Below are positions 1-64,000 of a DNA stretch of 64,000 nucleotides, in pieces. The position numbers and the translations under genes are program-made. Within the stretch, counting starts at the first letter, position 1; each line of letters starts with the position of its first letter. Location of the stretch: positions 193,146 through 257,145 of the forward strand of contig JAGLME010000001.1 in assembly GCA_023140195.1 (NCBI GenBank), given 5' to 3'. This DNA is from Thermoplasmata archaeon (GTDB lineage: Archaea; Thermoplasmatota; Thermoplasmata; RBG-16-68-12; SOIM01). The notes beneath the pieces were generated by a model. It saw only the letters and a program-made list of their open reading frames with translations, did not search any database and had not been told where the DNA came from.

Positions 1-776
1 TTGGCAAGAGCAGTCTGGTCAGGAGGCTGACGCAGGACACCTTCGACGTACGGTACATCCCGACAGTCAGCACATCTGTGACGAAGATAGAGTTCGAGTT
101 CCCAGACAAGGATGGCGAGACGTTTGTACTCGAGATGGATATCTGGGACATCTCCGGACAGAAAGGCTTCCTGAGGTTCCTGAAGGGAGATTACTTCCGG
201 AAGGCAAGAATGATTGTTGCGGTCTGCGACGTGTCAAGAAGTGAGACGCTTTACAGCCTCGAGGGCTGGATACAGGATGCAAGAGAGATTGCCGGGGACA
301 TTCTAGTCCAGTTGGTGGGGAACAAATCCGATTCCCTCCACAATGTGATAAGATACGATCCGATGACCAGGAAGTACTCCAACGATTACGATTCAGAGGT
401 GCTCTATGTCAGCTGCAGCACCGGGGAGAACGTTGATTATACATTTCAAGAGATCGCAACCAAGGCTCTCGAGGATATTTTGAGCGGCCTCAACGAAGAA
501 GAGGAGGTTCTGGAGTTCGAGTGGGAGGTACTGGAAGCTATCGCAGGAAAGGGAAAATACGGTGCCTCAAAGGAGTTCTTCTTTCAGAACGTCAAGGGAA
601 TCCGATTCGACACATTGAAAGCGAACATCGAATCTCTTGAGAGGAAGGGTTACTTGAAGGTCAACTGGAATGGGGCTTCCGATTTCCTGGCGAAGGCCAC
701 TGAGGAGGGCCTCAAGAAGGCGGAGAGCGGGCCCAGGAAGTTCGACGACGAATACCTCGATCTGGTCACTGCATGA
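1..776 (+). CDS. Ras-superfamily small GTPase (Rab/Arf-like), 5'-partial, with ~110-aa C-terminal extension
   Basis: The window opens inside the P-loop (GKSSLV). DISGQ (G3, DxxGQ) and GNKSD (G4, NKxD) are present. The frame from nt 3 is open with no stop; the listed ORF 78..776 starts at an internal GTG. The C-terminal ~110 aa after the G domain look winged-helix-like. Confidence 0.6.
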   Translation, partial: GKSSLVRRLTQDTFDVRYIPTVSTSVTKIEFEFPDKDGETFVLEMDIWDISGQKGFLRFLKGDYFRKARMIVAVCDVSRSETLYSLEGWIQDAREIAGDILVQLVGNKSDSLHNVIRYDPMTRKYSNDYDSEVLYVSCSTGENVDYTFQEIATKALEDILSGLNEEEEVLEFEWEVLEAIAGKGKYGASKEFFFQNVKGIRFDTLKANIESLERKGYLKVNWNGASDFLAKATEEGLKKAESGPRKFDDEYLDLVTA

Positions 777-777
777 T

Positions 778-1917
778 CTAACGCAGAACGCTCCTTGAGA
801 TCACCATTCTCTGGACTTCTGACGTGCCTTCGTATATCTCCGTGATCTTGGCGTCCCTGTAGTATCTCTCGATCGGGAGGTCGGTCATGTAACCATACCC
901 GCCGTGGACCTGAATGGCCATTCTTGAAACCTCGACAGCGGCGGCGGATGCTGCCAACTTCGCCATTGCAGCCTCCTTTGAGAACCTCGCTCCTTTGTCT
1001 TCAAGGGATGCGGCGTGATATGTCAGCCATCGTGCCGAGTCGACCTTCACGGTCATGTCGGCTATCATCCATTGGATGGCTTGAAGCGCAGCGATGGGTT
1101 TTCCGAACTGAACCCTTTCTTTGGCATACTGAATCGATGCGTCCAATGACGCCTGGGCAATGCCAAGTGCCTGGGATGCGATACCGATCCTTCCAGAGTC
1201 CAGCGCTATCATCGCGATCTTGAAACCATCACCTTCATTGCCGAGCAAGTTCTCCTTGGGAACCCTGCAGTCTTCCATTATGACCTCTGCATGCTCTACC
1301 GACCGTATCCCCATCTTGTCGAATATCTTGCCGATCTTCAGGCCTGGGGTCTCACCGTCTACGATGAATGCGCTCATCCCCTTCGTACCTTTCTCCTTGT
1401 CCGTTATCACTATGATGATGAACACGCCAGCGATCGTCGCGTGGGTGATGAAGTACTTGATTCCGTTGAGAACGTATTCGTCCCCGTCCAGAACGGCCGT
1501 GGATTCCATCGCAGCAGCGTCCGTTCCCGCCTGGGGCTCAGTCAGCGCGAACGCGCCGATCACGTCCCCACTTGCGAGCGGTGGCAGGTATTTCTTCTTC
1601 TGTTCTTCGTTTCCGAATGTCAGCAGGGTCTGGGTACAGAGTGTGGTGTGCACGCTGAGGCTTCCTCCGAGGGATGCGGAGACCTTCGAAAGCTCCTCTA
1701 TGACATTCACGTAGCTGATGTGGTCTGCTCCCGCGCCTCCGTACTCGGCCGGTATGGGAACTGCCGCCAGTCCTTCTTCCTTCAACTTGATCCAAAGATC
1801 AGTCGAGAACTTCCCCTCTCTCTCGACCTCATCTACGACCGGTTTGACAACCGCCTCTCCAAAAGCTCTAGCCTTCTCTTTCCATTGTTGTTGTGTATCA
1901 TCGAGTTCGAAATCCAA
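778..1917 (-). CDS. acyl-CoA dehydrogenase
   Basis: The ~380-aa C-terminal portion of the 531-aa ORF has clear ACAD motifs (YGGAGAD, TEPQAGTDAAAMES, ERYYRDAKITEIYEGTSEVQ). The 150-aa N-terminal extension of the listed ORF is low-complexity and overlaps the divergent ABC gene. The likely start is a TTG (LDFELDD) preceded by GGGGGAAGAGG; an alternative ATG lies at 2013. Confidence 0.8.
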   Translation of the reverse strand: MDFELDDTQQQWKEKARAFGEAVVKPVVDEVEREGKFSTDLWIKLKEEGLAAVPIPAEYGGAGADHISYVNVIEELSKVSASLGGSLSVHTTLCTQTLLTFGNEEQKKKYLPPLASGDVIGAFALTEPQAGTDAAAMESTAVLDGDEYVLNGIKYFITHATIAGVFIIIVITDKEKGTKGMSAFIVDGETPGLKIGKIFDKMGIRSVEHAEVIMEDCRVPKENLLGNEGDGFKIAMIALDSGRIGIASQALGIAQASLDASIQYAKERVQFGKPIAALQAIQWMIADMTVKVDSARWLTYHAASLEDKGARFSKEAAMAKLAASAAAVEVSRMAIQVHGGYGYMTDLPIERYYRDAKITEIYEGTSEVQRMVISRSVLR

Positions 1918-2092
1918 ACCTCTTCCCCCTGTGTTGGTCGTGGCATATGTTGGAGGATTATTAAGATTCCTATCAACGATACTGGCCTTTTCGTTCCCCC
2001 GTCGGGAGTCCATTCGAAAGAATGAAATATCGAGTGGGCTGTTTGAAAGGTGCTGGTATGGCTTCGGGGCAGTGGCCCTTAGAGGACTGGGC

Positions 2093-5000
2093 ATGGATGT
2101 CGTAGTTGTTGGATCTGCGGTTGTTCTTATCGGGACTTTCATTATCTTAGGGTTGCTGGCGGTCCGCTCGCGCATGATCTTCAGGATCGCCGTTCGGAAC
2201 TTCCTGAAGAGGAAGAGGTCCACATTGTTCGCTGTTTTTGGACTCGCCGTTGGTGCCGCTATCGTGACCGGTTCTCTTGTTGTTGGGGATTCGCTGGAGA
2301 ACGCCGTGGTGCAGTCGACCTTTCTGAACCTGGGTGCGGTGGATGAGGCCGCGCGGTCGGTCGGCGTGTTCAACCAGTCAATTGCAGATGAGGTAAGGGT
2401 TCAGCTTCTGGGCACTGAAATCGACGCAGTGGCACCGTTAATGGTCCTTCCCGTTTCGGTAAAGGACAACAATTCGGGTGCGAGACAATCCCTCGTGAAT
2501 ATCATCGCCTTCAATGACGATTTCCTGGATTTTGGTGATTTCAAACTCAATGATGGGTCGATTTTCAGCGGACCCCTCGGATCCGATCATGTGATCATCA
2601 ATAGAAAGCTGGCTGACAACCTTCGTGCGTCAGCATTGGATGTTCTGAATGTTTCGTTCCGCACACCAGAGTTCTCCTTCGAGACAGTCTATTCACCCAT
2701 CACCTCCCTTCAATACGCTCACTTCACGGTCGCCGAGATCGCGGACAACTCCGGCTTGGGCAGGTTCCAACTTGGAAGCAGCGGGGTGGTCCCGGAGAAC
2801 ATGTACGTGAGGCTGGATACCCTGCAGCAGATCCTTGGTCTGGAAGGAAAGGTCAACACGGTGATAGTCTCCAACGAAGGCGATGAGATTGCAGGTGTGG
2901 AGGACTCTTTGCGCGTCACCCGCTTGCTGGAAGATGTTTTCGATGATCAGATTGGTTATGAGGACCTGGGTTTCTCGGTGACACCCAGTAGTTACGTGAA
3001 GATGGACAGGAAGCAGATATTCTTCGAGGACCGGTACCTTGACATCGTGCTGAACATAACCTCCAACTCCCCCTTGGTCGAGGAGGTTTCCCAACTGACC
3101 TCGTATTTCTTCAACTGGGTCGGGAATGACTCATCATTCGTGGCATATTCTGTGTCTACGGGATTTGACCCGGCAGTGGATTCCGCATTCGGTCTGTTTG
3201 AGAGGAGCAGCAACAGTGAACTCATTGTGGGGGAGATCGCCGATGACGAGGTCATCATCAACGAGTATGTTGCGGGCAGACTGGGGATTGGTGAGGGCTC
3301 AACGGTGACCCTCAACTACTCAGTCTATGATGAGACGTTCACAGAAGTCTTCCAGTACGAGGATTTCACCGTCAAGTATGTGATTAATCTGACTGGGAAG
3401 GCCGATGACAGCGAACTCATGCCCCCCTTCCCTGGAATAAAGGGAAAGGCCAGTTGCGGTGACTGGCACCCGCCCATAGCCTTGGACGTTCAATCGATGA
3501 TGGTGGGCGAGGACCTCGACTACTGGATAACCTATGGCGGTAGCCCTAAGGTGTACGTCACACTCGACAAATCCAGGGAAATGTGGGCGAACGATCTGGG
3601 CGACATCACAACGATCAAGATAATGCCTACGGTCGGAACCAATGTGACCGTGCTGGCTCAATGGATGGGCACCCAACTCAATGAGTCCATAGGGCACAGG
3701 GATGCCGGGATAACGATATCACCGGTCAAGAAGGAAGGAATCGAATCGGCCGAAGGCGTCCAGATAGTCACCGAGACATACATCGCCTTTGGCAGTGTGG
3801 TCATACTCGCCGGAATGCTCTTGATAGTCCTGTTCGTAGGGACCTCCGCCGAGGAGAGAAGGAGGGAGATCGGGATCGTCAGGACGCTTGGAGCCACCAG
3901 GAAGAAGACAACGCTTTCTTTTATTTTCGAAGGTTCCATCTTGTCGATAATTGCTGCTGTGATCGGGGCCCTCCTAGGGATTCTTGTGGCCGTCATCAGT
4001 GTCTGGATGACCAACGAATTCTGGTCGAACCTCGTCGAGGGGAACCAGATCTCCCTTCACCTTACACTGCCAACGATCATGCTTGGGATGATGTCCGGAT
4101 TCTTGATTTCACTGATAACATTCGCATTCGCATCCTACTCGATTGCCAAGATGAGGATCGTGGAAGCTCTTCGAAGAATCTCCATGAGAAACATCAAGAA
4201 GTCTCGGGGCATCGGATCATTGCTCTTGGCCGTCCTCGGATCTCTTCTGATAATCGTCGGTTTCGTAATCAAGGTGGACCCATCCTTCCTCGGAATGTTG
4301 TGGCTGTTCGGTCCTGTGTCCCTGATGATGGGTATTGGATTCTTTGCGAAGGCAAGGTTCGATACCAAACTGGGAACTGGCATAGTCGGCGTAGCATCGA
4401 TTGCCTACACTCTTGTCTTCGATATGGTCTTCCTGTCCACCTACAACGAACCCGCCTTCATCCTGTTCTTCCTCAGTGGATTCGTAATTATTCTGGGAGC
4501 CGCTGTTGCTTTGTGGTCAGGGGTTTCCGTGCTCTCAAGATTGCTCAGTCGTTCGTCTGTGACCACAGTGGCGTTCTCAAATCCTATGCGGAAGCCAGGT
4601 CAGTCCACAATGACCATCGCCATGTTCGGGCTCGTGGTCTTCACACTCGTCGCATTGGCCGTGAACATATCCGGTCAGCAGGCGAACATAGACCGTGCCG
4701 TGGAGGAACAGAGCGCCGGATATCAGGTACTGGCCGAGGCAACTACGCCTGTCAGATTCGATTTGGGGGAAGAGCTGGTATCGTCTGCGGGCAATACGAC
4801 TCAATTCCTCACTGAGGTGACCACGGTTCAGTTCTCGACCTACGGCTCTACCGGAGGGACTTGTAGCAATCTCAACAGCAATCTTCCACCACGGTTGATC
4901 GGAGCCAATGGGACGTTCCTGCAGGATAACACATTCGTATTCTCCTCTTCACAGGATCATGATCCGTCGGACCCGGAAGGGGCCTGGTCGGAGCTCGATG

Positions 5001-5746
5001 GGGTTCAAGCCGATGGGTCCATCCCAATCGTGGGTGACACCAACACGATCATCTGGATCTACGGCAAAGGGGTGGGGGACACCATCCCGATAACCGACGA
5101 GAACGGGCAGGACAGGGAACTGCTGGTGGTCGGCATACTTCGAAGTTCCATGTTCAGCGGCTCGGTATTCCTCTCCGATGAGAACCTGGATGGCCTCTTC
5201 CCAACGAAGGCGGAGTTCAGTATGTTCCTATTCAAGACAGAGGAACCTGAACAGCTGGTGACATATCTCGAAGAGAATATGGACTCGTATGGAATGGACG
5301 CCACACTCGTTGAAGAGAGAGTGAGGGAAGACCTTGAGGTCGAATGGTCATACATGTCACTGTTCCAGACCCTGCTTCTGTTCGGCCTTGTGGTCGGAAC
5401 CGCCGGCCTTGCTTTGACATCGGCGAAGTCTGTCTCAGAAAGAAGGAATGAGATTGGCATCCTCCGATCCCTTGGATTCAAGCGCAGCATGGTGCTTCAG
5501 GCCTTCTTGTTGGAGAACCTGTACATCTCTTTGACCGGGACAGTCCTGGGTGTCGTATTCGGTCTGCTGGTGTCTTTCATCTTCTTCGGACCTATCGGGG
5601 GTCAAGGCTATGGGGTTGTTGTCCCATGGCTTACCATTATCATCATCGTCCTTACAGTCCTGGTATCTACTCTTCTCTCAACCGCAGGACCATCCATCAG
5701 GGCCGGAAAGATGAGGACGGTCGATGCCTTGAGGGTCGAGGAGTAG
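2093..5746 (+). CDS. ABC-transporter permease with two FtsX-like 4-TM modules and large extracytoplasmic domains (MacB/YbbP-like)
   Basis: It starts MDVVVVGSAVVLIG...RIAVRNFLKRKRS, a typical FtsX N-terminus. There are two FtsX cores (…ERRREIGIVRTLGATRKK… and …ERRNEIGILRSLGFKRS…). The first 125 aa of the listed ORF are spurious overlap with the ACAD gene. No adjacent ATPase gene is present. Confidence 0.65.
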   Translation: MDVVVVGSAVVLIGTFIILGLLAVRSRMIFRIAVRNFLKRKRSTLFAVFGLAVGAAIVTGSLVVGDSLENAVVQSTFLNLGAVDEAARSVGVFNQSIADEVRVQLLGTEIDAVAPLMVLPVSVKDNNSGARQSLVNIIAFNDDFLDFGDFKLNDGSIFSGPLGSDHVIINRKLADNLRASALDVLNVSFRTPEFSFETVYSPITSLQYAHFTVAEIADNSGLGRFQLGSSGVVPENMYVRLDTLQQILGLEGKVNTVIVSNEGDEIAGVEDSLRVTRLLEDVFDDQIGYEDLGFSVTPSSYVKMDRKQIFFEDRYLDIVLNITSNSPLVEEVSQLTSYFFNWVGNDSSFVAYSVSTGFDPAVDSAFGLFERSSNSELIVGEIADDEVIINEYVAGRLGIGEGSTVTLNYSVYDETFTEVFQYEDFTVKYVINLTGKADDSELMPPFPGIKGKASCGDWHPPIALDVQSMMVGEDLDYWITYGGSPKVYVTLDKSREMWANDLGDITTIKIMPTVGTNVTVLAQWMGTQLNESIGHRDAGITISPVKKEGIESAEGVQIVTETYIAFGSVVILAGMLLIVLFVGTSAEERRREIGIVRTLGATRKKTTLSFIFEGSILSIIAAVIGALLGILVAVISVWMTNEFWSNLVEGNQISLHLTLPTIMLGMMSGFLISLITFAFASYSIAKMRIVEALRRISMRNIKKSRGIGSLLLAVLGSLLIIVGFVIKVDPSFLGMLWLFGPVSLMMGIGFFAKARFDTKLGTGIVGVASIAYTLVFDMVFLSTYNEPAFILFFLSGFVIILGAAVALWSGVSVLSRLLSRSSVTTVAFSNPMRKPGQSTMTIAMFGLVVFTLVALAVNISGQQANIDRAVEEQSAGYQVLAEATTPVRFDLGEELVSSAGNTTQFLTEVTTVQFSTYGSTGGTCSNLNSNLPPRLIGANGTFLQDNTFVFSSSQDHDPSDPEGAWSELDGVQADGSIPIVGDTNTIIWIYGKGVGDTIPITDENGQDRELLVVGILRSSMFSGSVFLSDENLDGLFPTKAEFSMFLFKTEEPEQLVTYLEENMDSYGMDATLVEERVREDLEVEWSYMSLFQTLLLFGLVVGTAGLALTSAKSVSERRNEIGILRSLGFKRSMVLQAFLLENLYISLTGTVLGVVFGLLVSFIFFGPIGGQGYGVVVPWLTIIIIVLTVLVSTLLSTAGPSIRAGKMRTVDALRVEE

Positions 5747-5882
5747 CCAGTGCAGATTGCCAAATCCAAAACGTTTATATCAGAATCGCAGAATCTTTGG
5801 AGTATCGGAAGGAAGTCCAGATTCCAGCTGGACGGTTTTGGATGGTAACAGAGAACGGGAAAACACGTAGGGTGTCTGTGAA

Positions 5883-7559
5883 ATGAGAAGACTCAGAAAT
5901 GGCGTTTACTTGGCTGTTCTACTTCTGCTAATAACATCTTCGCTGAGCGGATTCCCAATGGCGATGGGTGATGAGACTCCAACCAGAGGCGATGGATCGA
6001 ACGAGGAGGCCAGGTGGGCTCAGTTCAGAGGCAATCTCAACAACACTGGATATTCTATCTCCACAATTCCCACCACCAATGACAGGTTCATGGAGTTCCC
6101 CACTCAGTGGCCAATACAATCCTCCGCAGCCTATGCGAACGGGGTGATATACTTCGGTTCACAATCCAAGATGGTATATGCGGTAGAGGCTTCAACTGGC
6201 GTGGAACTCTGGAACTACACCTTCGATGCTCCTGTGGATTCGACTCCATACGTTCACGAGGACACCGTGTACGTTGCGACTGCCAGTTTTGCCGACCCGG
6301 GACTGCACTCTTTCAATGCGACCACCGGTGAACTGCTGTGGTCATTTAACGTCAGTGGGCCAATCGTGGGTTCTCCCAAGTACTACAACGGTGCCGTCTT
6401 CTTCGGTTCGAAGGACCACAACTTCTACGCAGTGAACGTTACCGATCAGAGCCATTACTGGGGTGCACCTTTCCAGACTGGAGGAGCCATATGGGGAACG
6501 CCCGCCATCGCCGATGGACGGGTGTTCATTGGATCAAATGACGGCAATTTCACGAGCATATGGATTGAGAATGGGACAGTGGATTGGAACTTCAGCATCC
6601 CATCCGTCAATGACAACGATGTCAGGTACTCGAGCGCCGCCGTTTACAATGGCAGGGTGTTGGTCGGATCCGACGACGATAAGGTCTACTGCTTAGATGA
6701 GTTCACAGGTGACGTCATATGGACATTCACCACCAATGACTTCGTATACGCATCCCCCGCGGTTCACAATGACACCGTTTTCGTTAGCAGCAACGACTTC
6801 AACTTCTATGCTCTCCCCCTCTACGAGCCTTCCCCGCAAGATGGCATAATAGACAGCAACGATGTCATTTGGTCGGTCCCCACGGATGATTTCCAGGGAG
6901 GATCTTCAGCCGCTGTGGCTGATGGGAGGGTGCTGATTGGCTCGACGACCCTCGGCCTGATATGCGTGAACGAAACCGATGGGAGCTTCTTCTGGAACCT
7001 GACGATCCCCAGAGGCACTGTATCCTCCCCAACTGTGGTCGATGGCAAGATCTTTATCGGGGGGAATAATGGATTGATGTACGGACTCGGGTCCTCTGGC
7101 CTCCCGTCGCTTGAGCTTGAGATCATCCCGGACAATGAAGCACTGAAATCTAACCGTGTGATGGGAATAACCTTCTTAGCCACTCACGACCAGGAGCCGG
7201 TCGAGGGGGCTTTTGTCAGCCTAACAGTTTCAATTGGAGAACTATCACAGCAAGGCGCCAGCACTTTCTCTGATGGAACCAATAGGGTCAAGTACACCGC
7301 CCCAACGGTCCAGCAGAACACCACACTCACCATCACCGCCGTTGCCAGCAAGTTCGGGTTCGAAGATGGGAAAGCGACCTACCAGATAGTCATCGAGCGG
7401 GGGACCGCATACGAGAACACCACCACCAAGGCAGAGTTCCCGTGGTACAAGTATTACGGTTACATTGGGGCGATTGTCGTTCTTATCGTCTTGAATGTCG
7501 TTCTCGTTATCGTTTTCATTCGGAGGAAGGGCGAAGAGGAAAGGGGGGATACCGCATGA
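5883..7559 (+). CDS. secreted PQQ-repeat beta-propeller protein with C-terminal TM anchor
   Basis: It has an N-terminal signal peptide (LAVLLLLITSSLSG). Repeated PQQ/BamB-like blades carry VYxGSxDxxxYA motifs. The C-terminal hydrophobic helix (IGAIVVLIVLNVVLVIVFI) is followed by RRKGEEER. Confidence 0.6.
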   Translation: MRRLRNGVYLAVLLLLITSSLSGFPMAMGDETPTRGDGSNEEARWAQFRGNLNNTGYSISTIPTTNDRFMEFPTQWPIQSSAAYANGVIYFGSQSKMVYAVEASTGVELWNYTFDAPVDSTPYVHEDTVYVATASFADPGLHSFNATTGELLWSFNVSGPIVGSPKYYNGAVFFGSKDHNFYAVNVTDQSHYWGAPFQTGGAIWGTPAIADGRVFIGSNDGNFTSIWIENGTVDWNFSIPSVNDNDVRYSSAAVYNGRVLVGSDDDKVYCLDEFTGDVIWTFTTNDFVYASPAVHNDTVFVSSNDFNFYALPLYEPSPQDGIIDSNDVIWSVPTDDFQGGSSAAVADGRVLIGSTTLGLICVNETDGSFFWNLTIPRGTVSSPTVVDGKIFIGGNNGLMYGLGSSGLPSLELEIIPDNEALKSNRVMGITFLATHDQEPVEGAFVSLTVSIGELSQQGASTFSDGTNRVKYTAPTVQQNTTLTITAVASKFGFEDGKATYQIVIERGTAYENTTTKAEFPWYKYYGYIGAIVVLIVLNVVLVIVFIRRKGEEERGDTA

Positions 7560-8782
7560 GTTCGGTAAAGAAGCTGGTATCCATTGCTTTGGCCTTCCTT
7601 GCATTCTCCCTGACATTCTCTCCTTCGGTTGCCGGTCAAGGCGACGAGTTCGATGTCAAAACCCTGGGCCTGCTCTGGGAAAGCGAACCGCTTCACAATG
7701 CTACTCTGTGGTCCATCGAATGGTCCCCCAACGGTTCCCTCATTTCGGCCACCTTATTCGACAACACAACAGTCATAGTCAATTCCACCACCGGGGAGAA
7801 GCTCGTCGAGATAGGGTCCCATCAGGAGGAATGGGAACGGACCAGGTGCGATGCGATAAAGGAGTGCGGAATCGATCCTCACTTTCCGGCAAGGACCAGC
7901 GCCTGGTCACCGGACGGTCAGTATCTGGCAGTAGGCGGGGATAATACATTGGTGATCATCTACGAAACCGAAACGTGGGAGATAGTGAAGATACTCTTTG
8001 GCCATGAAGGAAGCGTTCTGTCCGTGAGCTGGTCTCCCGATGGGAAGTACATTGCATCCGGCTCCGGGACAGACAAGGTCGATATGCACAACCTCCCTGA
8101 GAATCTGATCAAGATATGGGATTTCGAACAAGGCATCGCGGTCCAGAACCTGACCGGGCATAGGGACGGCATATTGGAGTTGAGATGGTCCTCAGATCAA
8201 TCAAGACTTGTTTCGGCCTCTGACGATAAGTTCATCAAGCTGTGGAACACGACCAGCTGGGACAACTACCTCAATCTCACTGGGCACACGATCGGCGTTC
8301 TGAGCCTAGACTGGTCCCCAAACGAGACCATGCTTGTGTCCGGCAGCAGGGATTATAAGATCAGGGTGTGGAACACGACAACCGGCGAGGAGCTGAGCAG
8401 ATGGGCCGCTCCCAATTGCGTCAGGTCGGTCGACTGGCACCCTTACGAGAACATCATTGCCGCTTCAGGAGTTACGGAAGCCTACCTCATGATCAGGAAC
8501 GCCACAACCGGGTCCATTCTCAAGACAATCAGGGACAACGATGACGCTGGGGGCGTTATCCAATCGAGTGGCTGGTCCCCCGACGGAAAAAGGCTGGCCA
8601 GTGGATCGAACGTCGAGTTCAAGATACGGGTATATGAGTTTGGGATCGGAGGGGACACCGAAAGGACTGGACCGGCTCCGTGGTTGCTTGGCATGATCGT
8701 CTTCTTTGTCATCTTCACTCTTATCATCGTTGTAATGGTGGTGCGAATACCGGCGAAGATCAGGAAGTTCGAGAGGAGGTGA
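7556..8782 (+). CDS. secreted WD40-repeat beta-propeller protein with C-terminal TM anchor
   Basis: The ATG overlaps the upstream stop (ATGA). A signal peptide (LVSIALAFLAFSLTFSPSVAG) is present. WD repeats are visible (VLSVSWSPDGKYIASGS, IKIWD, LVSASDDKFIKLWN, LVSGSRDYKIRVWN). The C-terminal TM is LLGMIVFFVIFTLIIVVMVV, followed by a basic tail. Confidence 0.6.
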   Translation: MSSVKKLVSIALAFLAFSLTFSPSVAGQGDEFDVKTLGLLWESEPLHNATLWSIEWSPNGSLISATLFDNTTVIVNSTTGEKLVEIGSHQEEWERTRCDAIKECGIDPHFPARTSAWSPDGQYLAVGGDNTLVIIYETETWEIVKILFGHEGSVLSVSWSPDGKYIASGSGTDKVDMHNLPENLIKIWDFEQGIAVQNLTGHRDGILELRWSSDQSRLVSASDDKFIKLWNTTSWDNYLNLTGHTIGVLSLDWSPNETMLVSGSRDYKIRVWNTTTGEELSRWAAPNCVRSVDWHPYENIIAASGVTEAYLMIRNATTGSILKTIRDNDDAGGVIQSSGWSPDGKRLASGSNVEFKIRVYEFGIGGDTERTGPAPWLLGMIVFFVIFTLIIVVMVVRIPAKIRKFERR

Positions 8783-8854
8783 ATTGGACTGAAGATTTCC
8801 AGGGTTGGAGTTTCATTCGTTCTTGCGTTCATTCTTCTCACTTCATCAGCGATC

Positions 8855-10141
8855 GTGGTGAGAGCTGAGATCGACGCCGAGTTCCTGGGTAGCGGTCCCG
8901 GGAGGTTCAATTCACTGGTCGTCTCCGACATAGACGAGGACGACAACATCGAGATAGTCCTGGGCAACTACGAGGGTCACATCAACATAATCGAGTACAG
9001 GGACGGCGAGTACATCGAGGAGTGGAGGAGCGAGAAGCTTGGTACAAGACTCTGGGGCATAATGGTGGCCGATCTGGACGGGGACGGGAACAACGAGATT
9101 ATAGCAGGCACCGGAGAGGGCGAGGTCTTCATCTACGATGCCAAGACCCACGAGAGGAAATGGAAGAGTCCCGAACTGATCAGAGACGCTCATGGATTCG
9201 CCGTCGGGGACGTGGACGCGGACGGGCAGAACGAGTTGATAATCGGCACCGGATACAAGACCGACACTCCCTGGGGCACGGTATACATCTACAATGGAGT
9301 GAACCTGACACTGGAGGCCAAGATCGAAGAGCTGGGTTCGCGGATAAGGGCCATATCCGTCCACGATGTAGACGGCGACGGGGTCAACGAGCTCGTATTC
9401 GGCACCGGTCATGCTCTCGGAGAGACGCCCGGGGAGGGTTACATTCACATTTACCAGTATGATGGCCAACGATACGTGAGGGAGTGGAAGAGCCCTGACC
9501 TCAACGGCGATCCAGAAGGAATGCTCATCAAGGATGTGGACGGGGACGGCAACCTCGAGATCGTGGCAAGCAACGGGTACAGATACTTCCCCGGGTTCCT
9601 TTACATATTCAGATACTCAGGCGGTCTGGGTGTGGGCGAACCTGACATATACGAGATGGTGCTGGAGAGCGACGACATCGGACCCAAGGCGTATGGTCTG
9701 GATGCCGCGGACATCGATGGCGACGGCATAATCGAGATAGTCGTCGGCAACCAGCCGGGGTACATCTGGGTGTTCGACGGAAGCACCCACGAGGTCGAAT
9801 GGAAGAGCGATTTATTGGGCACCGACATCTTCGGGATTAAGTTGTATGACATCGACCGGGACGGACAGATGGAGATAATCGCCACTCAAGGCGGGTATCA
9901 GGGAAAGGCTGACTTCACCAGCGCCTACACAACCCCACACATTTTCATCATTGATGGCAAGACCCATACGATCGAGGAGACCATTGGAGAACCGGACTAC
10001 TTAGCTTTTGCATTCCAGATCGTCATCGTCACTCTCGTGATCGTCTTCCTTGTCCTGTTGAACATCATCGTCAGAAAGAAGAAGGTGCAGAAGGTCACGA
10101 CAGAGCAGCCAAAGGAGGTGGTGGCGTCATCGGAGAGCTGA
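8855..10141 (+). CDS. FG-GAP/integrin-alpha-like beta-propeller protein with Ca-binding DxDxDG loops and C-terminal TM anchor
   Basis: DxDGDGxxE motifs recur (DLDGDGNNEII, DVDADGQNELI, DVDGDGVNELV, DVDGDGNLEIV, DIDGDGIIEIV, DIDRDGQMEII). A C-terminal TM and KKK tail are present. The hydrophobic signal-like segment (KISRVGVSFVLAFILLTSSAIV) is in frame upstream back to 8783 but has no ATG, GTG or TTG, so the true start is probably noncanonical. Confidence 0.55.
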   Translation: MVRAEIDAEFLGSGPGRFNSLVVSDIDEDDNIEIVLGNYEGHINIIEYRDGEYIEEWRSEKLGTRLWGIMVADLDGDGNNEIIAGTGEGEVFIYDAKTHERKWKSPELIRDAHGFAVGDVDADGQNELIIGTGYKTDTPWGTVYIYNGVNLTLEAKIEELGSRIRAISVHDVDGDGVNELVFGTGHALGETPGEGYIHIYQYDGQRYVREWKSPDLNGDPEGMLIKDVDGDGNLEIVASNGYRYFPGFLYIFRYSGGLGVGEPDIYEMVLESDDIGPKAYGLDAADIDGDGIIEIVVGNQPGYIWVFDGSTHEVEWKSDLLGTDIFGIKLYDIDRDGQMEIIATQGGYQGKADFTSAYTTPHIFIIDGKTHTIEETIGEPDYLAFAFQIVIVTLVIVFLVLLNIIVRKKKVQKVTTEQPKEVVASSES

Positions 10142-10194
10142 TTGCCGCCGCAGGCGTCGGTCTTTCGTTCGGCGGTGCCTGGCTTTGCGCCCTG

Positions 10195-10815
10195 GTGTCA
10201 TTCGGGGTCACATCAGAGGACAAGGTACGGGGGATGTACTTCATTCTCGGGAGGATTATTGGCTTGGTGTTCCTGGGACTTGCTATTGCGACCTTCAGCT
10301 TCTTTGCCGACCTTCCACCGCTCTATTTCGTTGTGGCTTTCGGCATCCTATCCATTCTCTTCGGTGTCATTGTCATCTCACAAGTGACTGGGTTCTCGGA
10401 ACGATTTGCGGGGATTTGGCCCTGGAAGAAATCCAGTGAAACAGGGAATCCAGGCAAGCACCACGGGAAGAAGCACTTCAAGAAAGCTCTCAGGGAAGGG
10501 GCTAAGGCCAGGAAGTTCAAGAACAGCTACGTATTCGGCCTGGGCGTCGCGAGAGGCGCCACCCCTTGTCTCAAGATATTGATACTGGTCCCGCTGCTGG
10601 TGGCTGTGGACATCTATCTGGCGCTTGCTATCATACTCGTCTATGCTCTCACTTCCACAATCTATCCAATCATCGGATTCCTGTCAGGCAGTCTCCTTCA
10701 ATCGGTGGAGAAACAAGCACTGTATGTCAAGGTTGGAGCTGCCCTGGTTCTGGTTGCCGTCGGTGTCTACTCGATCATAAACGTCCTCACTCAGTCGCAC
10801 ACAGGAGGAGGCTGA
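10195..10815 (+). CDS. DsbD/CcdA-superfamily-like polytopic membrane protein (transmembrane thiol-disulfide/electron transfer family), start uncertain
   Basis: There are six or more predicted TM helices. A GATPCLKILILVPLL motif resembles the CcdA TPC...P motif. A second Cys-containing helix (GVGLSFGGAWLCALVSFGV) lies in frame upstream of the first canonical start (10141-10194), which implies a noncanonical start. Confidence 0.35.
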   Translation: MSFGVTSEDKVRGMYFILGRIIGLVFLGLAIATFSFFADLPPLYFVVAFGILSILFGVIVISQVTGFSERFAGIWPWKKSSETGNPGKHHGKKHFKKALREGAKARKFKNSYVFGLGVARGATPCLKILILVPLLVAVDIYLALAIILVYALTSTIYPIIGFLSGSLLQSVEKQALYVKVGAALVLVAVGVYSIINVLTQSHTGGG

Positions 10816-10816
10816 G

Positions 10817-11779
10817 ATGGGGAAGTTCTGGCAGCGCATCAGCACACCACGACTGATCGCACAATTCGGATGGCTTGTCTTCGCCAACGCCTTGCTTTTC
10901 GGTGTCCCCTCCTTTGGTACCATTGCGTGGACGAGGAACATCTACTTCCCTGATGCCACGACCAAGTTCCTACAGAACGCCCCCACATACTCAATCGTCT
11001 ACAAGCTGCAGGATACACTCGAGGGCGGGTTCATTACGTACTACATGGACCTGGTGATACCTCTTCTCATATTCGTGGTGCTGATCCTCTTGTTGGGCAG
11101 ATTCTGGTGTGCATGGCTGTGCCCTCTGGGACTTCCCCAGGACCTGCTCACCAGATTGAGGAGATGGCTCGGCTGGAAGAGGGTCGAGCTCCCCCCGAAG
11201 TGGTCGGTCGCTCTGCACCAGATGAAGTACTTGGGTCTGTTCCTGGTCATCTTCTACACCCTTTCGCTGGGCTTCCCAGGACTGGGCCTCCCGGGTTTCC
11301 GAACTTCGCTGGCCATACCGTACGAGCAGCTCGATCCGAACCGGGCGATGTACGTCTATCCACAGATCGCATTGGGGCTACTGCCGCCCAACACCATCGT
11401 CCCTATCCTGTCTTTGCTCACTTTCGGGTTCTTCCTGATGACGTGCTTCCCCATCCGGAGGTTCTGGTGCCACATCTGTCCTGCCGGCGCTATGATGGCC
11501 CCCTTCAACAAGTATGCATCCATACATCTGAAGAAGGACAACTCCAAGTGCACGCACTGTGGCATATGTGCGAGGGTCTGCCCAATGGAGATCAGGAAGG
11601 TGTGGACTGAAAGGGAGAAGGAGAACGTGACCGTCTCGGAATGCGTTCACTGCTATAGATGTGTGGAGGAGTGTCCTGAAGATGGATGCCTGGGCGTGTC
11701 GGTCATGGGCAAGGTCGTTCTAGAATCCAAATCACCAAATAGTGAGTTGACGAATACGAAGGAAGGTGTCGCCACTTGA
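10817..11779 (+). CDS. NapH/MauN/CcoG-type membrane-bound polyferredoxin
   Basis: It carries two GRFWCxWLCPxG / RRFWCHICPAG motifs that are diagnostic of the NapH/MauN/FixG family. Two C-terminal 4Fe-4S CxxCxxCxxxCP motifs follow (CTHCGICARVCP, CVHCYRCVEECP). Confidence 0.65.
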   Translation: MGKFWQRISTPRLIAQFGWLVFANALLFGVPSFGTIAWTRNIYFPDATTKFLQNAPTYSIVYKLQDTLEGGFITYYMDLVIPLLIFVVLILLLGRFWCAWLCPLGLPQDLLTRLRRWLGWKRVELPPKWSVALHQMKYLGLFLVIFYTLSLGFPGLGLPGFRTSLAIPYEQLDPNRAMYVYPQIALGLLPPNTIVPILSLLTFGFFLMTCFPIRRFWCHICPAGAMMAPFNKYASIHLKKDNSKCTHCGICARVCPMEIRKVWTEREKENVTVSECVHCYRCVEECPEDGCLGVSVMGKVVLESKSPNSELTNTKEGVAT

Positions 11780-13146
11780 AGATCTTCGGCAGGAGGAAGT
11801 CGGAACCAGAAGCAGTCGATAATGCCGGGTCAGTCGCCGTTGAACGAAGGTACGTTCCGGTCAAGGTCAAGGAAAGGATGACCGGCCGTCGGGACAAGGT
11901 CGTGAGAGAAGCCAAGGAGAAGATACGGGTCGAGACCGAGAAGATCAGGGCCATTCCCAACAACCCGGAGTCGTTGGACCATTTCCTGGAGATCGGAGAT
12001 TACTTCGGCAAGAGGTCGGAGGAGATAATCGGTTTCAAGAACAAGGGCGGGAAGGTCGTGGGGACGTTCTGCGAGTTCGTTCCCAAGGAGATCATCCATG
12101 CCGCTGGGGCCATACCAATACAGCTTTCATGCGGGTTCTCGGAAGCCATCCAGCCAGCGAACGACCTGCTTTCGGATGCCGGTCTGTGCCCTCTCATGCG
12201 ATCCTCGCTGGGGACCATGATGACTGGAAGTTCAACATACTATGAAGCAAGTGACATGATGGTCAACCCCACACCGTGCGATGCCAAACTGAAGATGGGT
12301 GAGATTATTCAGGACCTTGTACCAGTTGTCACCATGAATGTTCCCCGGATCAAGGACAGTTTCTCTGCAAGGAAGCAGTGGATCCAGGAGGTCTGGAACC
12401 TCAAGGAGAGGGTGGAGGAGCTGGTCGGTAAGAAGATATCGAAGAAGGCGCTTCGAGAATCCATCGAGACGTATCAAGCGGCTCAGAACGCCTGGCGGAA
12501 GTTCTGGGACGTCAGGAAGAGGGGGAACGTGATCTGGGGCAGGCAAGCGCTGCTCGTATCGTGGCTCACCTACATCGATGACATCAAGAGATGGACCAAG
12601 AACATCAACAAGCTCAATGCGGAGCTGGAGACCAGGGTGAAAGAGAAGAACTTCGTTTGCGGGGATGACACACCCAGGGTCATGCTAGCCGGTTCGCCGA
12701 TCATTTGGCCCAACTGGAAGATACTCAACCTCATAGAGGAATCTGGCGCGTACATCGCGTGTGACGAGCTTTGTTCTGGGATGAGAGTGCTCTGGGACCA
12801 CACCGTCGTTGACGAGTGGACCCAGAAGGGAATGATGGACGCCATCGCTGACAAGTATTTCCTACCCTGCACGTGCCCTTGCTTCAGCCCAAACCTGGAA
12901 AGGGAAACGAACATGTTGCGGAGGATCAAGGAATACAAGATCGATGGTGTGGTCTTCCACGTCCTCAAGGGATGCCACCTGAACAGCATGGATGCGGCTA
13001 AGACCTCAGTCTTCCTGAAGAAGAATGACATTCCAATGTTGAAGATCGAGAGCGAGTATGACGAGGGCGACAGGGAGCAGCTCAGGATAAGGATCGAAGC
13101 CTTCTTGGAGATAATACAGACCAGGAAGGAGGATCTGCCGTTCTAG
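11776..13146 (+). CDS. 2-hydroxyacyl-CoA dehydratase / benzoyl-CoA reductase BcrC-BadD (HGD-D, PF06050) family protein
   Basis: The length and conserved Cys pattern fit the family (FCEF, LCPLM, PTPCDAK, IACDELCSG, LPCTCPC, GCHLNS), as does overall similarity to HgdB/BcrB-type iron-sulfur subunits. No cognate activator ATPase is seen. A TTG start overlaps the upstream stop; an alternative ATG lies at 11878. Confidence 0.5.
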   Translation: MKIFGRRKSEPEAVDNAGSVAVERRYVPVKVKERMTGRRDKVVREAKEKIRVETEKIRAIPNNPESLDHFLEIGDYFGKRSEEIIGFKNKGGKVVGTFCEFVPKEIIHAAGAIPIQLSCGFSEAIQPANDLLSDAGLCPLMRSSLGTMMTGSSTYYEASDMMVNPTPCDAKLKMGEIIQDLVPVVTMNVPRIKDSFSARKQWIQEVWNLKERVEELVGKKISKKALRESIETYQAAQNAWRKFWDVRKRGNVIWGRQALLVSWLTYIDDIKRWTKNINKLNAELETRVKEKNFVCGDDTPRVMLAGSPIIWPNWKILNLIEESGAYIACDELCSGMRVLWDHTVVDEWTQKGMMDAIADKYFLPCTCPCFSPNLERETNMLRRIKEYKIDGVVFHVLKGCHLNSMDAAKTSVFLKKNDIPMLKIESEYDEGDREQLRIRIEAFLEIIQTRKEDLPF

Positions 13147-13181
13147 TTCTGCAGTGGCGTTGTTGAAGCGGATGGTAGTCC

Positions 13182-13340
13182 ATGAAACATATGCGCAGAA
13201 GGGTCATTGAGATTGAGGAGCAAGAAGGCAATAAGGTCAAGTGCCCACTCTGCGGATTCCGATGCAGGTATTGCCCTCTGGCATCATTATCTACATGTGG
13301 TAGGCTTGAAAGGCGGTTGGAGTCTGGCGAATGGTCGTGA
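13182..13340 (+). CDS. possible 52-aa Cys-rich mini-protein (CPLCGFRCRYC)
   Basis: It is below the ORF-track size cutoff, with the four-Cys motif CxxCxxxCxxC. It lies directly after the HGD-D family gene, and there is no other support. Confidence 0.2.
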   Translation: MKHMRRRVIEIEEQEGNKVKCPLCGFRCRYCPLASLSTCGRLERRLESGEWS

Positions 13341-13446
13341 TCCGGATTGTGCGTGCGTGGCGCGTCACGTTTTTATAGTTCACAGACCATTTTTGGACAG
13401 TATTGCTGAACGGTGGGCAGAAGATGATCAGAAGTTGTGAGGATAC

Positions 13447-16400
13447 TTGGTGGTTACTATGACTAGTGCAAATAGACATGGCGTTTCTAAGATGTGGGCT
13501 CTTGCTGTTGTCATCGCTCTTCTTGCTTCATCTCTAATTGCTCTGTGGATGACAAGCCCACAGGGAGATGCTGGGCTTGGTGCGACCGCGTTCCCTGACG
13601 AGCCAGGAACTCACCCTCTCGGGAGCAGTGGAGACGATCCTAGACCTACCGGAACCACACTGTTCCCGTGGCCCATGCAGCTTCATGACGAACTGCACAG
13701 GTCGTACACTTCCGCTCCCGCTCCAGATTCCAGCGCCGTCCTGTGGTCCAACGCCACTGGCCCGTCCACGTATGGGTCACCCTCCGTTGCCGATGGAAAG
13801 GTGTTCATCGGCGCTCGGACACCTATTGGAGACCGCATGTTTGCCTTCCACCAGGACAATGGGACCCAGGCCTGGAGCACACCGACCGTTCAACCTGTTT
13901 CGGGTGGGTTAGGTGTGACCTCATCACCGGCATACTCCGACGGGTTAGTCGTCTTCGGCGGTGACCGGATATACTGCCTTTGGGCAAGCAACGGGACCGT
14001 CAAGTGGACCGTGAACACCGGTAATAGGAACTGGGGAGACGGGACTCCCACGATCGCTGATGGCAAGGTCTTCATTGGGGGATCCGATAGGAAGCTCTAC
14101 GCAATCGACTTGGATACTGGCACCGTCCTTTGGACACACCAGACTCTCTCAATACTGGGCACCAATTATGGTCTGTATTCCGCGCCCGCAATCTATAACG
14201 GCCACGCTTATCTTCCGGCATGTGACGGCTGGGTGTATCAGATATTGATAGACCAGCCTGGGCCTATCGCAGTTGTGAACCACTCTTATAACACTGGATC
14301 CTCAATGTATGGGTCACCGGTGATTTTCGACAACAAGGTGTACATCGGTAACGGCTACACTTTCAACAACGTCAACAACCGCTTCTATGCGTTGGATGCA
14401 ACCGACCTGAGCTTGGTGTGGGAGTTCTACCCTGGGTCAGGAACGAGCTTCTTGGGGTCGGCAGCGATTGCATACGACAAACTCTTTGTAGGGTCGGTGG
14501 ACGGTAACCTCTACGTTCTCGATCCGTACGGTGGTGGGGGTTCCACGACGATTATCTGGCAATACTCAATCGGGCAGACATGGTCATCTCCAGCAGTCTC
14601 CTCGGGCAAGGTATTCATAGGGTCCAAGTCAAACTTCCTCTACGCCTTTGATGTCAATCAGACAGGACCACCGACATATCTGTGGAGATACAACACCAAC
14701 GGAAATGTGGACTCCTCTCCGGCTATTGCCGACGGCGTGCTCTTCATAGGCAGCCATGGAAACGGCGGGATGATCTATGCCTTCGGACAAGGAGGCGATG
14801 TTATCTCTCCATTCCCGATCTCGGTATCTCCCACTGGAACTGGCGTTCCTGTGAACACGGACATTGTGGTGGTGTGGAGCGAGGTTATGGATTGGACCTC
14901 GGTGGAGGCGTCCTTCAGCTACACTGATATGTCGACCATTTGGACATCTGCTGACGGGACTTTCAATCATTATCCAGTGAACCGAACGTCTATATTCAAT
15001 CCATTTGTGGATCTGGATTTCTCGACAACATACTGGGTAACATTCAGTTCCGTTGCCATAGATCTAGCTGGTAATCCTCTTGACGGTGACGGCAACGGTG
15101 CTGGTGGCGATGATCTCGTTTGGTCCTTTGACACCGTCATTGACAATTCTCCATCCCTGAACCTGTGGGAGCCCGGATCAACGTCTGGACAAAGCTACAC
15201 GGTTGGCACAATGGTCCTGATCGTCTGGGAGGCAAGCGACGACGCATCTTGGCCCAATGGTGGGAACGTAATCAACCTCACTTATGGTGTCAGTCCGTTC
15301 GGTGGGACCACGATATCTCAGTATGAACTTGAAGATGGGAGTTTCAACTGGGATACGACCGGTGAACCACTCGGAACGTACTACGTCAATGTCACCGCTT
15401 ACGATTCACTCGGACAGGTCTCCGGGAGTTACAGCAACTTCTCCTTTGACATCGTCGCGATACCTGATTCGCCCCCGACCGTCAGCCTCACCGCTCCTGT
15501 TGGGGGCTTGAGCTGGTCCGGCGGGACATCGATTAACATTGACTGGACCATGTCGGATGACATTACGCTGGTGCAGAATCTGAACGTTTATCTCAATTAC
15601 TCTTCGTCAAGCGGTTCGGGTCCGATTGCCGGCCCTTTGACGGGCCTTTCTTCACCATCCAGCTATCCTTGGGCTCTTCCACTTCTCGACGCCACTGATG
15701 TCGTCGTTCTGATTGATGTCATTGACGAGTCCGGCAATGTGGGATTCGATTCGAGCGCACAGTTCGAGGTCGATTCCACACCTCCCATCCTGGATTCACA
15801 TTCTCCGTGGATCGACGAGACGAACGTTGCCACGAACGCCAACATAAACATCGAATGGCGCGAGGGAATGAACGCAGCCGCGACCGAAGCTTCGTTCTCA
15901 CTTCAAGATAACGCAACATGGACACTTGTGTCCGCTGTGTTCTCGTGGGGTGGGCCGAACATAACGATGTCCTTCAACCCCGATGCAGACCTTGCTCCCA
16001 ACAGCTGGTACACGGCGAACTTCACGACAGCCGCCAAGGACGACTCACAACCCGGGAACAACCTGGCATTCTACTCGTGGAGCTTCCTGACCGCCGCAGT
16101 TCCAGATTCTCTGCCACCTGAGATTACCAATATCCAGGCATCACCGAGTCCCCAAGAGGTCTTCTTCCCGGTTTGGATCAACGCTTCCATCACCGATCTC
16201 TACGGGATTGCAGAGGCACACGTCGAGGTGTTTGACCCATCACTGGCCCTCATCGGCAATTTCACCATGCAATACGACAGCGGCAATGACTACTTCTTCG
16301 CTCGAAACTACGACATGCTTGGAGTCCACAACTGCACGATATCATCAATGGACAATAACGGAAACTGGGCCCAGACCAGTTCTGGCTGTTCGTTCGAAAT

Positions 16401-17478
16401 GGCCGACAATACTGCGCCTCAAATATCCAATATCCTGAAGGTTCCCAGCCCGGTGGAGATCTTCAACATCATCAACATATCGGCTTCTGTAACTGACAAC
16501 TACGCTGTTCTCTCAGTGAACCTTGACATTGTCGCGGTGGATAATTTCATCATGACCATTGATCCGGGAAGCGGACGGTACTACCACGAGCACGAGTGCC
16601 AGATGCTGGGTCCGCACGATTTCACGATAACGGCATCGGACACATCAGGGAACTTGGCATCCGAGCAGGGGCAGTTCTACGCCATGGATACTGAGCCTCC
16701 GCAGATAGTACACACTCCGCCTTCTCGGGTAGAGGTCGGCTCCACGATAGACTTCCAGGCTACTGTGACGGATAACTACATGGTCGACAGCGTCTGGCTG
16801 AACTACACCGACGCTTCCAGCATTCATTTCAATGTCTCGATGACATCCCTTCCGGGGAACGTCTACCAACTCACTCTTCCAGTTCAGAACCAAGCTGGAC
16901 AGGTGGTTTACCACATTTATGCCAAGGACCTTGCCACCAACGGCGCTGTCACAGCGGTTCTTCAAGTATCGGTTGTTGACACCACTGATGATCTAGCTCC
17001 AATGCCTCCGTGGGGGTTGGTAGCAGAAGAAGGTCCCAATGGGGTTATTACCGTCCTGAGTTGGAGCAAGCCTGTTCTTAACGAGGATATGACCCTTTTG
17101 GATGATCTTGCTGGTTATCACGTATATCGGTCGGAGTCCGAAACAGGTCAGAAGACCCGGATCAACCCGGTCCTCGTGGAGACCACGGCCTTCATCGATG
17201 ATGACATCGAGAACGGAAAGACATACTATTACTGGGTCACGGCCATAGATGAATCCGCTAACGAGTCGGATTTCTCCACCCCTGCGGACATCTCATTTGG
17301 TTCAGAGGCAACTGGCGTTTCGTATGACATAATCCTGATACTCCTGGCCATCATAATCACCGTGGTCCTGTTGATCGCTGTTCTCCTCTGGCGAAAGAAG
17401 AAGGGTGAAGCCTCCGAAGAGCAGCAAGTGGAGGATAACGAAGAACCGACGTTCGAAGAGGAGACGGAACTCGAATAG
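13447..17478 (+). CDS. giant cell-surface protein: signal/TM, PQQ beta-propeller, tandem Ig-like repeats, FN3 domain, C-terminal TM anchor
   Basis: It has an N-terminal hydrophobic segment (MWALAVVIALLASSLIALW). PQQ/BamB-like repeats span aa ~90-450. Three ~100-aa internal repeats start PPEITNIQASPSPQEVFF / APQISNILKVPSPVEIFN / PPQIVHTPPSRVEVGS, each with a TD(L/N)Y core. A C-terminal FN3-like domain (YHVYRSE...YYYWVTAIDESANES) precedes a TM helix and an acidic tail. Confidence 0.6.
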   Translation: MVVTMTSANRHGVSKMWALAVVIALLASSLIALWMTSPQGDAGLGATAFPDEPGTHPLGSSGDDPRPTGTTLFPWPMQLHDELHRSYTSAPAPDSSAVLWSNATGPSTYGSPSVADGKVFIGARTPIGDRMFAFHQDNGTQAWSTPTVQPVSGGLGVTSSPAYSDGLVVFGGDRIYCLWASNGTVKWTVNTGNRNWGDGTPTIADGKVFIGGSDRKLYAIDLDTGTVLWTHQTLSILGTNYGLYSAPAIYNGHAYLPACDGWVYQILIDQPGPIAVVNHSYNTGSSMYGSPVIFDNKVYIGNGYTFNNVNNRFYALDATDLSLVWEFYPGSGTSFLGSAAIAYDKLFVGSVDGNLYVLDPYGGGGSTTIIWQYSIGQTWSSPAVSSGKVFIGSKSNFLYAFDVNQTGPPTYLWRYNTNGNVDSSPAIADGVLFIGSHGNGGMIYAFGQGGDVISPFPISVSPTGTGVPVNTDIVVVWSEVMDWTSVEASFSYTDMSTIWTSADGTFNHYPVNRTSIFNPFVDLDFSTTYWVTFSSVAIDLAGNPLDGDGNGAGGDDLVWSFDTVIDNSPSLNLWEPGSTSGQSYTVGTMVLIVWEASDDASWPNGGNVINLTYGVSPFGGTTISQYELEDGSFNWDTTGEPLGTYYVNVTAYDSLGQVSGSYSNFSFDIVAIPDSPPTVSLTAPVGGLSWSGGTSINIDWTMSDDITLVQNLNVYLNYSSSSGSGPIAGPLTGLSSPSSYPWALPLLDATDVVVLIDVIDESGNVGFDSSAQFEVDSTPPILDSHSPWIDETNVATNANINIEWREGMNAAATEASFSLQDNATWTLVSAVFSWGGPNITMSFNPDADLAPNSWYTANFTTAAKDDSQPGNNLAFYSWSFLTAAVPDSLPPEITNIQASPSPQEVFFPVWINASITDLYGIAEAHVEVFDPSLALIGNFTMQYDSGNDYFFARNYDMLGVHNCTISSMDNNGNWAQTSSGCSFEMADNTAPQISNILKVPSPVEIFNIINISASVTDNYAVLSVNLDIVAVDNFIMTIDPGSGRYYHEHECQMLGPHDFTITASDTSGNLASEQGQFYAMDTEPPQIVHTPPSRVEVGSTIDFQATVTDNYMVDSVWLNYTDASSIHFNVSMTSLPGNVYQLTLPVQNQAGQVVYHIYAKDLATNGAVTAVLQVSVVDTTDDLAPMPPWGLVAEEGPNGVITVLSWSKPVLNEDMTLLDDLAGYHVYRSESETGQKTRINPVLVETTAFIDDDIENGKTYYYWVTAIDESANESDFSTPADISFGSEATGVSYDIILILLAIIITVVLLIAVLLWRKKKGEASEEQQVEDNEEPTFEEETELE

Positions 17479-17502
17479 TTCTTAAGAAACGATCCGCATT
17501 CC

Positions 17503-18120
17503 GTGAAGAACATGGATAAGAAACACCTCGAACTGATGTTGGAGCGGGTCAAGCAGCATCCATCACCCAGGGCCCAGCTCGAGCAATATACCACACCGTC
17601 CACAATCGCAGCCGATGCCCTCTATCTTGCTCTGGGCCTCGGTGACATCGTTGAATGCAAGGTCGCGGACCTGGGATGCGGCACGGGCATACTGGCTATC
17701 GGGGCGAAGGTACTGGGAGCAGCAGAAGCCGTGGGCGTCGACATAGACTCTGACGCCATTGAGATCGCCAAGTCGAACGCTGAAGAGCTGGACGTGAACG
17801 TCAGGTTCGAGCAGATGTCCGTCCTCAAGTTCGAAGAAGAATGCGACACGGCAATACAGAACCCCCCCTTCGGAGCCCAGAAGAAGCACGCTGACGTCCC
17901 TTTCATCACCAAGGCCTTGGCAATATCTCCAGTTGTCTATTCATTTCATCTCACCAAAACCGAAGACTTCATAACAAAAGAGGCTGATTTACTCGGCGCG
18001 AGAATAACACACACCGTGGAATACAAGTTCCCGATACCTCACACGTATCCGTTCCACAAGAAGAAAGTGAAACATTTCGAAGTGACGTTGTTCAGACTAG
18101 AAGGTAGGAAATATGACTAA
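17503..18120 (+). CDS. class I SAM-dependent methyltransferase, COG2263/METTL5-like putative RNA m6A methylase
   Basis: The SAM-binding motif VADLGCGTGILAI is present. DIDSDAIE and NPPFG (the NPPF/NPPY amino-methyltransferase motif) are also present, and the ~200-aa size fits. Confidence 0.6.
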   Translation: MKNMDKKHLELMLERVKQHPSPRAQLEQYTTPSTIAADALYLALGLGDIVECKVADLGCGTGILAIGAKVLGAAEAVGVDIDSDAIEIAKSNAEELDVNVRFEQMSVLKFEEECDTAIQNPPFGAQKKHADVPFITKALAISPVVYSFHLTKTEDFITKEADLLGARITHTVEYKFPIPHTYPFHKKKVKHFEVTLFRLEGRKYD

Positions 18121-18670
18121 GAAACTGGTATTACCCGGAGAGCTCGTAGCAGTCAGCGAGGAGTTCATGGCAGGAGAAGGCACCTACGACCAAGACGGCA
18201 AGATATACTCATCATACGTCGGCGAGGTGGACCTGGACGCCCAGCAGAAGATTGCGCGCGTGAAGGCATTCAATCCGCCCATTCAGTTGAAGGTGGGAGA
18301 TGTCGTCTACGGCACGGTCCGTGACGTCAAGGAGACCATGGCCATGATCACACTGTTCCAGGCCGAGGGCACTGACAGGCAGATCTCCGGCGAGACGGAA
18401 GCATCGCTGCATATCTCAAAGATATCCAGCGGCTACACCGAGAGCATCAGGAACGAACTTAGGAAGACCGATATCCTTCGCGGCATCATCATCCAGGTCA
18501 AACCATCACTGCAGCTGGCGACCGACAGGGACAACTTGGGCGTTCTGAAGGCATTGTGCACACGATGCCGTTCGCCTTTGGTGCAGAAGGGCAGGGATCT
18601 GTACTGCGAGATCTGTAAAAGAAATGAGTCCAGAAAGGCCGCGAGCGACTACTCTGACCCATCTGTGTGA
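18113..18670 (+). CDS. csl4: exosome complex RNA-binding subunit Csl4-like (S1 domain + Zn ribbon)
   Basis: The N-terminus VLPGELVAVSEEFMAGEGTY is Csl4-like. A central S1-like region follows, and the C-terminus carries CTRCRSPLVQKGRDLYCEICK (CxxC-x13-CxxC). Confidence 0.55.
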   Translation: MTKKLVLPGELVAVSEEFMAGEGTYDQDGKIYSSYVGEVDLDAQQKIARVKAFNPPIQLKVGDVVYGTVRDVKETMAMITLFQAEGTDRQISGETEASLHISKISSGYTESIRNELRKTDILRGIIIQVKPSLQLATDRDNLGVLKALCTRCRSPLVQKGRDLYCEICKRNESRKAASDYSDPSV

Positions 18671-18891
18671 TGGGAAAGGTTAAAAACCCTAAGAGCCATA
18701 GTGGAAACCCGAAGGAGTTGAGGCGGACGGACACCAAAGAAGACCTGCTAGCGGAGATACAAAAACTCAGGACCGAACTTCAGCAGATCAGGGAGATCGT
18801 GAGCACGCTTTTCCAGATGGTTGTCGAGGAATACGACGAAGAGTTGGATTTCTCTCCTGAAGGCAGGGAAGGCTTTTCTATATACAACTAA
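18667..18891 (+). CDS. hypothetical small coiled-coil protein
   Basis: The start overlaps the Csl4 stop. It is basic at the N-terminus and acidic at the C-terminus. No recognisable domain is present. Confidence 0.3.
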   Translation: MMGKVKNPKSHSGNPKELRRTDTKEDLLAEIQKLRTELQQIREIVSTLFQMVVEEYDEELDFSPEGREGFSIYN

Positions 18892-18902
18892 ATCACCTTT
18901 TC

Positions 18903-20114
18903 ATGCCAGACATTCTGTCCAGGGTGATGGCCCACGACCGATGGAGACTCGAAGAGTGTCTTAACCTTCAACCTTCTGAGAATGTCACCAGTCCTCAGGT
19001 CAGGAATATCCTTTCATCTGACCTCGGCCACAGGTACACACTGCCTTTTGACCAGGTTCTGCACGGGGTTTATGTGGAGAACGCCTATCGCGGGACCAAG
19101 TATTTGGATGATATTGAGAGAGAGGGCGAAAGGCTGGCTTGCGACGTCTTTGGGTCGAGGTTCGCTTCTCTGAAGCCATTGTCCGGCCATGTCTCTGCCT
19201 TGATGATGCTGACCGCTTGCTGCGAGAAGGGGGACGAGATCCTCACGATCAGGCCAGAACACGGCGGATACGACGGCTACTGGGAGGGTTACATGCCCAA
19301 GATGCTGGGTCTTGAGGTCTCTGCACTCCCGTTCGTGGAGGAGAGATGGAACTTGGACCACGAGAAGGCTGCTGAACAGATCACTCAAAGGAAGCCAAAG
19401 CTCGTTGTGGTCGGGGCAAGCTTCTTCCTGTTCCCCTATCAGTTGAAGGTCCTGCGGGATGCCTGCGATGACGCCGGTTCTCTTCTGGGATATGACGCTT
19501 CTCATGTTCTTGGGCTGATTGCCGGCGGTGAGTTCCAGAGGCCCTTGGATGATGGTGTGGATATCGTATGTGGAAGCACCCACAAGTCGTTCTTCGGTCC
19601 TCAGGGCGGGGTGATACTCACTAACAGGGAGGACCTGTGCTCTTCGGTGAAGGAGATCCTATTCTGGACGGTAATGGACAATGCCCACTGGAACCGGGTT
19701 TCTGCCCTTGCCCAGGCCATGCTCGAGATGAAGGAGTTCGGCTCGGACTATGCCAAGCAGGTGATCTCTAACTCGAAGACCCTCGCCAAAGCCCTGGATG
19801 ACGGGGGCTTCCCCATGAAGTTCGGGGATTCCGGATACACAGATTGTCATCAGATGCAGGTGGACACCGAAGCGGTTCGAGAGAACATGGGCTTCACACC
19901 TCACGAGTACTCCTGCAAGCTCGAAGAGTCCAATATCATTGTGGATTCGATGGGGAGGACCGGAACCAACGAGATGACCAGAATGGGTGCGGATGAGGGG
20001 ACGATGGAAGAGATCTCGGACATATTCATCCGAACACTGAAAGATGAGGACACCAAGCCAGATGTCAAGAAGCTCAGGTCATCCTTGAAGTTGAAGTACA
20101 TCTTCGAGGAATGA
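18903..20114 (+). CDS. serine hydroxymethyltransferase (SHMT/GlyA) family PLP enzyme, short divergent form
   Basis: LQPSENVTSPQV aligns with the SHMT LIASENFTS motif. PLSGHVSAL and the PLP-lysine motif GSTHKSFFGPQGG (SHMT: TTTHKTLRGPRGG) are present. At 403 aa it is shorter than canonical GlyA. Confidence 0.6.
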   Translation: MPDILSRVMAHDRWRLEECLNLQPSENVTSPQVRNILSSDLGHRYTLPFDQVLHGVYVENAYRGTKYLDDIEREGERLACDVFGSRFASLKPLSGHVSALMMLTACCEKGDEILTIRPEHGGYDGYWEGYMPKMLGLEVSALPFVEERWNLDHEKAAEQITQRKPKLVVVGASFFLFPYQLKVLRDACDDAGSLLGYDASHVLGLIAGGEFQRPLDDGVDIVCGSTHKSFFGPQGGVILTNREDLCSSVKEILFWTVMDNAHWNRVSALAQAMLEMKEFGSDYAKQVISNSKTLAKALDDGGFPMKFGDSGYTDCHQMQVDTEAVRENMGFTPHEYSCKLEESNIIVDSMGRTGTNEMTRMGADEGTMEEISDIFIRTLKDEDTKPDVKKLRSSLKLKYIFEE

Positions 20115-20157
20115 TGCCTTGGGACGGCAAATCAATAATACCGGAGTTCAAATCACT

Positions 20158-21177
20158 ATGGACGTCAAGATGAAATCAGACAGGTATGCACGCCAGACCA
20201 TTCTTTCTGAGATTGGAGATGAAGGTCAGAAGAAACTGGATCAAGGCAGGGTCGCTGTGGTCGGTCTCGGGGCCCTGGGATCGGTCAGTTCATCTCTTCT
20301 CGCGAGGGCCGGTGTGGGCAAGCTTGTACTTATCGACAGAGATGTGGTCGAGCTCAACAACCTGCAGAGACAGATCATCTACACCGAGGACGATGTGGGA
20401 GAATCGAAGGCCGTGGTCGCCGCCGAGGCGCTCCTGAGCGTCAATCCAGACATTGAGATCATGGGCCTGGCCAATGATCTGAACCATCGGAACATATCAA
20501 GATTTCTGAACGATGTCGATGTCATTGTCGACGGCACTGACAACATGGAGACCCGCTTCCTTCTGAACGATTATGCTGTCAAGAACCAGATCCCGTACAT
20601 CTACGCCGGGGCCATAGCCACATATGGAATGACACTGACGATCCAACCAAAGAAGGGTCCCTGCTTGAGATGCCTCTTTCCCCGAACGCCGGTACCGGGT
20701 ACGCTGCCCACATGCGATACTTTCGGAATACTCAATACGGCTTCAACTCTCATAGCATCTCTCCAGACCACGGAAGCAATCAAGCTTGTCGTCGGTCACG
20801 GACCCAGGAAGACACTACTTATCGTCGACCCCTGGTACAACGATCAGAGGGAGATCGAGGTTTCCCGACGGGAGGACTGCGACTGCTGTGAGAAGGGGGA
20901 GTATGATCACCTGGACGCCAAGACCAAGGACGTGGTTGTCGTTCTGTGCGGAAGAGATGCGTGCTCAGTGACCCCCCCAAAGGGCTCAGAAGTCCCCCTC
21001 GCAGAGCTTGAAGAGCGGCTGTCGAAGGTCGGCCAGACCAAGACAGGCAGAGGCACGCTTTCCGTTTCTGTTGACGGGTATGAGATCATCTTGTTCAAGG
21101 ACGGCAGGGCCCTGATAAGGGGTACGGATGACGAGGCCAAGGCCAAGTCACTTTATTCGCAGTACATAGGGCACTGA
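20158..21177 (+). CDS. E1-like ThiF/MoeB/UbaA-family adenylyltransferase with C-terminal ~75-aa extra domain
   Basis: RYARQ is present, followed by the Rossmann glycine motif VAVVGLGALGS and LIDRDVVELNNLQRQ. There are two Cys pairs (PCLRC and CDCC). The C-terminal domain LSVSVDGYEIILFKDGRALIRGTDDEAKAKSLYSQY is absent from canonical ThiF/MoeB. The listed ORF starts at 20119, and the start I chose is 20158. Confidence 0.65.
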   Translation: MDVKMKSDRYARQTILSEIGDEGQKKLDQGRVAVVGLGALGSVSSSLLARAGVGKLVLIDRDVVELNNLQRQIIYTEDDVGESKAVVAAEALLSVNPDIEIMGLANDLNHRNISRFLNDVDVIVDGTDNMETRFLLNDYAVKNQIPYIYAGAIATYGMTLTIQPKKGPCLRCLFPRTPVPGTLPTCDTFGILNTASTLIASLQTTEAIKLVVGHGPRKTLLIVDPWYNDQREIEVSRREDCDCCEKGEYDHLDAKTKDVVVVLCGRDACSVTPPKGSEVPLAELEERLSKVGQTKTGRGTLSVSVDGYEIILFKDGRALIRGTDDEAKAKSLYSQYIGH

Positions 21178-21181
21178 GGAG

Positions 21182-21814
21182 TTGAGGTCTTTGAAGGTCG
21201 TTTCATTGCTTTCGGGTGGTATCGATTCTCCTGTCTCAACCCACATGCTGCTGAGAAAAGGCGTGGATGTGATTGCCGTTCATTATGATAACCAGCCGTT
21301 CACCGACGAGAAAATGCTGAACAAGACCAAGGATCTGATCGACAAGCTGGAGGAGCATTCAGGGAAAACGATGAAGAAGTACATCGTTCCCCACGGACCT
21401 TCGCAAGCGGCCATTGCCAGGAACGCTCACAGGAGGTACCAGTGCGTCATGTGCAGGAGGATGATGTTCCGTATCGCTGAACGCATTGCGGAGATGGAAG
21501 GCGCCGAGGCGATTGCCACAGGAGAGTCCTTGGGTCAGGTGGCCTCTCAGACGTTACCTAACATCAGGACCGAGGAACAGGCCGTGTCCATACCCATACT
21601 CCGCCCTCTCATTGGTCTGGACAAGGTGGAGATAGAGAGGATCGCCAAGGAGATCGGAACCTACGAATCATCGATCGGTCCGGGACTTTGCTGCACGATC
21701 GTCCCCGAGAAGCCGTCCACGAAATCAAGACTCAAGGCGATATTGGAAGAAGAGAGCAAGATCGACATCGAGGATCTGGTCGAGAAGGCGTTGGAAGGAG
21801 CCGAAGTGATATGA
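21182..21814 (+). CDS. ThiI-like PP-loop ATP pyrophosphatase (AANH domain only, no THUMP or rhodanese)
   Basis: The PP-loop LSGGIDSPV is identical to the ThiI signature. CVMC (CxxC) and a downstream CC (LCCTIV) are present, resembling the Fe-S-ligating Cys of methanogen ThiI. At 210 aa it corresponds to the catalytic domain only. Confidence 0.6.
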   Translation: MRSLKVVSLLSGGIDSPVSTHMLLRKGVDVIAVHYDNQPFTDEKMLNKTKDLIDKLEEHSGKTMKKYIVPHGPSQAAIARNAHRRYQCVMCRRMMFRIAERIAEMEGAEAIATGESLGQVASQTLPNIRTEEQAVSIPILRPLIGLDKVEIERIAKEIGTYESSIGPGLCCTIVPEKPSTKSRLKAILEEESKIDIEDLVEKALEGAEVI

Positions 21815-22086
21815 CATACTATCTGCTGAAGCCCTGCAAAGGTCACGCTGGTTATCTGTCCAACATGAAGAAGAGGACCAAAGTGGACCTGAGAACGGCT
21901 ATCGGTCTCCTTGAATCGAACGGTTACGAAGTGATGGATATCAAGCATCTCCTGATCGCAAAGAAGGGCATAGAGGTGACAGTCTATCCAAACGGGAAGC
22001 TCCTGGTGAAGACCGATGATGAGGACGATGCCAGACAGGCTGCTGAAGCCATCTACAGCATCATACTCTCCGACTCAGAACCATAA
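21811..22086 (+). CDS. small protein homologous to the C-terminal domain of the E1-like enzyme (TBP-like-fold signature?)
   Basis: The ATG overlaps the ThiI-like stop (ATGA). The segment KKGIEVTVYPNGKLLVKTDDEDDARQAAEAIYSII aligns with the E1-like C-terminus VDGYEIILFKDGRALIRGTDDEAKAKSLYSQYI. The pattern x-GK-hhh-K/T-G/T-DDE..A resembles a TBP-fold half repeat. Confidence 0.4.
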   Translation: MTYYLLKPCKGHAGYLSNMKKRTKVDLRTAIGLLESNGYEVMDIKHLLIAKKGIEVTVYPNGKLLVKTDDEDDARQAAEAIYSIILSDSEP

Positions 22087-22116
22087 CCTTTTTTCCTATC
22101 TCCCCTATCTGGAATC

Positions 22117-22623
22117 GTGCCATTTGTACTCGACGCTTCTGCACTGCTTGCTGGGAAGGACCTTCTTCTCGAAGAGATGTTCTGCACGCCGCATGTTCTG
22201 GAGGAAGTGAAAGGAAAGGACCCGACTATACAGCTCATGTCGATGATCGAGACCCGGGTGGAGGTGCGCGATCCTTCGGACGAAAGCGTGACGAAGGTGA
22301 ATGAGGCCGCAGGAAGGACGGGCGATGCGAAGAGGTTGTCTCCGGCTGACGTGGGAGTTATCGCCTTGGCCATTGATCTGGATGCCACCATCATTACCGA
22401 TGACTATTCAATACAGAATGTCGCAAATGAACTGGGTTTGGATTACAGCGGCCTTTCGTTCCCTGACATCAAGAGGAAGGTCGAATGGGGATATCGATGT
22501 GTTGGATGCGGAAAACGCTTCGAAGAACCGATGGATGAATGCCCCATCTGCGGGTCAAGGATCAAGACCACGCCCAAGTCTACTTCCCGAATCTCCTCTG
22601 CCTCAGCTGATAGGAGCGAATAG
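22117..22623 (+). CDS. nob1: Nob1-like PIN endonuclease with C-terminal zinc ribbon
   Basis: The PIN acidic residues VLDAS...EEV...TDDYS are present. The C-terminus carries CVGCGKRF...CPICGS. The ~170-aa size is typical of archaeal Nob1. Confidence 0.65.
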   Translation: MPFVLDASALLAGKDLLLEEMFCTPHVLEEVKGKDPTIQLMSMIETRVEVRDPSDESVTKVNEAAGRTGDAKRLSPADVGVIALAIDLDATIITDDYSIQNVANELGLDYSGLSFPDIKRKVEWGYRCVGCGKRFEEPMDECPICGSRIKTTPKSTSRISSASADRSE

Positions 22624-23374
22624 ACCTCAAGAAATCGATCTTCCTGAACCCCGGCCAGTACACGTCCACGAAATAGAGTTCTGAATATGCGATCTGCCAC
22701 AGGAGGAAGTTGCTGATCCTCTCTTCTCCGGATGTTCGGAGTATTAGGTCGGGATCCGGAAGGCCGCCTGTGTACAGTTTTGACGATATGAGTTCTTGGT
22801 TGATGTCCTCCACAGCCAATCTACCTTCCTTCACATCTGACGCAACCGACTTTATGGCGGTCAGTATCTCTTCCCTTCCACCATAGGCAATCGCCAGGTT
22901 GTAGAGATAACCGTCATAGTCCTTGGTTATGTTCTCGGCGTGTTCGATGGCCTTGACGACATAGTCCGGCAGGAGGTCCCTCTGGCCGAGGACCTTTACT
23001 CTCACCTTGTACTTGTGGACCCTCTCGTCCTCGCCGGCCTTCATGAAGTTCTCGGCGAATAGTTTCATGAGCTTGTCCACTTCTTCCTTTGGGCGCTTGA
23101 GGTTCTCGGTCGAGAATGCGTAGACCGTCAGTATCTTGATGCCGAGTTCCAGACACCACTCCAGGACCTCTTCCAGTTTCTCTTTCCCCTTCTCATGGCC
23201 CCCTGTCTTTCCCAGGCCCAGCTGGTAGGCGTATCGCCTGTTACCGTCCATTATTATCGCGACGTGGTGGGGGATCTTCCCATTGAGTATCTCTCTCAGG
23301 AGCTTCTTCTCGTAGGCCTGATAAGCGGTCTCTGAGATGAGCCTGGAAATCTCTGTTGCCATCCGACGCTTCAT
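22580..23374 (-). CDS. uppS: undecaprenyl/tritrans,polycis-polyprenyl diphosphate synthase (cis-prenyltransferase, UppS)
   Basis: HVAIIMDGNRRYA (UppS signature), ENLKRPKEEV and RTSGEERISNFLLWQ are present. I chose the start at MKRRMATEI; the listed ORF extends to 23416. The 3' end overlaps nob1 convergently. Confidence 0.8.
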   Translation of the reverse strand: MKRRMATEISRLISETAYQAYEKKLLREILNGKIPHHVAIIMDGNRRYAYQLGLGKTGGHEKGKEKLEEVLEWCLELGIKILTVYAFSTENLKRPKEEVDKLMKLFAENFMKAGEDERVHKYKVRVKVLGQRDLLPDYVVKAIEHAENITKDYDGYLYNLAIAYGGREEILTAIKSVASDVKEGRLAVEDINQELISSKLYTGGLPDPDLILRTSGEERISNFLLWQIAYSELYFVDVYWPGFRKIDFLRSIRSYQLRQRRFGK

Positions 23375-23484
23375 AGCGACATCGGATATTTTATCCTTTC
23401 TGGAAGGGGTCCACACAATCTCGTAATGTATTTATATCGAAGACATTCTCTCAAGAAAAAGGCCAGACAATCGGAAGTGCACTG

Positions 23485-24267
23485 ATGAAACTCAATGACT
23501 ATAGGCAGCTGACCAACGAACTGAAGAAGATCACTGATGTTCCAAGGCTGGCGAAAAAATACGGTCTTCACAACGAACTACTTCATGTCATATTCTCACA
23601 GAAGGTCTCGAGGGACACGACCAGACGATTCTACAAGGTGAAGAGGAATACGGGCAAGATGCTCTATCAGTGGAAGAAAGGCAGGACCTTCCTCCAGATC
23701 GCAGATGATCACGATTTTCCACCCACCATGATCGCAATGTTCGTCCTTCAGGAGAACAAGATTCCCAGGAAGCAGATTTGGAACCTTCTTCAGAACCCCG
23801 ACGATATCAAGGACAAGAGAATGCGGAAGGAGATAATCGAAGCCAATAAGGCGGACGGGGTCTACTCCCCAAACGGAATGAAAAGGCAGGTCCAGAGGGG
23901 TAAATGGGGCGAGAACAAGATGGAGAAGTGGTTGAACATCCACAACTTCCAGTTCGAGACCGAGGTCCAGATCAGGGGGAAATACAAGAAGACACCGGAC
24001 TTTCTGCTCAAGAAACCTCTGAAATGGGACGGGCAGGACAAGATATGGATCGAGTCCAAGGCTACCTTCGGGGATGCGTACGAGGTCAAGAGACACGTGA
24101 AGAAGCAGTTGGCACCCTACAAAGAGCTCTTTGGGGACGGTCTCGTGGTCTACTGGTACGGCTATCTCGATGAGCTGAGGGTCAACATGCCCGAAGGCGT
24201 TTCGATGACTGACGGCAGCAGTTTTGAGAAGGATTTGAACAAGATACCGAGAACGGGTCAGATTTGA
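23485..24267 (+). CDS. hypothetical protein with PD-(D/E)xK nuclease-like motif
   Basis: The N-terminal half is basic and helical. The C-terminal half contains TPDFLL...(~20 aa)...IWIESKATFGD, which matches the D-x(n)-E-x-K restriction-endonuclease-fold motif. Confidence 0.35.
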   Translation: MKLNDYRQLTNELKKITDVPRLAKKYGLHNELLHVIFSQKVSRDTTRRFYKVKRNTGKMLYQWKKGRTFLQIADDHDFPPTMIAMFVLQENKIPRKQIWNLLQNPDDIKDKRMRKEIIEANKADGVYSPNGMKRQVQRGKWGENKMEKWLNIHNFQFETEVQIRGKYKKTPDFLLKKPLKWDGQDKIWIESKATFGDAYEVKRHVKKQLAPYKELFGDGLVVYWYGYLDELRVNMPEGVSMTDGSSFEKDLNKIPRTGQI

Positions 24268-24332
24268 CGTTCCCCCGGTCCAAGCGGCCAATCCTGTTTG
24301 ATATCATGACGATTCAGTCAAAACCCAAATCC

Positions 24333-24338
24333 TTATAG
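24333..24338 (+). promoter_or_regulatory. TATA-like CTTATAG upstream of eIF1A
   Basis: Its centre is ~22 nt before the ATG, which suggests a leaderless or near-leaderless transcript. Confidence 0.25.
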
Positions 24339-24357
24339 TCATCAAGTAGATTGTCAG

Positions 24358-24699
24358 ATGAGGTTCAGCTTGGCGAAATATCGAAAAAGGCCAGATGAAG
24401 GAGTACCGATAACTCGAGTTAGACGGCCATGGGTGAACAAAGGTGAGCTGTATGCCGTGGCTGACCAGCTCCTTGGAGCCTCCAGGATCAGGGTCATGTG
24501 CGAGGATGGCAAGTCCCGCATGGGAAGGATCCCCGGCAAGCTGAAGAAGAGGATGTGGATACGCGAGGGCGATCTGCTCATCGTGAAGCCCTGGGACTTC
24601 CAGGACGAGAAGTCCGATATCCTCTACCGGTACACCAAGACCCAGTCCAGCTACCTCAAAAGGAGGGGGTGGATCCCCCACAACATAGACGTGTTTTGA
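24358..24699 (+). CDS. eif1a: translation initiation factor 1A (aIF1A/eIF1A)
   Basis: The S1/OB core RVMCEDGKSRMGRIPGKLKKRMWIREGDLLIVKPWDFQDEKSDILYRY closely matches eIF1A. A TATA-like box lies ~22 nt upstream of the ATG. Confidence 0.8.
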   Translation: MRFSLAKYRKRPDEGVPITRVRRPWVNKGELYAVADQLLGASRIRVMCEDGKSRMGRIPGKLKKRMWIREGDLLIVKPWDFQDEKSDILYRYTKTQSSYLKRRGWIPHNIDVF

Positions 24700-24710
24700 T
24701 TGGGATTTAA

Positions 24711-25472
24711 ATGCTAGATGAGAAGAAGATGCGCCTTTTGGAGTCAAAGATAGACGCTTTCAGGATTCGGGAGAAGGATTCTGACGAAAGGAAGGTCATG
24801 GACGAGGTCTTCGATCAGGAGACCTTGATGTCCCTGTACAAGCTCTTCAACGACAGGGTCGTGGACACCCTTGAGTACTCCATCTCCACTGGTAAGGAAG
24901 GGAACGTCTTCTTGGGAACGACAGATGAAGGCGAATGCGCTATCAAGATCTACCGAATCTCTACGGCCACGTTCAAGAACATATCCAAGTACATCGTGGG
25001 CGACCCGAGGTTCAAGGGCATTTTGGGCAACCACAAGAAGACGGTGATGGCATGGGCCCAGAAGGAGTTCAAGAACCTCAACAGGATGTATGATGCCGAC
25101 GTCAACGTCCCGGAACCCTTAGGCTGTCACAATAACATCCTCGTCATGGAGTACATTTCCGTGGAAGGACATCCAGCGCCTCTTCTCAAGGATGTAAGAC
25201 TTCCAGCTCCCACCAAGGTCTTCCGTCAGGTCGTAGAGAGCATGAGGCTCATAGACGAGTCAGACTTGGTCCACGGGGACCTGAGCGAGTACAACATGCT
25301 GATGAGGGAAGGGGAACCGGTGATAATCGATGTCGGCCAGGCGGTGACATTGGGCCACCCTCTTGCAGAGGAATGGTTCATCAGGGACGTGACCAACATA
25401 GCAAACTACTTCTCCAGACTCGGCGTTCGTACGGACGTGGACAAGATGATCAAGAAGATCCGAGGTGGGTAG
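24711..25472 (+). CDS. rio1: RIO-type serine/threonine kinase Rio1
   Basis: ISTGKEGNVF, the hinge VMEYI, the catalytic LVHGDLSEYNML and IIDVGQAV are present. There is no N-terminal wHTH, so it is Rio1 rather than Rio2. Confidence 0.8.
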   Translation: MLDEKKMRLLESKIDAFRIREKDSDERKVMDEVFDQETLMSLYKLFNDRVVDTLEYSISTGKEGNVFLGTTDEGECAIKIYRISTATFKNISKYIVGDPRFKGILGNHKKTVMAWAQKEFKNLNRMYDADVNVPEPLGCHNNILVMEYISVEGHPAPLLKDVRLPAPTKVFRQVVESMRLIDESDLVHGDLSEYNMLMREGEPVIIDVGQAVTLGHPLAEEWFIRDVTNIANYFSRLGVRTDVDKMIKKIRGG

Positions 25473-25494
25473 GACGCTGTTCGCGAGGATTCCC

Positions 25495-26013
25495 ATGGAG
25501 AGGATCGGTGTTCTCATTGGGCCTGACGGAAACACCAAGAAGAAGATCGAAGAGGAGACCGGCATCACACTGGACATCGATTCCAAGACAGGCGAGATAT
25601 CAATAGACGAGAGCAAGGCGGAGGACCCATCATTGGCGCTGAGAGCATTGGATATCACAAAGGCCATTGGGAGAGGGTTCTCCGAAGAAAGGGCGCTGAG
25701 GCTGGTGGACCCTGAGGAGTACTTCAGAACCATGGACATCCGCGACTTTGCAGGCAAGAACAGGAAGAGGATAAACCAGCTCAAAGGTCGTCTCATTGGC
25801 AGCAAGGGAAAGACCCGGAGGATAATCGAGGAGCTCTCGGGTGTGGATATGTCCGTTCACGGGAACACGGTATCTCTCATAGGCGATATGCTTAGGATCG
25901 ACATCGCCGAGAAAGCGGTGGAGATGGTCTTGGAAGGCAGCGAACACGCTGCGGTATACAGATTCCTGGAGAACAAGCGCAGAGAGATCAAGATGGCCGA
26001 GATGGGTTTCTGA
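25495..26013 (+). CDS. KH-domain RNA-binding protein (archaeal Dim2/Pno1-like)
   Basis: Two KH type-I motifs are present (IGVLIGPDGNTKKKIEEETG and LIGSKGKTRRIIEELSG). It lies directly after Rio1 as part of the conserved eIF1A-Rio1-Dim2 arrangement. An alternative GTG start at 25465 overlaps the Rio1 stop. Confidence 0.6.
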   Translation: MERIGVLIGPDGNTKKKIEEETGITLDIDSKTGEISIDESKAEDPSLALRALDITKAIGRGFSEERALRLVDPEEYFRTMDIRDFAGKNRKRINQLKGRLIGSKGKTRRIIEELSGVDMSVHGNTVSLIGDMLRIDIAEKAVEMVLEGSEHAAVYRFLENKRREIKMAEMGF

Positions 26014-26102
26014 GCCTTCTATGGTCGTCGTTCAATTGATTCCAGAAAGGATTAATAATCGTCCTGAGGTTAGGGTGAAAGAAAGGCATTATTGACAATC
26101 TA

Positions 26103-28784
26103 ATGGATTGGAGGTATGAAGTGTCGAAATCCAAGAAATTCATTCTGTGGTTCAAGGAAATAAGAAAGAAGGATGTTCCTCTCGTCGGCGGAAAGGGTGC
26201 CTCTCTAGGAGAGATGATTGCGAATCTCAAAGGAGTTCCAGTCCCAAACGGTTTCTGCGTGACCACTGTTGCATATCGTCAGTTCCTGAAAGAGACTGGA
26301 TTGGACAAGTTCATTCAAGATGTTCTGTCAGACCTGGACACACATGATGTCAAGAACCTGCAGGCCAGGGGCGGGAAGATCCGGAAAGCGCTCCAGGCCG
26401 CTGATATGCCCAAGGAAATCGTATCGGAGACTAAAGAGGCGTACAAGACACTCTGCAAGATCACTGGCGTGAAGAACGTGGACACGGCGATTAGGAGCAG
26501 CGCCACGGCCGAGGACCTCGCGGACGCCTCCTTTGCGGGACAGCAGGAGTCATATCTCAACGTTTCCGGGGGAGATGACGTTGTCAGAGCAGTCCAGAAC
26601 TGCTTCGCGTCCCTGTTCACCGACAGGGCGATATCCTACAGGGAGGACAAGGGCTTCTCCCACTTCGATGTGTACCTGTCTGCCGTGGTGCAGATCATGG
26701 TCCGTTCAGATCTCGCGAGCAGCGGGGTCATATTCAGCCTAGATACCGAGACCGGCTTCCGCAACGTGGTCTTCATCAACGGCGCATACGGGCTGGGAGA
26801 GTACGTCGTTCAGGGCACCGTCAATCCTGATAACTTCTATGTTTTCAAGTCCACCGGCAAGGTAATCGACAAGAAATTGGGTCTCAAGGACAGGAAGCTG
26901 ATCTATGCACCCTCCGGCACCGGTGTCGTGGACAAGGAAGTGGCCGAGAAGGACAGGAACAAGTTCATCATCACAGACGCTGAAGCCGAGAAACTGGCGA
27001 AATGGGCGGTATCAATCGAGAAGCACTACAACGTGCCCATGGACATCGAATGGGCGAAGGACGGGAGGACAGGAAAGCTGTACATCGTTCAAGCCAGGCC
27101 CGAGACGGTTCACGCCATAAAGAAGGGTACCGAGCTCATAAGCTACAAGATTCCGAAGAAAGGGAAGGTGTTGATCAGAGGAGAAGCAATAGGTAGGAAG
27201 GTCGGACAAGGAAGGTCAAACCTGATACACTCCGTCAAGGACATGCACAAGTTCAAACCGGGAGAGGTCCTCGTTACTAGGTCCACAAATCCGGACTGGG
27301 AGCCGATAATGAAGAAGGCGGCTGCCATAGTAACGGACACGGGCGGCAGGACATGCCACGCGGCGATCGTCTCAAGGGAACTTGGCGTTCCATGCATAAT
27401 CGGTACAGAGAGTGGTTCTGAATCAATCCCACACAACAAGGACATCACAATTGACTGTTCGGAAGGCTTGGGTATGGTGTACGAGGGACTTCTGGACTAT
27501 ACGATTGAATCCACTGAGGTCGAGAAGTTGCCCAAGACCAAGACCGCGATCATGATGAACGCCGGGATCCCGGAGACCGCGTTCCAACAGGGTCAGCTGC
27601 CGAACGACGGGGTCGGCCTGGCAAGGGAGGAGTTCATCATCAACTCTCACATCCAGATCCATCCACAGGCGCTGCTGGATTATGACAAACTGAAGAGATT
27701 CGTGAAGAGAGGGTACAAGAAGGACATCGAGAATCTGAGGAAGGGAGACCTGGACAAGGCAGCCCAGAGGGAAGAGAAGGAACATGTGCTGGCCAAGAGG
27801 GAGTACTACCAGGATGCGCTGAGAGAGATCGACGACCTCACCAAGGGCTACAAGGACAAGACCCAGTTCTTCATCGACAAGCTGGCGTACGGGATCGCAA
27901 GGATAGGCGTCGCCTTCCACCCGAACGACGTCATCGTAAGGCTCTCGGATTTCAAGACCAATGAGTATGCCAACCTAATCGGCGGGAAGTACTACGAACC
28001 CCATGAGTCGAACCCAATGATCGGATACCGAGGTGCCAGCAGGTATTACTCAAAGGAGTTCCAGGCGGCCTTCGCACTGGAGTGCAAGGCTCTGGTCATC
28101 GTGCGAGGACGGATGAAGATAAAGAACATCGTGGCGATGGTTCCGTTCTGCAGGACGCCGGAGGAAGGGCGAAGGGTCATCAAGCTCATGGCCAGGAACG
28201 AGCTCAAGCAGGGCAAGGACGGCTTCCGGGTCTACGTCATGTGCGAGATCCCGAGCAACGTGATTCTTGCGGACGAGTTCTCAAAGGTATTCGACGGGTT
28301 CTCCATCGGGAGCAACGATCTCACCCAACTCACGCTGGGTCTGGACAGGGATTCCGAACTGGTATCCCACCTCTTTGATGAAAGGGACGAAGCGGTCAAG
28401 AGAATGCTTGCCAGCGTCATCGAGGCCGCCAGGAAGAACAAGAGGAAGATAGGCATCTGCGGGCAGGCGCCATCGGACTGGCCTTCGATAGCCGCGTTCC
28501 TGGTGGAGAAAGGCATCAACAGCATATCATTGAACCCGGACACCATCGTGAAGACCAGGGCGTTCGTATACGCGACCGAATGGGCCCTGAAGAACCGGAA
28601 GAGCATCTTCCAGCTGACCGAGAACCAGATAAGGGCGATCCCGGAACTCAAGGAACCCATGAAGACCACTGTCGTATCTGTCATGTGGAAAAAAGGAAAG
28701 AGGACCGAGTCCAGGAAGACCTCCCGAACGCCCCTTTCCGAGTTCGTCATAAATATGAGGAAGCAGGAGAAGCTCCCGACCTAG
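26103..28784 (+). CDS. ppsA: phosphoenolpyruvate synthase (pyruvate, water dikinase)
   Basis: VPLVGGKGASLGEM (N-terminal ATP-grasp), the phosphohistidine region TDTGGRTCHAAIVSRELGVPCIIG, and the C-terminal PEP-utilising domain FSIGSNDLTQL are present. A ~70-aa basic C-terminal extension makes it longer than typical (893 aa). Confidence 0.85.
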   Translation: MDWRYEVSKSKKFILWFKEIRKKDVPLVGGKGASLGEMIANLKGVPVPNGFCVTTVAYRQFLKETGLDKFIQDVLSDLDTHDVKNLQARGGKIRKALQAADMPKEIVSETKEAYKTLCKITGVKNVDTAIRSSATAEDLADASFAGQQESYLNVSGGDDVVRAVQNCFASLFTDRAISYREDKGFSHFDVYLSAVVQIMVRSDLASSGVIFSLDTETGFRNVVFINGAYGLGEYVVQGTVNPDNFYVFKSTGKVIDKKLGLKDRKLIYAPSGTGVVDKEVAEKDRNKFIITDAEAEKLAKWAVSIEKHYNVPMDIEWAKDGRTGKLYIVQARPETVHAIKKGTELISYKIPKKGKVLIRGEAIGRKVGQGRSNLIHSVKDMHKFKPGEVLVTRSTNPDWEPIMKKAAAIVTDTGGRTCHAAIVSRELGVPCIIGTESGSESIPHNKDITIDCSEGLGMVYEGLLDYTIESTEVEKLPKTKTAIMMNAGIPETAFQQGQLPNDGVGLAREEFIINSHIQIHPQALLDYDKLKRFVKRGYKKDIENLRKGDLDKAAQREEKEHVLAKREYYQDALREIDDLTKGYKDKTQFFIDKLAYGIARIGVAFHPNDVIVRLSDFKTNEYANLIGGKYYEPHESNPMIGYRGASRYYSKEFQAAFALECKALVIVRGRMKIKNIVAMVPFCRTPEEGRRVIKLMARNELKQGKDGFRVYVMCEIPSNVILADEFSKVFDGFSIGSNDLTQLTLGLDRDSELVSHLFDERDEAVKRMLASVIEAARKNKRKIGICGQAPSDWPSIAAFLVEKGINSISLNPDTIVKTRAFVYATEWALKNRKSIFQLTENQIRAIPELKEPMKTTVVSVMWKKGKRTESRKTSRTPLSEFVINMRKQEKLPT

Positions 28785-28832
28785 GATGGTCAGGGAATAA
28801 CTATAATAGGGACATAGTGTTATTTTTGGTCA

Positions 28833-29594
28833 ATGGACATTGTCCTGGTCTTCCTGATTCTTGTCCTATCCTCATTCGTGCCCCCCCTCATTTTAATGGT
28901 GTGGTTGAGGAACAGCGAGAGGTTCAGCAAGGAGCCCATGTCCCAGGTGTTGAAGGTCTTCGTTTGGGGTGCGATATTCGGTGTCATCATTGCATCCATA
29001 CTAAGCCTTGCAGTTCACTATATACTGGATTCGTTCGTGGACAGGGTCTACCTGTTCGGATGGGACCGGGACTTCTTCATCACTCTGTTGCTGGTGATGA
29101 TCATGGCACCCATCATCGAGGAGGCGGCCAAAGGTGTGGGGGTCTACACAGCCCACGACGAGATCACCGAGGCCGAGGACGGTCTTGTGTACGGAGCATC
29201 GGCCGGCCTGGGATTTGCCGCGACGGAGAACCTGCTCTATGGGATACTGGCCTTCTCTATGGGTGGGCTTGAGGTCTCACTCTTCCTGATAGGGCTTAGG
29301 AGCGTGTCTTCCGCTCTGCTACATGCCAGCGCTTCATCTGTCATGGGCTATGGGATCGGCAGGAGCATCGTCTCGGATGGTCGTTACAAGGTCCTTCCGT
29401 TCTACCTCGTCGCCGTCCTGATGCACGGGACGTTCAACTTCATCGCCTCCTTGCAGAACATGTTCGAGGGGGAGATCCTGGGCTTCAGCTTCGCCTTCAT
29501 CGCGCTGATCATCGCCATTGTCTTCGCTGTCTCCGCCATCACTATCGTGAGACTCAAGATAATGAAGATCGACATGGAACCCGGTCCGGTTTGA
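28833..29594 (+). CDS. PrsW-family intramembrane metalloprotease
   Basis: It is polytopic, with EEAAKG (EExxK), GLGFAATENLLY (FxxxEN) and a downstream HASASS/H motif consistent with the PrsW/YpdC family. Confidence 0.55.
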   Translation: MDIVLVFLILVLSSFVPPLILMVWLRNSERFSKEPMSQVLKVFVWGAIFGVIIASILSLAVHYILDSFVDRVYLFGWDRDFFITLLLVMIMAPIIEEAAKGVGVYTAHDEITEAEDGLVYGASAGLGFAATENLLYGILAFSMGGLEVSLFLIGLRSVSSALLHASASSVMGYGIGRSIVSDGRYKVLPFYLVAVLMHGTFNFIASLQNMFEGEILGFSFAFIALIIAIVFAVSAITIVRLKIMKIDMEPGPV

Positions 29595-29617
29595 CCTCAG
29601 TTGGGTGAGTTGGTTTT

Positions 29618-30040
29618 GTGCCAGTGATACACGTTGCTGAAAAGGACATCGAGGAAATGATCCGCCACTCTCAAAGGGAGAGCCCCAAGGAGGCCTGCGG
29701 AATACTTGCCGGGAAGCTCTATGATGATAAGGTCCGGATCAAGAAGGTGTACGATTGCGAGAATGTGCACCCGAACCCAAACGGAGAGTATTTCTTAAAG
29801 CCAGAGGATCAGCTGAGGATATTCCTGGAGATCGAAGAACAAGAGGACATGGATATGGTCGGCTTCTATCATTCCCACCCTCACGGCCCAGATTCCCCAT
29901 CGCTCATTGACTCATCCAAGTACTACTGGCCGGGGTATCCCATGGCGATTGTATCCCTGTTCCCGGAACCGAGCGTGACCTTCTGGACCTACGAGAAAGA
30001 TCGGTTCCATCCCGTGGACATCGTCAGAGAAAGGTTTTAA
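29618..30040 (+). CDS. JAB1/MPN/Mov34 (JAMM) metalloprotease
   Basis: The upstream Glu (EACG) and the JAMM motif HSHPHGPDSPSLID (HxHx7Sx2D) are both intact. The 140-aa size matches a stand-alone archaeal desampylase-type JAMM. Confidence 0.7.
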   Translation: MPVIHVAEKDIEEMIRHSQRESPKEACGILAGKLYDDKVRIKKVYDCENVHPNPNGEYFLKPEDQLRIFLEIEEQEDMDMVGFYHSHPHGPDSPSLIDSSKYYWPGYPMAIVSLFPEPSVTFWTYEKDRFHPVDIVRERF

Positions 30041-30064
30041 TCGGCTTCGATTGATTGAGAGTCG

Positions 30065-30529
30065 GTGAAGCGAGAGTTCTCTTTTGACGGGGCGGCATAT
30101 TCTGACAATAAGGCAGGGTTCAAGAAGTTGCTGAGGAGCCACGGGCTGAAATGGAAAGGCAGCTTGGGTGATTTCGTCTGGATCGGAGAGGGCGACAAGG
30201 TGATCGCAGAATTCAAAAGGGACGCCGAAAGGGATGTGACCATATCCGCGACGCTCACATGGAGCGGCAAGAAGAAGACGGCTTTCTTGATGGAACTGGA
30301 GAACTGGGCAGAGGAAGTTGGTGCCGAGAAGGCCGATGTGACGGGAAAGAACAAGGACGCAGACAAGAAGATCAAGAAAGATCTTGAGTTCTGGGACGAA
30401 CTGCACAAGCCCGACAAAGAACGGCTGAGAGCGGAAGGACGTCCCGAATCCTGGATAGAGAAGGATATGAAGGAATGGCGCAAGAAGAAACGCCAAAAGA
30501 AGAAAGAACTCCTAGACAGATATGGGTGA
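30065..30529 (+). CDS. hypothetical Lys/Glu-rich protein
   Basis: It has a GTG start and real-looking charged composition, whereas the antisense ORF is Ser/Phe low-complexity. No domain is recognised. Confidence 0.4.
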   Translation: MKREFSFDGAAYSDNKAGFKKLLRSHGLKWKGSLGDFVWIGEGDKVIAEFKRDAERDVTISATLTWSGKKKTAFLMELENWAEEVGAEKADVTGKNKDADKKIKKDLEFWDELHKPDKERLRAEGRPESWIEKDMKEWRKKKRQKKKELLDRYG

Positions 30530-30540
30530 CGGTGAGAGGC

Positions 30541-30891
30541 ATGGAAGAGAAGCAAGGCGACGAGACGGTTGATGAGGACCTTCCAGACATGTTCGGAATG
30601 CCGCCAGAGTTCTACAGGTTCGAGATTATGAACGCACTCATCCTCATCATAGTTGGCCTTGTCCTGTTGGCCCTTACCGCCTTCGACATCATCCCCATTT
30701 TCCTCGGGATCGGTCTGGTCGCGATCCTTGCCGGGGTTTCCATGACCATATCAAGTGTGAACTTCGCTAGGACCCGTTCAACCGGACCTTTGCATGAATC
30801 CGTTGCCAAGAGCTTCAAGTACAGAATGATCTCAGGGGTTATCTGCTATTCCTCGGGTGCGGCGCTATTGGTGGCCTACATCATCCAATGA
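30541..30891 (+). CDS. small membrane protein (3 TM)
   Basis: An ATG lies 5 nt after GGTGA. Hydrophobic helices LILIIVGLVLLALTAF, IFLGIGLVAILAGV and VICYSSGAALLVAYII are present. The listed ORF starts earlier at 30475, overlapping the upstream gene. Confidence 0.4.
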   Translation: MEEKQGDETVDEDLPDMFGMPPEFYRFEIMNALILIIVGLVLLALTAFDIIPIFLGIGLVAILAGVSMTISSVNFARTRSTGPLHESVAKSFKYRMISGVICYSSGAALLVAYIIQ

Positions 30892-31093
30892 GACGTTCCC
30901 AGAAGAAACCCCCAGTGACCTGATAGGGGTCGTAGCAGTCGAAACAGAAGCCGCTCCTCTTGTCGTCCGGGAGGAAAACCATGGTGCATCCGCACTTCCT
31001 GCAACTCCCAGCCGAATCGCTGATGTCCTCGAATCGCCGAATATCTGGACGAAGCCTCAATCGACCCACTCCTCCCCAAAAACTTGGTGACAA
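30881..31093 (-). CDS. possible small zinc-ribbon protein
   Basis: It is a 70-aa ORF with CRKCGC...CFDC (two CxxC pairs ~12 aa apart). It is convergent with the upstream membrane gene, and support is weak. Confidence 0.3.
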   Translation of the reverse strand: MSPSFWGGVGRLRLRPDIRRFEDISDSAGSCRKCGCTMVFLPDDKRSGFCFDCYDPYQVTGGFFWERLIG

Positions 31094-31170
31094 AAGGTAT
31101 CCCTCAGGTCTATAAAAACCTTTTCGGGAGGTTGGATGTTCGTTGCACGTAGAGGAATATTATTAAGCAT

Positions 31171-31800
31171 TTGATGAGTTCTCCAACTACGATGGCAGGC
31201 AGATTCATAACGCTTGATGGGATCGACGGATGCGGCAAATCCTCAGTTGCCGAGAGGCTTTTCAGAACCTTGGAAGAACAAGGCATGGACGTCATTCTCA
31301 CCCGGGAGCCCACGGATTCTTGGATCGGGGAAGCTGTCAAGAGAAGCATTTCTGAAGATCATCCCGCCTTGACCGAAGCATTCCTTTTCATGGCAGACCG
31401 TGCGACCCACTCAGTCGAGATCTCTGAATGGCTCAAAGGCGACAAGATTGTGGTATGCGACCGCTATGCCGATTCCACCATTTCCTATCAGGCCGCCTCT
31501 CTCTCATTGGTTGGGTTTGACGGAGACCCATTCGAATGGTTGAAGGGCGTCAGCGACCTTTATGTTCTCACACCGGACCTGACCATCCTTCTTGACCTTG
31601 ACCCAGGTGTTGCCATGGAACGCATTCAGCTGAGGGAGAAGATCACCAAGTTCGAGAATCAGGATTTCCTGACGAAAGTAAGGGAGAACTTCCTGAGATT
31701 GGCAGAGATGGAAGATCGGATCAAGATCGTTGATGCGTCGCCACCCTTGAGCGCCGTGGCTGAAGAAGTGGAAAGGGTTTTGCGGACCGTACTCGACTAG
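31171..31800 (+). CDS. tmk: thymidylate kinase
   Basis: The P-loop ITLDGIDGCGKSS is present, along with the DRY motif (CDRYADSTISYQ) and a lid region. The ~200-aa size fits. Confidence 0.8.
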   Translation: MMSSPTTMAGRFITLDGIDGCGKSSVAERLFRTLEEQGMDVILTREPTDSWIGEAVKRSISEDHPALTEAFLFMADRATHSVEISEWLKGDKIVVCDRYADSTISYQAASLSLVGFDGDPFEWLKGVSDLYVLTPDLTILLDLDPGVAMERIQLREKITKFENQDFLTKVRENFLRLAEMEDRIKIVDASPPLSAVAEEVERVLRTVLD

Positions 31801-32074
31801 CTTGCTGCGTCCCTTATCGCTCCATTCATGAGTGCCTGGACCAGGAAAGCTCTCGCAAAAAGAATCATCATGTCCCTGTCGCCCTTTTCGACTTCCATCA
31901 GAAAGGCGCGACCTAGGAGCATCTTCATGTGCGGCTCTGGTTCACTCTGGAGCACGATAGACCGATTGGATGGGAAGGTCTTTAACATTGTGCCATGAGA
32001 ATCATGGTTGATTATCTGGCCTGACAAAAGATTCTTAAGACATATCGACTATTCACCCACGATGGGGTGCACGC

Positions 32075-33571
32075 TTGGAGACCACCTTTGACGAAGCTGT
32101 TCCAGAGACCACCAATCATATCTCTCCCGACTGCATCGGAATGATCTACGGAGACATCGGACCCACCAGATTCAAGTGCAGTGTTTTGGCACCTGTGGAG
32201 AAGAGCGAGTTCATTCAGGTCAATCACGACACGTGCGGAATGGTCCTGGGCAGGGTGGATACCATCGAAAGGAAAACAGACTTATCCATAGAGAAAGCAC
32301 ACCTGCTGGCCAAGGGAGAGCACGTGGAGATCGAAGAGATGGTCTCCGCAAGCATAGTGATAGTCGGCTACAGGGACGAGAGGAACCTGCTGCAGGTTCC
32401 GAGAACGCCCTTTAAGGCCGGGGAAGAAGTGGAGAAGGCCAGCGAGAATCTAATCAGGAAGGTTATCGGGCTGAAAGAGGACAGGAAGACCGGCGCCTAC
32501 ATCGGGATGCTCAGGGGGCACGACGTTCAGATTTATCTGGACATCAACGGCTTGATCCAGAAGCACGTCAGTATACTGGCAAAGACCGGCGGCGGAAAGA
32601 GCTACATGGCCGGCGTCGTTCTCGAGGAGCTCCTGAAGCACAACGTCACAACGGTTGTGATAGACCCACACGGTGAATACTCTTCTCTTGCACAGAGGGC
32701 GAAGTCAGTCCAGCTGGGGGAGAAGTTCCATGTTGTCCCGAACAGCTATGAGTCCAAGTTGGCGGTTTTCACCCCCGACACCAAGCTGAATCCCAACGCC
32801 AAATCTCTCAAGTTCACACTCGCCAACCTTCAGCCCAGGGACATACTGGCGCTCACGAAGTCAGGGAGCGTCCGCACCCATCTGACCTCATTGCGAGAGG
32901 CCCTGGACATAATCAGGACATCCCGCAAGGACTACGACGTGGACGACATCCTGAGGGTGCTGGAGGCCCAGGACGACCAGTCCAACTTCTCATTGATGAA
33001 CGAACTGGAATACCTCCGGGAAGTGGACATATTCGCCCGAGAAGGGACGAAGATCGACGAGCTGGTGCACAAGGGAATGACAACGATAATCAATATGAAA
33101 GGAACGCCCCCAGACATCCAGGAGCTCATCATCAATCGGGTTGCGACCGCATTGTTCGAACTCAGGAAGATGGAGAAGATACCCCCGCTCATGATGGTGA
33201 CCGAAGAGGCCCATAATTTCTGTCCCCAACAGGGCAAGGCGGCCACATCGGACATATTCAGGACGATCGCGTCCGAGGGAAGGAAGTTCGGTCTGGGTCT
33301 TATGATAATAACGCAGAGAGCGGCCAAGGTGGACAAGAACGTTCTCAGCCAGTGCAACACGCAGATCATACTCAAGGTCACAAACCCCAACGACCTGAAG
33401 ACGATAATGGCCTCGGTGGAAGGACTGACGGCAGGGATGGCGGATGAGATACAGATGCTCCCAGTGGGCGTCGCTTTGGTGACCGGAGGGAACATAACCA
33501 TGCCTCTGTTGGTTGATGTGAGACCAAGAGAGACTGAACACGGCGGGAAGTCGGTCAAGATCCTGGAATGA
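32075..33571 (+). CDS. HerA/DUF87-family FtsK-like ATPase (HAS-barrel + RecA core)
   Basis: An N-terminal HAS-barrel-like region (IGMIYGDIGPTRFKCSVL...MVLGRV), Walker A AKTGGGKSY, Walker B MVTEEAHNF and LITQRAAKVD are present. No nurA, mre11 or rad50 is nearby. Confidence 0.7.
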   Translation: METTFDEAVPETTNHISPDCIGMIYGDIGPTRFKCSVLAPVEKSEFIQVNHDTCGMVLGRVDTIERKTDLSIEKAHLLAKGEHVEIEEMVSASIVIVGYRDERNLLQVPRTPFKAGEEVEKASENLIRKVIGLKEDRKTGAYIGMLRGHDVQIYLDINGLIQKHVSILAKTGGGKSYMAGVVLEELLKHNVTTVVIDPHGEYSSLAQRAKSVQLGEKFHVVPNSYESKLAVFTPDTKLNPNAKSLKFTLANLQPRDILALTKSGSVRTHLTSLREALDIIRTSRKDYDVDDILRVLEAQDDQSNFSLMNELEYLREVDIFAREGTKIDELVHKGMTTIINMKGTPPDIQELIINRVATALFELRKMEKIPPLMMVTEEAHNFCPQQGKAATSDIFRTIASEGRKFGLGLMIITQRAAKVDKNVLSQCNTQIILKVTNPNDLKTIMASVEGLTAGMADEIQMLPVGVALVTGGNITMPLLVDVRPRETEHGGKSVKILE

Positions 33572-33575
33572 TTTC

Positions 33576-33857
33576 ATGGACACGGCGCTAGTGGAGAAGG
33601 ACCTGGATATCACAAAGAGAGCTCTTGCCAAGGTCAAGATCATCGCTCCAGAGAAGTCGTACACACACAAGATCGCGAAGGATTTTCTCAATATGGCCGA
33701 GTCATACTACAAGGACGCAGTACATTTCTATGAAGATGGCAACCTGGTGAACGCCTTCGCCTGCGTCAACTACGCTCACGGGTGGCTGGACGCAGGTGCT
33801 CGGCTGGGAGTGTTCGATGTGGGTGGTGACGACCAGCTTTTTACACTGATGGAATAG
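33576..33857 (+). CDS. hypothetical small alpha-helical protein co-transcribed with the HerA-like ATPase
   Basis: It starts 4 nt after the HerA-like stop. It is 93 aa with a conserved-looking YAHGWLDAGARLG segment. No family can be assigned from sequence alone. Confidence 0.4.
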   Translation: MDTALVEKDLDITKRALAKVKIIAPEKSYTHKIAKDFLNMAESYYKDAVHFYEDGNLVNAFACVNYAHGWLDAGARLGVFDVGGDDQLFTLME

Positions 33858-33915
33858 TTTATTTCTCACCGTTTGTATAGTAATCGCAAGGGATTGTTGA
33901 GGAGGTATTATTGGC

Positions 33916-34377
33916 TTGAAGGACAGGACACCCACCGCCAGAAAGGTTCCCAAGGGGCAAGTATCTTGGGAGAGGGTCAAGCGCAAGAAGAGCACTCGGG
34001 AGAAATCCTATGAGGCCAAGGTGGGCAGGGAAAGCAAAGGACCGACTGTGCTTACCTTGATGAAGACCTGGAAGTTCATGTTCACCTTCGCTTCCCTTTT
34101 TGCCATTCTGACAGTCCTCGCCCTTATCATCGAACCGCTGCGTTACATCTTCCCGCTTTCAGGGATAGTGATTATGATTGTAGCCTACTTCCTTGGCGGG
34201 GGTCTTTCAGAATGGCATTCTGTTCCCCCGACCACAACAATCGGTGCAAAATCGATGCTTTCATACAGATATGGTGGGAGCTCTTCCAACTGGGACATGA
34301 TAACCATCGGGTTGATAATCGGAGGGATAATCTTCCTTTCTGGTGTACTGTCTATCCTGATAGCCACCCTATACTGA
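33916..34377 (+). CDS. hypothetical membrane protein
   Basis: A TTG start lies 9 nt after GGAGGT. A basic N-terminal tail is followed by 3-4 TM helices. An alternative ATG lies at 34060. Confidence 0.35.
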   Translation: MKDRTPTARKVPKGQVSWERVKRKKSTREKSYEAKVGRESKGPTVLTLMKTWKFMFTFASLFAILTVLALIIEPLRYIFPLSGIVIMIVAYFLGGGLSEWHSVPPTTTIGAKSMLSYRYGGSSSNWDMITIGLIIGGIIFLSGVLSILIATLY

Positions 34378-34380
34378 GGG

Positions 34381-35253
34381 TCAAATGGTCCTCGCACCGC
34401 GGTTGTCCACTTCGCATCTTATTACCTTGCCAAAACGCTTCAAGATGTTCTCGAGTATCTTTGTCTCTCCACTGGCAAAGACCGAGTTCCCCAGCATGGA
34501 CATCCCCGCATAGCCGTATTCTGCGCAGCTTTCGATGGCCTCCAATATCTTCTCCGTCGCCAATCCTGCATCCTTCGCAAAATCCTCGCTGAGTATGAAC
34601 AACCTCTCAAAATCCGGATTTGAGATGAATGAACCCACACGTTCCCTCCCGGAACGGTTGATCCTCTCCACCGCTCTCCTGTCCTGGAGGACCTCTCGTG
34701 TATCCAGGTCTCCTCCCAGAATACACAGGACCACGTCCTGTTCGACCTCAGTCTTCTTCACCATTCCATATGGAGGGGCACCTGGCGATTCCCTGACGAC
34801 CAATCCCCCGGTTGCCTGAGGGTAAACGTCACCGAGCCCCGTAAGGGATTCCACCTCAGCGATATGGGCGATGCGGACAAGGTCCTCGGTTGTTTGATCG
34901 GATTCAGTGGCATCAGCAAGGGCAATGACAGTACTGAGTGCACCTGCGCCGCTCATGCCTAACCCCTGCGAGACAGGTAGTTCGTTCAATGTATCCACCG
35001 TCACCCCCAGCTTCCGACTGCCCAGCCATTTCCTCACCGCCAGTTCGGTCACGGTGTTCTCGACCAATCGGTGCTCGACATAGACAGACACCTCCTGATC
35101 AGCGGAGTCGGAGACCTCCACCGTGGATACGACACCCTTAGAAAGACACAGCCCAACTCCTCGTGACCCCTTCTTCAAAATGTCCGGGTCATCGATTATC
35201 TCAAAAAAGGCGGTGATGTGGCCGGGGCAGAATGCTGTGGACTTAGATGCCAT
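34381..35253 (-). CDS. GHMP-family kinase, probable archaeal pantoate kinase (PoK)
   Basis: The GHMP motifs PGHITAFFE and PVSQGLGMSGAGALS are present. The start overlaps coaBC, and synteny with CoaBC is typical of the archaeal CoA pathway. Archaeal shikimate kinase is the alternative. Confidence 0.5.
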   Translation of the reverse strand: MASKSTAFCPGHITAFFEIIDDPDILKKGSRGVGLCLSKGVVSTVEVSDSADQEVSVYVEHRLVENTVTELAVRKWLGSRKLGVTVDTLNELPVSQGLGMSGAGALSTVIALADATESDQTTEDLVRIAHIAEVESLTGLGDVYPQATGGLVVRESPGAPPYGMVKKTEVEQDVVLCILGGDLDTREVLQDRRAVERINRSGRERVGSFISNPDFERLFILSEDFAKDAGLATEKILEAIESCAEYGYAGMSMLGNSVFASGETKILENILKRFGKVIRCEVDNRGARTI

Positions 35254-36442
35254 TCAGGACAGCACTCCAAATCTCGTTAGCTATCTGTGACTTGGGTCCC
35301 TTGATCACCTTGGTCTTCCCCTTCTTGTCAATGATTGTGACCTCGTTGGAGTCCGGCTTCACCAGGTTGATGTCATTCGCGACTATGAAATCCAGTTTTG
35401 CGGCCCTAATCCTCTCCTTCCCCCTTGATATGAGGGTCTTCTTTGGAACGTTGGATTCCAGCTTGAAGGCTATGAGCTTCATCTTCTTCCTGTTGCGACG
35501 GATTTCTTCTATTATCTTGGGTGCTCTTATCAGGTCCAGTGATATCGATTTCTTCGACGAGGATATTTTCCCTTTGGTCTTCCTTGGGATGTAGTCGGAT
35601 ATTGCTGCGGGTACGATACAGATGTCGGACTTGATCTTGCGGACCATGTCCACCAGCTCGGAGGAGCTGGAGAACCTCTTGGTCTTGATGAAACTTGGCA
35701 ACTCGCAGGTGGCTCCACCCATCAACAGTTCAACATCGGCGCCTCTCTCGAATGCATCCAGGGCAAGTTCAACACCCGTTCGCCCTGAGCTTCTGTTGGT
35801 CAGGACACGAACATCGTCCACGGGTTCTTCTGTCGAACCAGCTATGACTGATACCTTCTTCCCGTGCATGTCTCTTGGACCCAGAGTTCTTATGACTGAC
35901 GACACGATTTGGTCCGAGAAAGCGATCTTGGCCTTGGACTCCTGGAGCCTCGGCTGAACGAAGTCGATTCCCAGATTCTTCAGCTTCCTGATGTTCTCAT
36001 CGATTATCGGTTGGTCGTACAGTGAGATGTGCATTGCTGGCACGATCATGATTGGTGTCTTGGAACCTAAGGAGGTGACTGCGAATATGGATACTGTGGA
36101 ATCTGTTATTCCATGGGCGATCTTCGATATGGTATTGGCAGTGCAAGGGGCTATCAGCATGAGATGCGCAATGCCGTCCTCCCCGCAGAGGTCAACGTAC
36201 GGTACCGACCCATCTATCTCGGTTATTGGCTTGTGCCCGCTGGCGAACTCCATGCTAATCGGATTTATGATCTTCTGTCCCCATTCGGACATTACTGGAA
36301 CAACGTTTGCCCCGTGGCGAATCAGCTCCCTAGCAAGTTTGACGCATTCGGTTGCAGCTATGCTACCAGTGATTCCCAGAACGATCGTCCTGTTTCTCAG
36401 TTTCTCGCTCTTCTGGCAGTATATTCTCTGACTTGGATGCAC
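35243..36442 (-). CDS. coaBC: bifunctional phosphopantothenoylcysteine decarboxylase / phosphopantothenate-cysteine ligase
   Basis: The N-terminal flavoprotein IVLGITGSIAATECVKLARELIRHGANV is present. The C-terminal CoaB domain carries GSTEEPVDDVRVLTNRSSGRTGVELA and DFIVANDI. Confidence 0.8.
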   Translation of the reverse strand: MHPSQRIYCQKSEKLRNRTIVLGITGSIAATECVKLARELIRHGANVVPVMSEWGQKIINPISMEFASGHKPITEIDGSVPYVDLCGEDGIAHLMLIAPCTANTISKIAHGITDSTVSIFAVTSLGSKTPIMIVPAMHISLYDQPIIDENIRKLKNLGIDFVQPRLQESKAKIAFSDQIVSSVIRTLGPRDMHGKKVSVIAGSTEEPVDDVRVLTNRSSGRTGVELALDAFERGADVELLMGGATCELPSFIKTKRFSSSSELVDMVRKIKSDICIVPAAISDYIPRKTKGKISSSKKSISLDLIRAPKIIEEIRRNRKKMKLIAFKLESNVPKKTLISRGKERIRAAKLDFIVANDINLVKPDSNEVTIIDKKGKTKVIKGPKSQIANEIWSAVLNGI

Positions 36443-36464
36443 ACCGAACGATTATAGTCCGGAT

Positions 36465-36472
36465 TTAAATAG
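36465..36472. promoter_or_regulatory. TTTAAATA TATA-like element in divergent coaBC/folC intergenic region
   Basis: Its centre is ~26 nt from the coaBC ATG (leaderless geometry). A second TATA-like TGTTTATTG lies at ~36510, 32 nt before the folC ATG. Confidence 0.3.
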
Positions 36473-36545
36473 TTTCTCTATTGAGAATCTGGATGGGCTC
36501 ACGTGCGCAATGTTTATTGGGGTTTGGTGAATAACACCCAACCAT

Positions 36546-37835
36546 ATGACATCTGAGGGGAAGGGAGCGATCGAGTATCTTCTCGGTCTCAAGAAGTTCG
36601 GTGTGAGGCTTGGACTGGAGAACGTTACAGAGCTTCTGGAAAGACTTGGCGATCCGCACAACGAATTCAAGTCGGTCCATGTTGCCGGCACCAACGGTAA
36701 GGGGTCGGTCTGCGCATATGTTTCTTCGATCCTTCGGGAAGCTGGCTACAAGGTCGGTCTGTATACGTCCCCACACCTGCTCCGTCTCAACGAGCGAATC
36801 CAGATCAACGGGGAAGAGATATCTGATGATAGGATGGAGGAGCTTGCTGAGCAAATCAGGGCAGTGTCCGAGGAAATGGCCTCCAAGTCACCGGACAAGC
36901 AGATCACCTTCTTTGAGTTCTTGACCGCCATGGCATTCTCCCACTTCCGTGATGAGAACATCGATTTCGGAGTTCTGGAGGTCGGAATGGGAGGGAGGCT
37001 TGATGCCACAAATGTCGTCACACCTGAAGTGTGTGCCATTGCTCATCTGGCCATCGAACATTCGGAGCATCTTGGAGGATCGCTCGGGCAGATTGCCAGG
37101 GAGAAGGCCGGGATCATAAAGGACGGAGTTCCGGTCGTTGTTTCGGACAATCCAGTTCCCGAGGCAGTTGTGGATGCATGCGAAGAGAAGAACGCCAGCC
37201 TGACGGTCGTGGGCAAGGACATAATATTCTCCAGGACCGAGCAGGAGCCAGAATGGCAGCACATCAGGATCAATGATATGCACGATGTCAAGATCGGACT
37301 TCACGGACACCACCAGGTCCAGAACGCCGCCACTGCGTTCGGTGTCATCGAAGCTATGAGAGCAAAGGGATTCGAGATTCCTCATAAGGCCGTCTCCGCA
37401 GGATTCGCCAAAGCGAAATGGCCAGGTAGATTCGAGGTTGTGATGAGAAACCCACTGGTCGTCCTCGATACCGCTCACAACCCCGATGCTGCTACCGAAC
37501 TGAGGAGGTCGGTGGATGATGTCCTCGAATTTGATAGAGGGATCCTGGTGCTGGGGATGCTGGAGGACAAGGACATGGAAGGTTTCGCGGCCGAGATCTA
37601 TCCGATTGTTAACACGGTCATCTGCACGACCCCCCAGAACCCTAGAGCTCTCCCGGCGGAACGCGCCACCAAGATCATGAAGAACTTCATTCGAAGAGTG
37701 GGGCCCATATCCAGCGTTGCAGAAGCAGTTGACAAGGCATTGGATATGGCCAGGGAGGAGGACATGGTCCTTGTTACTGGTTCAAACACCACCGTGGGGG
37801 AGGCCATGCAGTATCTCGAACGGGTGAACAAGTGA
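36546..37835 (+). CDS. folC: folylpolyglutamate synthase / dihydrofolate synthase family Mur ligase
   Basis: VHVAGTNGKGSVCAYVSSIL (P-loop), GLYTSPHLLRLNERI, and the LEVGMGGRLDATNVV motif are present. Confidence 0.75.
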   Translation: MTSEGKGAIEYLLGLKKFGVRLGLENVTELLERLGDPHNEFKSVHVAGTNGKGSVCAYVSSILREAGYKVGLYTSPHLLRLNERIQINGEEISDDRMEELAEQIRAVSEEMASKSPDKQITFFEFLTAMAFSHFRDENIDFGVLEVGMGGRLDATNVVTPEVCAIAHLAIEHSEHLGGSLGQIAREKAGIIKDGVPVVVSDNPVPEAVVDACEEKNASLTVVGKDIIFSRTEQEPEWQHIRINDMHDVKIGLHGHHQVQNAATAFGVIEAMRAKGFEIPHKAVSAGFAKAKWPGRFEVVMRNPLVVLDTAHNPDAATELRRSVDDVLEFDRGILVLGMLEDKDMEGFAAEIYPIVNTVICTTPQNPRALPAERATKIMKNFIRRVGPISSVAEAVDKALDMAREEDMVLVTGSNTTVGEAMQYLERVNK

Positions 37836-38497
37836 ACAGGATCGATCTCATAATGAAGAATCTCAAGGAGAGGTATCAACATGGGGCTTTTCCTGGGAAC
37901 ATATCTGGGACCGCTTTGCAGAAAGAACTGAGGCGTCCATACAGGGTATTGATCTCAACGATCCTCTCACATCGAACCAAGGACGAGAACACTCACCGGG
38001 CATCATCCAATCTCTTCGATAGGTACCCGACAGTTGAGGACGTGGCAGATGCACCATTGGAAGTCATTGAGGAACTGATCCGCCCGTCTGGATTCTACAA
38101 GGTCAAAGCCCGGAGGGTAAAGGAGGTCTCCAAGATCCTGCTGGAAGAATATGATGGTGAAGTGCCGAGGGGTTTTGATGAACTGATGTCCCTACCATCG
38201 GTCGGCAGGAAGACGGCGAACTGCGTTCTTGTCTACGCCTTCGGGGAACCGGCAGTGCCAGTTGATGTGCATGTCCACAAGATCTCCAACCGCCTTGGGT
38301 TAGTGAACACCAAGACCCCGGAGCAGACAGAAGCAGAACTCGTTAAGCTGGTTCCAAAGAAGTACTGGCTGGATCTGAACGAGCTGTTTGTGAGGTTCGG
38401 GCAGGACGTCTGCAGGTCCGTTGGTCCAAAATGTGGCGAATGTGACTTCAACACTTTCTGTCTATACAACAAAGAACTCGGGAAGAAAGCCTGCTAA
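37832..38497 (+). CDS. nth: endonuclease III (HhH-GPD DNA glycosylase with 4Fe-4S loop)
   Basis: [18 protein letters not shown] (HhH), [13 protein letters not shown], and [17 protein letters not shown] (Cx6Cx2Cx5C) are present. The start overlaps the folC stop. Confidence 0.8.
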
Positions 38498-40995
38498 CCT
38501 TCTCTTTGCTCTTCTTCATCTTCGCTCTCGGCCTCTTCGATCATCTCAATCTCTTCTTCCTCGCGGACCATCCTGGCCAGAGCCTTTACCTTGTCGTCCT
38601 TTTTCATGCGCATGACCTTGACACCCTGGGTCGCTCTTCCCATTATCCGAATGCCTTCCACAGGGATCCTGATTATCATTCCCTTGACGCTGGTGATTAT
38701 GAGCTCGTCATCCTCATTCACTTGTCTGATGGCCACCACAGGACCGTTCTTTTCCACTATCCTGAGGTTTATGACACCCATCGCTCCACGTTTCGTCTTT
38801 CTGTAATCGCTGACTTTAGATCTTTTTCCATACCCCTTCACTGTGACCGTCAACATCACGGATTCGGGCTCCACCACGGCCATACCGATCACCCTATCAT
38901 CCTTCTTCTTCAGCCTGGCCCCTATGACCCCCATCGAGTACCTGCCCGTCGACCGGACCTGCGTCTCGGAGAACCTCACCGCCATTCCCTGCCTTGTACC
39001 TATCATGACCTCTTTGGTCCCGTCCGAGAGTTTGACATCCACGAGTTCATCCCCAGGTCTGAGCCTTATCGCCCATATGCCTGTGACCCTCGGTCTGCTG
39101 TACGCCGAGAGCTTTGTCTTCTTTATCAGTCCCTTTTTGGTTCCGAACAGAAGGAACCTGTCCTCATCGAACTCATCGATTGGGATCATCTCGGAGATGG
39201 TCTCTCCCTTTTCCAGACGGGGTATCATGTTGATTATCGGCTTTCCTTTGGCATGTCTCCCGCCCGCAGGCAGTTGCCACGCCTTCAACCAGTGGACTTT
39301 GCCCATGTTGGTGAAGAACAAGATGTAATCGTGCGAGGATGTGACGAACAGGTCCACCACGAAGTCCTCTTCCTTGGTCTCCATCCCCTTCAGGCCGACG
39401 CCGCCTCTCCTCTGCTGCCGATAGGTGTCGCACGGCAACCTCTTGATGTAGCCAGTGTTCGTGATCGTGACGACGACATCCTCCACCGGGATGAGGTCCT
39501 CGATTTCGAAGTCGTCCGCGTGCTCGACTATCTCGGTCCTCCGCTCATCCCCGTACTTCTCCTTGATCTCCGCCAATTCTTCCTTGATTATCTCGTGGAT
39601 CTTCTCCTCACTGGCAAGTATCTCTTCCAGCCCCTCTATCTTCTTCTCGAGCTCCTTCTCCTCGTCCCTCAGGGCCTGAAGTTCCATTCCCGTGAGCTTC
39701 TGGAGCCTCATTTCCAGGATCGCCTTCGCCTGCTCTTCTGACAGCAGGTATGTCTTTATGAGACCGTTCCTGGCCTCCTCGGCGGTCTGTGAACGTCTGA
39801 TCAACCGAATGACATCGTCAAGATGGTCGACCGCAGTGATGAGTCCCTCGGTTATGTGAAGTCTATGCTTCGCTTTTTTCAGATCGAACTCGGTCCTTCT
39901 CCTGATGACCTCTTCTCTGAAGCTGAGGAACTCCGTTATCGCCGTTTTGATGTCCAGGATCTTCGGTTCCCCGTCCACAATGGCCAGGTTGATCATTCCA
40001 AAGGTGGATTCCATGGCCGTGTGTTTGTACAGCTGGTTGAGGATGACGTCCTCCAGTATCCCTCTTCGGAGGTCGATGACTATCCTCATCCCATCCTTGT
40101 CGCTCTCGTCCCTGAGGTCGGTGATTCCGTCGATCTTCTTGTCCTTGACCAGATGGGCCATCTTCTCGATAAGCTTCGCCTTGTTCACCATGTAAGGTAT
40201 CTCGGTGACTATGATCCTCTGGGTGTCCTTCGCCTTCTCTTCGATATTCACCCTCGCTCTGACCCTGATCCGACCCCTTCCGGTGTGGTAGGCCTCCACG
40301 ACTCCTCTTCTGCCGTATATGATGCCACCGGTCGGGAAGTCAGGGCCCCGCAAGATGGTCATGAGCTCGGTCACTTCGATGTCTGGATTGTCGATTATCT
40401 CAATAGCGGCATCCACCACCTCTCCGAGGTTGTGGGGGGGTATGTTGGTCGCCATTCCCACCGCGATACCGCTTGAACCGTTGACCAAAAGGTTGGGGAA
40501 CTTCGCAGGCAGTACAGTGGGTTCCTTCAGAGAACCGTCGAAGTTGTCCATAAAGTCGACCGTTTCCTTGTCTATGTCGGCCATCAGTTCATCTGTAATC
40601 CTGCTCATCCGGCACTCTGTGTATCTCATCGCCGCTGGAGGGTCGCCATCAACGCTGCCCATGTTCCCTTGACCATCGATCAGCATGTAGCGCATGGAGA
40701 AGTCCTGCGCCATCCTGGCCAAAGCATCGTACACCGCCATGTCGCCGTGGGGGTGGTACTTGCCCAGGACCTCGCCGACCACTCTGGCAGACTTCTTGTA
40801 AGGCTTCGATCTGTCCAGGCCCAGGTCCCTCATCGCATAGAGTATCCTCTTGTGGACCGGTTTGAGCCCGTCCCTGACATCCGGCAGTGCCCTGCCCACG
40901 ATCACGCTCATGGCGTAATCTATGTACGATGTCTCCATCTCGGCTTCTATGGGTCTTGGAAAGGTCCTTTTCTCTTCTTCTTCGGTCTCTTCCAA
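38494..40995 (-). CDS. gyrA: DNA gyrase subunit A
   Basis: The N-terminus [27 protein letters not shown], the AAMRYTE motif, the active-site Tyr region and GyrA-box-like C-terminal beta-pinwheel repeats are present. It is 833 aa. Confidence 0.9.
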
Positions 40996-41003
40996 AAGAT
41001 CAC

Positions 41004-42905
<1,902 letters not shown>

Positions 42906-42973
42906 CTAAATCCTCATGGGTTTCACAGGGAGCGCATCCCAACTTTTCTGCAGTTAGGAGAATGCCCTTTGAG

Positions 42974-42980
42974 TATATAA
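42974..42980 (-). promoter_or_regulatory. TATA box (TTATATA on minus strand) upstream of gyrB
   Basis: It lies ~70 nt upstream of the gyrB ATG in the 165-bp cysS-gyrB spacer. Confidence 0.3.
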
Positions 42981-43003
42981 CAATTTACACATATCCAGAT
43001 AGG

Positions 43004-43017
43004 TAAAAATGCCCCCC
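43004..43017 (-). terminator. G-rich plus T5 tract downstream of cysS
   Basis: GGGGGGCATTTTTA on the minus strand lies ~55 nt after the cysS stop, ahead of the gyrB TATA. Confidence 0.25.
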
Positions 43018-43070
43018 GAAATGTATGGCTATTCAAATGAGAAATGCTTAAATACTAGAAGAAGGCGGAA

Positions 43071-44483
43071 TCACCGTCTTTTCCAGCGAGGTCCGTCCTT
43101 TGTATCTTCCAGCAAAATGCCTATGTCCGCCAGCCGATCCCTTATCTCGTCCGAGACCTTGAAATCCTTCGCTTCCCTGGCCTTTCCACGCATCTCGACC
43201 AGGAAGTCCATGAGACCGTCCACGACGGTGTCCTGCTCCGTTTCCCTTCCGAAGAGACCGAGAACATCGCCTGTGGTTTCGTAGACTTCACGCACCTTCT
43301 GCAGCGTTTCACTGATCAGTCCGCTTTCGAGAGCGGTGTTGATCTTGGTGGAGAATGTGAACAGATGTGAGATCGCTTCTCTTGTGTTGAAATCGTTGTC
43401 CATGGATTCCTCGAACTTGTGCATGACTTCCTCGACGGCTTTGTCGATTTCATCATCTTGGGAGGCTCTTTCTTCCTTTGCCTGCCATTTGAGGGCGAAA
43501 TGGACGTTCTGAACGGTCTCGACCAAGCGTTCATACCCCTGCTTAGCTTCCTCCAGCAGTTCATTGGAGAAGTCCACCGGGCTTCGATAATGTGCGTTGA
43601 CCAAGAAGAACCTAAGCACCGCGGGATCATAATCCTCCAGTGCCTCCTTCACCCTCCAGAAGTTCTTCAGCGACTTGGACATCTTCTCTCCGTCAACGTT
43701 CAGGATACCCGTGTGCAGCCAATACCTGACGAACGGTTCCTTTCCTGTCAGCGCTTCTGCTTGAGCTATCTCGGATTCGTGATGCGGGAACATCAGCTCT
43801 GTGGCGCCTCCGTGGATATCGTACTGGTCACCGAAGTAAGCCATACTTATCGCAGTGTCCTCTATGTGCCATCCCGGCCTGCCTTTTCCCCATGGACTGT
43901 CCCAGGTGGGTTCTCCAGGTTTCTCCGCCTTCCAAAGCGCGAAGTCCTCCGGGTTCTTCTTGTTCTCGTCCACCTCGACCCTTGCACCTGGGCGGAGCTT
44001 CTCTAGGACCTGCTTGGAGAGTTTCCCGAAATCGGGGAACTTGTTGACCTCGAAGTAAACGTTGCCGTTCGATTCGTAAGCGAATCCCTTTTCGATCAGG
44101 CCCTTGATCTGGTCCAGGATCTCGGGGATGTACTCGGTCGCCTTGGGATAGATGTTGATGCTGTCAATGCCAAGAGCGTCCATGTCGTCCAGGAACTCCC
44201 TGAAGTACTTCTTCACCAGGTCGGGAACCGGAATATCGGATTCATTGGACCTGTTGATCAGATTGTCGTCCACGTCGGTCACGTTCTGCACGTAGAACAC
44301 GCTGTATCCTCGGTACGTGAGATACTTCGCAATCGTGTCGAAGGCGACGTAGGTCTTGGCATGGCCCAGATGTGTGTAATCGTATGGCGTGACGCCGCAC
44401 ACGAACATGCTCACTCTGTTCCCGTGGAGAGGCTCGAATTCCTCCATTTTGCGATTGAGGGTGTTGTAGACCTGTATGGTCAT
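43071..44483 (-). CDS. cysS: cysteinyl-tRNA synthetase
   Basis: The HIGH motif (HLGHAKTYVAFD), the KMSKS motif (KMSKSLKN) and the Zn-binding Cys region are present. It is 470 aa. Confidence 0.9.
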   Translation of the reverse strand: MTIQVYNTLNRKMEEFEPLHGNRVSMFVCGVTPYDYTHLGHAKTYVAFDTIAKYLTYRGYSVFYVQNVTDVDDNLINRSNESDIPVPDLVKKYFREFLDDMDALGIDSINIYPKATEYIPEILDQIKGLIEKGFAYESNGNVYFEVNKFPDFGKLSKQVLEKLRPGARVEVDENKKNPEDFALWKAEKPGEPTWDSPWGKGRPGWHIEDTAISMAYFGDQYDIHGGATELMFPHHESEIAQAEALTGKEPFVRYWLHTGILNVDGEKMSKSLKNFWRVKEALEDYDPAVLRFFLVNAHYRSPVDFSNELLEEAKQGYERLVETVQNVHFALKWQAKEERASQDDEIDKAVEEVMHKFEESMDNDFNTREAISHLFTFSTKINTALESGLISETLQKVREVYETTGDVLGLFGRETEQDTVVDGLMDFLVEMRGKAREAKDFKVSDEIRDRLADIGILLEDTKDGPRWKRR

Positions 44484-44498
44484 GGTCGGAACATCCTA

Positions 44499-44571
44499 TG
44501 CCCGGGGAGGGAATCGAACCCCCAAAGAACCGATCTGCAGTCGGTCACATTAGCCACTCTGTCACCCGGGC
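44499..44571 (-). tRNA. tRNA-Cys (anticodon GCA)
   Basis: The reverse complement folds as a cloverleaf: the acceptor stem GCCCGGG/CCCGGGC, the anticodon stem ACCGA/TCGGT with loop CTGCAGA (GCA), a T-arm containing GTTCGATTC and a discriminator A. CCA is not encoded. It lies 16 nt upstream of the cysS start. Confidence 0.8.
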
Positions 44572-44645
44572 TTGGGGTAGCGGTTGCTATTATTATCATG
44601 GGTAATTAAGGTTTTTACAGTGGCCTTTGTTCCATCATATGGATG

Positions 44646-45167
44646 TCAGTACCACTTTCTGCACTGGTAACATCTCCACCTTCGGTACCGTGGGCTGTAG
44701 ACCAAAGATACCCTACACTTCGGGCAGGCGTGCTTTCCGAGGCCATACCTCGCCTTGTTCACCGCGTACTCATTCTTGAGGTTCCCAATCCTGATTCTTA
44801 TCGGAATGGCCATTATGAGCGCTACGAACAGGAATATCGTTCCGATTGGCAAATCACGGACTGTTAGACTGAAAAGGATTGGATAAAGGATGATATATGA
44901 GACGATGTTGACCCTTGTCGCCCCTCCATAGGTACCTCTGACCGCGAAGAGGCTCGAATCCCCGACCTCTCTGAGGATCCTCAGTTTCAGTATGATCGAA
45001 GAAAGAATCGATGACACTATCAAGAACACCGATCCAATGAAGAGGAACATGCCTATCGACGCAAATAGCGCCCTGACGCTGAGGATCAGCCACGAGACGA
45101 AGTAAATGGTCGCAGGCATCAGAGCTGCGAGGTTCCAAAGTAGCAGGAGGTTCGATTTCAGTGTCAA
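44646..45167 (-). CDS. membrane protein with C-terminal zinc ribbon
   Basis: It has four TM helices followed by CPKCR...CYQCRKWY (CxxC-x14-CxxC). Confidence 0.45.
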   Translation of the reverse strand: MTLKSNLLLLWNLAALMPATIYFVSWLILSVRALFASIGMFLFIGSVFLIVSSILSSIILKLRILREVGDSSLFAVRGTYGGATRVNIVSYIILYPILFSLTVRDLPIGTIFLFVALIMAIPIRIRIGNLKNEYAVNKARYGLGKHACPKCRVSLVYSPRYRRWRCYQCRKWY

Positions 45168-45894
45168 GTGTCAACCAGCTCCGTCCATGTGTCTTGTTTC
45201 TTCGGTGCATATTTCAGGCGTTCCATCTCTATCAGATTCAGTGATATCAATATGACGCATTAGAAATCTGGTACTGAGCTTTTCTATTGAACCTCTATTC
45301 CTTCGAACCCCAGAAGCACTAGCGCCCCGCTTTCGAAAACGGCCACCCATTCCTCATCCGAAAGCTCCGCGCACGCCCCCCACTGGCTTCCTCCCTTGTT
45401 ACAGCGCTCTCCACATCTTATGCATCTGTTCAACATATCATCGATCATGTCACTCCCCCCTAGATTCGTTACAGTGAAATGAAAGAGGATAAGGCCCGCG
45501 ACTTCATGCAGAACGCGGGCCGTTTGCTAGATATTTCCCCCTGAGTCCTCAGCGTGGTGCCGCCGGTGGGAGGGGGCCTTGGTAGGTTGAGCCGCCCCAC
45601 TGGCGCTAACTCGGATATCTAGCAATCACCTCCGTAATTCGCATTGCTATCACAGACTAACCTGGACTTGATGGCGAAACATTCTTTCTTCAAGACTCCC
45701 CCTCGCTGGCCACAATCCCTGGAGAATGAGCGAATCCTCCCTCCTCACCTCCACCGTTCTTAAAGGCAGTCATCGATACTCGAAATCCTATATTAGTCTT
45801 ACGCCTGTTTGATTGTCGATATGCCATACTGTATGAATTTCCATCTACTTATTCGCACAGATGGACTCTGGTATCGGCTCTCACATGCGCGGAT
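45168..45894. ncRNA. 727-bp ORF-free GC-rich region with nested inverted repeats: candidate structured ncRNA (identity unresolved)
   Basis: No ORF of 60 aa or more is present. A perfect 8-bp hairpin GGCCCGCG(13 nt)CGCGGGCC lies at 45493-45521. A perfect 10-bp long-range stem TGCTAGATAT...ATATCTAGCA at 45525-45624 encloses CCCCC/GGGGG and CTGA/TCAG sub-stems. Confidence 0.3.
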
Positions 45895-47526
45895 CTATTT
45901 CCTCACCTTCAGAATATACACGTCCTCCTGGGCTGCTGTGTTGGTGTAGATCAAGTGATTGTCCCGAATCGTGTTCCTGAAAGCAGTGTCATCGACAACC
46001 ACAGCTCCTCCCGGATGTAGTTGCGCCCCGACTGAAGTCCATCTATCTTCCAAAAGGAGGTAATCGTAGGATTCGATGCTCAAGTCATTGACCAACCTGG
46101 GGGGCAGAAAACCATCTCCTTCCCCTCCGTAGAACCCGCCGATGGTGTACGACACCCTCTGCTCAGTCCCAAGCACGTAGAGCTGATGCTGGTCCACAAA
46201 GGTCATGCTTTCGAACTCGTATTGGTACGTGGTGTTCTCAACATCGAAGAAATGAACGCTGCCGTATGCGAAAGGTGTGGTGAGCAGGATCAGGGAAAGA
46301 GTTCCCGCGGCGATGCCGGCCTTCGTGAACTTGCTTTTGGCCCTGGCAATGGAATAGGAAACCGCGATCCCGATCGATATCGCAAGCGCCACATCAATGA
46401 AATCAAACGACCTGTACAACAGAACGAACGATACCGGGTCCAATCCCCAAAGGAAGGAGAATAGCATTACCGAGATGGGCGCCATGAAACCGGCCACAAC
46501 AAGGGCTCTGTAGCGCGTCTCAGTGTTCCTAATCACGTTCAAGCCGGCCAGGCCTATGAAAAGCAGGATGAGATATGGGATTGACCATAAAAGCAGGTCC
46601 GATTTCGTCTGCAATGTTCCTGCAAAAATGTCAGTGAAATGGTTCAGCACAAGCAGAAAGATCGCGCCCAACAAGAACAAAGCCTTCTGATCGAAGAACT
46701 TGGGTAGCACCCTCTTCTCGTGGGAGTAGAAGAACCAAGGTCTCATCCTCGAAGGTGATGAAAGGTAGATGGATAGAAGGGCCATAATGAAGTACACTGA
46801 GAGGAAAAGAGCAACTGCATTGACATTCGCAACGTCCAAGAAGAATGGCATGTCGACCGAGATGTAGAACCAGAAGAGGAACATGATGAGGAGGGGTCCA
46901 AGGCACACATCCAAGGTGAAGTCTGTGGCCTTCCAGGTGCCATCCTTCAATCTCTGGATGTTCTGTGCGGCCATTATCAGCGTTATCATGGAGAAGACCA
47001 TCAGCGATGTCAAGTGATGCAACAGAGGCATCAGGATAAGGAGAAAAGCGCAAAGCAGCCTCTTTCTCGGATCTTCCCTTTCATAGTACAGATAGAGAAT
47101 CAGCGGAAGTAGGGTGAAGCCCAAAGCTTGCTTCATCACCGCCGCTGTGAGAAAGACGTAGAACCCGCAGAGGGCGAGGAAAAGGCCGGCGAAGACGGCC
47201 GCTGTCCTGCTCTGGGTTATCTTGTAGGCGAGAACGTACACCAGGACGACGGACATGGAAGTCATAAGAGGGATGAGGATCTGGACGAAGTACAGGGGTT
47301 CCTCCGAACTGATGAGGGAGGCCATGGTTATGATCATGCCGAAGATGGGTAGCTTGGTGTTGTACTCGCCCATGGTCCACTCGCCGCTGGAAATGACGTC
47401 GTTGCTGATCTTGGCCAGGGGAAAACCGTCTATGTTGTAGGGCAATGAAGAGAACAGAAGAGGCACGAGCCTGATGGCTAAGGCGGTGAAATAGAGGAAG
47501 AGTATGGGTACTAGATGCTTTCTCAC
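45895..47526 (-). CDS. large polytopic membrane protein, possibly a GT-C-fold glycosyltransferase
   Basis: About 12 TM helices occupy the N-terminal 400 aa, with an early DGFPLA loop, followed by a ~140-aa extracytoplasmic C-terminal domain. The topology resembles ArnT/PMT/AglB-type enzymes, but no WWDYG motif is present. The start overlaps the downstream FtsX permease gene by 4 nt. Confidence 0.4.
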   Translation of the reverse strand: MRKHLVPILFLYFTALAIRLVPLLFSSLPYNIDGFPLAKISNDVISSGEWTMGEYNTKLPIFGMIITMASLISSEEPLYFVQILIPLMTSMSVVLVYVLAYKITQSRTAAVFAGLFLALCGFYVFLTAAVMKQALGFTLLPLILYLYYEREDPRKRLLCAFLLILMPLLHHLTSLMVFSMITLIMAAQNIQRLKDGTWKATDFTLDVCLGPLLIMFLFWFYISVDMPFFLDVANVNAVALFLSVYFIMALLSIYLSSPSRMRPWFFYSHEKRVLPKFFDQKALFLLGAIFLLVLNHFTDIFAGTLQTKSDLLLWSIPYLILLFIGLAGLNVIRNTETRYRALVVAGFMAPISVMLFSFLWGLDPVSFVLLYRSFDFIDVALAISIGIAVSYSIARAKSKFTKAGIAAGTLSLILLTTPFAYGSVHFFDVENTTYQYEFESMTFVDQHQLYVLGTEQRVSYTIGGFYGGEGDGFLPPRLVNDLSIESYDYLLLEDRWTSVGAQLHPGGAVVVDDTAFRNTIRDNHLIYTNTAAQEDVYILKVRK

Positions 47527-48656
47527 TCTGAGAGCACCTCCTCCAGTCTTTTCTCCTTGATTGTGCTGGATTCTATTCTTCTGATAAGTGTGATCGGCTT
47601 CTCGCGGCTCACCAGCTCATGGATCAGCAGGCCGAGGATGATTGTTAGGGACAGGCCGAGGATGAACATGCCCAGTACGATTTCCACGCCAGAGGCAGGC
47701 TGGACCGCGTGTCCGAACAGAAGCAGGATGCCCGTGGAACCCACTAGGCCTGCAACCAGGAATCCTACACCAAGCCCCACGAGAACCGAAACCAGAGAGA
47801 TCTTGGCAAGGTCCTTGAAGAGCATCGTGCTCACTTGGCCTCTTGTCGCACCTATGGCTGAGAGAATCCCTATGTCCTTCTTCTTCTCGATGAGAGCTTT
47901 GGAAAGCACGGCGATTATCCCTAGCAATATGAGGGAGCTGTTCAGAACTATGAAGGCCATCACTACCAGGCTAACGCTGTTTCCCGCCTGCTGCACGAAC
48001 GCGCTGGTGTGGGCAATACCTCTCTGTCCGCCCAGTTCTGGGTTCTGGAAGATCAACGTCGCGACCCTTGCGTCAAAGATCACATTGCTGTTCAGTACGA
48101 CGGAGCGCTTCCCATCCCCCAGGACCATTGGGTATCCAGTTGCATTTAGGTATGTGCGCAGTCTGTCATAATCGTCTGTTCTCACTCTGATCGAGACGAC
48201 ATGGCCTTTGCCAAGAGGTGATATCATCCATCCGTGAGTGAGCGGGACAAGAAGCTCATCGTTCGATGGGCTATCGCTTCTGTAGATGCCTGTGAGTTGC
48301 CGTTCTGTGATCTTGGGGCCCACGGAACCCGTTATCACAAGTTGGTCTCCATTCCTCAACCCCAGTCGGTTGCTGAGCGCCTCACCCACAAGCACGAATT
48401 CCTCGGTGATCTCTCCCTCAACCAGCCTAGCACCTTCGATCTCAAGGAAACTTGAGGCCTCGACTCCCCTGACCACGACAGGGTTGTCCTTGACGATACA
48501 GAATGCATAGACCTCTGGGCTCACGACGTCGACCCAGCTCTCGTTCTTAAGTCGCTCTGCCAGTTCTATCTCTATCGGCTTGTCGTTGGTGACCTGGGAG
48601 ATGACGTACACACTCTCGCCATAGAAGGTCTCCTGAGGGAAGTTGGATATTCCCAA
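47523..48656 (-). CDS. ABC transporter permease, FtsX/MacB-like
   Basis: An N-terminal TM, a large extracytoplasmic domain and a C-terminal FtsX core (ILSAIGATRGQVSTMLFKDLAKISLVSVLVGLGVG) are present. Confidence 0.65.
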   Translation of the reverse strand: MGISNFPQETFYGESVYVISQVTNDKPIEIELAERLKNESWVDVVSPEVYAFCIVKDNPVVVRGVEASSFLEIEGARLVEGEITEEFVLVGEALSNRLGLRNGDQLVITGSVGPKITERQLTGIYRSDSPSNDELLVPLTHGWMISPLGKGHVVSIRVRTDDYDRLRTYLNATGYPMVLGDGKRSVVLNSNVIFDARVATLIFQNPELGGQRGIAHTSAFVQQAGNSVSLVVMAFIVLNSSLILLGIIAVLSKALIEKKKDIGILSAIGATRGQVSTMLFKDLAKISLVSVLVGLGVGFLVAGLVGSTGILLLFGHAVQPASGVEIVLGMFILGLSLTIILGLLIHELVSREKPITLIRRIESSTIKEKRLEEVLSE

Positions 48657-48721
48657 GAGAAGCGGTATGGATGCACTGAGAAGCGCAATGCAAAGTCCCA
48701 GACCAATGGCGGTTCTCCATT

Positions 48722-49825
48722 TTATGAGGATGCTGGAACCCTCCTTGTCCTTCTAGCACCTGAGGCCAGATACGCGGGGAAAATGCCCCCGATCAGACCG
48801 AAGACCATTGCGACGATTATCGGAACAACAACCGAATTGAATGTCATCTGTGGAGTGATGAAGCTCGTGAAGCCGAAGAGAGAGGACCAAGAACTGATGA
48901 AGTTCGTGGACACTATGCCCATGGAGACCCCCAGGAGGGCGCCGAGAAGGGAAATGAACAGAGCTTGACCTAAGAAAACGGACATCACCAGGCCAGGACT
49001 TGCGCCGATCTGGCTCATTATCTTGATGTCCTTTTCCCTGTATCTCACTTCAATGCCAAGTAGGCTGAAAACGAGTATGGTTATCACAATGGCCGAAGAG
49101 AAGATTATCCCCCAGAGATTGCCCGCCACCTCCGACATCCCCCTGTCGAAGAACTCGACGGTACCAGTCGTCGGAACTGCGTGATAGCCTTGCGACTTCA
49201 GATAGTTGATGTCACCCTGGTTCTCCAGGGGGACCAACAGAAACGATAGTTCCATCGGCGGATCGTCGGTGAGGTTCGAGATGATGGTTGGGTGGACAAC
49301 CGCCCAGTCATCTGAGAACATGCCCACGCCCGAGGCTCTGTAGACCGAGAGAGTCTCGTTCTCTCCCTGATATTCCAGCGTGATCAGTGAACCGCGGGAA
49401 GCCGAGAGATTGTGTTCCAAGATATTCTCTTTCAGGTTCCGTCCGATTCGTATGTTCTCCGTTGTGAAGTTCTTCAAGTCCATGTTGAGCAGGTTGTCTG
49501 GGTCTTCACATGCGACAACGTAGCTCTCATCCACAAACACATATTGAGCTAGGATTGAAACCTCCAACGCCCAACACGAAGTCACGTTCGATTCGAGTTG
49601 CAGGAGGGCGCTTTCGTCGATCGCACTGCTGGCGAGTGAATCACCTTCGAATACTAGATAGGGTCCTTGATTGACCCTCGCAGCGAGAGCCTCTGTCCCC
49701 ACATCCAGCCCCTCGACCATCGATGTCGTCCCGTTTAGATACATGACGCAGGCTGCCACACCAATTACGGTCACCAGGACCCTCCAGTTCATCCTGGTTG
49801 CCATTTTCACAAAGACGTTCTTCAT
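48722..49825 (-). CDS. ABC transporter permease, FtsX/MacB-like (paralogue)
   Basis: The architecture matches the paralogue; the FtsX core is MSQIGASPGLVMSVFLGQALFISLLGALLG. Confidence 0.65.
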   Translation of the reverse strand: MKNVFVKMATRMNWRVLVTVIGVAACVMYLNGTTSMVEGLDVGTEALAARVNQGPYLVFEGDSLASSAIDESALLQLESNVTSCWALEVSILAQYVFVDESYVVACEDPDNLLNMDLKNFTTENIRIGRNLKENILEHNLSASRGSLITLEYQGENETLSVYRASGVGMFSDDWAVVHPTIISNLTDDPPMELSFLLVPLENQGDINYLKSQGYHAVPTTGTVEFFDRGMSEVAGNLWGIIFSSAIVITILVFSLLGIEVRYREKDIKIMSQIGASPGLVMSVFLGQALFISLLGALLGVSMGIVSTNFISSWSSLFGFTSFITPQMTFNSVVVPIIVAMVFGLIGGIFPAYLASGARRTRRVPASS

Positions 49826-49883
49826 CTGCCCCCCTATGTGGATAGATTTTTAACCAGATATGCGGATATGAGCAAGGAAATGG

Positions 49884-50588
49884 GTGCATAAAGAAATATC
49901 GGTGGATGTAATGGGGGAGCTTGCGTTAATAGCCGATTCCGTTTCAAAAGTGTACGATGGTAACGTCGAGATTCTGAGGGATGTCGATCTCGAGGTCGCC
50001 AAGGGGGAGATGATTCTCCTATGGGGCCGAAACGGAAGCGGGAAGACGACCCTTCTCAACCTGCTGGGGTGCATGGACACGCCGACAAAAGGAAGAATAC
50101 TTGTCGATGGGCAGGACACTAGCAGACTGTCCCAAAAGCAACTGGCCAGGCTCAGACTGCGTCAAATTGGATACGTCTTCCAATCCCACAACCTGATTGA
50201 GGACCTGACCGTCAGAGAGAACGTCTATCTTCCATTGAGGATCGCCAAAAGCAAGAATGCTGAACAAAGGGTGAAAAGCCTCTTGAAGACTTTCGGAATA
50301 GATGCCCTCTCCCGAAAAAGGCCGAATGAGATCAGCGGTGGGGAGAGCCAGAAAGCTGCCATTTGCAGGGCCCTTGCGAACAATCCCTCCGTCATGCTGG
50401 CCGATGAGCCGACAGCGTCACTGGATTCAGAAAGTTGCGGTATTGTGCTGGACGCTTTCAAAATGATTAGAGAGAACTTCGATACGACTATAGTGGTCGC
50501 ATCACACGATCCTTTGCTATACGACCACATAGAGAAGAAGTACTTCCTTTTTGATGGGAGGCTCAAGACCGAACCTAAAGAGGTCTAG
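49884..50588 (+). CDS. ABC transporter ATP-binding protein (MacB/LolD-like)
   Basis: Walker A (GRNGSGKTT), the Q-loop, the signature LSGGESQKAAICRAL, Walker B (MLADEPTASLD) and the H-loop (VASHD) are present. It is divergent from the two permease genes. Confidence 0.8.
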   Translation: MHKEISVDVMGELALIADSVSKVYDGNVEILRDVDLEVAKGEMILLWGRNGSGKTTLLNLLGCMDTPTKGRILVDGQDTSRLSQKQLARLRLRQIGYVFQSHNLIEDLTVRENVYLPLRIAKSKNAEQRVKSLLKTFGIDALSRKRPNEISGGESQKAAICRALANNPSVMLADEPTASLDSESCGIVLDAFKMIRENFDTTIVVASHDPLLYDHIEKKYFLFDGRLKTEPKEV

Positions 50589-50634
50589 CCTGTATCGGAC
50601 ATTGACAAGAATACTACGAAGGCAAGTGAATTAG

Positions 50635-51138
50635 ATGTTTCCACTGGGACATGCAGGAATTACGCTGGCTCTGGCAGTCGGATTGGCTTATGTTCTGAAG
50701 AAGGAATGGGAGCCAAAGATGTTCCTGCTAGCTGTTGTAGTTGGTGCTTGGCTTCCGGATATTATTGACAAACCGGTCGGTGTTCTGTTAGGTTATGCTG
50801 GTGGCGGGAGGCTTGTTGCGCATTCTCTCTTGTTCGCTGTGACATTCACACTTCTTGCACTTTCAATCAACAGATTCGGTAAATCCAAGTCTGGGAGATG
50901 GAATGCACTGGTTTCACATGTCCCGTTCGTCGCGTTCGGATCGTGGATGCATCTCGTTTTGGACGAGATCTGGTGGAACCCAGGGGTTCTTCTCTGGCCG
51001 GGGTATGGGTGGGGGTTTCCAATAGGAGAAGAGTTTGACTTGATTAGCGTCCTTCTTACCCCGGTTGTGCTGATAGGTGAGGTCGTGGGTGGAGTGATAC
51101 TCGTTGGCTTTGTGGTTTGGAATTTCCGGTTGAAGTGA
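50635..51138 (+). CDS. membrane-bound metal-dependent hydrolase, YdjM/DUF457-like
   Basis: MFPLGHAG...LPDIIDKP...HSLLF...HLVLDEIW carries the H/D metal-ligand pattern of the LexA-regulated YdjM family, with 4-5 TM helices. Confidence 0.5.
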   Translation: MFPLGHAGITLALAVGLAYVLKKEWEPKMFLLAVVVGAWLPDIIDKPVGVLLGYAGGGRLVAHSLLFAVTFTLLALSINRFGKSKSGRWNALVSHVPFVAFGSWMHLVLDEIWWNPGVLLWPGYGWGFPIGEEFDLISVLLTPVVLIGEVVGGVILVGFVVWNFRLK

Positions 51139-51374
51139 AGGACAGAGCCGAGCCTGTTCAGAGCTCTAGAACCCCTCCGATGCGTGTAGCAAGTGGATGA
51201 ATCATCTGGTGACATCGCCATACCGCAGTTCTGCGGCGAAAAATAGGAAATCTTTAGGAATCGACAGATTCATGGCATCACAAGGGGGAGAGGTTTTGTT
51301 CCTCCTTTGCCTCTAGCTCCCTATCCAGCTCATCACAATTCTATGGTCTGTGAGACGGGAAGGAGGATTCTTGA

Positions 51375-51773
51375 TCAGACCTCAAGGAGCTCCTTCACCC
51401 ATGAGTAGAATCTTTCTGTTTCCTTCAAAGCAACGTCCGCGATCTTCCTTGAGAGAAGGGTTTCAGTATACTCAGCTTTCGTCTTCTGGCTGAGCACATT
51501 GGAAAACTGTTTCATTTTTGAAGAAATCACACCGCTTTCGAAGGGCAATTGGCGAAGTAGCGGGAGGACATCAGAGTGTCTTTCACCGGTGCTTCTTATG
51601 CCGAGATAGAAGACGAGAAGGGCATCGGCCGAGTTGATGCAGCAGTGAACAGAGTTCCCCACAGCCGAATTCCAATGTTCCCTTTCAAGGGCATTCTTCG
51701 CGGACTGGAGATATTCGTCCGCCTTCTGTAGAAAATTCCGATACTTCGATTTGGAGACTTTCCGGGTTCTCAT
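51375..51773 (-). CDS. HEPN-domain protein (toxin of HEPN-MNT pair)
   Basis: The ~130-aa all-helical protein carries an R-x4-H motif (RSTGERH). It overlaps the upstream MNT gene by 4 nt. Confidence 0.6.
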   Translation of the reverse strand: MRTRKVSKSKYRNFLQKADEYLQSAKNALEREHWNSAVGNSVHCCINSADALLVFYLGIRSTGERHSDVLPLLRQLPFESGVISSKMKQFSNVLSQKTKAEYTETLLSRKIADVALKETERFYSWVKELLEV

Positions 51774-52366
51774 AGCAGCTCCTCCAAAGACCTCCCACGT
51801 ACGTGAATATGGCTCTTTTTGGTTTCCTCGATCAGGCCTGAGTTTTCCGAACGCTTCAGCTCAGATGGACTAAGAACCAGAGCGGATAAGGGGTTGCCGT
51901 AGGCCTTGGATATTACAAGTTGAAGCCTGCCGATTATGTCCATCACTTCTCTTTTCTTACTGGTAACCACGAGCACGTCGATGTCGCTCGAGGTCTCTTC
52001 CTCGCCGCGAGCGACACTTCCGAATAGAAAAACCGAAGCTGAGGTACCCTCGAAAGCTTTTCCGATTCTCCGAACTAGTTCTGACCGCGCACCAGACTCA
52101 CCTTCGAAAAGGGGCTGGAGATCCTCGATCAATGGAGATTCTTTGTTCAACGAGATGACGTAGGCTCTCCCGTGGGAGGATATGGTGACGAGGTTGAAGG
52201 CTTCGAGTGCTTTCAGAGCTTTGAGAGCGCCAGGATGCGAGAGGTCAGCGAATGAGGCGAGCTCTCTTCCGGTGAAACGGCGATCTGGATAGCGAAGGAG
52301 GATCCTGAGAACGGATGTCTTGGCAGGGGATGCGATTAGATTCTCGACGTAGTTCTGGAATTTCAT
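51770..52366 (-). CDS. minimal nucleotidyltransferase (MNT) with N-terminal winged-helix domain
   Basis: The NTase motif LFGSVARGEEETSSDIDVLVV (GS-x9-13-DxD) follows an N-terminal HTH (FTGRELASFADLSHPGALKALKALE). Confidence 0.65.
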   Translation of the reverse strand: MKFQNYVENLIASPAKTSVLRILLRYPDRRFTGRELASFADLSHPGALKALKALEAFNLVTISSHGRAYVISLNKESPLIEDLQPLFEGESGARSELVRRIGKAFEGTSASVFLFGSVARGEEETSSDIDVLVVTSKKREVMDIIGRLQLVISKAYGNPLSALVLSPSELKRSENSGLIEETKKSHIHVRGRSLEELL

Positions 52367-52614
52367 GGTAACGATTGTTAATATATGGTAACTGTTGTTA
52401 ATAAAGCTTTCCTATACGAAGACGCAGGACCGAGAAACCAGGACGAGTGGCGGACGTTCTTCTTCGATTAAATGAGAGGTTCTCAGATTGGTTCCAGAAG
52501 AGATGGGAATCACAGTCCGTGCCGGCGCATTGTCGAATCTGTTTGAAAATCTACCCACAAAGGCGATAGATGAGAGGGTTGTGCAAAACTCTGGAGGGCC
52601 GCAGCTGAGCAGAC

Positions 52615-53139
52615 TCATACATACCGCATTTCTTGAAGTTTTTCCAAAACCCTCTTCGCGCTCTCCTCTGGCGTCTCATTCTCGGTATCCACCACAACCT
52701 CCGGATTCTCCGGTTCCTCGTAGGGGTCCGAAACACCTGTGAAGTTCTGTATTTCGCCGGACAACGCCTTCTTGTAATGACCTTTCACGTCCCTCTCAAT
52801 GCATTCATCGACAGTGCATTTCACGTACACTTCAACGAAGTTGCCTACCATTTCCCTTGCGCGACGCCTGAAGTCACGGAAGGGAGATATGAGACCCACT
52901 ATGGCTATGACACCGTTCCTCGAGAGGAGCTTGCTCACATACGCCACCCTGTTGGCATGGATCTGCCTGTCTTTCTTGCTGAACCCGAGCTTTGGGCTGA
53001 GATTTTCCCTGACCTCGTCTCCATCCAGGACTTCCACCATCCTTCCAGCGTCACTCAATCTCTTTTCCAGAATCCTAGCAATCGTCGTCTTCCCTGATCC
53101 GGGAAGTCCTGTCAACCAGACTACGCAACCTCTCTCCAT
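52615..53139 (-). CDS. cysC: adenylyl-sulfate (APS) kinase
   Basis: The P-loop WLTGLPGSGKTT and LDGDEVRENLSPKLGFSKKDRQIHANRVAYVSKL, which matches the APS-kinase LDGDNIRxGLxxDLGFSxxDRxENIRR motif, are present. It is ~174 aa. Confidence 0.75.
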   Translation of the reverse strand: MERGCVVWLTGLPGSGKTTIARILEKRLSDAGRMVEVLDGDEVRENLSPKLGFSKKDRQIHANRVAYVSKLLSRNGVIAIVGLISPFRDFRRRAREMVGNFVEVYVKCTVDECIERDVKGHYKKALSGEIQNFTGVSDPYEEPENPEVVVDTENETPEESAKRVLEKLQEMRYV

Positions 53140-53140
53140 G

Positions 53141-54517
53141 TTACCACTCTATGACTTCTCCTTTCATGTCCTCTGGAATTGGAATTTCCATCGCTTTCAG
53201 AATCGTGGGTGCAATATCCAATATGCTCTTTTGGCCAATATCTCTTCCTTGGTTCTCCTTCGGATCGTATATCAAGAACACTCCTTGCCAATCGTGAACC
53301 GCATCATCGGGCCCCTTATCGTTCTCTGGCAGGTACATTGAGCCGTGTCCGATGGTCCCTGCCGATCTCCAGGACAGGTCATCGAAGAACACCATGAGGT
53401 CGGGTGGGTCTCCGTTGCATATGTTGTACGTCTCCTCAGGTTTCAGGACCATGTTCTTCATCCCAATTCCCTGCGGGTCCTTTATCTCCATAATCCTCGT
53501 GGATATCTCGTCTCTGATTTCATCGTACTCGCTCGGAGGAACGATGCCTTGAGCTTCCCTGCCTTTCAGATTGATGAATATCCTTGCGTAGTAACCGCCC
53601 CAGCCCCATGCTCTGGTCCTGCTCCAGTCGATGTCCGCTTTCTCCAGATCCGTGACCTCTTCCGGGCTCTTCCTCAGCTTGAGATAACCTTGCTCCATCA
53701 GCCACTCGTTGACACAGAAGCATCCTTTCATTGCCTTTGCGCCATGGTCAGACACGATGAATACGATGGTGTCATCATCGATTATCTCGAGAAGCTTGCC
53801 TATCTCCTTGTCCAGATACTCATAGTAGTCCTTTATTGCGCTCTGAAACCTGTTGCCAGGTTCGTGAAGGTGATGTGTCGGGTCGTGGTATTTCCAGAAC
53901 CCATGCTGCAACCTGTCCAAGCCGATTTCCACGAAGAAGAAGAGGTCCCATTCCTTGTTTTCCAGGAGATAACGTATGACTCTGAACCGCTTCTCGGTCA
54001 TCTCATAGATCCCTTCCAGAACCTGGTCCTTCTCATCGGTCCTGAACACAACGTCGAACAGGTACTCTCCAACCAGGTCCTCTATCTCGTGCTTGAGCTC
54101 CGGGGGGTGTGTGAATTGCCTGTTGGTGTCTGGAGTCATGAAGCCTGAGATGATGTGTCCGTTGATGGGCTCGACCGGATATGAGGGCGGCAGACCGATG
54201 ACCGTGGATTTGAGGCCGTTGTCTCCGAGAATGTGCCACAATGCCTTTTCCTTCAGTTTGTCCCTCGTTGCGAGCCAGATATCAGTGTATGAGTTGTTCC
54301 TCCTGTGCCTGAAGCCGTAGAGCCCCAACCTTCCGGCATCCTTTCCTGTGACCATGGACAACCATGCGGGGATCGTGATAGGCGGTATGATCGTTCTTAG
54401 CTTTCCATGAACTCCTTTCCCCATCAGCCTCCGAATGTTGGGCAAGTCATCTATGAACTCTTCGAATAAGAGTTTGGGCGAAGCGCAATCCATTCCTATT
54501 ACCAGAACTTTCTTCAA
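53141..54517 (-). CDS. type I phosphodiesterase / nucleotide pyrophosphatase (NPP, alkaline-phosphatase superfamily)
   Basis: VIGMDCAS is present. PPITIPAWLSMVTGK matches the NPP nucleophile motif PTxTxPxxxSxxTG. The metal ligands FIVSDHGA and the C-terminal HDW-type His are also present. Confidence 0.6.
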   Translation of the reverse strand: MKKVLVIGMDCASPKLLFEEFIDDLPNIRRLMGKGVHGKLRTIIPPITIPAWLSMVTGKDAGRLGLYGFRHRRNNSYTDIWLATRDKLKEKALWHILGDNGLKSTVIGLPPSYPVEPINGHIISGFMTPDTNRQFTHPPELKHEIEDLVGEYLFDVVFRTDEKDQVLEGIYEMTEKRFRVIRYLLENKEWDLFFFVEIGLDRLQHGFWKYHDPTHHLHEPGNRFQSAIKDYYEYLDKEIGKLLEIIDDDTIVFIVSDHGAKAMKGCFCVNEWLMEQGYLKLRKSPEEVTDLEKADIDWSRTRAWGWGGYYARIFINLKGREAQGIVPPSEYDEIRDEISTRIMEIKDPQGIGMKNMVLKPEETYNICNGDPPDLMVFFDDLSWRSAGTIGHGSMYLPENDKGPDDAVHDWQGVFLIYDPKENQGRDIGQKSILDIAPTILKAMEIPIPEDMKGEVIEW

Positions 54518-55528
54518 TCAGGTTGCCTCCAACAGTTTCAGGACCTCATTCTGGAAGGCCTCATTCTCATCACTGGGGACAATCGCTCCCATGACCTCCC
54601 TCTTTCCGCCTGAGACGTGTCCTTTTCCCTGGGCCATGTCGAGAATGGGTTTCAGATCCAGATGGACATCACTCGTTCTCACGTACACTCTATCGTACTC
54701 TTCGAAGAATCTGGTTTGGATCACTAGGGACGTTCTCACATCCTTCTTTCTTGACAGCTTCCTGGAAACAGCCGAGATAATGTCATAACTGGAGGAGAAC
54801 TCGTGAACCAGGATGCCCTTTGTAGGTGGATTTGCATTTATCTCTTGGATGGCTATTCTCTTCTTCACCTTTTCAGCATTCTCAATCCAGGTTTCGTTCG
54901 TCAATAGTGATTGAGGGTCATCTTGGTGTTCAAGCACAAAAGAAACAGCCTCCTCTATGGCCGAAACATCACCAATCCTGTAGTTCGAGTCAATCAGTTC
55001 AGTCATTCGAAGAAGCTCTTCGAGGGTGAGCCTTGCTGATTGCAGGTATTTCTCCATGCTGGGATATACAGCATTCTCGCGTATGTTCCGCTCCTTGTCT
55101 CCGACAGCTCCCAGTACCGTCAGGAGATCCAAGGGAGTTTTCCATAGTTCTGAAAGCACCCATGTGGTCGAAGGATAGTTATCAGATGGCGACCCACGGG
55201 CCACCGGATTGAATTGATGCAGATCACTTCTCTTCTTCTTCGCGTGATGGTCAAACACCCAGATATCTGAGGACAATCCTACCAGCCGATCGAAATCATT
55301 CTCTGGGAGGGCAAGATCTGCGACGATTATTGCATCGAATCCTTCGTTCTCGATGTTCACGAACTCTTCATCGGAGAGAGAATACATCCCTATTCTGGGA
55401 ACCATGGTCTTGACGGAAGAACCTTCGAGGAAACCTGTGATTATGGCTGCTGAGCATATGCCATCCGTATCCCAGTGGTGGAGGATGAGTGTCTTCCCCG
55501 ACTCCTTGAGCTTCTCGAATCCTTCCAT
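54518..55528 (-). CDS. DHH-DHHA1 phosphoesterase, NrnA-like (nanoRNase / pAp phosphatase)
   Basis: Motif I (LILHHWDTDGICSAA), IVADLAL, DHH (VFDHHAKKK) and the DHHA1 region GKGHVSGGK are present. Confidence 0.6.
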   Translation of the reverse strand: MEGFEKLKESGKTLILHHWDTDGICSAAIITGFLEGSSVKTMVPRIGMYSLSDEEFVNIENEGFDAIIVADLALPENDFDRLVGLSSDIWVFDHHAKKKRSDLHQFNPVARGSPSDNYPSTTWVLSELWKTPLDLLTVLGAVGDKERNIRENAVYPSMEKYLQSARLTLEELLRMTELIDSNYRIGDVSAIEEAVSFVLEHQDDPQSLLTNETWIENAEKVKKRIAIQEINANPPTKGILVHEFSSSYDIISAVSRKLSRKKDVRTSLVIQTRFFEEYDRVYVRTSDVHLDLKPILDMAQGKGHVSGGKREVMGAIVPSDENEAFQNEVLKLLEAT

Positions 55529-55533
55529 CTGAA

Positions 55534-56646
55534 CTACTCCACGAACGGGTTCTTGTCCGCAAGGAGGATTTCCGCTATTTCCTCTCTCATCAACTCTTTC
55601 TGGGGGCAGTCTCCCTTTTCAATGGACTCCCTGATGGCAGTGCCACTGAACTTGATGTGATGTTCCTCACCATGAGGGCAGGTCTTCTCGTTGGCGATTC
55701 CTCCGCATTTGTTGCAGTGGAAGAATGAAGAGAAGAACATGGGCACGATGCCTAGGTCAGGGAATTCATCGAACATGTCCTGTGCTGCGTATGGGTCGTA
55801 GAAGGACCCCACGCCAGCGTGATCTCTCCCAATGATGAAATGTGTGCATCCGAAGTTCTTTCGCATTATTGCGTGGTGTATGGCCTCCCTTGGGCCTGCG
55901 TACTTCATGTCCGTTCTTAGGATTGATAGGACGGCCCTCTCTCGGAGGAAGAAGTCTTTGATCAGGCGATCGTAGGACTCCAGGATAAGCTCGTCTTTGA
56001 AGTCGCCTTTCTTCTTCTTTCCGATTAGTGGGTTTATGAAGACGCCATCCGCGAATGTGAGCGCGGTCCTCTGGATCCATTCGTGACCCAGATGTGGTGG
56101 GTTTCGGGTCTGGAAGCCAACGATGGTTCTCCACCCCTTCTCTCGGAAGAGGATTCTGGTTTCAGCCGGGCTTAACTTGAACCTATCGTATGTTGACTCC
56201 TCTTCTTTGACTAGGTCTATGTCGCCACCCAGGAATACATCTTCGAGGTTCAGTGTTCTGGCGACACCGGGATGCTGCGGGTCGTTTGTCCCAAAGACCT
56301 TCTCGGCGATTTCCTTCTTGTTGAATCTGTATTTCTCCTCGATGCGCAATAATGCAGTGATGTTGTTTTGAGGATCCGTGACCAGGCATTCATCACCTTC
56401 CATGATATTGGCTGACTCGTTCTCTGATATATCGAGAAGAACCGGGATGGTCCAAGGAGTGTCGTCTGGCAGTCTTCTTTCATTCAAGATACTTGCCAAT
56501 TCATCTTGCCGAAGGAACCCCTCAAGCGGACTGAAGATCCCTGCCGCTATGTTCGCTGCATCGATCAGTGTCTCTTCCTTTCTCACCAGTTGATGGAACT
56601 CAGTTTCTCCGGAAAAGATTCTTTTCCTCTCATTTTCACTGAGCAA
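55534..56646 (-). CDS. sat: sulfate adenylyltransferase (ATP sulfurylase)
   Basis: QTRNPPHLGHE (the QTRN/HxxH motif), the GRDHAGVG motif and overall ATP-sulfurylase length and order are present. Confidence 0.8.
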   Translation of the reverse strand: MLSENERKRIFSGETEFHQLVRKEETLIDAANIAAGIFSPLEGFLRQDELASILNERRLPDDTPWTIPVLLDISENESANIMEGDECLVTDPQNNITALLRIEEKYRFNKKEIAEKVFGTNDPQHPGVARTLNLEDVFLGGDIDLVKEEESTYDRFKLSPAETRILFREKGWRTIVGFQTRNPPHLGHEWIQRTALTFADGVFINPLIGKKKKGDFKDELILESYDRLIKDFFLRERAVLSILRTDMKYAGPREAIHHAIMRKNFGCTHFIIGRDHAGVGSFYDPYAAQDMFDEFPDLGIVPMFFSSFFHCNKCGGIANEKTCPHGEEHHIKFSGTAIRESIEKGDCPQKELMREEIAEILLADKNPFVE

Positions 56647-56693
56647 TCTATCAATGAGTCTTCCACCGTGTGGTCTTGGCGTGTCAATCCCCC

Positions 56694-56921
56694 TCAGTCA
56701 AGATAACCCAGTGCTCTTAGCCTGTCCTTTATGCGCTCCTCGTCCTCTTTTGAGAAGGGTTGCTCTTCATCAGGTTCTTCTGTTATGACTTCTCTGAGGA
56801 CGTAGGCCACGTAGCTCGATACCGATGTGAAGCCTGTTCCTTTTATTCTATCCTGGATCTTCTGGAACAGAGGCGTGGGTATCGAGACGGTCGTGAATTT
56901 CTTCTCTTCCCCCTTCTTCAT
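56694..56921 (-). CDS. ribbon-helix-helix (CopG/Arc/MetJ-like) DNA-binding protein
   Basis: The N-terminal beta-strand KKFTTVSIPTPLFQKI (typical RHH strand 1) is followed by two helices and an acidic tail. It is the first gene of the sat operon. Confidence 0.5.
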   Translation of the reverse strand: MKKGEEKKFTTVSIPTPLFQKIQDRIKGTGFTSVSSYVAYVLREVITEEPDEEQPFSKEDEERIKDRLRALGYLD

Positions 56922-56933
56922 GAAATCGCCTGT

Positions 56934-56947
56934 AATTATATATAATT
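56934..56947. promoter_or_regulatory. perfect 14-bp palindrome AATTATATATAATT between TATA box and ATG of RHH regulator
   Basis: It reads the same on both strands and sits 13 nt upstream of the RHH ATG, which is the expected place for an RHH operator overlapping the TSS. Confidence 0.35.
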
Positions 56948-56963
56948 AGAAAAGGAAAATCCC

Positions 56964-56971
56964 TATATAAT
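56964..56971 (-). promoter_or_regulatory. TATA box (ATTATATA on minus strand) for RHH-sat operon
   Basis: Its centre is ~46 nt upstream of the RHH ATG, which predicts a ~20-nt leader. Confidence 0.35.
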
Positions 56972-57201
56972 CATATCGCTGAAATGAGATGGTTGGCAAG
57001 ATTCAGCAGGCGTTGAGATTTCATTCCTTAGGATATGTGGTGAGGTTTCAGTGTGATTGAGAGCCCTGCATAGATGTCCAATCATCCTCTCCACTTTTTG
57101 GACGACTAACTGACTAAGGAACTGGGAAGGACAGGTGCACGGGGCAGACGCGTCGCGCCTTACCAAAGAATAGTTATGTGCAACTGCAGTAACCCCCCAC
57201 G

Positions 57202-58278
57202 ATGATATGCGTAGTCGTGGGCACCCGACCCGAAATCATAAAAATGGCCCCTATCGTCATTGAACTTCAGAAGAGAAGAAAGGAATTCAGAATCGTACAT
57301 ACTGGTCAGCATTATGATTTGGAACTGTCCCAAGTGTTCTTCGATCAGTTGGATCTGCCCAAGGCGGACCATTTGCTTGATATTGGCTCCGGGACTCAGG
57401 CGAACCAAACGGCTACTGCTCTCATCAGATTGGAAGAGGCCTTTCTGAGAGAAGGGCCAGATTTGATTCTCGTTGAGGGTGATACAAACAGTGTTCTTGC
57501 AGGGGCATTGGCCGGAGCCAAACTCGGTATCGACGTCGGCCATGTTGAGGCAGGTCTGAGAAGCCATGACATGCGGATGCCAGAAGAGCACAATCGCAGG
57601 TTGACGGATCATCTCTCCCGCCTGCTCTTTGCCCCGACGGATTGGGCCGCTTCAAATCTGAGAAAGGAATCTGTTTGGGGGGATGTGTTCGTTACTGGGA
57701 ATACTGTCATAGATGCTTGCCTTCACTACATGCCGCTTGCTCTGAAGGAATCGGAGATCTTGGAGAAGGTGAAGTATGATGAATTCGCTCTGGCAACTGC
57801 TCACAGAGCTGAGAATGTAGACGATCCCCATGTCATGAGGAGTTTTGTGAGGATACTGACTAAATGTCCCACGCCCGTTGTCTATCCTCTTCATCCAAGA
57901 ACCAGAAAGAGGTTGAAGGAGCAAGGCCTCTTGAAAGGACTATCAGAGTCAGAGAATGTACAGATTATCCCCCCAGTGGGATACTTTGACTTTCTTGTCC
58001 TTATGAGGAACTGCAGGTTCATCCTGACAGATTCCGGTGGGATTCAGGAGGAAGTGACCGCCCCCAATATCAGAAAGAGGGTCTTCGTATTGAGGCTGTC
58101 CACTGAAAGGCCAGAGGCAGTTGAAGCGGGTTTTGCTGAGGTTGTCGGTCTGAATGATGACGAAGTACTGCAATCCATTGAAGCCTACTTAGGACGTCCT
58201 GAGCAACTCCGAAAGGAGTGTCCTTATGGGTCAGGAAATGCTGCGGAAAGGATAGTGACTATCCTTGAGAGAGATTGA
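57202..58278 (+). CDS. wecB: UDP-N-acetylglucosamine 2-epimerase (non-hydrolysing)
   Basis: ICVVVGTRPEIIKMAPI, HTGQHYD, EGDTNSVLAGALAGAKLGIDVGHVEAGLRS and the C-terminal GNAAERIV are present. Confidence 0.8.
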   Translation: MICVVVGTRPEIIKMAPIVIELQKRRKEFRIVHTGQHYDLELSQVFFDQLDLPKADHLLDIGSGTQANQTATALIRLEEAFLREGPDLILVEGDTNSVLAGALAGAKLGIDVGHVEAGLRSHDMRMPEEHNRRLTDHLSRLLFAPTDWAASNLRKESVWGDVFVTGNTVIDACLHYMPLALKESEILEKVKYDEFALATAHRAENVDDPHVMRSFVRILTKCPTPVVYPLHPRTRKRLKEQGLLKGLSESENVQIIPPVGYFDFLVLMRNCRFILTDSGGIQEEVTAPNIRKRVFVLRLSTERPEAVEAGFAEVVGLNDDEVLQSIEAYLGRPEQLRKECPYGSGNAAERIVTILERD

Positions 58279-58458
58279 AACTCAATCGGAAGAAGACGAA
58301 TCAAATGGATTCTTCGCTGACATCCTCTTGCCAATATTCTGAGCCCACCTAAGGCCAGGTGTTATTAGGTCAGTCAGGCCCAATGTTGTCCTCCAAGCCG
58401 ATTCTAGATATGGAATGCAGGGCCATCGAAGAACTCGTAACTCCTCAACTGGATAAAT

Positions 58459-58478
58459 GGAAAAAGAAAAGAAAAGGG
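58459..58478 (-). terminator. oligo-T terminator after paralogue A
   Basis: CCCTTTTCTTTTCTTTTTCC lies on the minus strand ~25 nt after the stop. Confidence 0.4.
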
Positions 58479-58503
58479 TTGAGAGCTGGAACTGCGTCCG
58501 GCT

Positions 58504-59013
58504 CTATGCTGTGTGTAATATGTTGAAGCTCCAGTAGACTAGATATCCATATTCTGGCGTGCATGTACCTTCATCGCATGTATATCCCTTGCCTGGGTAG
58601 TGGATGAAGATATCACCGTGATTTGTGCCCTTGCTTGCATCTTCGTTGATGAAAGATGTGAATTCCGCATATCCGTACCAGGTGCCTTGGACATCCATAT
58701 ATGGCACTCCTTCTTGGTCTGGATGGGGGACGAATTCCCTTCCCACAGTTGGTGGCTCATAATCCTCGAATCCTCCTGGTCGAGCCTTGGGTGGGCTGGT
58801 ACTTCTGTACTCAATTGAGATGACGTAGTAAGTCGCCACCCAGCGGCAGGCTTCCAGTTCGAAGTTAACACGAGCATCTTCAACATACGTCCCCTCGACC
58901 TTCACTCCTGTCTTGAAGTTCACGACCTTCTCCAGAGTTGCTACTGATCCATAGCTCATTACCGGAGCGGCTAGCATAAATGCAGCCAATAGTGCCAACA
59001 GTATCCTTTTCAT
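58504..59013 (-). CDS. secreted ~17-kDa Cys-containing protein, paralogue A (unknown function)
   Basis: It has a signal peptide (MKRILLALLAAFMLAAPVMSYG) and four conserved Cys. It shares ~60% identity with 59838..60353. GGAGGTGA lies 7 nt before the ATG. Confidence 0.6.
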   Translation of the reverse strand: MKRILLALLAAFMLAAPVMSYGSVATLEKVVNFKTGVKVEGTYVEDARVNFELEACRWVATYYVISIEYRSTSPPKARPGGFEDYEPPTVGREFVPHPDQEGVPYMDVQGTWYGYAEFTSFINEDASKGTNHGDIFIHYPGKGYTCDEGTCTPEYGYLVYWSFNILHTA

Positions 59014-59795
59014 TGATTATCACCTCCTCCCCTTAAGGGACTTGGGTATTTCCCTCCTGCGAGTGAGATTCCCTCGAATCTTGTCCTCACGCCCCTCCTC
59101 GGCGCTCGCACGTCCCAAGGAAGGACAATACACCCCTCCTCAGGATTGCCATCAGCAGTCAAGAAGGTATCAAGCCAGTTCATTTGGTCGCTGGATGACC
59201 TATGCTCCACGGCCGATTCAGAGAGCTTCACAACACCAGGCAGAGCAATATTCACCACACTATCACCGATTGCTACGTAGGGACGGACTTGTCACGCTTC
59301 TAAGGCAAAGCCAACCTCTCCAGGCTTGCTGTTCCTCACATATGGTCTCCTAGAAATCGGGACGTTGGGAAGAACAAAAGGCTAGGAGGGTTTTGATCGC
59401 ATGGGAAAGACCCCTTTGAAGATAATCTTGCCCGCGCCTCCTATCTCTCCTGGATAGATCCCGCCTCTGATGACGGAGGTGTATCTCATCTACGGTATTT
59501 GAAGATTCCCTCATGGACTAATATTGGAACATCTCTCAAGAGTAGAGACGGATATCGGAAGTGTCGTCCCTTTGGCTCTGGAGATTCTGCAAGAAGAATA
59601 GTGATAATTCTTGGGCACCTGCATGTATTGACGGCAGTGAAATTGTGTGAGACGAATGCTCGCTGAACCCCCTGGCTTACCCTTCGGTTTTCAGCCTTGA
59701 GCAGGATGGAGGGGGCACCCGACATGGTTCACGGTAGAGGCTTCAAACTCAATCGTACGGAGTTATCGATTCTCTGAGAACTTCGGGTTAATTGA

Positions 59796-59819
59796 GGAAA
59801 AAAGAAAAAAAAGAAAAAG
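59796..59819 (-). terminator. oligo-T terminator (CCCTTTTTCTTTTTTTTCTTTTTTCC on minus strand) after paralogue B
   Basis: It is a T-rich run 20-45 nt downstream of the stop, typical of archaeal intrinsic termination. The same element is duplicated after paralogue A. Confidence 0.4.
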
Positions 59820-59837
59820 GGTTTGTTGGTCGTGACT

Positions 59838-60353
59838 TCATGCACTTCGGTGGTGTATGTTAAAGCTCCAATATACCAGATATCCATAGTCAGGCTCGCA
59901 ATTCTGATTATCGGAACAGGTGTATGGCGTGTCAGGGTAGTGGATTATGATGTCGCCGTGGTTGATACCGTGCTTTGCATCTGGGTTGATGAATGATGTG
60001 AATTCTGCATACCCGAACCAAACTCCCATTTGATCCCAAAAGGGCACTTCTTCTTGGCCTGGATATACCACGAAGTCTCTGCCTACAGTCGGCGGATCAT
60101 GATTCAGGAATCCTCCCGGTGCAGCGTGCCATGGTGTTGTGTGTCGGTACTCGATTGAGACCTCGTACAACTGAGCAACCCAGCGGCATGATATGATCTC
60201 CCACTCGACGCGGGCATCGTCAACATACGATGCGTCTTCCTTAATACCCGTATCATAGTCTACGACCTCTTCGATGGTTGCCACGGTGCCAAAACTCATA
60301 AACGGAATAGCCATAAGCGAGGCAGCCATTAGAGCGAACAGTAGCTTCTTCAT
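59838..60353 (-). CDS. secreted ~17-kDa Cys-containing protein, paralogue B (unknown function)
   Basis: It has a signal peptide (MKKLLFALMAASLMAIPFMSFG). The conserved blocks ARVxxExxxCRWVA, IEYR, PPTVGR, YGYAEFTSFIN, NHGDIxIHYP, YTC and YGYLVYWSFNI are shared with paralogue A. Confidence 0.6.
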   Translation of the reverse strand: MKKLLFALMAASLMAIPFMSFGTVATIEEVVDYDTGIKEDASYVDDARVEWEIISCRWVAQLYEVSIEYRHTTPWHAAPGGFLNHDPPTVGRDFVVYPGQEEVPFWDQMGVWFGYAEFTSFINPDAKHGINHGDIIIHYPDTPYTCSDNQNCEPDYGYLVYWSFNIHHRSA

Positions 60354-61213
60354 TGATTATCACCTCCTCCCTATTCGGGACTCAGGTATTTCCCCCTGGT
60401 GGGTGAGATTCCTTCGAATCCTGTCATCGCGCCCCCCTCGGCGCTCGTGTAACCAGAGAAAAACATCTCCGTCTCTCCCCAGGATTACTGTAAGGAATTG
60501 AGAATGTGTTATGCCAGTACCCCTTATCGTAATGAGACCTATGCTCCAGCGTCGACTTCCCAGGATCTGCTGTAACAAGCTCAATGGTGTTCACTCTGTA
60601 TCACACTCCAAGACGTTTTCAGGGACGGACTTGTTGTGGTTTTCGGCTATGTCTACCCATCGGGGTTTCTGGAAGTGCAAGAAAGAACAGCTATTCTGGT
60701 GGGATGGAAAGATCCGTCAGAGATTTCCGTACTCCCGCCTCCTGTTCCCCCCTGTGTAGATGTAGCTCCAATTGATAAGCTGGCATGGGTTATGTTGTAT
60801 TTCAAGTTTCCTCTCTGGATGTGCAGAATATCTTATTCCGAATGCACGAACAACCGCTTCTATAGAATAGGTGGGATGATTTGAGCTTGTGAGAAATCTC
60901 TACGGAGAAAAATGACATCTGAATGGCGCATAAGATGCGAGGGTTCCAAGAAAAGGTGTCAGAACATCGAAAGACCCCCTCATACGAACTCAAGTTCTTT
61001 TCAGAGGTGGCGACTAGAGTCCATTGAGTGATTAGGTTTTTGCTGAAAACTGTTCAATTGGTGATTTAGCAGTACATCACGAGGGTTGTAGACGATGGGT
61101 CCCTCCCACATTCGCCCATACGCCAGTTTTGGGTAGGGGACATCAAATGTGAGATCGTCCATTCCTACTCCGCGCTTTTCTAGGACGTCTGGGGACAAGA
61201 GCCCAGGCCATTT

Positions 61214-62395
61214 CTAAATTAGAGAAGAGTATATGGACTCTAATGGCTCGAGAAGTTTGTCCCATGTGTAATGGTCTCGAATCACCGTGACGGCATTCTT
61301 CGAGGCACGATGCCAAGTACTTTTATCTCTCAACGCAAGAGCAGCATCAACCAGTTCTTCAGGTTCTCCTGACGCTGTTGCAATCCCCGCCCCAGATTCG
61401 TGAATAAACTCTCCCCAGTCTCCGACACGCGGCGCAATCACGGGCAGCCCGCAAGACATGTAGTCCATTATCTTGATGGGCCACGCAACTTGTCGAACCA
61501 GATCTGTTGTTGATGGTGCTACGCCAATTTGTGAACGAGAGAAGACTTTCAAGGCGTGTTTCCGAGGCTTAGCACCCAAATACTTCAGGTTGGGCGGCTT
61601 CTTCTCACGGATATTTCTCAGTATGTCGTCCTTTCTTGGACCACCGCCTAGTAACAGGAAGCCTAGCTCACGGCTCTTCCTCAGGTGAGCCATTCTCACA
61701 TAATCCTCCACACGTTCCCAATATGAGAAAGCGCCTCCATATACCAAAGTCATCCTGGGGGAATAGTATGCCAGATGGTCAGAGACAAATCCACCATTCG
61801 GCACTACAGTTACCTTTCTTGGGGAGGCTCCATAATTGGAAACAATGTAGTCTCTCATCCTATTGCTCACCACGATGGTATGATCAGCGTGACAGACAGC
61901 CAGTCTCTCAATCTTCGTCAAGTAGTCGGCCTTTTCCGAATAGTCTTGACCACACTCCCCGACGCATTCTTCTCCCCATAGGCCATGAAGATCAAGGACA
62001 TAGGGAAGACCCGTCCTCTCAGCCACAACTCTGGAAATGTGTCCCATATGGGAACCTTCGGCGTGGATAGCCCCAACACTCTCCTGAAGCGCTTCAGTTT
62101 TCGAAAGAATGCGCTTGTCAATCTCTATTGTCCTGAAGTCATTGGATAGTTGGCTGGATCGTGCGGATTGTCCTTCAAAGACCCGTTGTTTGAGCCGTAA
62201 GGCCGAGTTGACTAGAAGATGTTTGACCCGTTGAGATCTACTTATCTTTGAAACCTCAATCACACTAGTTCCTAATGAGGCTATCTGACGGAGCATCTCT
62301 CTACTTCGAATTCCCATGCCAAATCCGCCTTCTCCAAGGAAGGCAATCCTCTTCATGTTGTTCTCCTCTGAATGTAAGCAGGCAATAATGACCAC
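61214..62395 (-). CDS. glycosyltransferase family 4 (GT-B, group 1)
   Basis: The C-terminal GT1 motifs are present (the E-x7-E region GVAPSTTD...GLPVIAPRVGDWGEFI), with an N-terminal GT4-type domain. The RBS AGAGGAGAA precedes the ATG. Confidence 0.7.
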   Translation of the reverse strand: MVIIACLHSEENNMKRIAFLGEGGFGMGIRSREMLRQIASLGTSVIEVSKISRSQRVKHLLVNSALRLKQRVFEGQSARSSQLSNDFRTIEIDKRILSKTEALQESVGAIHAEGSHMGHISRVVAERTGLPYVLDLHGLWGEECVGECGQDYSEKADYLTKIERLAVCHADHTIVVSNRMRDYIVSNYGASPRKVTVVPNGGFVSDHLAYYSPRMTLVYGGAFSYWERVEDYVRMAHLRKSRELGFLLLGGGPRKDDILRNIREKKPPNLKYLGAKPRKHALKVFSRSQIGVAPSTTDLVRQVAWPIKIMDYMSCGLPVIAPRVGDWGEFIHESGAGIATASGEPEELVDAALALRDKSTWHRASKNAVTVIRDHYTWDKLLEPLESIYSSLI

Positions 62396-62558
62396 GACAT
62401 ATTTGGTAGCTCATTTATCGTTTGAACTCGTGTCAATCTTCTTTGTAGGACTCTTGCGGGGAAAGGGTGGCAAGAAAAGCCTGGTCCTGCAACAATCAAA
62501 GACCCCAAGGAGTTCGAGAACCAGGTGAAGATTCTATGCTTCCATCAGTCTCCTCTAG

Positions 62559-62990
62559 ATGCCATCCCTTCTTCTTGAGTCTATCGTTGTGAATTGCATT
62601 GGGAAGGGGCGATGTCTCAATACTGCCCAAACTAATGTCGCTTCAGCAAATGAATCCCTTGGGGACTGCGAATGTGTATTCAACGCCGTTTCTGATAGAT
62701 GGCCAGAACTCCGCAGGAAACACTTGATTGACGACATGCCAGCAATCAGCACAAAAGGGATCGACATCACATCTTATAGACTGGGACGGTTTCAGAAAAA
62801 GGTATTGCCCCGTAGTGTCAGTGGAGCGAAACACCTCTTGTCAGAGGACATCTCTGTGAGACTCGGCGACATCAGGAAAGGCAAGGCCAGATTGCGAAGC
62901 CCTCTCAGCCGCTGCAATCTCGTGACTGAGAAAATCAGACTGGGGACGTCGGTGGTCGATAATGTGGAGAAAGGAGATCATTCTTCTTGA
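62559..62990 (+). CDS. hypothetical ORF in 600-bp gap between GT4 and radical-SAM genes
   Basis: It is a 143-aa ORF with no recognisable motif, an unconvincing start context, and possibly noncoding. Confidence 0.15.
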   Translation: MPSLLLESIVVNCIGKGRCLNTAQTNVASANESLGDCECVFNAVSDRWPELRRKHLIDDMPAISTKGIDITSYRLGRFQKKVLPRSVSGAKHLLSEDISVRLGDIRKGKARLRSPLSRCNLVTEKIRLGTSVVDNVEKGDHSS

Positions 62991-63001
62991 TGAGTTCTTC
63001 C

Positions 63002-64000
63002 TTAAATGTTCTCCTTTTGTTCACCATGGAGGTGGTGTTTTTGAGCTGCCAGAAGTGGGAGGACCTTTGGGAATCTTGAGGCCACCTCAACTGCAATGGT
63101 TGACGATCTCAGGAGTTCTTCGACATTCAAGCCGTTCTTAGCGAAGTGGATGAGTCTCTCGAGAGAAGCCCTCATTCCCATGTAATTCTTCATCAGGAAC
63201 AGCCTTGATTCTCCCAACTCAGAGGCGCTCATCGACTCAGATCCCATCACTCCACTGAATGATGTAAAGCGCGACCAGTCCTCGGTTTCCAATAGCCCAT
63301 GATCTTGGGCATATTGATATAAGCGTGTGCCTGGATAGGGCGTCGCGAGATTGATGGATATGTCTACGTTTCCCAGCTGCCTCAGAGTCTTGAGAGTCCT
63401 TCGTATGGTGCTTCGATTCTCCCCGGGAAGACCCAAGATGATATGCGTCAACGGGCTTACTCCTGCTTCTTTTGCCAGTCTTATGGATGTTCTGACTGTT
63501 GAGATCTTCATACCGGGCTTACCGACTTTTCGAAGGAGGTCTGGATCTCCCGTTTCGAGACCAAAATGAACTCTGCTGCAACCGGCCTGTTTCATCTTCT
63601 TGAGAAGTCTCTCTGAAACCAAGTCGAATCTGGTCTCGCATAACCACTGAATCTTCAAGTCTCGCTCCATGATCAAATCGCAAATCCTCTCAGCTCTGTC
63701 TGACTTGGATGAGAATAGTTGGTCACGGAAGGTGAATGCCGTAGTCCCATACTCGTGATGGAGGTATTCCATCTCTCTGACAACGTCTTCGACAGAGCGA
63801 AGGCGAAGAGTGGCTCCCATACCGATGGGATAAGGGCAGTAGAATGAACAAGGCATAGGGCAGCCTCTGCTACCCCAAATCGGGAAGAACCTTTCCTCTC
63901 TTCCAAAGTGGGGATCACGATAGCGAGTGATAGGCATGTCTTCATGAGGAGGCCAGGGCAGTTTGTTCAGGTCTACGGCGTCAGCTGAAACCCTTGTAGT
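63002..64000 (-). CDS. radical SAM enzyme (B12-binding-type rSAM C-terminal half), 5' end beyond window
   Basis: The cluster motif region GSRGCPMPCSFYCPYP has unusual CX3CX3C spacing. FGLETGDPDLL and ILGLPGE are typical of class B rSAM. The reading frame stays open upstream of the listed ATG (63937) to the window edge. Confidence 0.6.
   Translation of the reverse strand, partial: TTRVSADAVDLNKLPWPPHEDMPITRYRDPHFGREERFFPIWGSRGCPMPCSFYCPYPIGMGATLRLRSVEDVVREMEYLHHEYGTTAFTFRDQLFSSKSDRAERICDLIMERDLKIQWLCETRFDLVSERLLKKMKQAGCSRVHFGLETGDPDLLRKVGKPGMKISTVRTSIRLAKEAGVSPLTHIILGLPGENRSTIRRTLKTLRQLGNVDISINLATPYPGTRLYQYAQDHGLLETEDWSRFTSFSGVMGSESMSASELGESRLFLMKNYMGMRASLERLIHFAKNGLNVEELLRSSTIAVEVASRFPKVLPLLAAQKHHLHGEQKENI

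Follow-up and report, generated by a model that had tools for sequence, protein, structure and literature searches.

The analysed window is a 64-kb stretch of DNA from an uncultured Thermoplasmata archaeon. A seven-gene operon was found at 5883–13340 on the forward strand, in which three genes for surface beta-propeller proteins come first and a four-gene set (10138–13340) comes last. All four open reading frames that a preliminary description had placed among surface proteins, co-directional and closely packed, were recovered. The features of the locus are as follows:

1718–5746, + strand: 1342-aa FtsX/MacB-type permease-like protein, a conserved neighbour in many archaeal loci (Pfam FtsX, MacB_PCD)
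5772–5781, + strand: TATA-box-like element ACGTTTATAT 5' of the operon, read from the sequence; putative promoter
5883–7559, + strand: operon gene 1, signal-peptide-bearing PQQ_2/BamB-like beta-propeller, anchored in the membrane at its C-terminus (Pfam PF13360, PF13570)
7556–8782, + strand: operon gene 2, signal-peptide-bearing WD40 beta-propeller, C-terminally anchored (Pfam WD40)
8783–10141, + strand: operon gene 3, FG-GAP beta-propeller with a C-terminal anchor (Pfam FG-GAP_3, FG-GAP; hydropathy)
10138–10815, + strand: DsbD_2/CcdA-type six-helix membrane protein, 225 aa, CTG start (homologues, fold match, hydropathy)
10817–11779, + strand: NapH-like polyferredoxin, 320 aa, four membrane helices (Pfam Fer4_5, PF12801; Fer4 dicluster models)
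11776–13146, + strand: double-cubane cluster protein (DCCP), 456 aa, soluble, TTG start (PF06050, NF040772, PDB matches)
13182–13340, + strand: small protein of 52 aa in which cysteines C21, C28, C31 and C39 are conserved (comparison of five genomes)
13368–13378, + strand: TATA-box-like element ACGTTTTTATA, common to five genomes, read from the sequence
13447–17478, + strand: C-terminally anchored surface protein of 1343 aa that combines a PQQ_2 propeller with Big_5/Big_7 domains, a conserved neighbour (Pfam, synteny)

The successive junctions along the operon are ATGA, about 0 nt, cTGA, 1 nt, TTGA and 35 nt. The ATG of the WD40 gene at 7556 overlaps the preceding TGA as ATGA. The 4-nt overlap reported between the polyferredoxin and DCCP genes is present as TTGA (stop 11777–11779 over the TTG start at 11776). 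The junction in front of the polyferredoxin gene is indeed close, with a gap of 1 nt (stop 10813–10815, ATG 10817). TATA-like elements were found only at the two ends of the operon. The one past the operon end is near-identical to ACGTTTATAT. The element ACGTTTTTATA is probably the promoter of the following gene, so the operon would end there. The gene layout suggests that the four genes and the three anchored beta-propeller genes are co-transcribed as one operon.

Hydropathy analysis of the first propeller showed hydrophobic segments at residues 4–22 and 528–546, and its gene is syntenic in about 20 loci. The signal peptide of the FG-GAP propeller begins right after the WD40 stop; no ATG, GTG or TTG is located just past this stop, the candidate starts being ATT 8783 or CTG 8789, and the counterpart gene in locus L009 has an ATG at the equivalent position. 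Conserved cysteines among the propellers are limited to the WD40 protein, which contains a Cys-loop-Cys pair and a third conserved cysteine; the PQQ-like and FG-GAP propellers have none, and the FG-GAP protein of the window contains no cysteine at all. No catalytic signature was found in the archaeal propellers. The upstream FtsX/MacB-type gene is syntenic in L007, L009, L011, L013, L014 and L016.

The first canonical start codon of the DsbD_2-like open reading frame is GTG 10195. Homologues, however, start with MIAAA... and span residues 1–225, so the true start is the CTG at 10138, which overlaps the TGA stop of the FG-GAP gene. The TPC...P-type motif attributed to this protein was found as ATPCLKILILVP. 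Two cysteines are invariant, C17 (helix 1) and C144 (helix 4, RGATPC), and a Lys/Arg/His-rich loop (residues 82–131) is predicted to be cytoplasmic. A profile search with the window protein gave no Pfam match, including PF02683 and PF13386; nevertheless, PF13386 was matched by 4 of 20 close family members (best E-value 5e-10). The proposed kinship with CcdA/DsbD holds at the level of the superfamily. The top PDB fold match was CcdA (5VKV), a weak one (E 0.11) obtained with a poor model (pLDDT 58). Like CcdA/DsbD and DsbD_2 proteins, the window protein has six helices in a 3+3 arrangement, and helices 1 and 4 each contain a cysteine, that of helix 4 being part of T-P-C. It differs from CcdA/DsbD in the lack of Pro-Cys in helix 1 and in the long His/Lys-rich cytoplasmic loop, which is reminiscent of metal transporters. 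It is a member of the divergent DsbD_2 branch. One homologue is annotated as RcnA, and three family members match Mntp weakly.

The polyferredoxin contains the motifs CAWLCP and CHICP and, as had been described, two CxxCxxCxxxCP motifs. All of them are predicted to be cytoplasmic, and all 16 motif cysteines are invariant in 22 orthologues. The RFWCxWLCPxG motif, said to occur twice, was found as GRFWCAWLCPLG; the second copy is RRFWCHICPAG, with a C-x2-C spacing, and is thus not an exact repeat. Assignment to the NapH/MauN type is valid at the superfamily level (Fer4_5), but with the NapH models TIGR02163 and NF007013 the score is 75 bits, well short of the cut-offs of 213 and 234. The protein resembles NapH, MauN, the C-terminal domain of NosR and CcoG in having four membrane helices, with two Cys-x(2-3)-Cys-Pro motifs where these meet the cytoplasmic face of the membrane and two [4Fe-4S] motifs in the cytoplasm; like them, it is genetically associated with extracytoplasmic proteins. 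Unlike in those systems, partners of the NapG, NapA, Nos, Mau or Cco kind are missing from its neighbours, and the constant neighbour is the DCCP.

The third gene of the set had been described as encoding a 2-hydroxyacyl-CoA dehydratase/BcrC-family protein. A strong match to PF06050 (325 bits) bears out the superfamily; the dehydratase/BcrC identity was rejected on the basis of a seven-cysteine motif and a 244-bit match to 6ENO. This motif, taken from PMC7317905, is complete (C99, C119, C138, C168, C333, C367 and C400), and none of the six cysteines that act as ligands varies among 21 orthologues. By sequence, the protein has every feature of a DCCP. It resembles the DCCP of Carboxydothermus hydrogenoformans, whose reductase is DCCP-R (6ENO and 7YYL, 243–244 bits), in fold family, complete motif and an N-terminal extension, as in class I enzymes, and the genes of its relatives adjoin a BcrAD/HgdC-type ATPase gene. 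The differences are a C168–C333 spacing of 164 residues versus 166–170, an NF040772 score 7 bits below the cut-off (342.7 versus 350) and the absence of an activator in cis in the window lineage. In addition, the DCCP of the literature is a soluble two-component system (PMC7317905, PMC9351452), whereas the window gene is welded to genes for a membrane polyferredoxin, a DsbD_2-type protein and surface proteins. HgdAB, HadBC, BcrBC and BzdNO belong to the same Pfam family and use the same type of ATP-dependent activator as the relatives of the window DCCP; however, they consist of two paralogous subunits with three cysteines each, in contrast to a single HGD-D gene with seven, and the scores were much weaker (HadC 126 bits, BcrC and BzdN 67–104 bits).

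The 52-aa open reading frame, previously suggested as a possible fourth member, proved to be a real gene: five genomes share a length of exactly 52 codons, and pN/pS is 0.10–0.35. A homologue was found in L025. The exact sequence of the window protein is not in the protein collection, and no gene is called at this place in the public annotation. The CxxCxxxCxxC pattern is present in the window protein, but C24 varies and the pattern kept is C21-x6-C28-x2-C31-x7-C39.

The gene order of the module is kept in about 40 archaeal loci; all loci were gathered by homology-driven searches, and these counts are therefore not an unbiased census. Of 18 species-level Thermoplasmatota loci, 15 have the order propellers, DsbD_2-like, polyferredoxin, DCCP; the remaining three have only a distant DsbD_2-like paralogue. 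The order was also found on one Thorarchaeota-labelled contig and on many contigs from metagenomes. A metagenome scan with the polyferredoxin as the only query revealed a DCCP gene directly downstream in 45 of the 62 loci with enough sequence. The pair also occurs in loci called bacterial by assumption, given their genes for TonB-dependent receptors and RND efflux, usually with an ATP-dependent activator and a canonical DsbD_2 gene 3' of it (E-values down to 1e-27 for PF13386 and 1e-13 for PF02683). In the archaeal loci, and in many of the bacterial-type ones, the pair is joined by a membrane protein of DsbD_2 type with two cysteines. About 16–21 loci encode TonB-dependent receptors and a DUF4198-like protein upstream; L085 also contains OEP-HlyD-AcrB efflux genes and one for an ECF sigma factor. 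The full set is present in L027, where genes for two activators, a Kelch protein and a NifB-like protein occur with those for the propellers, the DsbD_2-like protein, the polyferredoxin and the DCCP. Repetition of the gene order in dozens of independent loci is more than chance and upholds the view of a co-inherited functional module genetically tied to the surface propellers. No description of a polyferredoxin–DCCP membrane module was found in the literature searched. This widely conserved set, with the four genes at its core, links a DCCP reductase to two membrane proteins and to cell-surface proteins.

It had been proposed that the polyferredoxin could be the electron donor in place of the ATP-dependent activator; in this reading it would reduce the double-cubane cluster itself, perhaps driven by the membrane potential. 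As reported, the 64-kb window contains no activator; the 720-kb contig holding it supplies none of the best 120 activator homologues, and in 16 of 24 archaeal-type loci the cluster has no activator gene within 10 kb. However, in 23 of the 41 loci with enough downstream sequence (15 of 17 non-archaeal-type and 8 of 24 archaeal-type loci), one or two activator genes stand side by side with those for polyferredoxin and DCCP, so the role of the polyferredoxin is separate from, and beside, that of the activator. Moreover, assembly GCA_975970955.1 has a cluster without activators and an orthologous activator pair on a separate contig, which suggests that the activator is encoded elsewhere in the window's genome as well. 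The window DCCP is about 50% identical to DCCPs with adjoining activators and to one fused to its activator (P0154), and without the ATPase, ordinary low-potential reductants cannot reduce the published double-cubane cluster (PMC9351452). Replacement is thus very improbable, and the polyferredoxin is a regular third partner of DCCP and activator, not an activator substitute.

Outward export of electrons, raised earlier as an alternative, is considered rather unlikely. In this reading, the CcdA-like protein and a NosR-/MauN-type polyferredoxin would send electrons from cytoplasmic Fe-S clusters through the two membrane cysteines to the surface propellers, perhaps energised by DCCP and activator, so that, for example, the WD40 cysteine pair is kept reduced or a cofactor matures there. 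The CcdA fold match, the invariance of both membrane cysteines, the translational coupling to the FG-GAP gene and the conserved WD40 pair agree with such a route. NapH-family polyferredoxins (NosR, MauN, CcoG) serve extracytoplasmic metalloenzymes, and NosZ and MauB are beta-propellers. Nevertheless, no thioredoxin-like partner was found on either membrane side in the window or in the loci with scanned genes, two of the three propellers lack conserved cysteines, the bacterial quartet adjoins importers (the TonB-dependent receptors) instead of redox enzymes, and a plain thiol relay leaves the catalytic DCCP no obvious role. Assembly or carriage of a complex Fe-S cluster by the DCCP-like, NifB-like radical SAM and four-cysteine proteins, with metal or electrons supplied by the membrane proteins, would fit the small conserved protein, the metal-related gene context and the NifB-like genes embedded in the operon in many archaeal loci (269–320 bits with TIGR01290, 257 bits with 6Y1X). 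This is highly doubtful: the NifB-like gene is absent from the window and from the bacterial-type loci, the surface propellers are left unexplained, and DCCP is a demonstrated catalyst whose cluster forms upon expression in E. coli without NifB (PMC7317905).

The explanation that we favour, with somewhat better than even confidence, is an ATP-driven, membrane-tethered reductase that acts on an externally captured, probably metal-containing substrate and is co-transcribed with the anchored propellers. Electrons would enter at the cytoplasmic iron–sulfur clusters of the membrane-anchored polyferredoxin and pass to the activator encoded elsewhere, where ATP hydrolysis would energise them for transfer to the [8Fe-9S] cluster of the membrane-held DCCP. 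Capture of the substrate on the outside would fall to the propellers here and, in bacteria, to TonB-dependent receptors together with the DUF4198-like protein. The DsbD_2-like protein, the only candidate for a cross-membrane link, would most likely hand over or carry inward this substrate, a thiophilic one, and the 52-aa protein may be an accessory metal- or cluster-binding subunit. A circumstantial pointer to the substrate is the metal-related context, namely the efflux genes and, in L029, the unlinked activator pair located beside genes for a heavy-metal P-type ATPase and a YHS protein.

Seven plus-strand genes are packed with almost no gaps between positions 5883 and 13340 of the window:

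Genes of the putative operon (window coordinates)
5883-7559, + strand, PQQ_2-type beta-propeller
7556-8782, + strand, WD40 propeller, its ATG overlapping the TGA of the preceding gene
about 8783-10141, + strand, FG-GAP propeller
10138-10815, + strand, gene 1, DsbD_2-like protein
10817-11779, + strand, gene 2, polyferredoxin
11776-13146, + strand, gene 3, double-cubane cluster protein (DCCP)
13182-13340, + strand, gene 4, orf52

TATA-like elements were found solely upstream of position 5883 (ACGTTTATA) and downstream of position 13340 (ACGTTTTTATA), and the latter element was kept in five genomes. Because of the near-zero spacing and the presence of TATA-like elements only at both ends, the region was read as a single operon. 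Hydropathy predicts for all three propellers a hydrophobic signal segment at the N-terminus and, at the C-terminus, a membrane anchor with basic residues behind it. The preliminary description had recognised the last four genes as a membrane redox module; its parts, conservation and linkage were confirmed. The module itself therefore stands, but not the attribution of its HGD-D protein to the dehydratase/BcrC type, as this protein was identified as a DCCP. The exact sequences of the polyferredoxin and the DCCP are available in NCBI as MCK5290547.1 and MCK5290548.1; both are encoded on a 720-kb contig. A search of positions 1-20000 against Rfam revealed no riboswitch or other RNA that could hint at a ligand.

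Gene 3 matched PF06050, as anticipated (325 bits). Its best specific model was that of the double-cubane anaerobic reductases, NF040772 (342.7 bits, model positions 15-372 of 372), and this score is 7 bits below the curated cut-off of 350 bits. Comparison with the solved DCCP structures (6ENO, 7YYL) gave 243-244 bits with an E-value of about 1e-71 over residues 60-447. The published seven-cysteine DCCP motif, CX19CX18-19CX29CX166-170CX32-34CX32C (PMC7317905), is complete in gene 3 (C99-x19-C119-x18-C138-x29-C168-x164-C333-x33-C367-x32-C400), although the spacer between C168 and C333 is two residues shorter than published. Six ligand cysteine positions were invariant in 21 orthologues, and no hydrophobic segment was found in the protein. 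In contrast, the equivalog models of 2-hydroxyacyl-CoA dehydratases and benzoyl-CoA reductases gave only 67-126 bits against cut-offs of 421-700. Those enzymes have two paralogous HGD-D subunits together, whereas the operon has a single gene, and no second PF06050 gene was found in the operon or among the scanned window genes. The scores against models and structures, the complete motif and the lack of a paralogous subunit allow us to assign gene 3 as a DCCP and not as a CoA-ester dehydratase. Binding of an [8Fe-9S] cluster and ATP-driven reduction of small molecules are predicted for it.

The product of gene 2 contains two Pfam Fer4_5 matches and matches to dicluster ferredoxin models. Its scores against the NapH/MauN models expected for it were far below the cut-offs (TIGR02163: 75.8 bits, cut-off 213; NF007013: 75.5 bits, cut-off 234), but the expected architecture was predicted. 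Hydropathy and the positive-inside rule predicted four helices with the N-terminus inside, with CAWLCP after helix 2 and CHICP and two CxxCxxCxxxCP motifs after helix 4. All the cysteine motifs are thus predicted to be on the cytoplasmic side, and 16 cysteines were invariant in 22 orthologues. The four helices, two CxxxCP-type motifs and two [4Fe-4S] motifs with the same predicted orientation are shared with NapH and MauN. However, the NapG/NapA or Mau partners of these proteins are absent: the neighbours are propellers, the DsbD_2-like protein and the DCCP, and the window genes that were scanned include neither molybdopterin nor Mau genes. Gene 2 appears to encode a protein that works in the manner of NapH-type polyferredoxins, yet is not a NapH.

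The earliest canonical start codon of gene 1 is GTG 10195. Of 34 homologues, 19 were aligned, and 17 of these span an N-terminal stretch, (M/L)IAAA..G.S...AW.C, corresponding to the first membrane helix. Since the homologues extend across this stretch, the true start was placed at CTG 10138, which overlaps the preceding TGA. A canonical start codon is apparently missing in two successive genes, namely FG-GAP (8780-8792) and gene 1 (10138-10141). The WD40 and FG-GAP genes share one frame with a single TGA between them; the FG-GAP signal peptide directly follows this TGA, and the sole start candidates are ATT 8783 and CTG 8789. In L009, a related locus, an ATG occupies the position equivalent to the FG-GAP start. 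This arrangement points to reinitiation at non-canonical codons after termination, or possibly to read-through.

Six hydrophobic segments were found in gene 1, with a 50-residue loop between helices 3 and 4 containing 13 Lys/Arg plus His residues. According to the positive-inside rule, this loop is predicted to be cytoplasmic and both termini outside. C17 in helix 1 and C144 in helix 4 (RGATPC) were invariant in 24 sequences, which corresponds to the pattern of CcdA/DsbD and DsbD_2 proteins, i.e., six helices with one conserved cysteine each in helices 1 and 4. The DsbD-family match that had been expected was not obtained for the window protein itself: no Pfam or NCBIfam model was matched, and PF02683 and PF13386 gave nothing even at E <= 1. 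However, 4 of 20 family members matched DsbD_2 (PF13386, best E-value 5e-10), and 3 of the 20 weakly matched Mntp. Alignment of the family profile with a canonical DsbD_2 of the bacterial-type module using hhalign gave an E-value of 6e-5 and a probability of 65%. The AlphaFold model was of low confidence (pLDDT 58), too poor to decide the fold; its top Foldseek match in PDB was CcdA (5VKV), a weak one (E-value 0.11, TM-score 0.38), and a PDB sequence search with the profile yielded only chance-level matches. CcdA/DsbD systems are expected to have a thioredoxin-fold partner that exchanges reducing equivalents, whereas neither the window genes that were scanned nor the precomputed Pfam lists for the related loci contain a thioredoxin-like domain. 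Gene 1 was provisionally filed as a divergent protein of the DsbD_2 branch, which may be a thiol-disulfide relay or a solute carrier. Distant DsbD_2-like paralogues (L022-L024) lie in unrelated gene contexts that give no hint of function.

The small ORF after the DCCP gene, proposed earlier with a CxxCxxxCxxC motif, appears to be a real gene, although C24 of this motif is not conserved. It has exactly 52 codons in five genomes in which the DCCPs are 79-98% identical, its ATG and TGA are kept, and its pN/pS is 0.10-0.35. The conserved cysteines are C21, C28, C31 and C39. Its exact sequence was not present in the protein collection searched, so it seems never to have been called as a gene, and a homologue was found in L025, a further variant of the cluster. 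We take orf52 to be a genuine small cysteine-rich protein. The CxxxCxxC pattern also suggested a relic of a NifB N-terminus; this was rejected because the first of those cysteines, C24, is not conserved, because the ORF keeps its length and is under purifying selection, and because L025 carries both orf52 and a NifB-like gene.

To evaluate the conservation of the neighbourhood, one genome per species was searched with the gene 1 family, and 18 loci were found, all in Thermoplasmatota. The order PQQ, WD40, FG-GAP, DsbD_2-like protein, polyferredoxin, DCCP was kept in 15 of them. Upstream there is often a gene for a giant FtsX/MacB-like protein; downstream lies one for a large PQQ/Big_5 surface protein. 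The slot after the DCCP gene differs by clade: orf52 in the clade of the window, a NifB-like radical SAM gene in another and an anchored Kelch-repeat propeller in a third. This Kelch-repeat protein of about 350 aa is a fourth type of surface propeller, and in some clades it takes the place of orf52 or NifB or stands beside them:

Variable genes of related loci (locus coordinates)
L002 11817-12680, L005 10620-11450 and L027 10434-11294, NifB-like radical SAM gene; also in the same operon in L011, L013, L014, L016, L017, L025, L028, L032, L033, L035, L038 and L043
L003 13094-14155, Kelch-repeat propeller; also in L018, L019, L020, L021, L025, L027 and L043

NifB builds the nitrogenase cofactor core. 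The short NifB-like genes, absent from the window, usually directly follow the DCCP gene. They scored 320 and 269 bits against TIGR01290 (cut-off 343.65), and the match is confined to the radical SAM core (positions 11-280 of 441), which is also the case for short archaeal NifBs. A score of 257 bits was obtained against NifB of PDB entry 6Y1X, and the motifs HPC, CxxxCxxC and CxxCRADA are present. A cysteine-rich membrane protein (162 aa, no Pfam match) adjoins the NifB-like gene in L027 (9949-10437) and L013 (13954-14316) and has no counterpart in the window. WD40, FG-GAP, DsbD_2-like, polyferredoxin, DCCP and NifB-like genes were also found on an 8-kb contig of Candidatus Thorarchaeota archaeon SMTZ-45 (L028, LRSM01000055.1); either the binning of this contig as an Asgard archaeon is wrong or the operon was transferred horizontally.

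The module was also found outside the archaeal-type loci. The non-archaeal loci are presumed to be bacterial on the basis of TonB-dependent receptor and RND efflux genes. About 16-21 of these bacterial-type loci encode, in this order, one or more TonB-dependent receptors, a 320-aa anchored protein with weak similarity to DUF4198, the polyferredoxin, the DCCP and its activator (an ATPase of the BcrAD/HgdC type), followed in many of them by a canonical DsbD_2 (PF13386 down to 1e-27, PF02683 1e-13):

Bacterial-type module (locus coordinates)
L086 4826-13479
L085 5203-19390
others within L074-L102

In L085, an ECF sigma factor gene is located upstream and OEP, HlyD and AcrB-type efflux genes downstream; in L062, a beta-propeller gene immediately precedes the polyferredoxin. 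Some loci contain DsbD_2-polyferredoxin pairs without a DCCP. Eight bacterial-type loci searched against Rfam contained tRNAs only and no riboswitch. Polyferredoxin, DCCP, activator and DsbD_2 thus form a widespread quartet, which repeatedly adjoins genes for proteins predicted to bind or import external material. The bacterial-type loci examined encode no further inner-membrane permease, and mainly for this reason a substrate-handling role of the DsbD_2 protein is favoured over a pure thiol relay.

It had been proposed that the polyferredoxin replaces a missing activator of the HGD-D protein. The six-frame translated window was searched with a regex for the N-terminal motif of ASKHA proteins, by tblastn with HgdC (probe identical to PDB 1HUX) and with archaeal activators, and with an HMM of HgdC, HadI and MbdQ; no activator (BcrAD_BadFG/DCCP-R) was found, nothing being better than E 0.19. 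Loci L001-L024 also have none in the 10 kb around the cluster. Over 7,900 homologues exist of an activator encoded within such a cluster, and the best 120 of them included none from the 720-kb contig of the window. A rival explanation, an ATP-independent variant of the DCCP system, would be in line with these results. However, L027, found via a DCCP homologue, contains the complete operon, in which two BcrAD_BadFG genes come immediately after the DCCP gene, followed by genes for a Kelch protein, a cysteine-rich membrane protein and a NifB-like protein. In a metagenome scan with the polyferredoxin as sole query, the loci being gathered by homology-driven sampling, the DCCP gene was directly downstream of the polyferredoxin in 45 of 62 loci with room for it, including those with distant polyferredoxins (29-36% identity). 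Where a polyferredoxin-DCCP pair has 1.6 kb or more of sequence downstream, the DCCP is followed by an activator in 15 of 17 non-archaeal-type and 8 of 24 archaeal-type loci, i.e., 23 loci in cis. In addition, GCA_975970955.1 has a DCCP cluster without activators on contig 44 (L026) and an orthologous activator pair on contig 36 (L029), which shares 41% and 62% identity with that of L027 and has no adjoining HGD-D gene. The occurrence in cis and this unlinked pair indicate that the polyferredoxin is a constant partner beside the activator and not its substitute, so the earlier proposal was not borne out. Most likely, the activator in the genome of the window is encoded elsewhere in that genome. 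In L029 (4804-10136), the activator pair lies about 1 kb from genes for a heavy-metal P-type ATPase (HMA plus E1-E2_ATPase) and a YHS-domain protein. The proteins of L026 and L029 are named [Eubacterium] cellulosolvens by NCBI, but the archaeal-type cluster with an anchored FG-GAP protein and other archaeal-looking genes means that this label is probably wrong.

DCCPs perform nitrogenase-like reductions in vitro and were described as a soluble two-component system whose natural substrate, electron donor and physiological role were stated to be unknown (PMC9351452, PMC7317905). The published accounts name no ferredoxin or membrane partner, whereas the DCCP described here is genetically linked to both. 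The known kind is thus the DCCP with its activator, and the two conserved membrane partners appear to be new, as do the surface propellers and the frequent NifB-like enzyme of the archaeal version. The literature search found no description of this gene set and no report tying NifB to a DCCP; outside nitrogenase, NifB has been tied to methyl-coenzyme M reductase activation (PMC12176620). In a preprint, DCCPs were statistically tied to a selenoprotein/organometallic locus of anaerobic bacteria, with no known substrate. The polyferredoxin and the two-cysteine membrane protein, which travel with the DCCP in archaeal and bacterial-type loci, are therefore concrete candidate partners; the flanking genes point to a source of substrate outside the cell, and the related archaeal loci tie the module to NifB.

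In the most likely way of working, electrons would enter via the cytoplasmic clusters of the membrane-anchored polyferredoxin and pass to the activator, where ATP would energise their transfer to the double-cubane cluster. The DsbD_2-type protein would join this reductase unit to the surface capture proteins, and the substrate would be of external origin and probably thiophilic or metal-bound. A metal-bound substrate is hinted at by the His-rich loop and two membrane cysteines of gene 1, the TonB receptors and DUF4198-like protein, the efflux pump of bacterial-type loci and the heavy-metal P-type ATPase beside the unlinked activators. Two further rival explanations are less likely. Reducing power could be exported outward, for instance to the propellers, as had also been suggested. 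A cofactor-assembly role would be consistent with the NifB-like genes, which occur in only part of the related loci. More tentatively, the window could show one form of a previously unrecognised cross-domain system of four parts (polyferredoxin, DCCP, activator and DsbD_2-type protein). Such a system would capture and take up a substrate from outside the cell, probably a metal-bound one, and couple this to reduction at ultra-low potential, energised by ATP, at the membrane; in archaea, a NifB-type enzyme would also be recruited. If the four-part system is real, it would give double-cubane enzymes their missing physiological electron donor and a cellular context, and NifB-made clusters would gain a third biological use, after nitrogenase and methyl-coenzyme M reductase activation.

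Several minor observations concern the surroundings of the operon and the DCCP itself. An FtsX/MacB_PCD permease-like protein of 1342 aa (1718-5746), with no adjoining ABC ATPase gene, is kept upstream of the operon in several genomes. A fragment of a Ras/Roc-like small GTPase gene was found at the window edge (78-776). Beyond 17478, the window contains housekeeping genes, including those for a methyltransferase, an exosome subunit, SHMT, ThiF, ThiI, PPDK, gyrase, CysRS and ATP sulfurylase. In the protein P0154 (765 aa), an activator domain (PF01869) is naturally fused to a DCCP; this protein shares 50% identity with the window DCCP across 91% of its length.

Follow-up and report, generated by a model that had tools for sequence, protein, structure and literature searches.

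Between the genes of a 543-aa polytopic membrane protein and a 173-aa membrane protein of a Thermoplasmata archaeon lies a 727-nt region (45168-45894 of the 64,000-nt stretch of DNA that was analysed as a whole, hereafter the window), whose high-coordinate boundary is the stop codon of the 543-aa gene. The initial annotation described this region as a gene desert carrying nested perfect inverted repeats and proposed that it encodes a structured non-coding RNA. The locus thus raises the question of whether it contains a structured RNA and, if so, whether that RNA stands alone or precedes a gene. The region was found to hold a non-coding block of ~320 nt (about 45767-45453, minus strand) upstream of a small ORF, and the most probable identity of this block is that of an mRNA leader or small RNA, not described before and limited to a few closely related Thermoplasmata.

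The repeats that had drawn attention to the region were re-examined at the level of single positions. The 8-bp hairpin was placed correctly, with the arms GGCCCGCG (45493-45500) and CGCGGGCC (45514-45521) separated by 13 nt. The strands TGCTAGATAT (45525-45534) and ATATCTAGCA (45615-45624) do pair, but the stem given as 10 bp has a true length of 11 bp (45524-45534 / 45615-45625). CCCCC (45537-41) and GGGGG (45572-76) are present, and CTGAG/CTCAG is found at 45541-52, but the CCCCC/GGGGG and CTGA/TCAG pairings described within this stem fall outside the comparative consensus. TCACCTCC occurs at 45626-33 and 45745-52. Since the RNA strand is the minus strand, the reported CACCTCC and CCTCCC tracts are to be read as GGAGGUG tracts resembling Shine-Dalgarno (SD) sequences.

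Perfect inverted repeats of at least 10 bp with loops of up to 100 nt occurred 4 times window-wide, versus 6.65 expected in shuffles, and 8-bp repeats with loops of up to 20 nt occurred 7 times, versus 17.4. Within the 727-nt region, the 10-mer repeat had a P of ~0.03 and the 8-mer one of ~0.12. Folding of the whole block gave a z-score of -1.46, and folding of its 159-nt 3' domain one of -3.5. Judged from the window sequence alone, the repeats exceed chance only weakly, and the real evidence for the element is comparative rather than intrinsic to that sequence.

The small cysteine-rich gene

The statement that the region has no ORF of 60 aa or more is literally true, the longest being 59 and 54 aa, but the term gene desert was wrong: ~165 nt are occupied by the 54-aa ORF, which is called in the source assembly as KAR39_01020 and is conserved as coding. 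This ORF is intact in five related genomes (uncalled in two of the five assemblies), and its substitutions lean to third codon positions (e.g. 10/11/26). It is a real conserved coding gene that ORF-length cut-offs had missed. Met5 at 45436 is the more likely start shared among the genomes and would make the protein 50 aa long.

The encoded protein is acidic and not hydrophobic and carries the motif C-x2-C-G-E-x-C-x9-C...ELSDEEW, by which it resembles a zinc-finger-like micro-protein. Its homologues (P0034-P0042 and the protein of locus L011) showed 37-66% identity, and in more distant Thermoplasmata the ORF has long belonged to this neighbourhood. Searches of Pfam and NCBIfam with the protein returned no family, and a PDB profile search gave nothing significant. 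The AlphaFold model was of low confidence, its pLDDT of 64.6 being insufficient for a fold search, and the predicted fold and zinc binding are thus tentative. Small archaeal zinc-finger micro-proteins with a C(P)XCG motif have been described in Haloferax. The protein shares with them a size of 50 aa, a CxxCG motif accompanied by two more Cys, and the absence of a Pfam or NCBIfam family, but it differs in having a single CxxCG motif and an acidic ELSDEEW helix.

Conservation and distribution of the non-coding block

The block was compared among five genomes that fall into two clades, the window, L133, and L010 (clade 1) and L007 and L139 (clade 2). Within clade 1, its identity is 83-92%, versus 69-80% for the flanking genes overall (about 70-80% for the 543-aa gene and 69-73% for the small ORF). 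The spacers on both sides reach 33-64%, and the conservation of the block is therefore not simply due to recent ancestry. In comparisons across the clades, the conservation of the block (57-74%) is no more than about that of the small ORF. The 3' limit of conservation falls at the GC hairpin and helix P1 (Table 1), and the 22-nt linker ahead of the small-ORF SD shows 50-78% identity and a 4-nt indel.

No conserved reading frame was found in the block, as all six frames contain 3-10 stops in each of the five genomes, and a Pfam search of its short ORFs and fragments gave no match. A 24-codon TTG frame in the middle segment of the block (45634-45720) was considered as an upstream ORF; none of the five genomes interrupts it, but it was rejected because it changes mostly at codon positions 1 and 2.

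Known RNA families did not account for the block either. Rfam cmscan of the whole window at the gathering threshold gave no match in the block, nor did a scan of 44900-46100 and the four homologous loci at E<=10; the nearest match, DUF2815 RNA (E=5.9, 46012-46070, plus strand), lies inside the 543-aa CDS and was treated as chance. Covariance models of archaeal SRP RNA (Archaea_SRP) and archaeal RNase P RNA (RNaseP_arch, RNaseP-T) matched neither the window nor the four homologues, which agrees with the earlier failure to recognize these two RNAs by eye. Group II introns and the other Rfam 15 families, including known sRNAs, gave no covariance-model match in the block at E<=10. With no Rfam match, one half of the combination that the initial annotation named as speaking against the ncRNA (no Rfam hit and no transcription) was observed; no sign of a pseudogene was found. 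A C/D box sRNA, defined here by a C box RUGAUGA and a D box CUGA 50-70 nt apart and a terminal stem, was also rejected: GUGAUUG is two mismatches from the C box, CUGA follows ~77 nt downstream, no terminal stem is present, and no C/D-box family of Rfam matched the block.

What lies between the 543-aa and 173-aa genes differs from genome to genome. This slot is filled by the block and the small ORF in the five genomes, occupied by MazE-PIN in L008, and reduced to 166 nt without genes in L009, where a solo MazE-like ORF lies further downstream. The block and the small ORF occur together in 5/5 genomes and are both missing from L008 and L009; L007 keeps both and has lost the 173-aa gene. A tblastn comparison of MazE/PIN and the other slot proteins of the relatives with the region gave no similarity, and neither flanking direct repeats nor an integrase was found here. 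The 543-aa protein itself matched no Pfam family; its homologues came from Thermoplasmata MAGs only, and the contigs of GTDB representative genomes held no relative of it.

Further copies of the block were sought widely. In the GTDB representative genomes, the DNA pattern CCGANTTANCGCCAGT-N30-55-ACGCTGAGG had no match and none holds the block. A metagenome search with the small-protein profile yielded one distant locus, L011, without the block. Viral contigs contained no relative of the small protein, and their matches to a 14-base pattern were chance matches only, not extended by nhmmer; blastn against plasmids and phages gave nothing. When nhmmer and the covariance model R1 were run over all fetched loci and the whole window, only the five orthologous copies were recovered, with no paralogue, second copy, or divergent version upstream of the distant small-ORF homologues. 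These distant homologues (L011, L134-138, and L140) are without the block by nhmmer and the covariance model, and the block is therefore not required for the small-ORF gene; their upstream region is different and repeat-rich, resembling arrays of DNA binding sites. As far as the available sequences indicate, the range of the block is roughly one genus-level clade, about five very closely related metagenomic genomes. A full-text literature search returned nothing on the element.

Secondary structure and covariation

The elements of the locus are listed in Table 1 in their order along the minus strand. The covariation set comprised five sequences in two tight clades, and the structure was derived from the same sequences that were used for its evaluation.

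Table 1. Features of the locus, from the upstream to the downstream neighbours
Feature	Position	Strand	Remarks
543-aa polytopic membrane protein gene	45895..47526	-	upstream flank; ORF list and translation
Spacer 3' of the 543-aa gene	45806..45894	-	weakly conserved, with indels
Promoter-like (BRE/TATA-like) element	45788..45804	-	GCGTAAG ACTAATATAG; alignment of five genomes
H1, 5' hairpin	45721..45752	-	GGAGGUGAG...CUCAUUCUCC; alifold; 5' arm SD-like
Middle segment	45634..45720	-	invariant AGGGGGAGU, CAA.AAG.C, AUAG
P1, 5' strand	45626..45633	-	GGAGGUGA; equals host SD consensus; invariant in 5/5 genomes
Long arm of 3' domain (P2, P2c, P3)	45524..45625	-	alifold and pair counts
P2, 11-bp stem	45615-25 / 45524-34		perfect in window, L133, L010; degenerate in L007, L139
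P2c			CCGAGUU/GACUC..GG; G-C to A-U change in clade 2
P3, variable apical loop	45605-45593 / 45573-45561		10-13 of 13 pairs form in every genome
Unpaired invariant segment	45555-45547	-	ACGCUGAGG
P5, GC hairpin	45493..45521	-	8-bp stem, 13-nt loop; kept in 5/5 genomes
P1, 3' strand, anti-SD-like	45484..45492	-	UUAUCCUCU; AUCCUCU invariant; closes three-way junction
SD of small ORF	45453..45461	-	AGGGGGGAG; GGGGGGAG invariant in 5/5 genomes
Small Cys-rich protein gene	45284-45448	-	54 aa from ATG 45448
Membrane protein gene, C-terminal zinc ribbon	44646..45167	-	173 aa (157 aa from ATG)
tRNA-Cys	44499-44571	-	followed by cysS, gyrB, gyrA (all -)

At the 5' end, H1 shows one compensatory pair (U-A to C-G in L133) and four one-sided changes that keep G·U or A-U on the minus strand, and in L139 its terminal part carries a 3-nt deletion. 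The middle segment contains no helix common to both clades, and H1 is the only common helix in the 5' half of the block. In the 3' domain, P1 pairs its SD-like strand with UAUCCUC and encloses the long arm and the GC hairpin. All pairs of P1, the helix on which any switch model would hinge, are invariant, and covariation thus speaks neither for nor against it. The 10/11-bp stem (P2), the most conspicuous of the repeats, is not the conserved core: it does not vary in clade 1, but little of it survives in clade 2, where three of its seven central pairs are mismatches and three are wobbles. P3 has changed from G-C to A-U in L010 and shows several G·U switches. P5 of clade 2 has C-to-U changes that yield U·G and G·U pairs, where the plus strand would have A·C, as well as a single swap of U-A to A-U.

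The consensus structure paired 90.9% of cells, versus 42-49% in slid controls. The covariation score was 0.202 versus 0.172 in shuffles, a value reached by 7/500 shuffles. The signal is weak for two-sided pair changes, which numbered 4 versus 2.6 in shuffles, a count that 82/500 shuffles reached. The 3' domain has four pairs changed on both sides and the 5' domain two, with compensatory pairs in P2c, P3, P5, and H1. The strands are asymmetric, with 42 G·U cells versus 9 A·C cells, and the alifold energies likewise favour the minus strand (-82.7 vs -73.4 and -37.4 vs -29.2). Taken together, the five sequences lend modest support to a predicted fold of a 5' hairpin and a 3' three-way junction. 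What stands of the proposed structured ncRNA is a conserved non-coding block that spans both flagged hairpins and keeps some of its helices through compensatory and G·U changes, but it resembles an mRNA leader more than a free-standing ncRNA gene.

Some further contacts were noted. Candidate pseudoknots or kissing loops picked out by eye, namely the P3 loop with the G-rich 3' segment and UGCAUG/CAUGCA in clade 2, shift position between the clades. ACGCUGAGG could also pair over a long distance with UCCUCAGCGU, which lies inside the 173-aa gene, but this pairing occurs in the window only and was rejected as chance.

Proposed transcript limits and the nature of the element

The TATA-like sequence CTAATATAG (45796-45788) ahead of the block is invariant in all five genomes, and similar A/T-rich boxes lie ~25 nt upstream of leaderless genes elsewhere in the window. 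Transcription would start near G45767, ~25 nt downstream of the TATA-like box. In the spacer upstream of it, the relatives carry a TTTT(G) run, degenerate in the window, which could serve termination of the 543-aa gene.

Archaeal termination depends on oligo-T. No conserved oligo-T was found after the block: the T-runs of clade 1 do not exceed 3-4 nt, and clade 2, which reads CCATCCTCTCATAATC after P5, has none. A terminator scan at the GC hairpin (45493-45521) gave nothing, its plus-strand tail being GTTTGC, and this hairpin was rejected as an intrinsic terminator because it has no conserved oligo-U/oligo-T tract. Between P5 and the small-ORF SD there is no promoter-like box and no room for a promoter; this SD and the start codon follow ~35 nt past the last helix. 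The host uses the SD consensus GGAGGUGAU, and GGAGGTGAT stands ahead of the genes at 58504-59013 and 59838-60353.

Since conserved oligo-T is missing, we favour a structured 5' leader in the small-ORF mRNA over a stand-alone sRNA, and we put the probability that such a leader controls the small ORF in cis at roughly 0.45. The proposed unit has two parts on the minus strand. The BRE/TATA-like box (45804-45788) would direct synthesis of a ~320-nt RNA from near 45767, which would fold into H1 and then into the three-way junction, with P1 (GGAGGUGA/UAUCCUC) around the P2-P3 arm and P5. The RNA would continue unterminated into the SD and start codon of the small ORF, and the transcript probably extends into the 173-aa membrane zinc-ribbon gene. 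The start site, the joint transcription of block and ORF, and any switch in regulation are inferences.

Such a leader would likely work by controlling how ribosomes gain access or by binding a factor. The invariant unpaired ACGCUGAGG and the CCGARUUA loops are candidate recognition sites, and P1 could keep the anti-SD-like strand off the true SD. On paper, AUCCUCU can pair with GGAGGUGA or, alternatively, with GGGGGA of the true SD. When the five sequences were folded by MFE and partition function, neither an SD-sequestering state nor a terminator/antiterminator alternative was predicted consistently.

Anti-SD/SD pairing is used by bacterial translational riboswitches and leader RNAs. The block would share with them a position in the 5' UTR and a compact junction of several helices, and it has invariant nucleotides that are predicted to be unpaired, the same orientation as the gene, and a C/U-rich anti-SD-like strand, but it differs in having no recognized ligand or aptamer class and no consistent OFF-state helix, in its archaeal host, and in its narrow range. 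To our knowledge, few riboswitch classes are known in archaea. Protein-binding leaders, such as the ribosomal-protein leaders and the archaeal L7Ae 5'-UTR K-turn, offer a second parallel. Like these autoregulatory leaders, the block appears as a structured leader directly upstream of the gene of a small, possibly nucleic-acid-binding protein, and by analogy its conserved internal loops could serve as a protein-binding site. It differs from them in that no K-turn or rRNA mimic was identified and in that the small-protein family also occurs without the leader.

A possible though rather unlikely alternative is a stand-alone sRNA of ~285 nt on the minus strand, from ~45767 to ~45478, that would have its 3' end at the GC hairpin with the U-rich tail CCUCUUUCAUUU and would be trans-acting or protein-bound, with the ORF either separate or reached by read-through. 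The block having its own TATA-like box, the conservation that stops at the GC hairpin and P1 ahead of the poorly conserved linker, the short T-runs 3' of the hairpin in the window, L133, and L010, and the z-score of the compact three-way junction are all consistent with such an RNA. On the other hand, these T-runs are too short in clade 1 and missing in clade 2, the ORF has no promoter-like box of its own behind P5, the block was never found without the ORF, and neither the window nor any other locus holds a second copy.

It is clearly less probable, and in our view doubtful, that the block acts as DNA, either as an extended promoter or operator with transcription factor sites for the operon of the small-ORF and 173-aa genes, or that it reflects uneven neutral divergence with incidental hairpins. 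Such readings would fit the repeat counts, which are not above chance window-wide, the loss of the 11-bp stem in clade 2, the low z-score of the whole block, the many conserved stretches that are invariant and carry no pairing information, and the array-like repeats upstream of the distant ORF homologues. However, a stretch reaching 320 nt downstream of a TATA-like box would be an odd position for an operator, and the substitutions in H1, P3, and P5 are strand-asymmetric and in several cases compensatory, which is unexpected under constraint at the DNA level. Neutral divergence is further opposed by the poorly conserved spacers on both sides of the block.

A bolder proposal, which we regard as improbable, is that the locus represents a new class of archaeal regulatory RNA, a three-way-junction leader of riboswitch-like or protein-responsive type in which competition between a decoy SD, an anti-SD, and the true SD would gate translation of the micro-protein, possibly in response to a metal or a cysteine-related signal, or else a new accessory cassette. 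The gene context is suggestive of such a signal, with genes for a Cys-rich protein and a zinc-ribbon membrane protein lying next to those for tRNA-Cys and cysS. Very improbable is the specific form of the latter, in which the RNA block and the micro-protein would make up an accessory or mobile cassette, toxin-antitoxin-like or defence-like, in the slot that holds MazE/PIN in a sister genome. The variable slot and the gain or loss of the block and the ORF as a unit, retained in L007 even without the 173-aa gene, would suit a cassette. Its protein, however, being acidic and non-hydrophobic, is unlike type I toxins, and tandem repeats of the kind that mark type III antitoxins are missing from the RNA. 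There is no known partner, the marks of mobility (direct repeats, an integrase, a plasmid, phage, or viral-contig match) are missing, and the small ORF has long been resident here in more distant Thermoplasmata.

The view that the region is a pseudogene in decay, or what is left of a known RNA gene (SRP RNA, RNase P RNA, or a group II intron), is largely refuted: the block is close to archaeal SRP and RNase P RNAs in its ~300 nt, its G+C-rich helices, and its archaeal host, and AAGUCCAGG in clade 1 faintly recalls what we take to be the CR-I motif of RNase P, but this sequence is not conserved in clade 2, no Rfam, Pfam, or slot-protein similarity was detected, decay is incompatible with conservation above that of the coding neighbours, and the block is absent from sister genomes at the same locus, whereas SRP RNA and RNase P RNA are universal.

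The leader reading leaves the block a lineage-restricted candidate of modest interest. Its practical impact is limited by its occurrence in about five very close metagenomic genomes, by the absence of a known ligand or partner, and by the uncultivated host. If real, it would be a structured RNA not previously described, from a Thermoplasmata lineage that is uncultivated, and we know of very few cis-regulatory RNAs in Archaea. It would also be an example of a long, SD-rich structured leader before the gene of a zinc-finger micro-protein, a class whose regulation is largely unknown. Independently of the RNA, the annotation is corrected in that the supposed desert holds a real 50-aa gene.

Conservation of the intergenic block and the small gene beside it

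The window sequence is found in the Thermoplasmata archaeon MAG GCA_030638805.1 (contig DAOWDX010000007.1), with identical copies in several metagenome assemblies. Via homologues of the neighbouring 543-aa protein and of a small Cys-rich ORF, the intergenic region was recovered in four more versions, at loci L133 and L010 (clade 1, together with the window) and L007 and L139 (clade 2). When the window was compared with L010 in 50-nt bins, positions 45450-45750 were 83-92% identical, save one variable bin at a hairpin tip, the 543-aa gene was ~70-80% identical, and the spacers at 45850-45899 and 45150-45299 were 33-60% identical. In agreement with the bins, pairwise identity within clade 1 was 81-86% for the ~320-nt segment at about 45767-45453 (the block), 42-64% for the spacer, and 69-78% for the small ORF. 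Between the clades, it was 64-74% for the 3' domain of the block, 57-65% for its 5' domain, 48-57% for the spacer, and 63-71% for the ORF. Every genome had 3-10 stop codons per frame in all six frames of the block, and the short ORFs within it had no Pfam match. Taken together, this identity pattern, the stops in all frames, and the Pfam result indicate that the block is non-coding and under purifying selection. Inside the block, a TTG frame of 24 codons (45619-45693, minus strand) ends with the same UAG in 5/5 genomes; a uORF is unlikely here, as most changes in the frame hit the first and second codon positions and clade 2 lacks a start codon.

The initial annotation had described 45168-45894 as a 727-bp gene desert with nested inverted repeats, a candidate structured ncRNA. 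The region indeed holds no ORF of at least 60 aa, but it does contain a real small gene, a 54-aa ORF annotated as a hypothetical protein in the source assembly. This ORF is intact in five distinct genomes, its substitutions pile up at third codon positions (e.g., 10/11/26 and 15/9/32), and the Shine-Dalgarno (SD) sequence GGGGGGAG upstream of it is invariant. Met5 is probably the common start, in which case the protein has 50 aa. Members of the family (protein homologues P0034-P0042 and the one at locus L011) share the motif C-x2-C-G-E-x-C-x9-C followed by ELSDEEW; no relative was found in Pfam, NCBIfam or PDB, and the AlphaFold model had low confidence (pLDDT 64.6).

Features of the locus and of the predicted RNA
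Feature	Position	Strand	Remarks
Gene order			all (-): FtsX-like permease, FtsX-like permease, 543-aa gene, block + small ORF, 173-aa gene, tRNA-Cys, cysS, gyrB, gyrA
543-aa membrane protein	45895-47526	(-)	
TATA-like box CTAATATAG	45796-45788	(-)	invariant; GCGTAAG immediately upstream
H1 (helix)	45752-45721	(-)	GGAGGUGAG pairs with CUCAUUCUCC
3' domain	45633-45484	(-)	predicted three-way junction
Small ORF	45284-45448	(-)	54 aa
173-aa membrane/zinc-ribbon protein	44646-45167	(-)	
tRNA-Cys(GCA)	44499-44571	(-)	
cysS, cysteinyl-tRNA synthetase	43071-44483	(-)	

Strand and predicted structure of the RNA

The consensus structure contained 42 G·U cells versus 9 A·C cells, and in each half the minus strand gave the better consensus energy (-82.7 vs -73.4 and -37.4 vs -29.2). 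The minus strand also carries the TATA-like box, the small ORF, both flanking genes, and every other gene surrounding them. With the RNA on this strand, the CACCTCC and CCTCCC tracts pointed out initially, which are present, therefore read GGAGGUG, identical to the SD consensus of the organism (GGAGGTGAT, seen upstream of the genes at 58504 and 59838). Because of the TATA-like box and the similar A/T boxes found ~25 nt ahead of the start codons of leaderless genes elsewhere in the window, transcription would start near G45767.

The inverted repeats were all located as described, although the long stem measures 11 bp and not 10 bp. Perfect inverted repeats of such size were no commoner in the whole window than in dinucleotide shuffles (10-mers, 4 vs 6.65; 8-mers, 7 vs 17.4), and within the 727-nt region P was ~0.03 (10-mer) and ~0.12 (8-mer). 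By themselves, the repeats are weak evidence. The fold z-score of the whole block was -1.46 on the minus and -1.38 on the plus strand, and that of the 159-nt 3' domain was -3.5. What stands of the initial proposal is an RNA element on the minus strand that is conserved and probably structured; its conserved core is other than the feature highlighted. The perfect 10-nt inverted repeat ACGCTGAGGA/TCCTCAGCGT (45076-45085 and 45546-45555), with one arm in the 173-aa CDS and the other in a conserved loop of the RNA, is probably due to chance, since it is missing from the four homologues.

In helix H1, one change was compensatory and four more still allowed pairing as G·U or A-U. The middle segment of the block kept sequence motifs, with no helix common to both clades. 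In the 3' domain, P1 (GGAGGUGA paired with UAUCCUC) is invariant, so covariation has no bearing on it. P2, the 11-bp stem, pairs perfectly in clade 1; clade 2 has a different 3' arm, and the seven central pairs there include three mismatches and three wobbles. P2c had one G-C to A-U change. P3, whose tip is variable, formed 10-13 of its 13 pairs in each genome; one pair changed from G-C to A-U, and there were several G·U switches. The GC hairpin reported initially, P5, is kept through C-to-U changes giving G·U and one U-A to A-U swap, and the unpaired ACGCUGAGG is invariant. Overall, 90.9% of consensus cells were paired, versus 42-49% in slid controls, and the covariation score was 0.202 versus 0.172, a value reached by 7/500 shuffles. 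Since the structure was derived from the same five sequences, which represent two clades, these statistics are suggestive support for the fold, short of proof.

In Rfam 15, tRNA was the sole match in the whole window, a search of 44900-46100 at E<=10 returned nothing but one chance match inside a neighbouring CDS, and the equivalent block in the four homologous loci had no match. Therefore, SRP RNA, RNase P RNA, group II introns, and known archaeal sRNAs are ruled out as far as covariance models see, in line with the earlier failure to match the first two by eye. The block RNA belongs to no described family.

Relation of the block to the small ORF

The block most likely serves the small-ORF mRNA as a structured 5' leader, a reading to which we assign a probability of about 45%. 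The five-genome alignment has no conserved oligo-T after P5 (T3-T4 in clade 1, zero in clade 2), a terminator scan found no terminator here, and the gap between P1 and the SD of the small ORF is ~35 nt and poorly conserved, leaving no room for a further promoter. Moreover, block and ORF co-occur in 5/5 genomes, and both are absent from L008, where a MazE-PIN pair fills the slot, and from L009, which has a 166-nt gap. For these reasons, a leader is favoured over a stand-alone sRNA, which we regard as rather unlikely. Within such a leader, the anti-SD-like AUCCUCU has, on paper, two possible partners, the decoy SD of P1 and the true SD; the folds predicted thermodynamically from the five sequences did not agree on this hypothetical switch.

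The block was absent from more distant small-ORF homologues (L011, L134-138, L140), so it is a lineage-specific addition. No copies were detected in GTDB representative genomes, viral contigs, plasmids or phages, and neither the rest of the window nor any other locus examined had one; its recorded range is five closely related metagenomic genomes only. In kind, it is a lineage-specific structured leader or sRNA. Upstream of two distant homologues (L140:1540-1760 and L011:1890-2060) lie 400-600-nt non-coding regions, unrelated in sequence to the block, with short repeats (CCTAGG, CCTAAGG(T), CCTTGC) ~10-20 nt apart and common blocks such as GTGACATCCTAGGGAC and ACATCCTTGCCGGATCCTTG, which look like an iteron or binding-site array.

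Neighbouring genes

Small accessory modules have a hot spot around the 543-aa and 173-aa genes. In L008, a sister genome, the two genes flank a MazE-like antitoxin and a PIN toxin (L008:3477-4213), and in L009 a solo MazE/AbrB-like ORF (L009:6360-6590) lies between a 181-aa gene and tRNA-Cys. The 173-aa gene, which L007 lacks entirely, has an ambiguous start: TTG (173 aa) in some assemblies and ATG (157 aa) in others, with an obvious SD before neither. A few kb away from the small ORF, at 51375-52366 on the minus strand, is an NTP_transf_2 nucleotidyltransferase and HEPN pair, and the association recurs in L011, where such a pair (L011:427-1421) directly adjoins the small-ORF homologue. The ORFs at 58504-59013 (169 aa) and 59838-60353 (171 aa), both on the minus strand and ~1.3 kb apart, share a near-identical upstream GGGAGGAGGTGATAATCA-ATGAA with the full SD consensus and are probably paralogues. 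Finally, cysS follows tRNA-Cys(GCA) by 15 nt on the same strand, an arrangement kept in L007, L009, and L133, and the tRNA may be co-transcribed with its own synthetase.

Follow-up and report, generated by a model that had tools for sequence, protein, structure and literature searches.

A sulfate-activation operon of a Thermoplasmata archaeon with an NPP-fold enzyme as candidate sulfuryl-transfer enzyme

The sulfate-assimilation locus of Methanothermococcus thermolithotrophicus clusters genes for ATP sulfurylase (Sat) and APS kinase, and continues with a dissimilatory-type PAPS reductase that feeds the sulfite reductase Fsr (Jespersen et al. 2023, PMC10322725). Its phosphatase MtPAPP is a biochemically characterized archaeal phosphatase of PAP (3'-phosphoadenosine 5'-phosphate) (PMC10322725). 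A precedent of another kind comes from Halobacterium salinarum, in which Agl30 and Agl31, members of the alkaline-phosphatase superfamily, are N-glycan sulfotransferases (PMC11980604). The operon described here has the same types of Sat and APS kinase, also clustered, and its DHH protein is homologous to MtPAPP over the full length and keeps every Mn ligand. Whereas neither an NPP-fold gene nor an RHH gene is reported for the M. thermolithotrophicus locus, here an NPP-fold gene lies between the phosphatase and the kinase, and no reductase was found. We use "AlkP" as a working label for the product of this gene, a protein with the PF01663 phosphodiesterase fold. On balance we favor, at somewhat better than even odds, a self-regulated sulfation module in which AlkP is the PAPS-consuming sulfuryl-transfer enzyme; AlkP probably fills the role of the missing sulfotransferase.

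Operon layout and gene products

The window is the whole 64-kb stretch of DNA that was analysed. In it the RHH, Sat, DHH phosphatase, AlkP, and CysC ORFs all lie on the minus strand, and the CysC/AlkP/DHH/Sat/RHH gaps are 1, 0, 5, and 47 nt. Coordinates and family profiles thus agree with the original prediction of a compact five-gene sulfate-activation operon with gaps of 0–47 nt; as a whole, the observation was confirmed and the interpretation was supported in part. The assignments that follow come from sequence and structure prediction.

CysC (52615–53139, minus strand), the APS kinase that makes PAPS, matched APS_kinase PF01583 at 201.6 bits and TIGR00455 at 215.8 against a cut-off of 138.7, and its translation contains the P-loop GLPGSGKTT and the LDGD and ISPF motifs. 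Sat (55534–56646, minus strand), which makes APS and PPi, matched ATP-sulfurylase PF01747 (289.7 bits), PUA_2 PF14306 (139 bits), and NF003166 (481.2, cut-off 387), and contains QTRNPPHLGH and GRDHAG; with its PUA_2 and catalytic domains it is by sequence of the homo-oligomeric type. Pfam scans of the window ORFs, all but a few of 130–170 aa, detected neither a Sulfotransfer domain nor a reductase for PAPS/APS or sulfite, in agreement, as to the reductases, with the earlier remark that no reductive partner was in view.

The DHH protein (54518–55528, minus strand) had been described as DHH/DHHA1 and NrnA-like, which is the wrong family. Its Pfam DHH score was 29.3 bits, barely over the cut-off, and there was no match to the DHHA1 Pfam domain. 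The sole match to a solved structure was 8a8k_A, MtPAPP of M. thermolithotrophicus (E = 4e-34, residues 12–319), and the metal ligands of that enzyme are retained in the HHWDTDG, DL, DHH, and GAVGD motifs. By these sequence criteria the protein is the orthologue of the archaeal PAP phosphatase MtPAPP (PDB 8A8K). A dedicated PAP phosphatase implies that some reaction releases PAP, and within the operon AlkP is the only candidate for it.

AlkP (53141–54517, minus strand) is predicted to be a 458-aa cytoplasmic bimetallo-enzyme of the NPP fold. A TTG at 54517 was taken as the start, a choice backed by the conserved N-terminal strand KVLVIG. The protein matched Phosphodiest PF01663 at 161.4 bits and PF00884 at 26.7 bits, and the best PDB folds for its AF2 model (pLDDT 96) were ENPP1, ENPP6, and Xac NPP. 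D10, T48, D201, H205, D257, H258, and H408, the full NPP catalytic set, are invariant. The orthologues have further invariant residues of their own (R70, H71, R159, K261, R312, and R384), and these extra cationic residues would be compatible with a polyanionic nucleotide substrate.

The RHH regulator (56694–56921, minus strand; 75 aa, CopG/Arc/MetJ-type) had no Pfam match above threshold, but is named a CopG-family or Arc-MetJ regulator by NCBI and JGI, with 1874 homologue clusters. Its linker is acidic, its conserved C-terminal helix closes with RLRALGYLD, and it is 55–96% identical across archaea and bacteria. In the AF2 model the N-terminus is extended, residues 16–25, 34–46, and 58–70 are helical, and residues 47–57 are disordered. 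At 56933–56948, 12–27 nt upstream of the RHH ATG, lies the perfect palindrome TAATTATATATAATTA (TAATTA-N4-TAATTA), whose sole exact match in the window is this one. Exact matches were found in 18 other loci, nearly always directly before the RHH gene and often as tandem copies; in two loci (L005 and L027) matches also precede a gene for a TauE transporter. From this recurrence, TAATTA-N4-TAATTA is predicted to be the operator of the RHH regulator.

Spread of the module and the slot between PAP phosphatase and CysC

A conserved RHH-Sat-AlkP-CysC module, of which AlkP is the core, was detected in at least 554 species genomes, including Asgard, Bathyarchaeia, Thermoplasmatota, Nitrososphaeria, Aminicenantes, Anaerolineae, and sulfate reducers; no description of it was found in the searchable literature. 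Searching with AlkP gave about 80 loci, which represent at least 15 lineages of phylum or class level (Hadarchaeota and others besides the groups just named); nearly all keep the order RHH-Sat-(PAPP)-AlkP-CysC, which thus does not reflect chance. The NPP gene had been thought unusual in this setting, but loci found through it carry RHH upstream in 58 of 62 evaluable cases, Sat in 57 of 67, and CysC in 63 of 74. The DHH gene, present in just 8 of 62, is therefore the optional member of the module. AlkP is kept with CysC where Sat is absent (L028, L029, and L070), in five Bathyarchaeia loci where CysC is missing nearby, and in five bacterial loci where both are missing.

Natural fusions, confirmed by Pfam, join Sat to AlkP (L052, L056, and P0251), AlkP to CysC (P0019, P0022, P0033, L029, and L012), and CysC to AlkP (P0261). 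From these fusions with Sat and CysC, which several lineages have, we argue that AlkP is directly linked to sulfate. Other fusions are AlkP-GT2, AlkP-methyltransferase, and NTP_transferase-AlkP, the last with a sugar nucleotidyltransferase; AlkP-pyruvate-kinase and AlkP-PK-Sat fusions also occur.

Glycan genes adjoin the operon, as originally noted: a wecB gene (57202–58278; TIGR00236, 378 bits) is divergent to it, and GT4 and radical-SAM genes lie farther along. Sugar-nucleotide and glycosyltransferase genes (GT2 and GT4) are recurrent neighbors at AlkP loci, with heptose-nucleotide genes in Asgard and TviC- and TviB-like genes, directly after CysC, in bacteria.

The occupant of the slot between the PAP phosphatase and CysC was compared among operons found through the phosphatase, a small sample of eight whose loci are not phylogenetically independent. 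In four (L084, L085, L088, and L092) the slot holds AlkP. In two others (L087 and L091) it holds a canonical sulfotransferase of 183–187 aa, with PF00685 scores of 42.9 and 30.3 bits against a cut-off of 22 and with the SULT 5'-PSB and 3'-PB motifs. L085, with AlkP, and L087, with the sulfotransferase, are close kin: their RHH, CysC, and Sat proteins are 96%, 91%, and 86% identical, and the flanking NAC and GNAT genes 78–80%. Between lineages with Sat proteins just 56% identical, the slot sulfotransferase keeps 78% identity, and no homologue of these sulfotransferases was found in any of the 80 AlkP loci. In L083, which lacks AlkP, a Sulfotransfer_1 gene lies about 2.4 kb downstream. The original prediction had named a lack of the NPP gene in orthologous operons as evidence against itself; some operons found through the phosphatase do lack the gene, but in these its place is taken by a canonical sulfotransferase. 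A TauE transporter gene can also enter the PAPP-CysC intergenic region, so that sharing the slot does not by itself prove equal function. The alternation of AlkP with a canonical sulfotransferase nevertheless makes a PAPS-consuming sulfuryl-transfer enzyme the most likely identity of AlkP.

Proposed mechanism and alternative readings

In the proposed pathway, Sat would convert sulfate to APS and CysC would phosphorylate APS to PAPS. AlkP would consume PAPS and release PAP; through Thr48 and the two-metal center, the sulfuryl group would most likely pass to a conserved acceptor in the cytoplasm, probably a nucleotide-sugar or glycan precursor. The MtPAPP-type DHH enzyme would then hydrolyze PAP, which is toxic, yielding AMP and phosphate, and the RHH protein would control the operon by binding the TAATTA-N4-TAATTA palindrome that overlies its own promoter. 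We infer the use of PAPS (or APS) by AlkP, transfer rather than hydrolysis, the nature of the acceptor, and the effector of the RHH protein. Several points oppose sulfuryl transfer. The NPP fold usually attacks phosphorus, which on PAPS or APS would merely release sulfate, and we know of no NPP-fold enzyme with a Thr nucleophile that is a sulfotransferase. The persistence of AlkP without CysC, or without Sat and CysC, counts against this reading. Because AlkP is about 55–60% identical between archaea and bacteria, which is unusually high for glycan tailoring, and the adjoining sugar pathways vary from phylum to phylum, a single conserved acceptor is not obvious.

AlkP might instead hydrolyze APS (to AMP and sulfate) or PAPS (to PAP and sulfate), acting as a safety valve or proof-reader that keeps down these toxic or inhibitory compounds. 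This activity would suit the nucleotide pyrophosphatase/phosphodiesterase fold and catalytic set of AlkP, the native attack of this fold on 5'-phosphates, and the close linkage to Sat and CysC. We consider it unlikely, because a futile ATP-burning enzyme would hardly be the best-conserved member of the module or be fused to the makers of its substrates. Hydrolysis also leaves unexplained the canonical sulfotransferase in the slot, the GT2, NTP-transferase, and methyltransferase fusions, and the retention of AlkP without Sat and CysC. The slot alternation, together with fusions to Sat, CysC, GT2, sugar nucleotidyltransferase, and methyltransferase, likewise makes the proof-reading role first suggested for the NPP protein less likely than a sulfotransferase-like one. 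AlkP could also hydrolyze a by-product, as an inorganic pyrophosphatase or ADP/NDP-ase that pulls the unfavorable ATP sulfurylase reaction and other nucleotidyl transfers forward, with the true sulfotransferases encoded elsewhere. Its fusion partners Sat and NTP_transferase each release PPi, eukaryotic APS kinase-ATP sulfurylase-pyrophosphatase fusions exist, its high conservation suits a generic small substrate, and the metabolism of the organism is PPi-linked (PPDK at 26103–28784). The pyruvate-kinase fusions suggest nucleotide recycling, although they suit the driving or recycling of nucleotides and sulfotransfer equally. A soluble pyrophosphatase would, however, empty the whole PPi pool of PPi-dependent organisms; AlkP stays with CysC where Sat is absent, and in the five bacterial loci its only partners are RHH and UDP-sugar enzymes. 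By-product hydrolysis, which would also leave the PAP-phosphatase operons without a source of PAP and the sulfotransferase alternation and GT2 and methyltransferase fusions unexplained, seems improbable to us.

We also doubt that the substrates of AlkP are nucleotide sugars or phospho-sugars (which would make it a UDP-sugar pyrophosphatase, sugar-phosphate transferase, or phosphomutase) and that it merely shares regulation and neighborhood with the sulfate genes. UDP-GlcNAc-handling neighbors do recur (WecB in the window, the TviB- and TviC-like proteins in bacteria), RHH-AlkP-TviC-TviB loci lack Sat and CysC, the NPP-fold matches of the AlkP model include NPP3 crystallized with UDP-GlcNAc (6f30), and the superfamily has many phospho-group transferases and mutases. 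Against this stand the Sat and CysC fusions in several lineages, the PAPS sulfotransferase that takes the slot of AlkP, and adjoining sugar pathways that vary by phylum while AlkP is nearly constant. Assimilatory sulfate reduction, with PAPS and sulfite reductases elsewhere in the genome and AlkP as an accessory, appears very unlikely. ATPS, APSK, and an MtPAPP-type phosphatase are the exact front end of the M. thermolithotrophicus pathway (PMC10322725), and a CysH-type PAPS reductase adjoins Sat in L066 (Nitrosothermus). That is the only one of the 80 loci with a PAPS reductase near the module; reductases are absent from the other 79 and from the scanned ORFs of the window. Dissimilatory sulfate reducers (Desulfotomaculum copahuensis and Archaeoglobaceae) carry the module as well, and in these sulfide producers PAPS assimilation would be pointless. 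Moreover, the operon lies amid glycan genes, and the alternative occupant of the slot is a sulfotransferase. Sulfation is thus the better reading of the operon, as the original prediction had preferred.

Comparison with known systems

AlkP shares its fold with the Xanthomonas NPP (2gsn) and ENPP1, ENPP3, and ENPP6 (Foldseek probability 1.0, TM about 0.6), as well as the two-metal site and Thr nucleophile. Identity is just 13–16%, however, and AlkP is cytoplasmic, and about 75 residues longer than Xac NPP. Where NPP has its Asn for phosphate binding, AlkP has GFRH, and numerous additional Arg, Lys, Trp, and acidic positions are invariant in it. By genomic context the role of AlkP goes with sulfate activation, whereas NPPs function in extracellular nucleotide hydrolysis. 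The canonical PAPS sulfotransferases (PF00685/PF13469) of L087 and L091 occupy the identical slot, RHH-Sat-PAPP-X-CysC, and both variants are unusually conserved, but the two proteins are unrelated in sequence and fold: one is a 185-aa P-loop-like PAPS binder without a metal or covalent intermediate, the other a 458-aa metalloenzyme with a nucleophilic Thr.

In the PAPS synthases of animals, fungi, and some bacteria (NF004040), Sat and CysC are fused or tightly coupled, an arrangement that serves channeling, and the Sat-AlkP and AlkP-CysC fusions share this logic. The module differs from these bifunctional enzymes in its third partner, an NPP-fold enzyme; to our knowledge, such a partner in fusions of the Sat/CysC type has not been described previously. 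Agl30 and Agl31 (VNG1056C and VNG1057C) resemble AlkP in their superfamily and archaeal glycan context, and are sulfotransferases by genetic evidence. By description they are set apart from it, belonging to the sulfatase branch (PF00884) with GAG and ulvan sulfatases as nearest structures, whereas AlkP is an NPP-branch protein (PF01663) with a Thr nucleophile and a genomic tie to Sat and CysC. They show that the alkaline-phosphatase superfamily is able to supply sulfotransferases.

The window operon and its predicted PAP phosphatase

Five minus-strand open reading frames (ORFs) occupy positions 52615 to 56921 of the window, with intervals of 1, 0, 5, and 47 nt between them. Listed by coordinate, they encode APS kinase (CysC; 52615–53139), a 458-aa protein of the type I phosphodiesterase/NPP family called AlkP here (53141–54517), a DHH-family protein (54518–55528), ATP sulfurylase (Sat; 55534–56646), and a 75-aa predicted regulator (RHH; 56694–56921). 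Sat (EC 2.7.7.4) scored 289.7 bits with PF01747 and 139 bits with PF14306 (PUA_2), exceeded the curated cut-offs of NF003166 (481.2 versus 387) and TIGR00339 (356.5 versus 322.95), and contains in its translation the active-site motifs FQTRNPPHLGH and IIGRDHAGVG, which are of the QTRNPxHxGH and GRDHAG types. CysC (EC 2.7.1.25) scored 201.6 bits with PF01583 and 215.8 with TIGR00455 (cut-off 138.7), and its translation carries a GLPGSGKTT P-loop, LDGDEVR, and GLISPFR. AlkP matched PF01663 with 161.4 bits (cut-off 23). The regulator is named CopG-family by NCBI and Arc/MetJ RHH by JGI; nothing in Pfam, including the RHH domains, scored above threshold in this protein. Pfam scans of the other sizeable ORFs in the window revealed no PAPS/APS reductase, sulfite reductase, or sulfotransferase domains. 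With WecB, GT4, and radical-SAM genes nearby, the original prediction of a sulfate-activation operon was upheld by these scans.

The AlkP protein is found in identical form on metagenomic contigs of runs SRR13892585 and SRR13892586. An NCBI record that is 100% identical belongs to a Thermoplasmata archaeon MAG and is 450 aa long, starting at Met9. We consider the TTG start at 54517 (458 aa) more likely, because homologues keep the preceding strand KKVLVIG; no nucleotide separates this TTG from the DHH gene's stop codon.

The sole match of the DHH protein among all PDB sequences was 8a8k, the PAP phosphatase of Methanothermococcus thermolithotrophicus (MtPAPP), over its full length (phmmer, E = 4e-34, residues 12–319). 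The metal ligands of MtPAPP are H6, D8, D10, D57, H76, H77, and D127; the enzyme converts PAP to AMP and phosphate in a fast and highly specific reaction, and it is reported to align with NrnA and other members of the DHH family in the DHH motif only (Jespersen et al., PMC10322725). All of the metal-ligand motifs of the window protein (HHWDTDG, ADL with the Asp57 equivalent, DHH, and GAVGD) align with those of MtPAPP. By this homology the window protein is assigned as an archaeal PAP phosphatase of the MtPAPP type. An NrnA (nanoRNase A) label was rejected: the DHH match (PF01368) was marginal at 29.3 bits, there was no DHHA1 match, and NrnA chains were absent from the PDB matches. NCBIfam gave weak N-terminal RecJ matches and nothing else. 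Thus, the pAp phosphatase function originally predicted agrees with the full-length homology, whereas the NrnA-like family name had to be given up.

Several other genes in the window deserve mention. CoaBC (Dfp, 399 aa) adjoins a 290-aa GHMP-kinase-like protein, which may be an archaeal pantoate kinase, at 34381–36442 (minus strand); these are CoA-pathway genes, of note because PAP also arises in CoA metabolism. At 26103–28784 (plus strand) is a gene for an 893-aa pyruvate phosphate dikinase, a PPi/AMP-linked enzyme with which the organism could turn the AMP and PPi of a sulfation cycle back into ATP. Directly downstream of CysC, at 51375–52366 (minus strand) and with a 4-nt overlap, are genes for a nucleotidyltransferase (PF01909, 198 aa) and a HEPN protein (PF05168, 132 aa), a typical MNT-HEPN toxin-antitoxin module. 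This pair lies outside the conserved sulfation module, yet is also present on an identical metagenomic contig (L001). On the plus strand (78–776, 7442–8782, 8855–10141, 5883–7559, and 13447–17478) is a cluster of eukaryote-like or surface-protein genes, whose products include a small GTPase of the Ras/Roc type, a beta-propeller protein with WD40 repeats, a protein with FG-GAP repeats, and two PQQ-like beta-propellers, one of them 1343 aa long with Big_5 domains.

Conservation, fusions, and predicted regulation of the module

A protein search with AlkP returned 6505 relatives. The best 120 of these were 55–60% identical to the window protein and came from Asgard lineages, Bathyarchaeia, Hydrothermarchaeota, Verstraetearchaeota, Baldrarchaeia, and one bacterium (Mobilitalea). 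When each GTDB species was represented by a single genome, a scan found relatives in at least 554 genomes, among them those of Nitrososphaeria, Hadarchaeota, Archaeoglobaceae, Aminicenantes, Anaerolineae, Omnitrophota, Latescibacterota, and Desulfotomaculum copahuensis, a cultured sulfate reducer with an AlkP-CysC fusion. A library-wide HMMER search placed 3566 cluster representatives in the wider family at E < 1e-30.

The window proteins were used to search the six-frame ORFs of the 80 best AlkP loci, almost all of which kept the gene order RHH-Sat-(PAP phosphatase)-AlkP-CysC. Among loci with enough flanking DNA, RHH was found in 58 of 62, Sat in 57 of 67, and CysC in 63 of 74; AlkP is the constant member of the module. 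Of the order Sat-NrnA-NPP-CysC in the original prediction, Sat-AlkP-CysC recurred in nearly all of the 80 loci, but the DHH gene was present in only 8 of 62.

Pfam-confirmed fusions join AlkP to its neighbors in several arrangements: Sat-AlkP (L052 and L056 of Anaerolineae, and protein P0251), AlkP-CysC (P0019, P0022, P0033, L029 of D. copahuensis, and L012 of Desulfocucumis), and CysC-AlkP (P0261); the D. copahuensis fusion is from strain LMa1 (NZ_LYVF01000166.1). In the wider family, AlkP is also joined to GT2, to enzymes annotated as sugar nucleotidyltransferase or methyltransferase, to a pyruvate-kinase barrel, or to a second copy of AlkP. Fusions of AlkP relatives to the pyruvate-kinase barrel, with P0288 (1151 aa) and P0356 (786 aa) as examples, include one AlkP-PK-Sat triple; such fusions might serve ATP regeneration for sulfate activation, or other chemistry such as APS + Pi -> ADP. 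An apparent fusion in L079 was discarded, its 915-aa ORF being an artefact of upstream ORF extension with no Sat domain.

The degree of conservation of the 75-aa RHH protein matches that of the enzymes, and the consensus reads ..TTVSIP..L..KI.ERIKGTGF.SVSSYVTYVLRE, followed by an acidic linker and then F..E.EEKVK.RL.ALGYID. The AF2 monomer has an extended segment at 9–15, helices at 16–25 and 34–46, and then an acidic linker, modeled as disordered, that leads into a last helix at the C terminus; the strand of an RHH fold forms only in the dimer. The model is consistent with a ribbon-helix-helix protein that has an additional element at its C terminus.

Upstream of the RHH ATG, at a distance of 12–27 nt, is a perfect palindrome, TAATTATATATAATTA. 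Exact TAATTA-N4-TAATTA has this single occurrence in the 64-kb window. Another 18 loci, all archaeal, have exact copies, which with few exceptions immediately precede the RHH gene and are often in tandem; there was no obvious copy in the bacterial loci. Being conserved at the regulator's own promoter, the palindrome is the predicted operator of RHH. In L005 and L027 it is also found upstream of a gene for a TauE/SafE-family transporter, possibly the regulon's importer of sulfate; a TauE gene is inserted inside the operon in L004, L084, and L092. In two loci (L084:3074–3715 and L092:183–821) the module RHH forms the C-terminal third of a 212- to 213-aa protein with a second, weak RHH-like/DUF7557 signal at its N terminus and a middle region without assignment; the upstream DNA lacks TAATTA-N4-TAATTA and contains ATAATACTATATATTTCTATAATA instead. 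Apart from the palindrome, the window has a single operator-like site, TTATCATGGGTAATTA at 44593–44608 (plus strand), with two mismatches and about 20 nt from a tRNA-Cys gene (44499–44571). Chance is the probable explanation; at least two matches were obtained in 6 of 100 shuffles.

Gene neighborhoods and exchange with a canonical sulfotransferase

In the window, WecB is divergent from the operon and upstream of it, and GT4 and radical-SAM genes lie beyond two small secreted paralogues. These paralogues, of 169 and 171 aa (58504–59013 and 59838–60353, both minus strand), have signal-peptide-like N termini (MKRILLALLAAF... and MKKLLFALMAAS...), share a conserved C-terminal motif, YGYLVYWSFNI, and have no Pfam matches on record; they could be glycoprotein substrates.

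A TviC-like UDP-HexNAcA 4-epimerase and TviB/WecC-like nucleotide-sugar dehydrogenases come directly after CysC in loci of Aminicenantes and in related bacterial loci. The SDR enzyme adjacent to CysC in the bacteria was considered as a UDP-sulfoquinovose synthase and rejected, since its best score was to a TviC-/GalE-like epimerase and the SQD1 model matched weakly. SDR enzymes also accompany the module in Asgard loci, and a reading of representative sequences suggests a heptose-nucleotide pathway there (GmhA, GmhB, kinases, transketolase, and transaldolase). The loci of Bathyarchaeia and D. copahuensis contain NTP-transferases, GT2 and GT4 genes, and PF00884 proteins without the C/S-x-P-x-R motif. 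A CysH-type PAPS reductase was found in one locus only (L066, Nitrosothermus); other PP-loop ORFs near the module proved to be an NAD synthase (L070) or, in Aminicenantes (e.g., L058), QueC-like. The neighboring genes point to sulfation of sugar precursors or glycans. In an Asgard glycoproteomics paper, the only sulfated sugar was the sulfoquinovose of Sulfolobus controls, and none was reported in the Asgard archaeon itself.

Because choosing 80 loci through AlkP could bias the picture, the contexts of ten PAP-phosphatase homologues (L083 to L092) were examined too. Two had the order Sat-PAPP-AlkP-TauE-CysC (L084 and L092; PAPP is the PAP phosphatase), and two had RHH-Sat-PAPP-AlkP-CysC (L085 and L088). 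In L087 and L091 the order was RHH-Sat-PAPP-X-CysC, where X is a canonical sulfotransferase of 183–187 aa. L083 had Sat-PAPP-CysC followed by a sulfate symporter, a Sulfotransfer_1 gene, a GT, and an NTP-transferase; L090 had Sat-PAPP-CysC with the contig ending shortly beyond; and L086 and L089 had a solitary PAP-phosphatase homologue.

Protein X of L087 and L091 scored 42.9 and 30.3 bits with PF00685 (cut-off 22) and 40.4 and 28.7 bits with PF13469 (cut-off 27), and has SULT-like 5'-PSB and 3'-PB motifs, with the loop ERSGTS in the L087 enzyme. The AlkP-bearing locus L085 is closely related to L087 with its sulfotransferase; identity between the two is 96% for RHH, 91% for CysC, 86% for Sat, and 78–80% for NAC and GNAT, which are encoded on the flanks. 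L087 and L091 also carry PF01663 genes at other positions, which are paralogues with 29–33% identity. Between L087 and L091 the sulfotransferases are 78% identical, whereas Sat and CysC are only 56–58% identical, which suggests lateral entry of the sulfotransferase gene into the slot. No homologue of these sulfotransferases was found in any of the 80 AlkP loci by phmmer and a relaxed motif search. Nonhomologous replacement at one operon position in sister genomes is a classic sign of equivalent function. Given this replacement, and the need of PAPP-containing operons for a reaction that produces PAP, AlkP is the best candidate for the PAPS-consuming enzyme.

Active site and proposed role of AlkP

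The AF2 model of AlkP had a pLDDT of 96 and a pTM of 0.93. A single-sequence search of the PDB gave no match to AlkP, and a profile search gave NPPs only, weakly. With Foldseek, the closest solved folds to the model were ENPP1, ENPP6, ENPP3, and the Xanthomonas (Xac) NPP, with TM values of about 0.6, 13–16% identity, and a top E of about 1e-17. The predicted structure thus places AlkP in the NPP/type I phosphodiesterase branch of the alkaline-phosphatase superfamily and not among sulfatase-like proteins.

Seven residues, D10, T48 (in the motif PPITIPAW), D201, H205, D257, H258, and H408, were invariant in 92 AlkP orthologues and correspond, as judged by alignment, to the two-metal site and threonine nucleophile of NPPs; T48 aligns with T90 of Xac NPP. 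An alternative pair of metal ligands, D212/H215 from a second block of the profile alignment, was set aside in favor of D201/H205, because a strand followed by DxxxH fits the AF2 secondary structure and the paralogues keep only D201/H205. Ten neighboring paralogues keep nearly all seven residues (one has Ser at T48, and one is N-terminally truncated). Specificity may differ from that of NPPs, because the phosphoryl-oxygen-binding Asn of NPP (N111) falls within GFRH in AlkP. Invariant in the orthologues only, and missing from divergent paralogues, were R70, H71, R159, K261, R312, R384, E398-N399-D400, and D404, a largely cationic shell that would suit a polyanionic nucleotide such as PAPS. We take AlkP to be cytoplasmic, because no obvious signal peptide or long hydrophobic segment was seen in its sequence.

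Divergent PF01663 paralogues of 430–600 aa, about 28–34% identical where measured and with the catalytic core kept, lie near the module in L003, L004, L005, L007, L063, L066, L077 (which holds up to three), L084, L087, and L091; sulfatase-family (PF00884) proteins without a formylglycine motif were found in seven loci. Either group could represent further acceptor-specific transferases.

The best-supported model, in which we place moderate confidence, is a sulfation module with AlkP as the user of PAPS. Sat and CysC would produce the PAPS, the PAP phosphatase, where present, would remove PAP, and RHH would autoregulate the module. Thr48, activated by one metal, could attack PAPS at sulfur, with the other metal stabilizing the leaving 5'-phosphate, and the resulting sulfo-enzyme intermediate would be resolved by an acceptor hydroxyl. 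Sulfuryl attack by an activated nucleophile is plausible for the alkaline-phosphatase superfamily; we know of no precedent in the NPP branch, where the normal reaction is attack at phosphorus. Our more specific proposal is tentative, falling a little short of an even bet: that the AlkP family is a new sulfotransferase class of wide distribution, in which a metalloenzyme of NPP fold uses a Thr nucleophile to move the sulfuryl group from PAPS (or APS), supplied by fused or flanking Sat and CysC, to a conserved acceptor.

Three observations stand against sulfation by AlkP. The protein is extremely conserved while the neighboring sugar pathways vary; it is found without CysC in five Bathyarchaeia loci and without Sat or CysC in five bacterial loci; and the pyruvate-kinase fusions suit a driving or recycling role equally well. 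For these reasons three rivals are kept alive, in which AlkP is a hydrolase of PAPS or APS (a possible proof-reading hydrolase in the original prediction), a hydrolase of by-product PPi or a nucleotide, or a nucleotide-sugar enzyme. A PPi-generating cycle of Sat, AlkP (APS + Pi -> ADP), and pyruvate kinase would account for the AlkP-PK-Sat fusion but leaves CysC and the PAP phosphatase unexplained, and we regard it as a minor possibility. As a main reading, PAP phosphatase activity of AlkP itself was discarded, a dedicated PAP phosphatase co-occurring in the window and about 13 other operons.

In metagenomic surveys of anaerobic archaea and bacteria, sat and cysC are often reported with neither a PAPS reductase nor a sulfotransferase. 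With its dedicated regulator and predicted operator, the AlkP family, present in at least 554 species genomes, is the likely missing PAPS consumer. If AlkP acts as a sulfotransferase, it would explain the orphan sat and cysC pairs of Asgard archaea, Bathyarchaeia, Thermoplasmatota, Aminicenantes, and other lineages without reductases or canonical sulfotransferases, and sulfated glycans or metabolites would be predicted in Asgard archaea and other uncultured lineages. Confirmation of the sulfotransferase role could make AlkP a new enzyme class.

Sat, CysC, and the PAP phosphatase are of known kinds. In literature searches we found no description of the RHH-Sat-AlkP-CysC module, its fusions or operator, the alternation of AlkP with a sulfotransferase, or a link between NPPs and Sat/CysC. 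If the sulfation model is correct, AlkP would join the P-loop-like sulfotransferases and the sulfatase-like Agl30/31 as a third type of protein structure that serves biological sulfation. AlkP does not belong to the canonical PAPS sulfotransferases, as Pfam detected no PF00685/PF13469 domain with 5'-PSB and 3'-PB motifs in AlkP; the likeness that we claim is one of function only, from the slot shared in L087 and L091. Agl30 and Agl31 of Halobacterium salinarum are, by genetic evidence, archaeal sulfotransferases of the alkaline-phosphatase superfamily and belong to its sulfatase branch (PMC11980604). Their sulfatase (PF00884) architecture is not that of AlkP, in which PF00884 matched a 43-residue stretch only, with 26.7 bits versus the 161.4 bits of PF01663, and whose structural neighbors are the NPPs.
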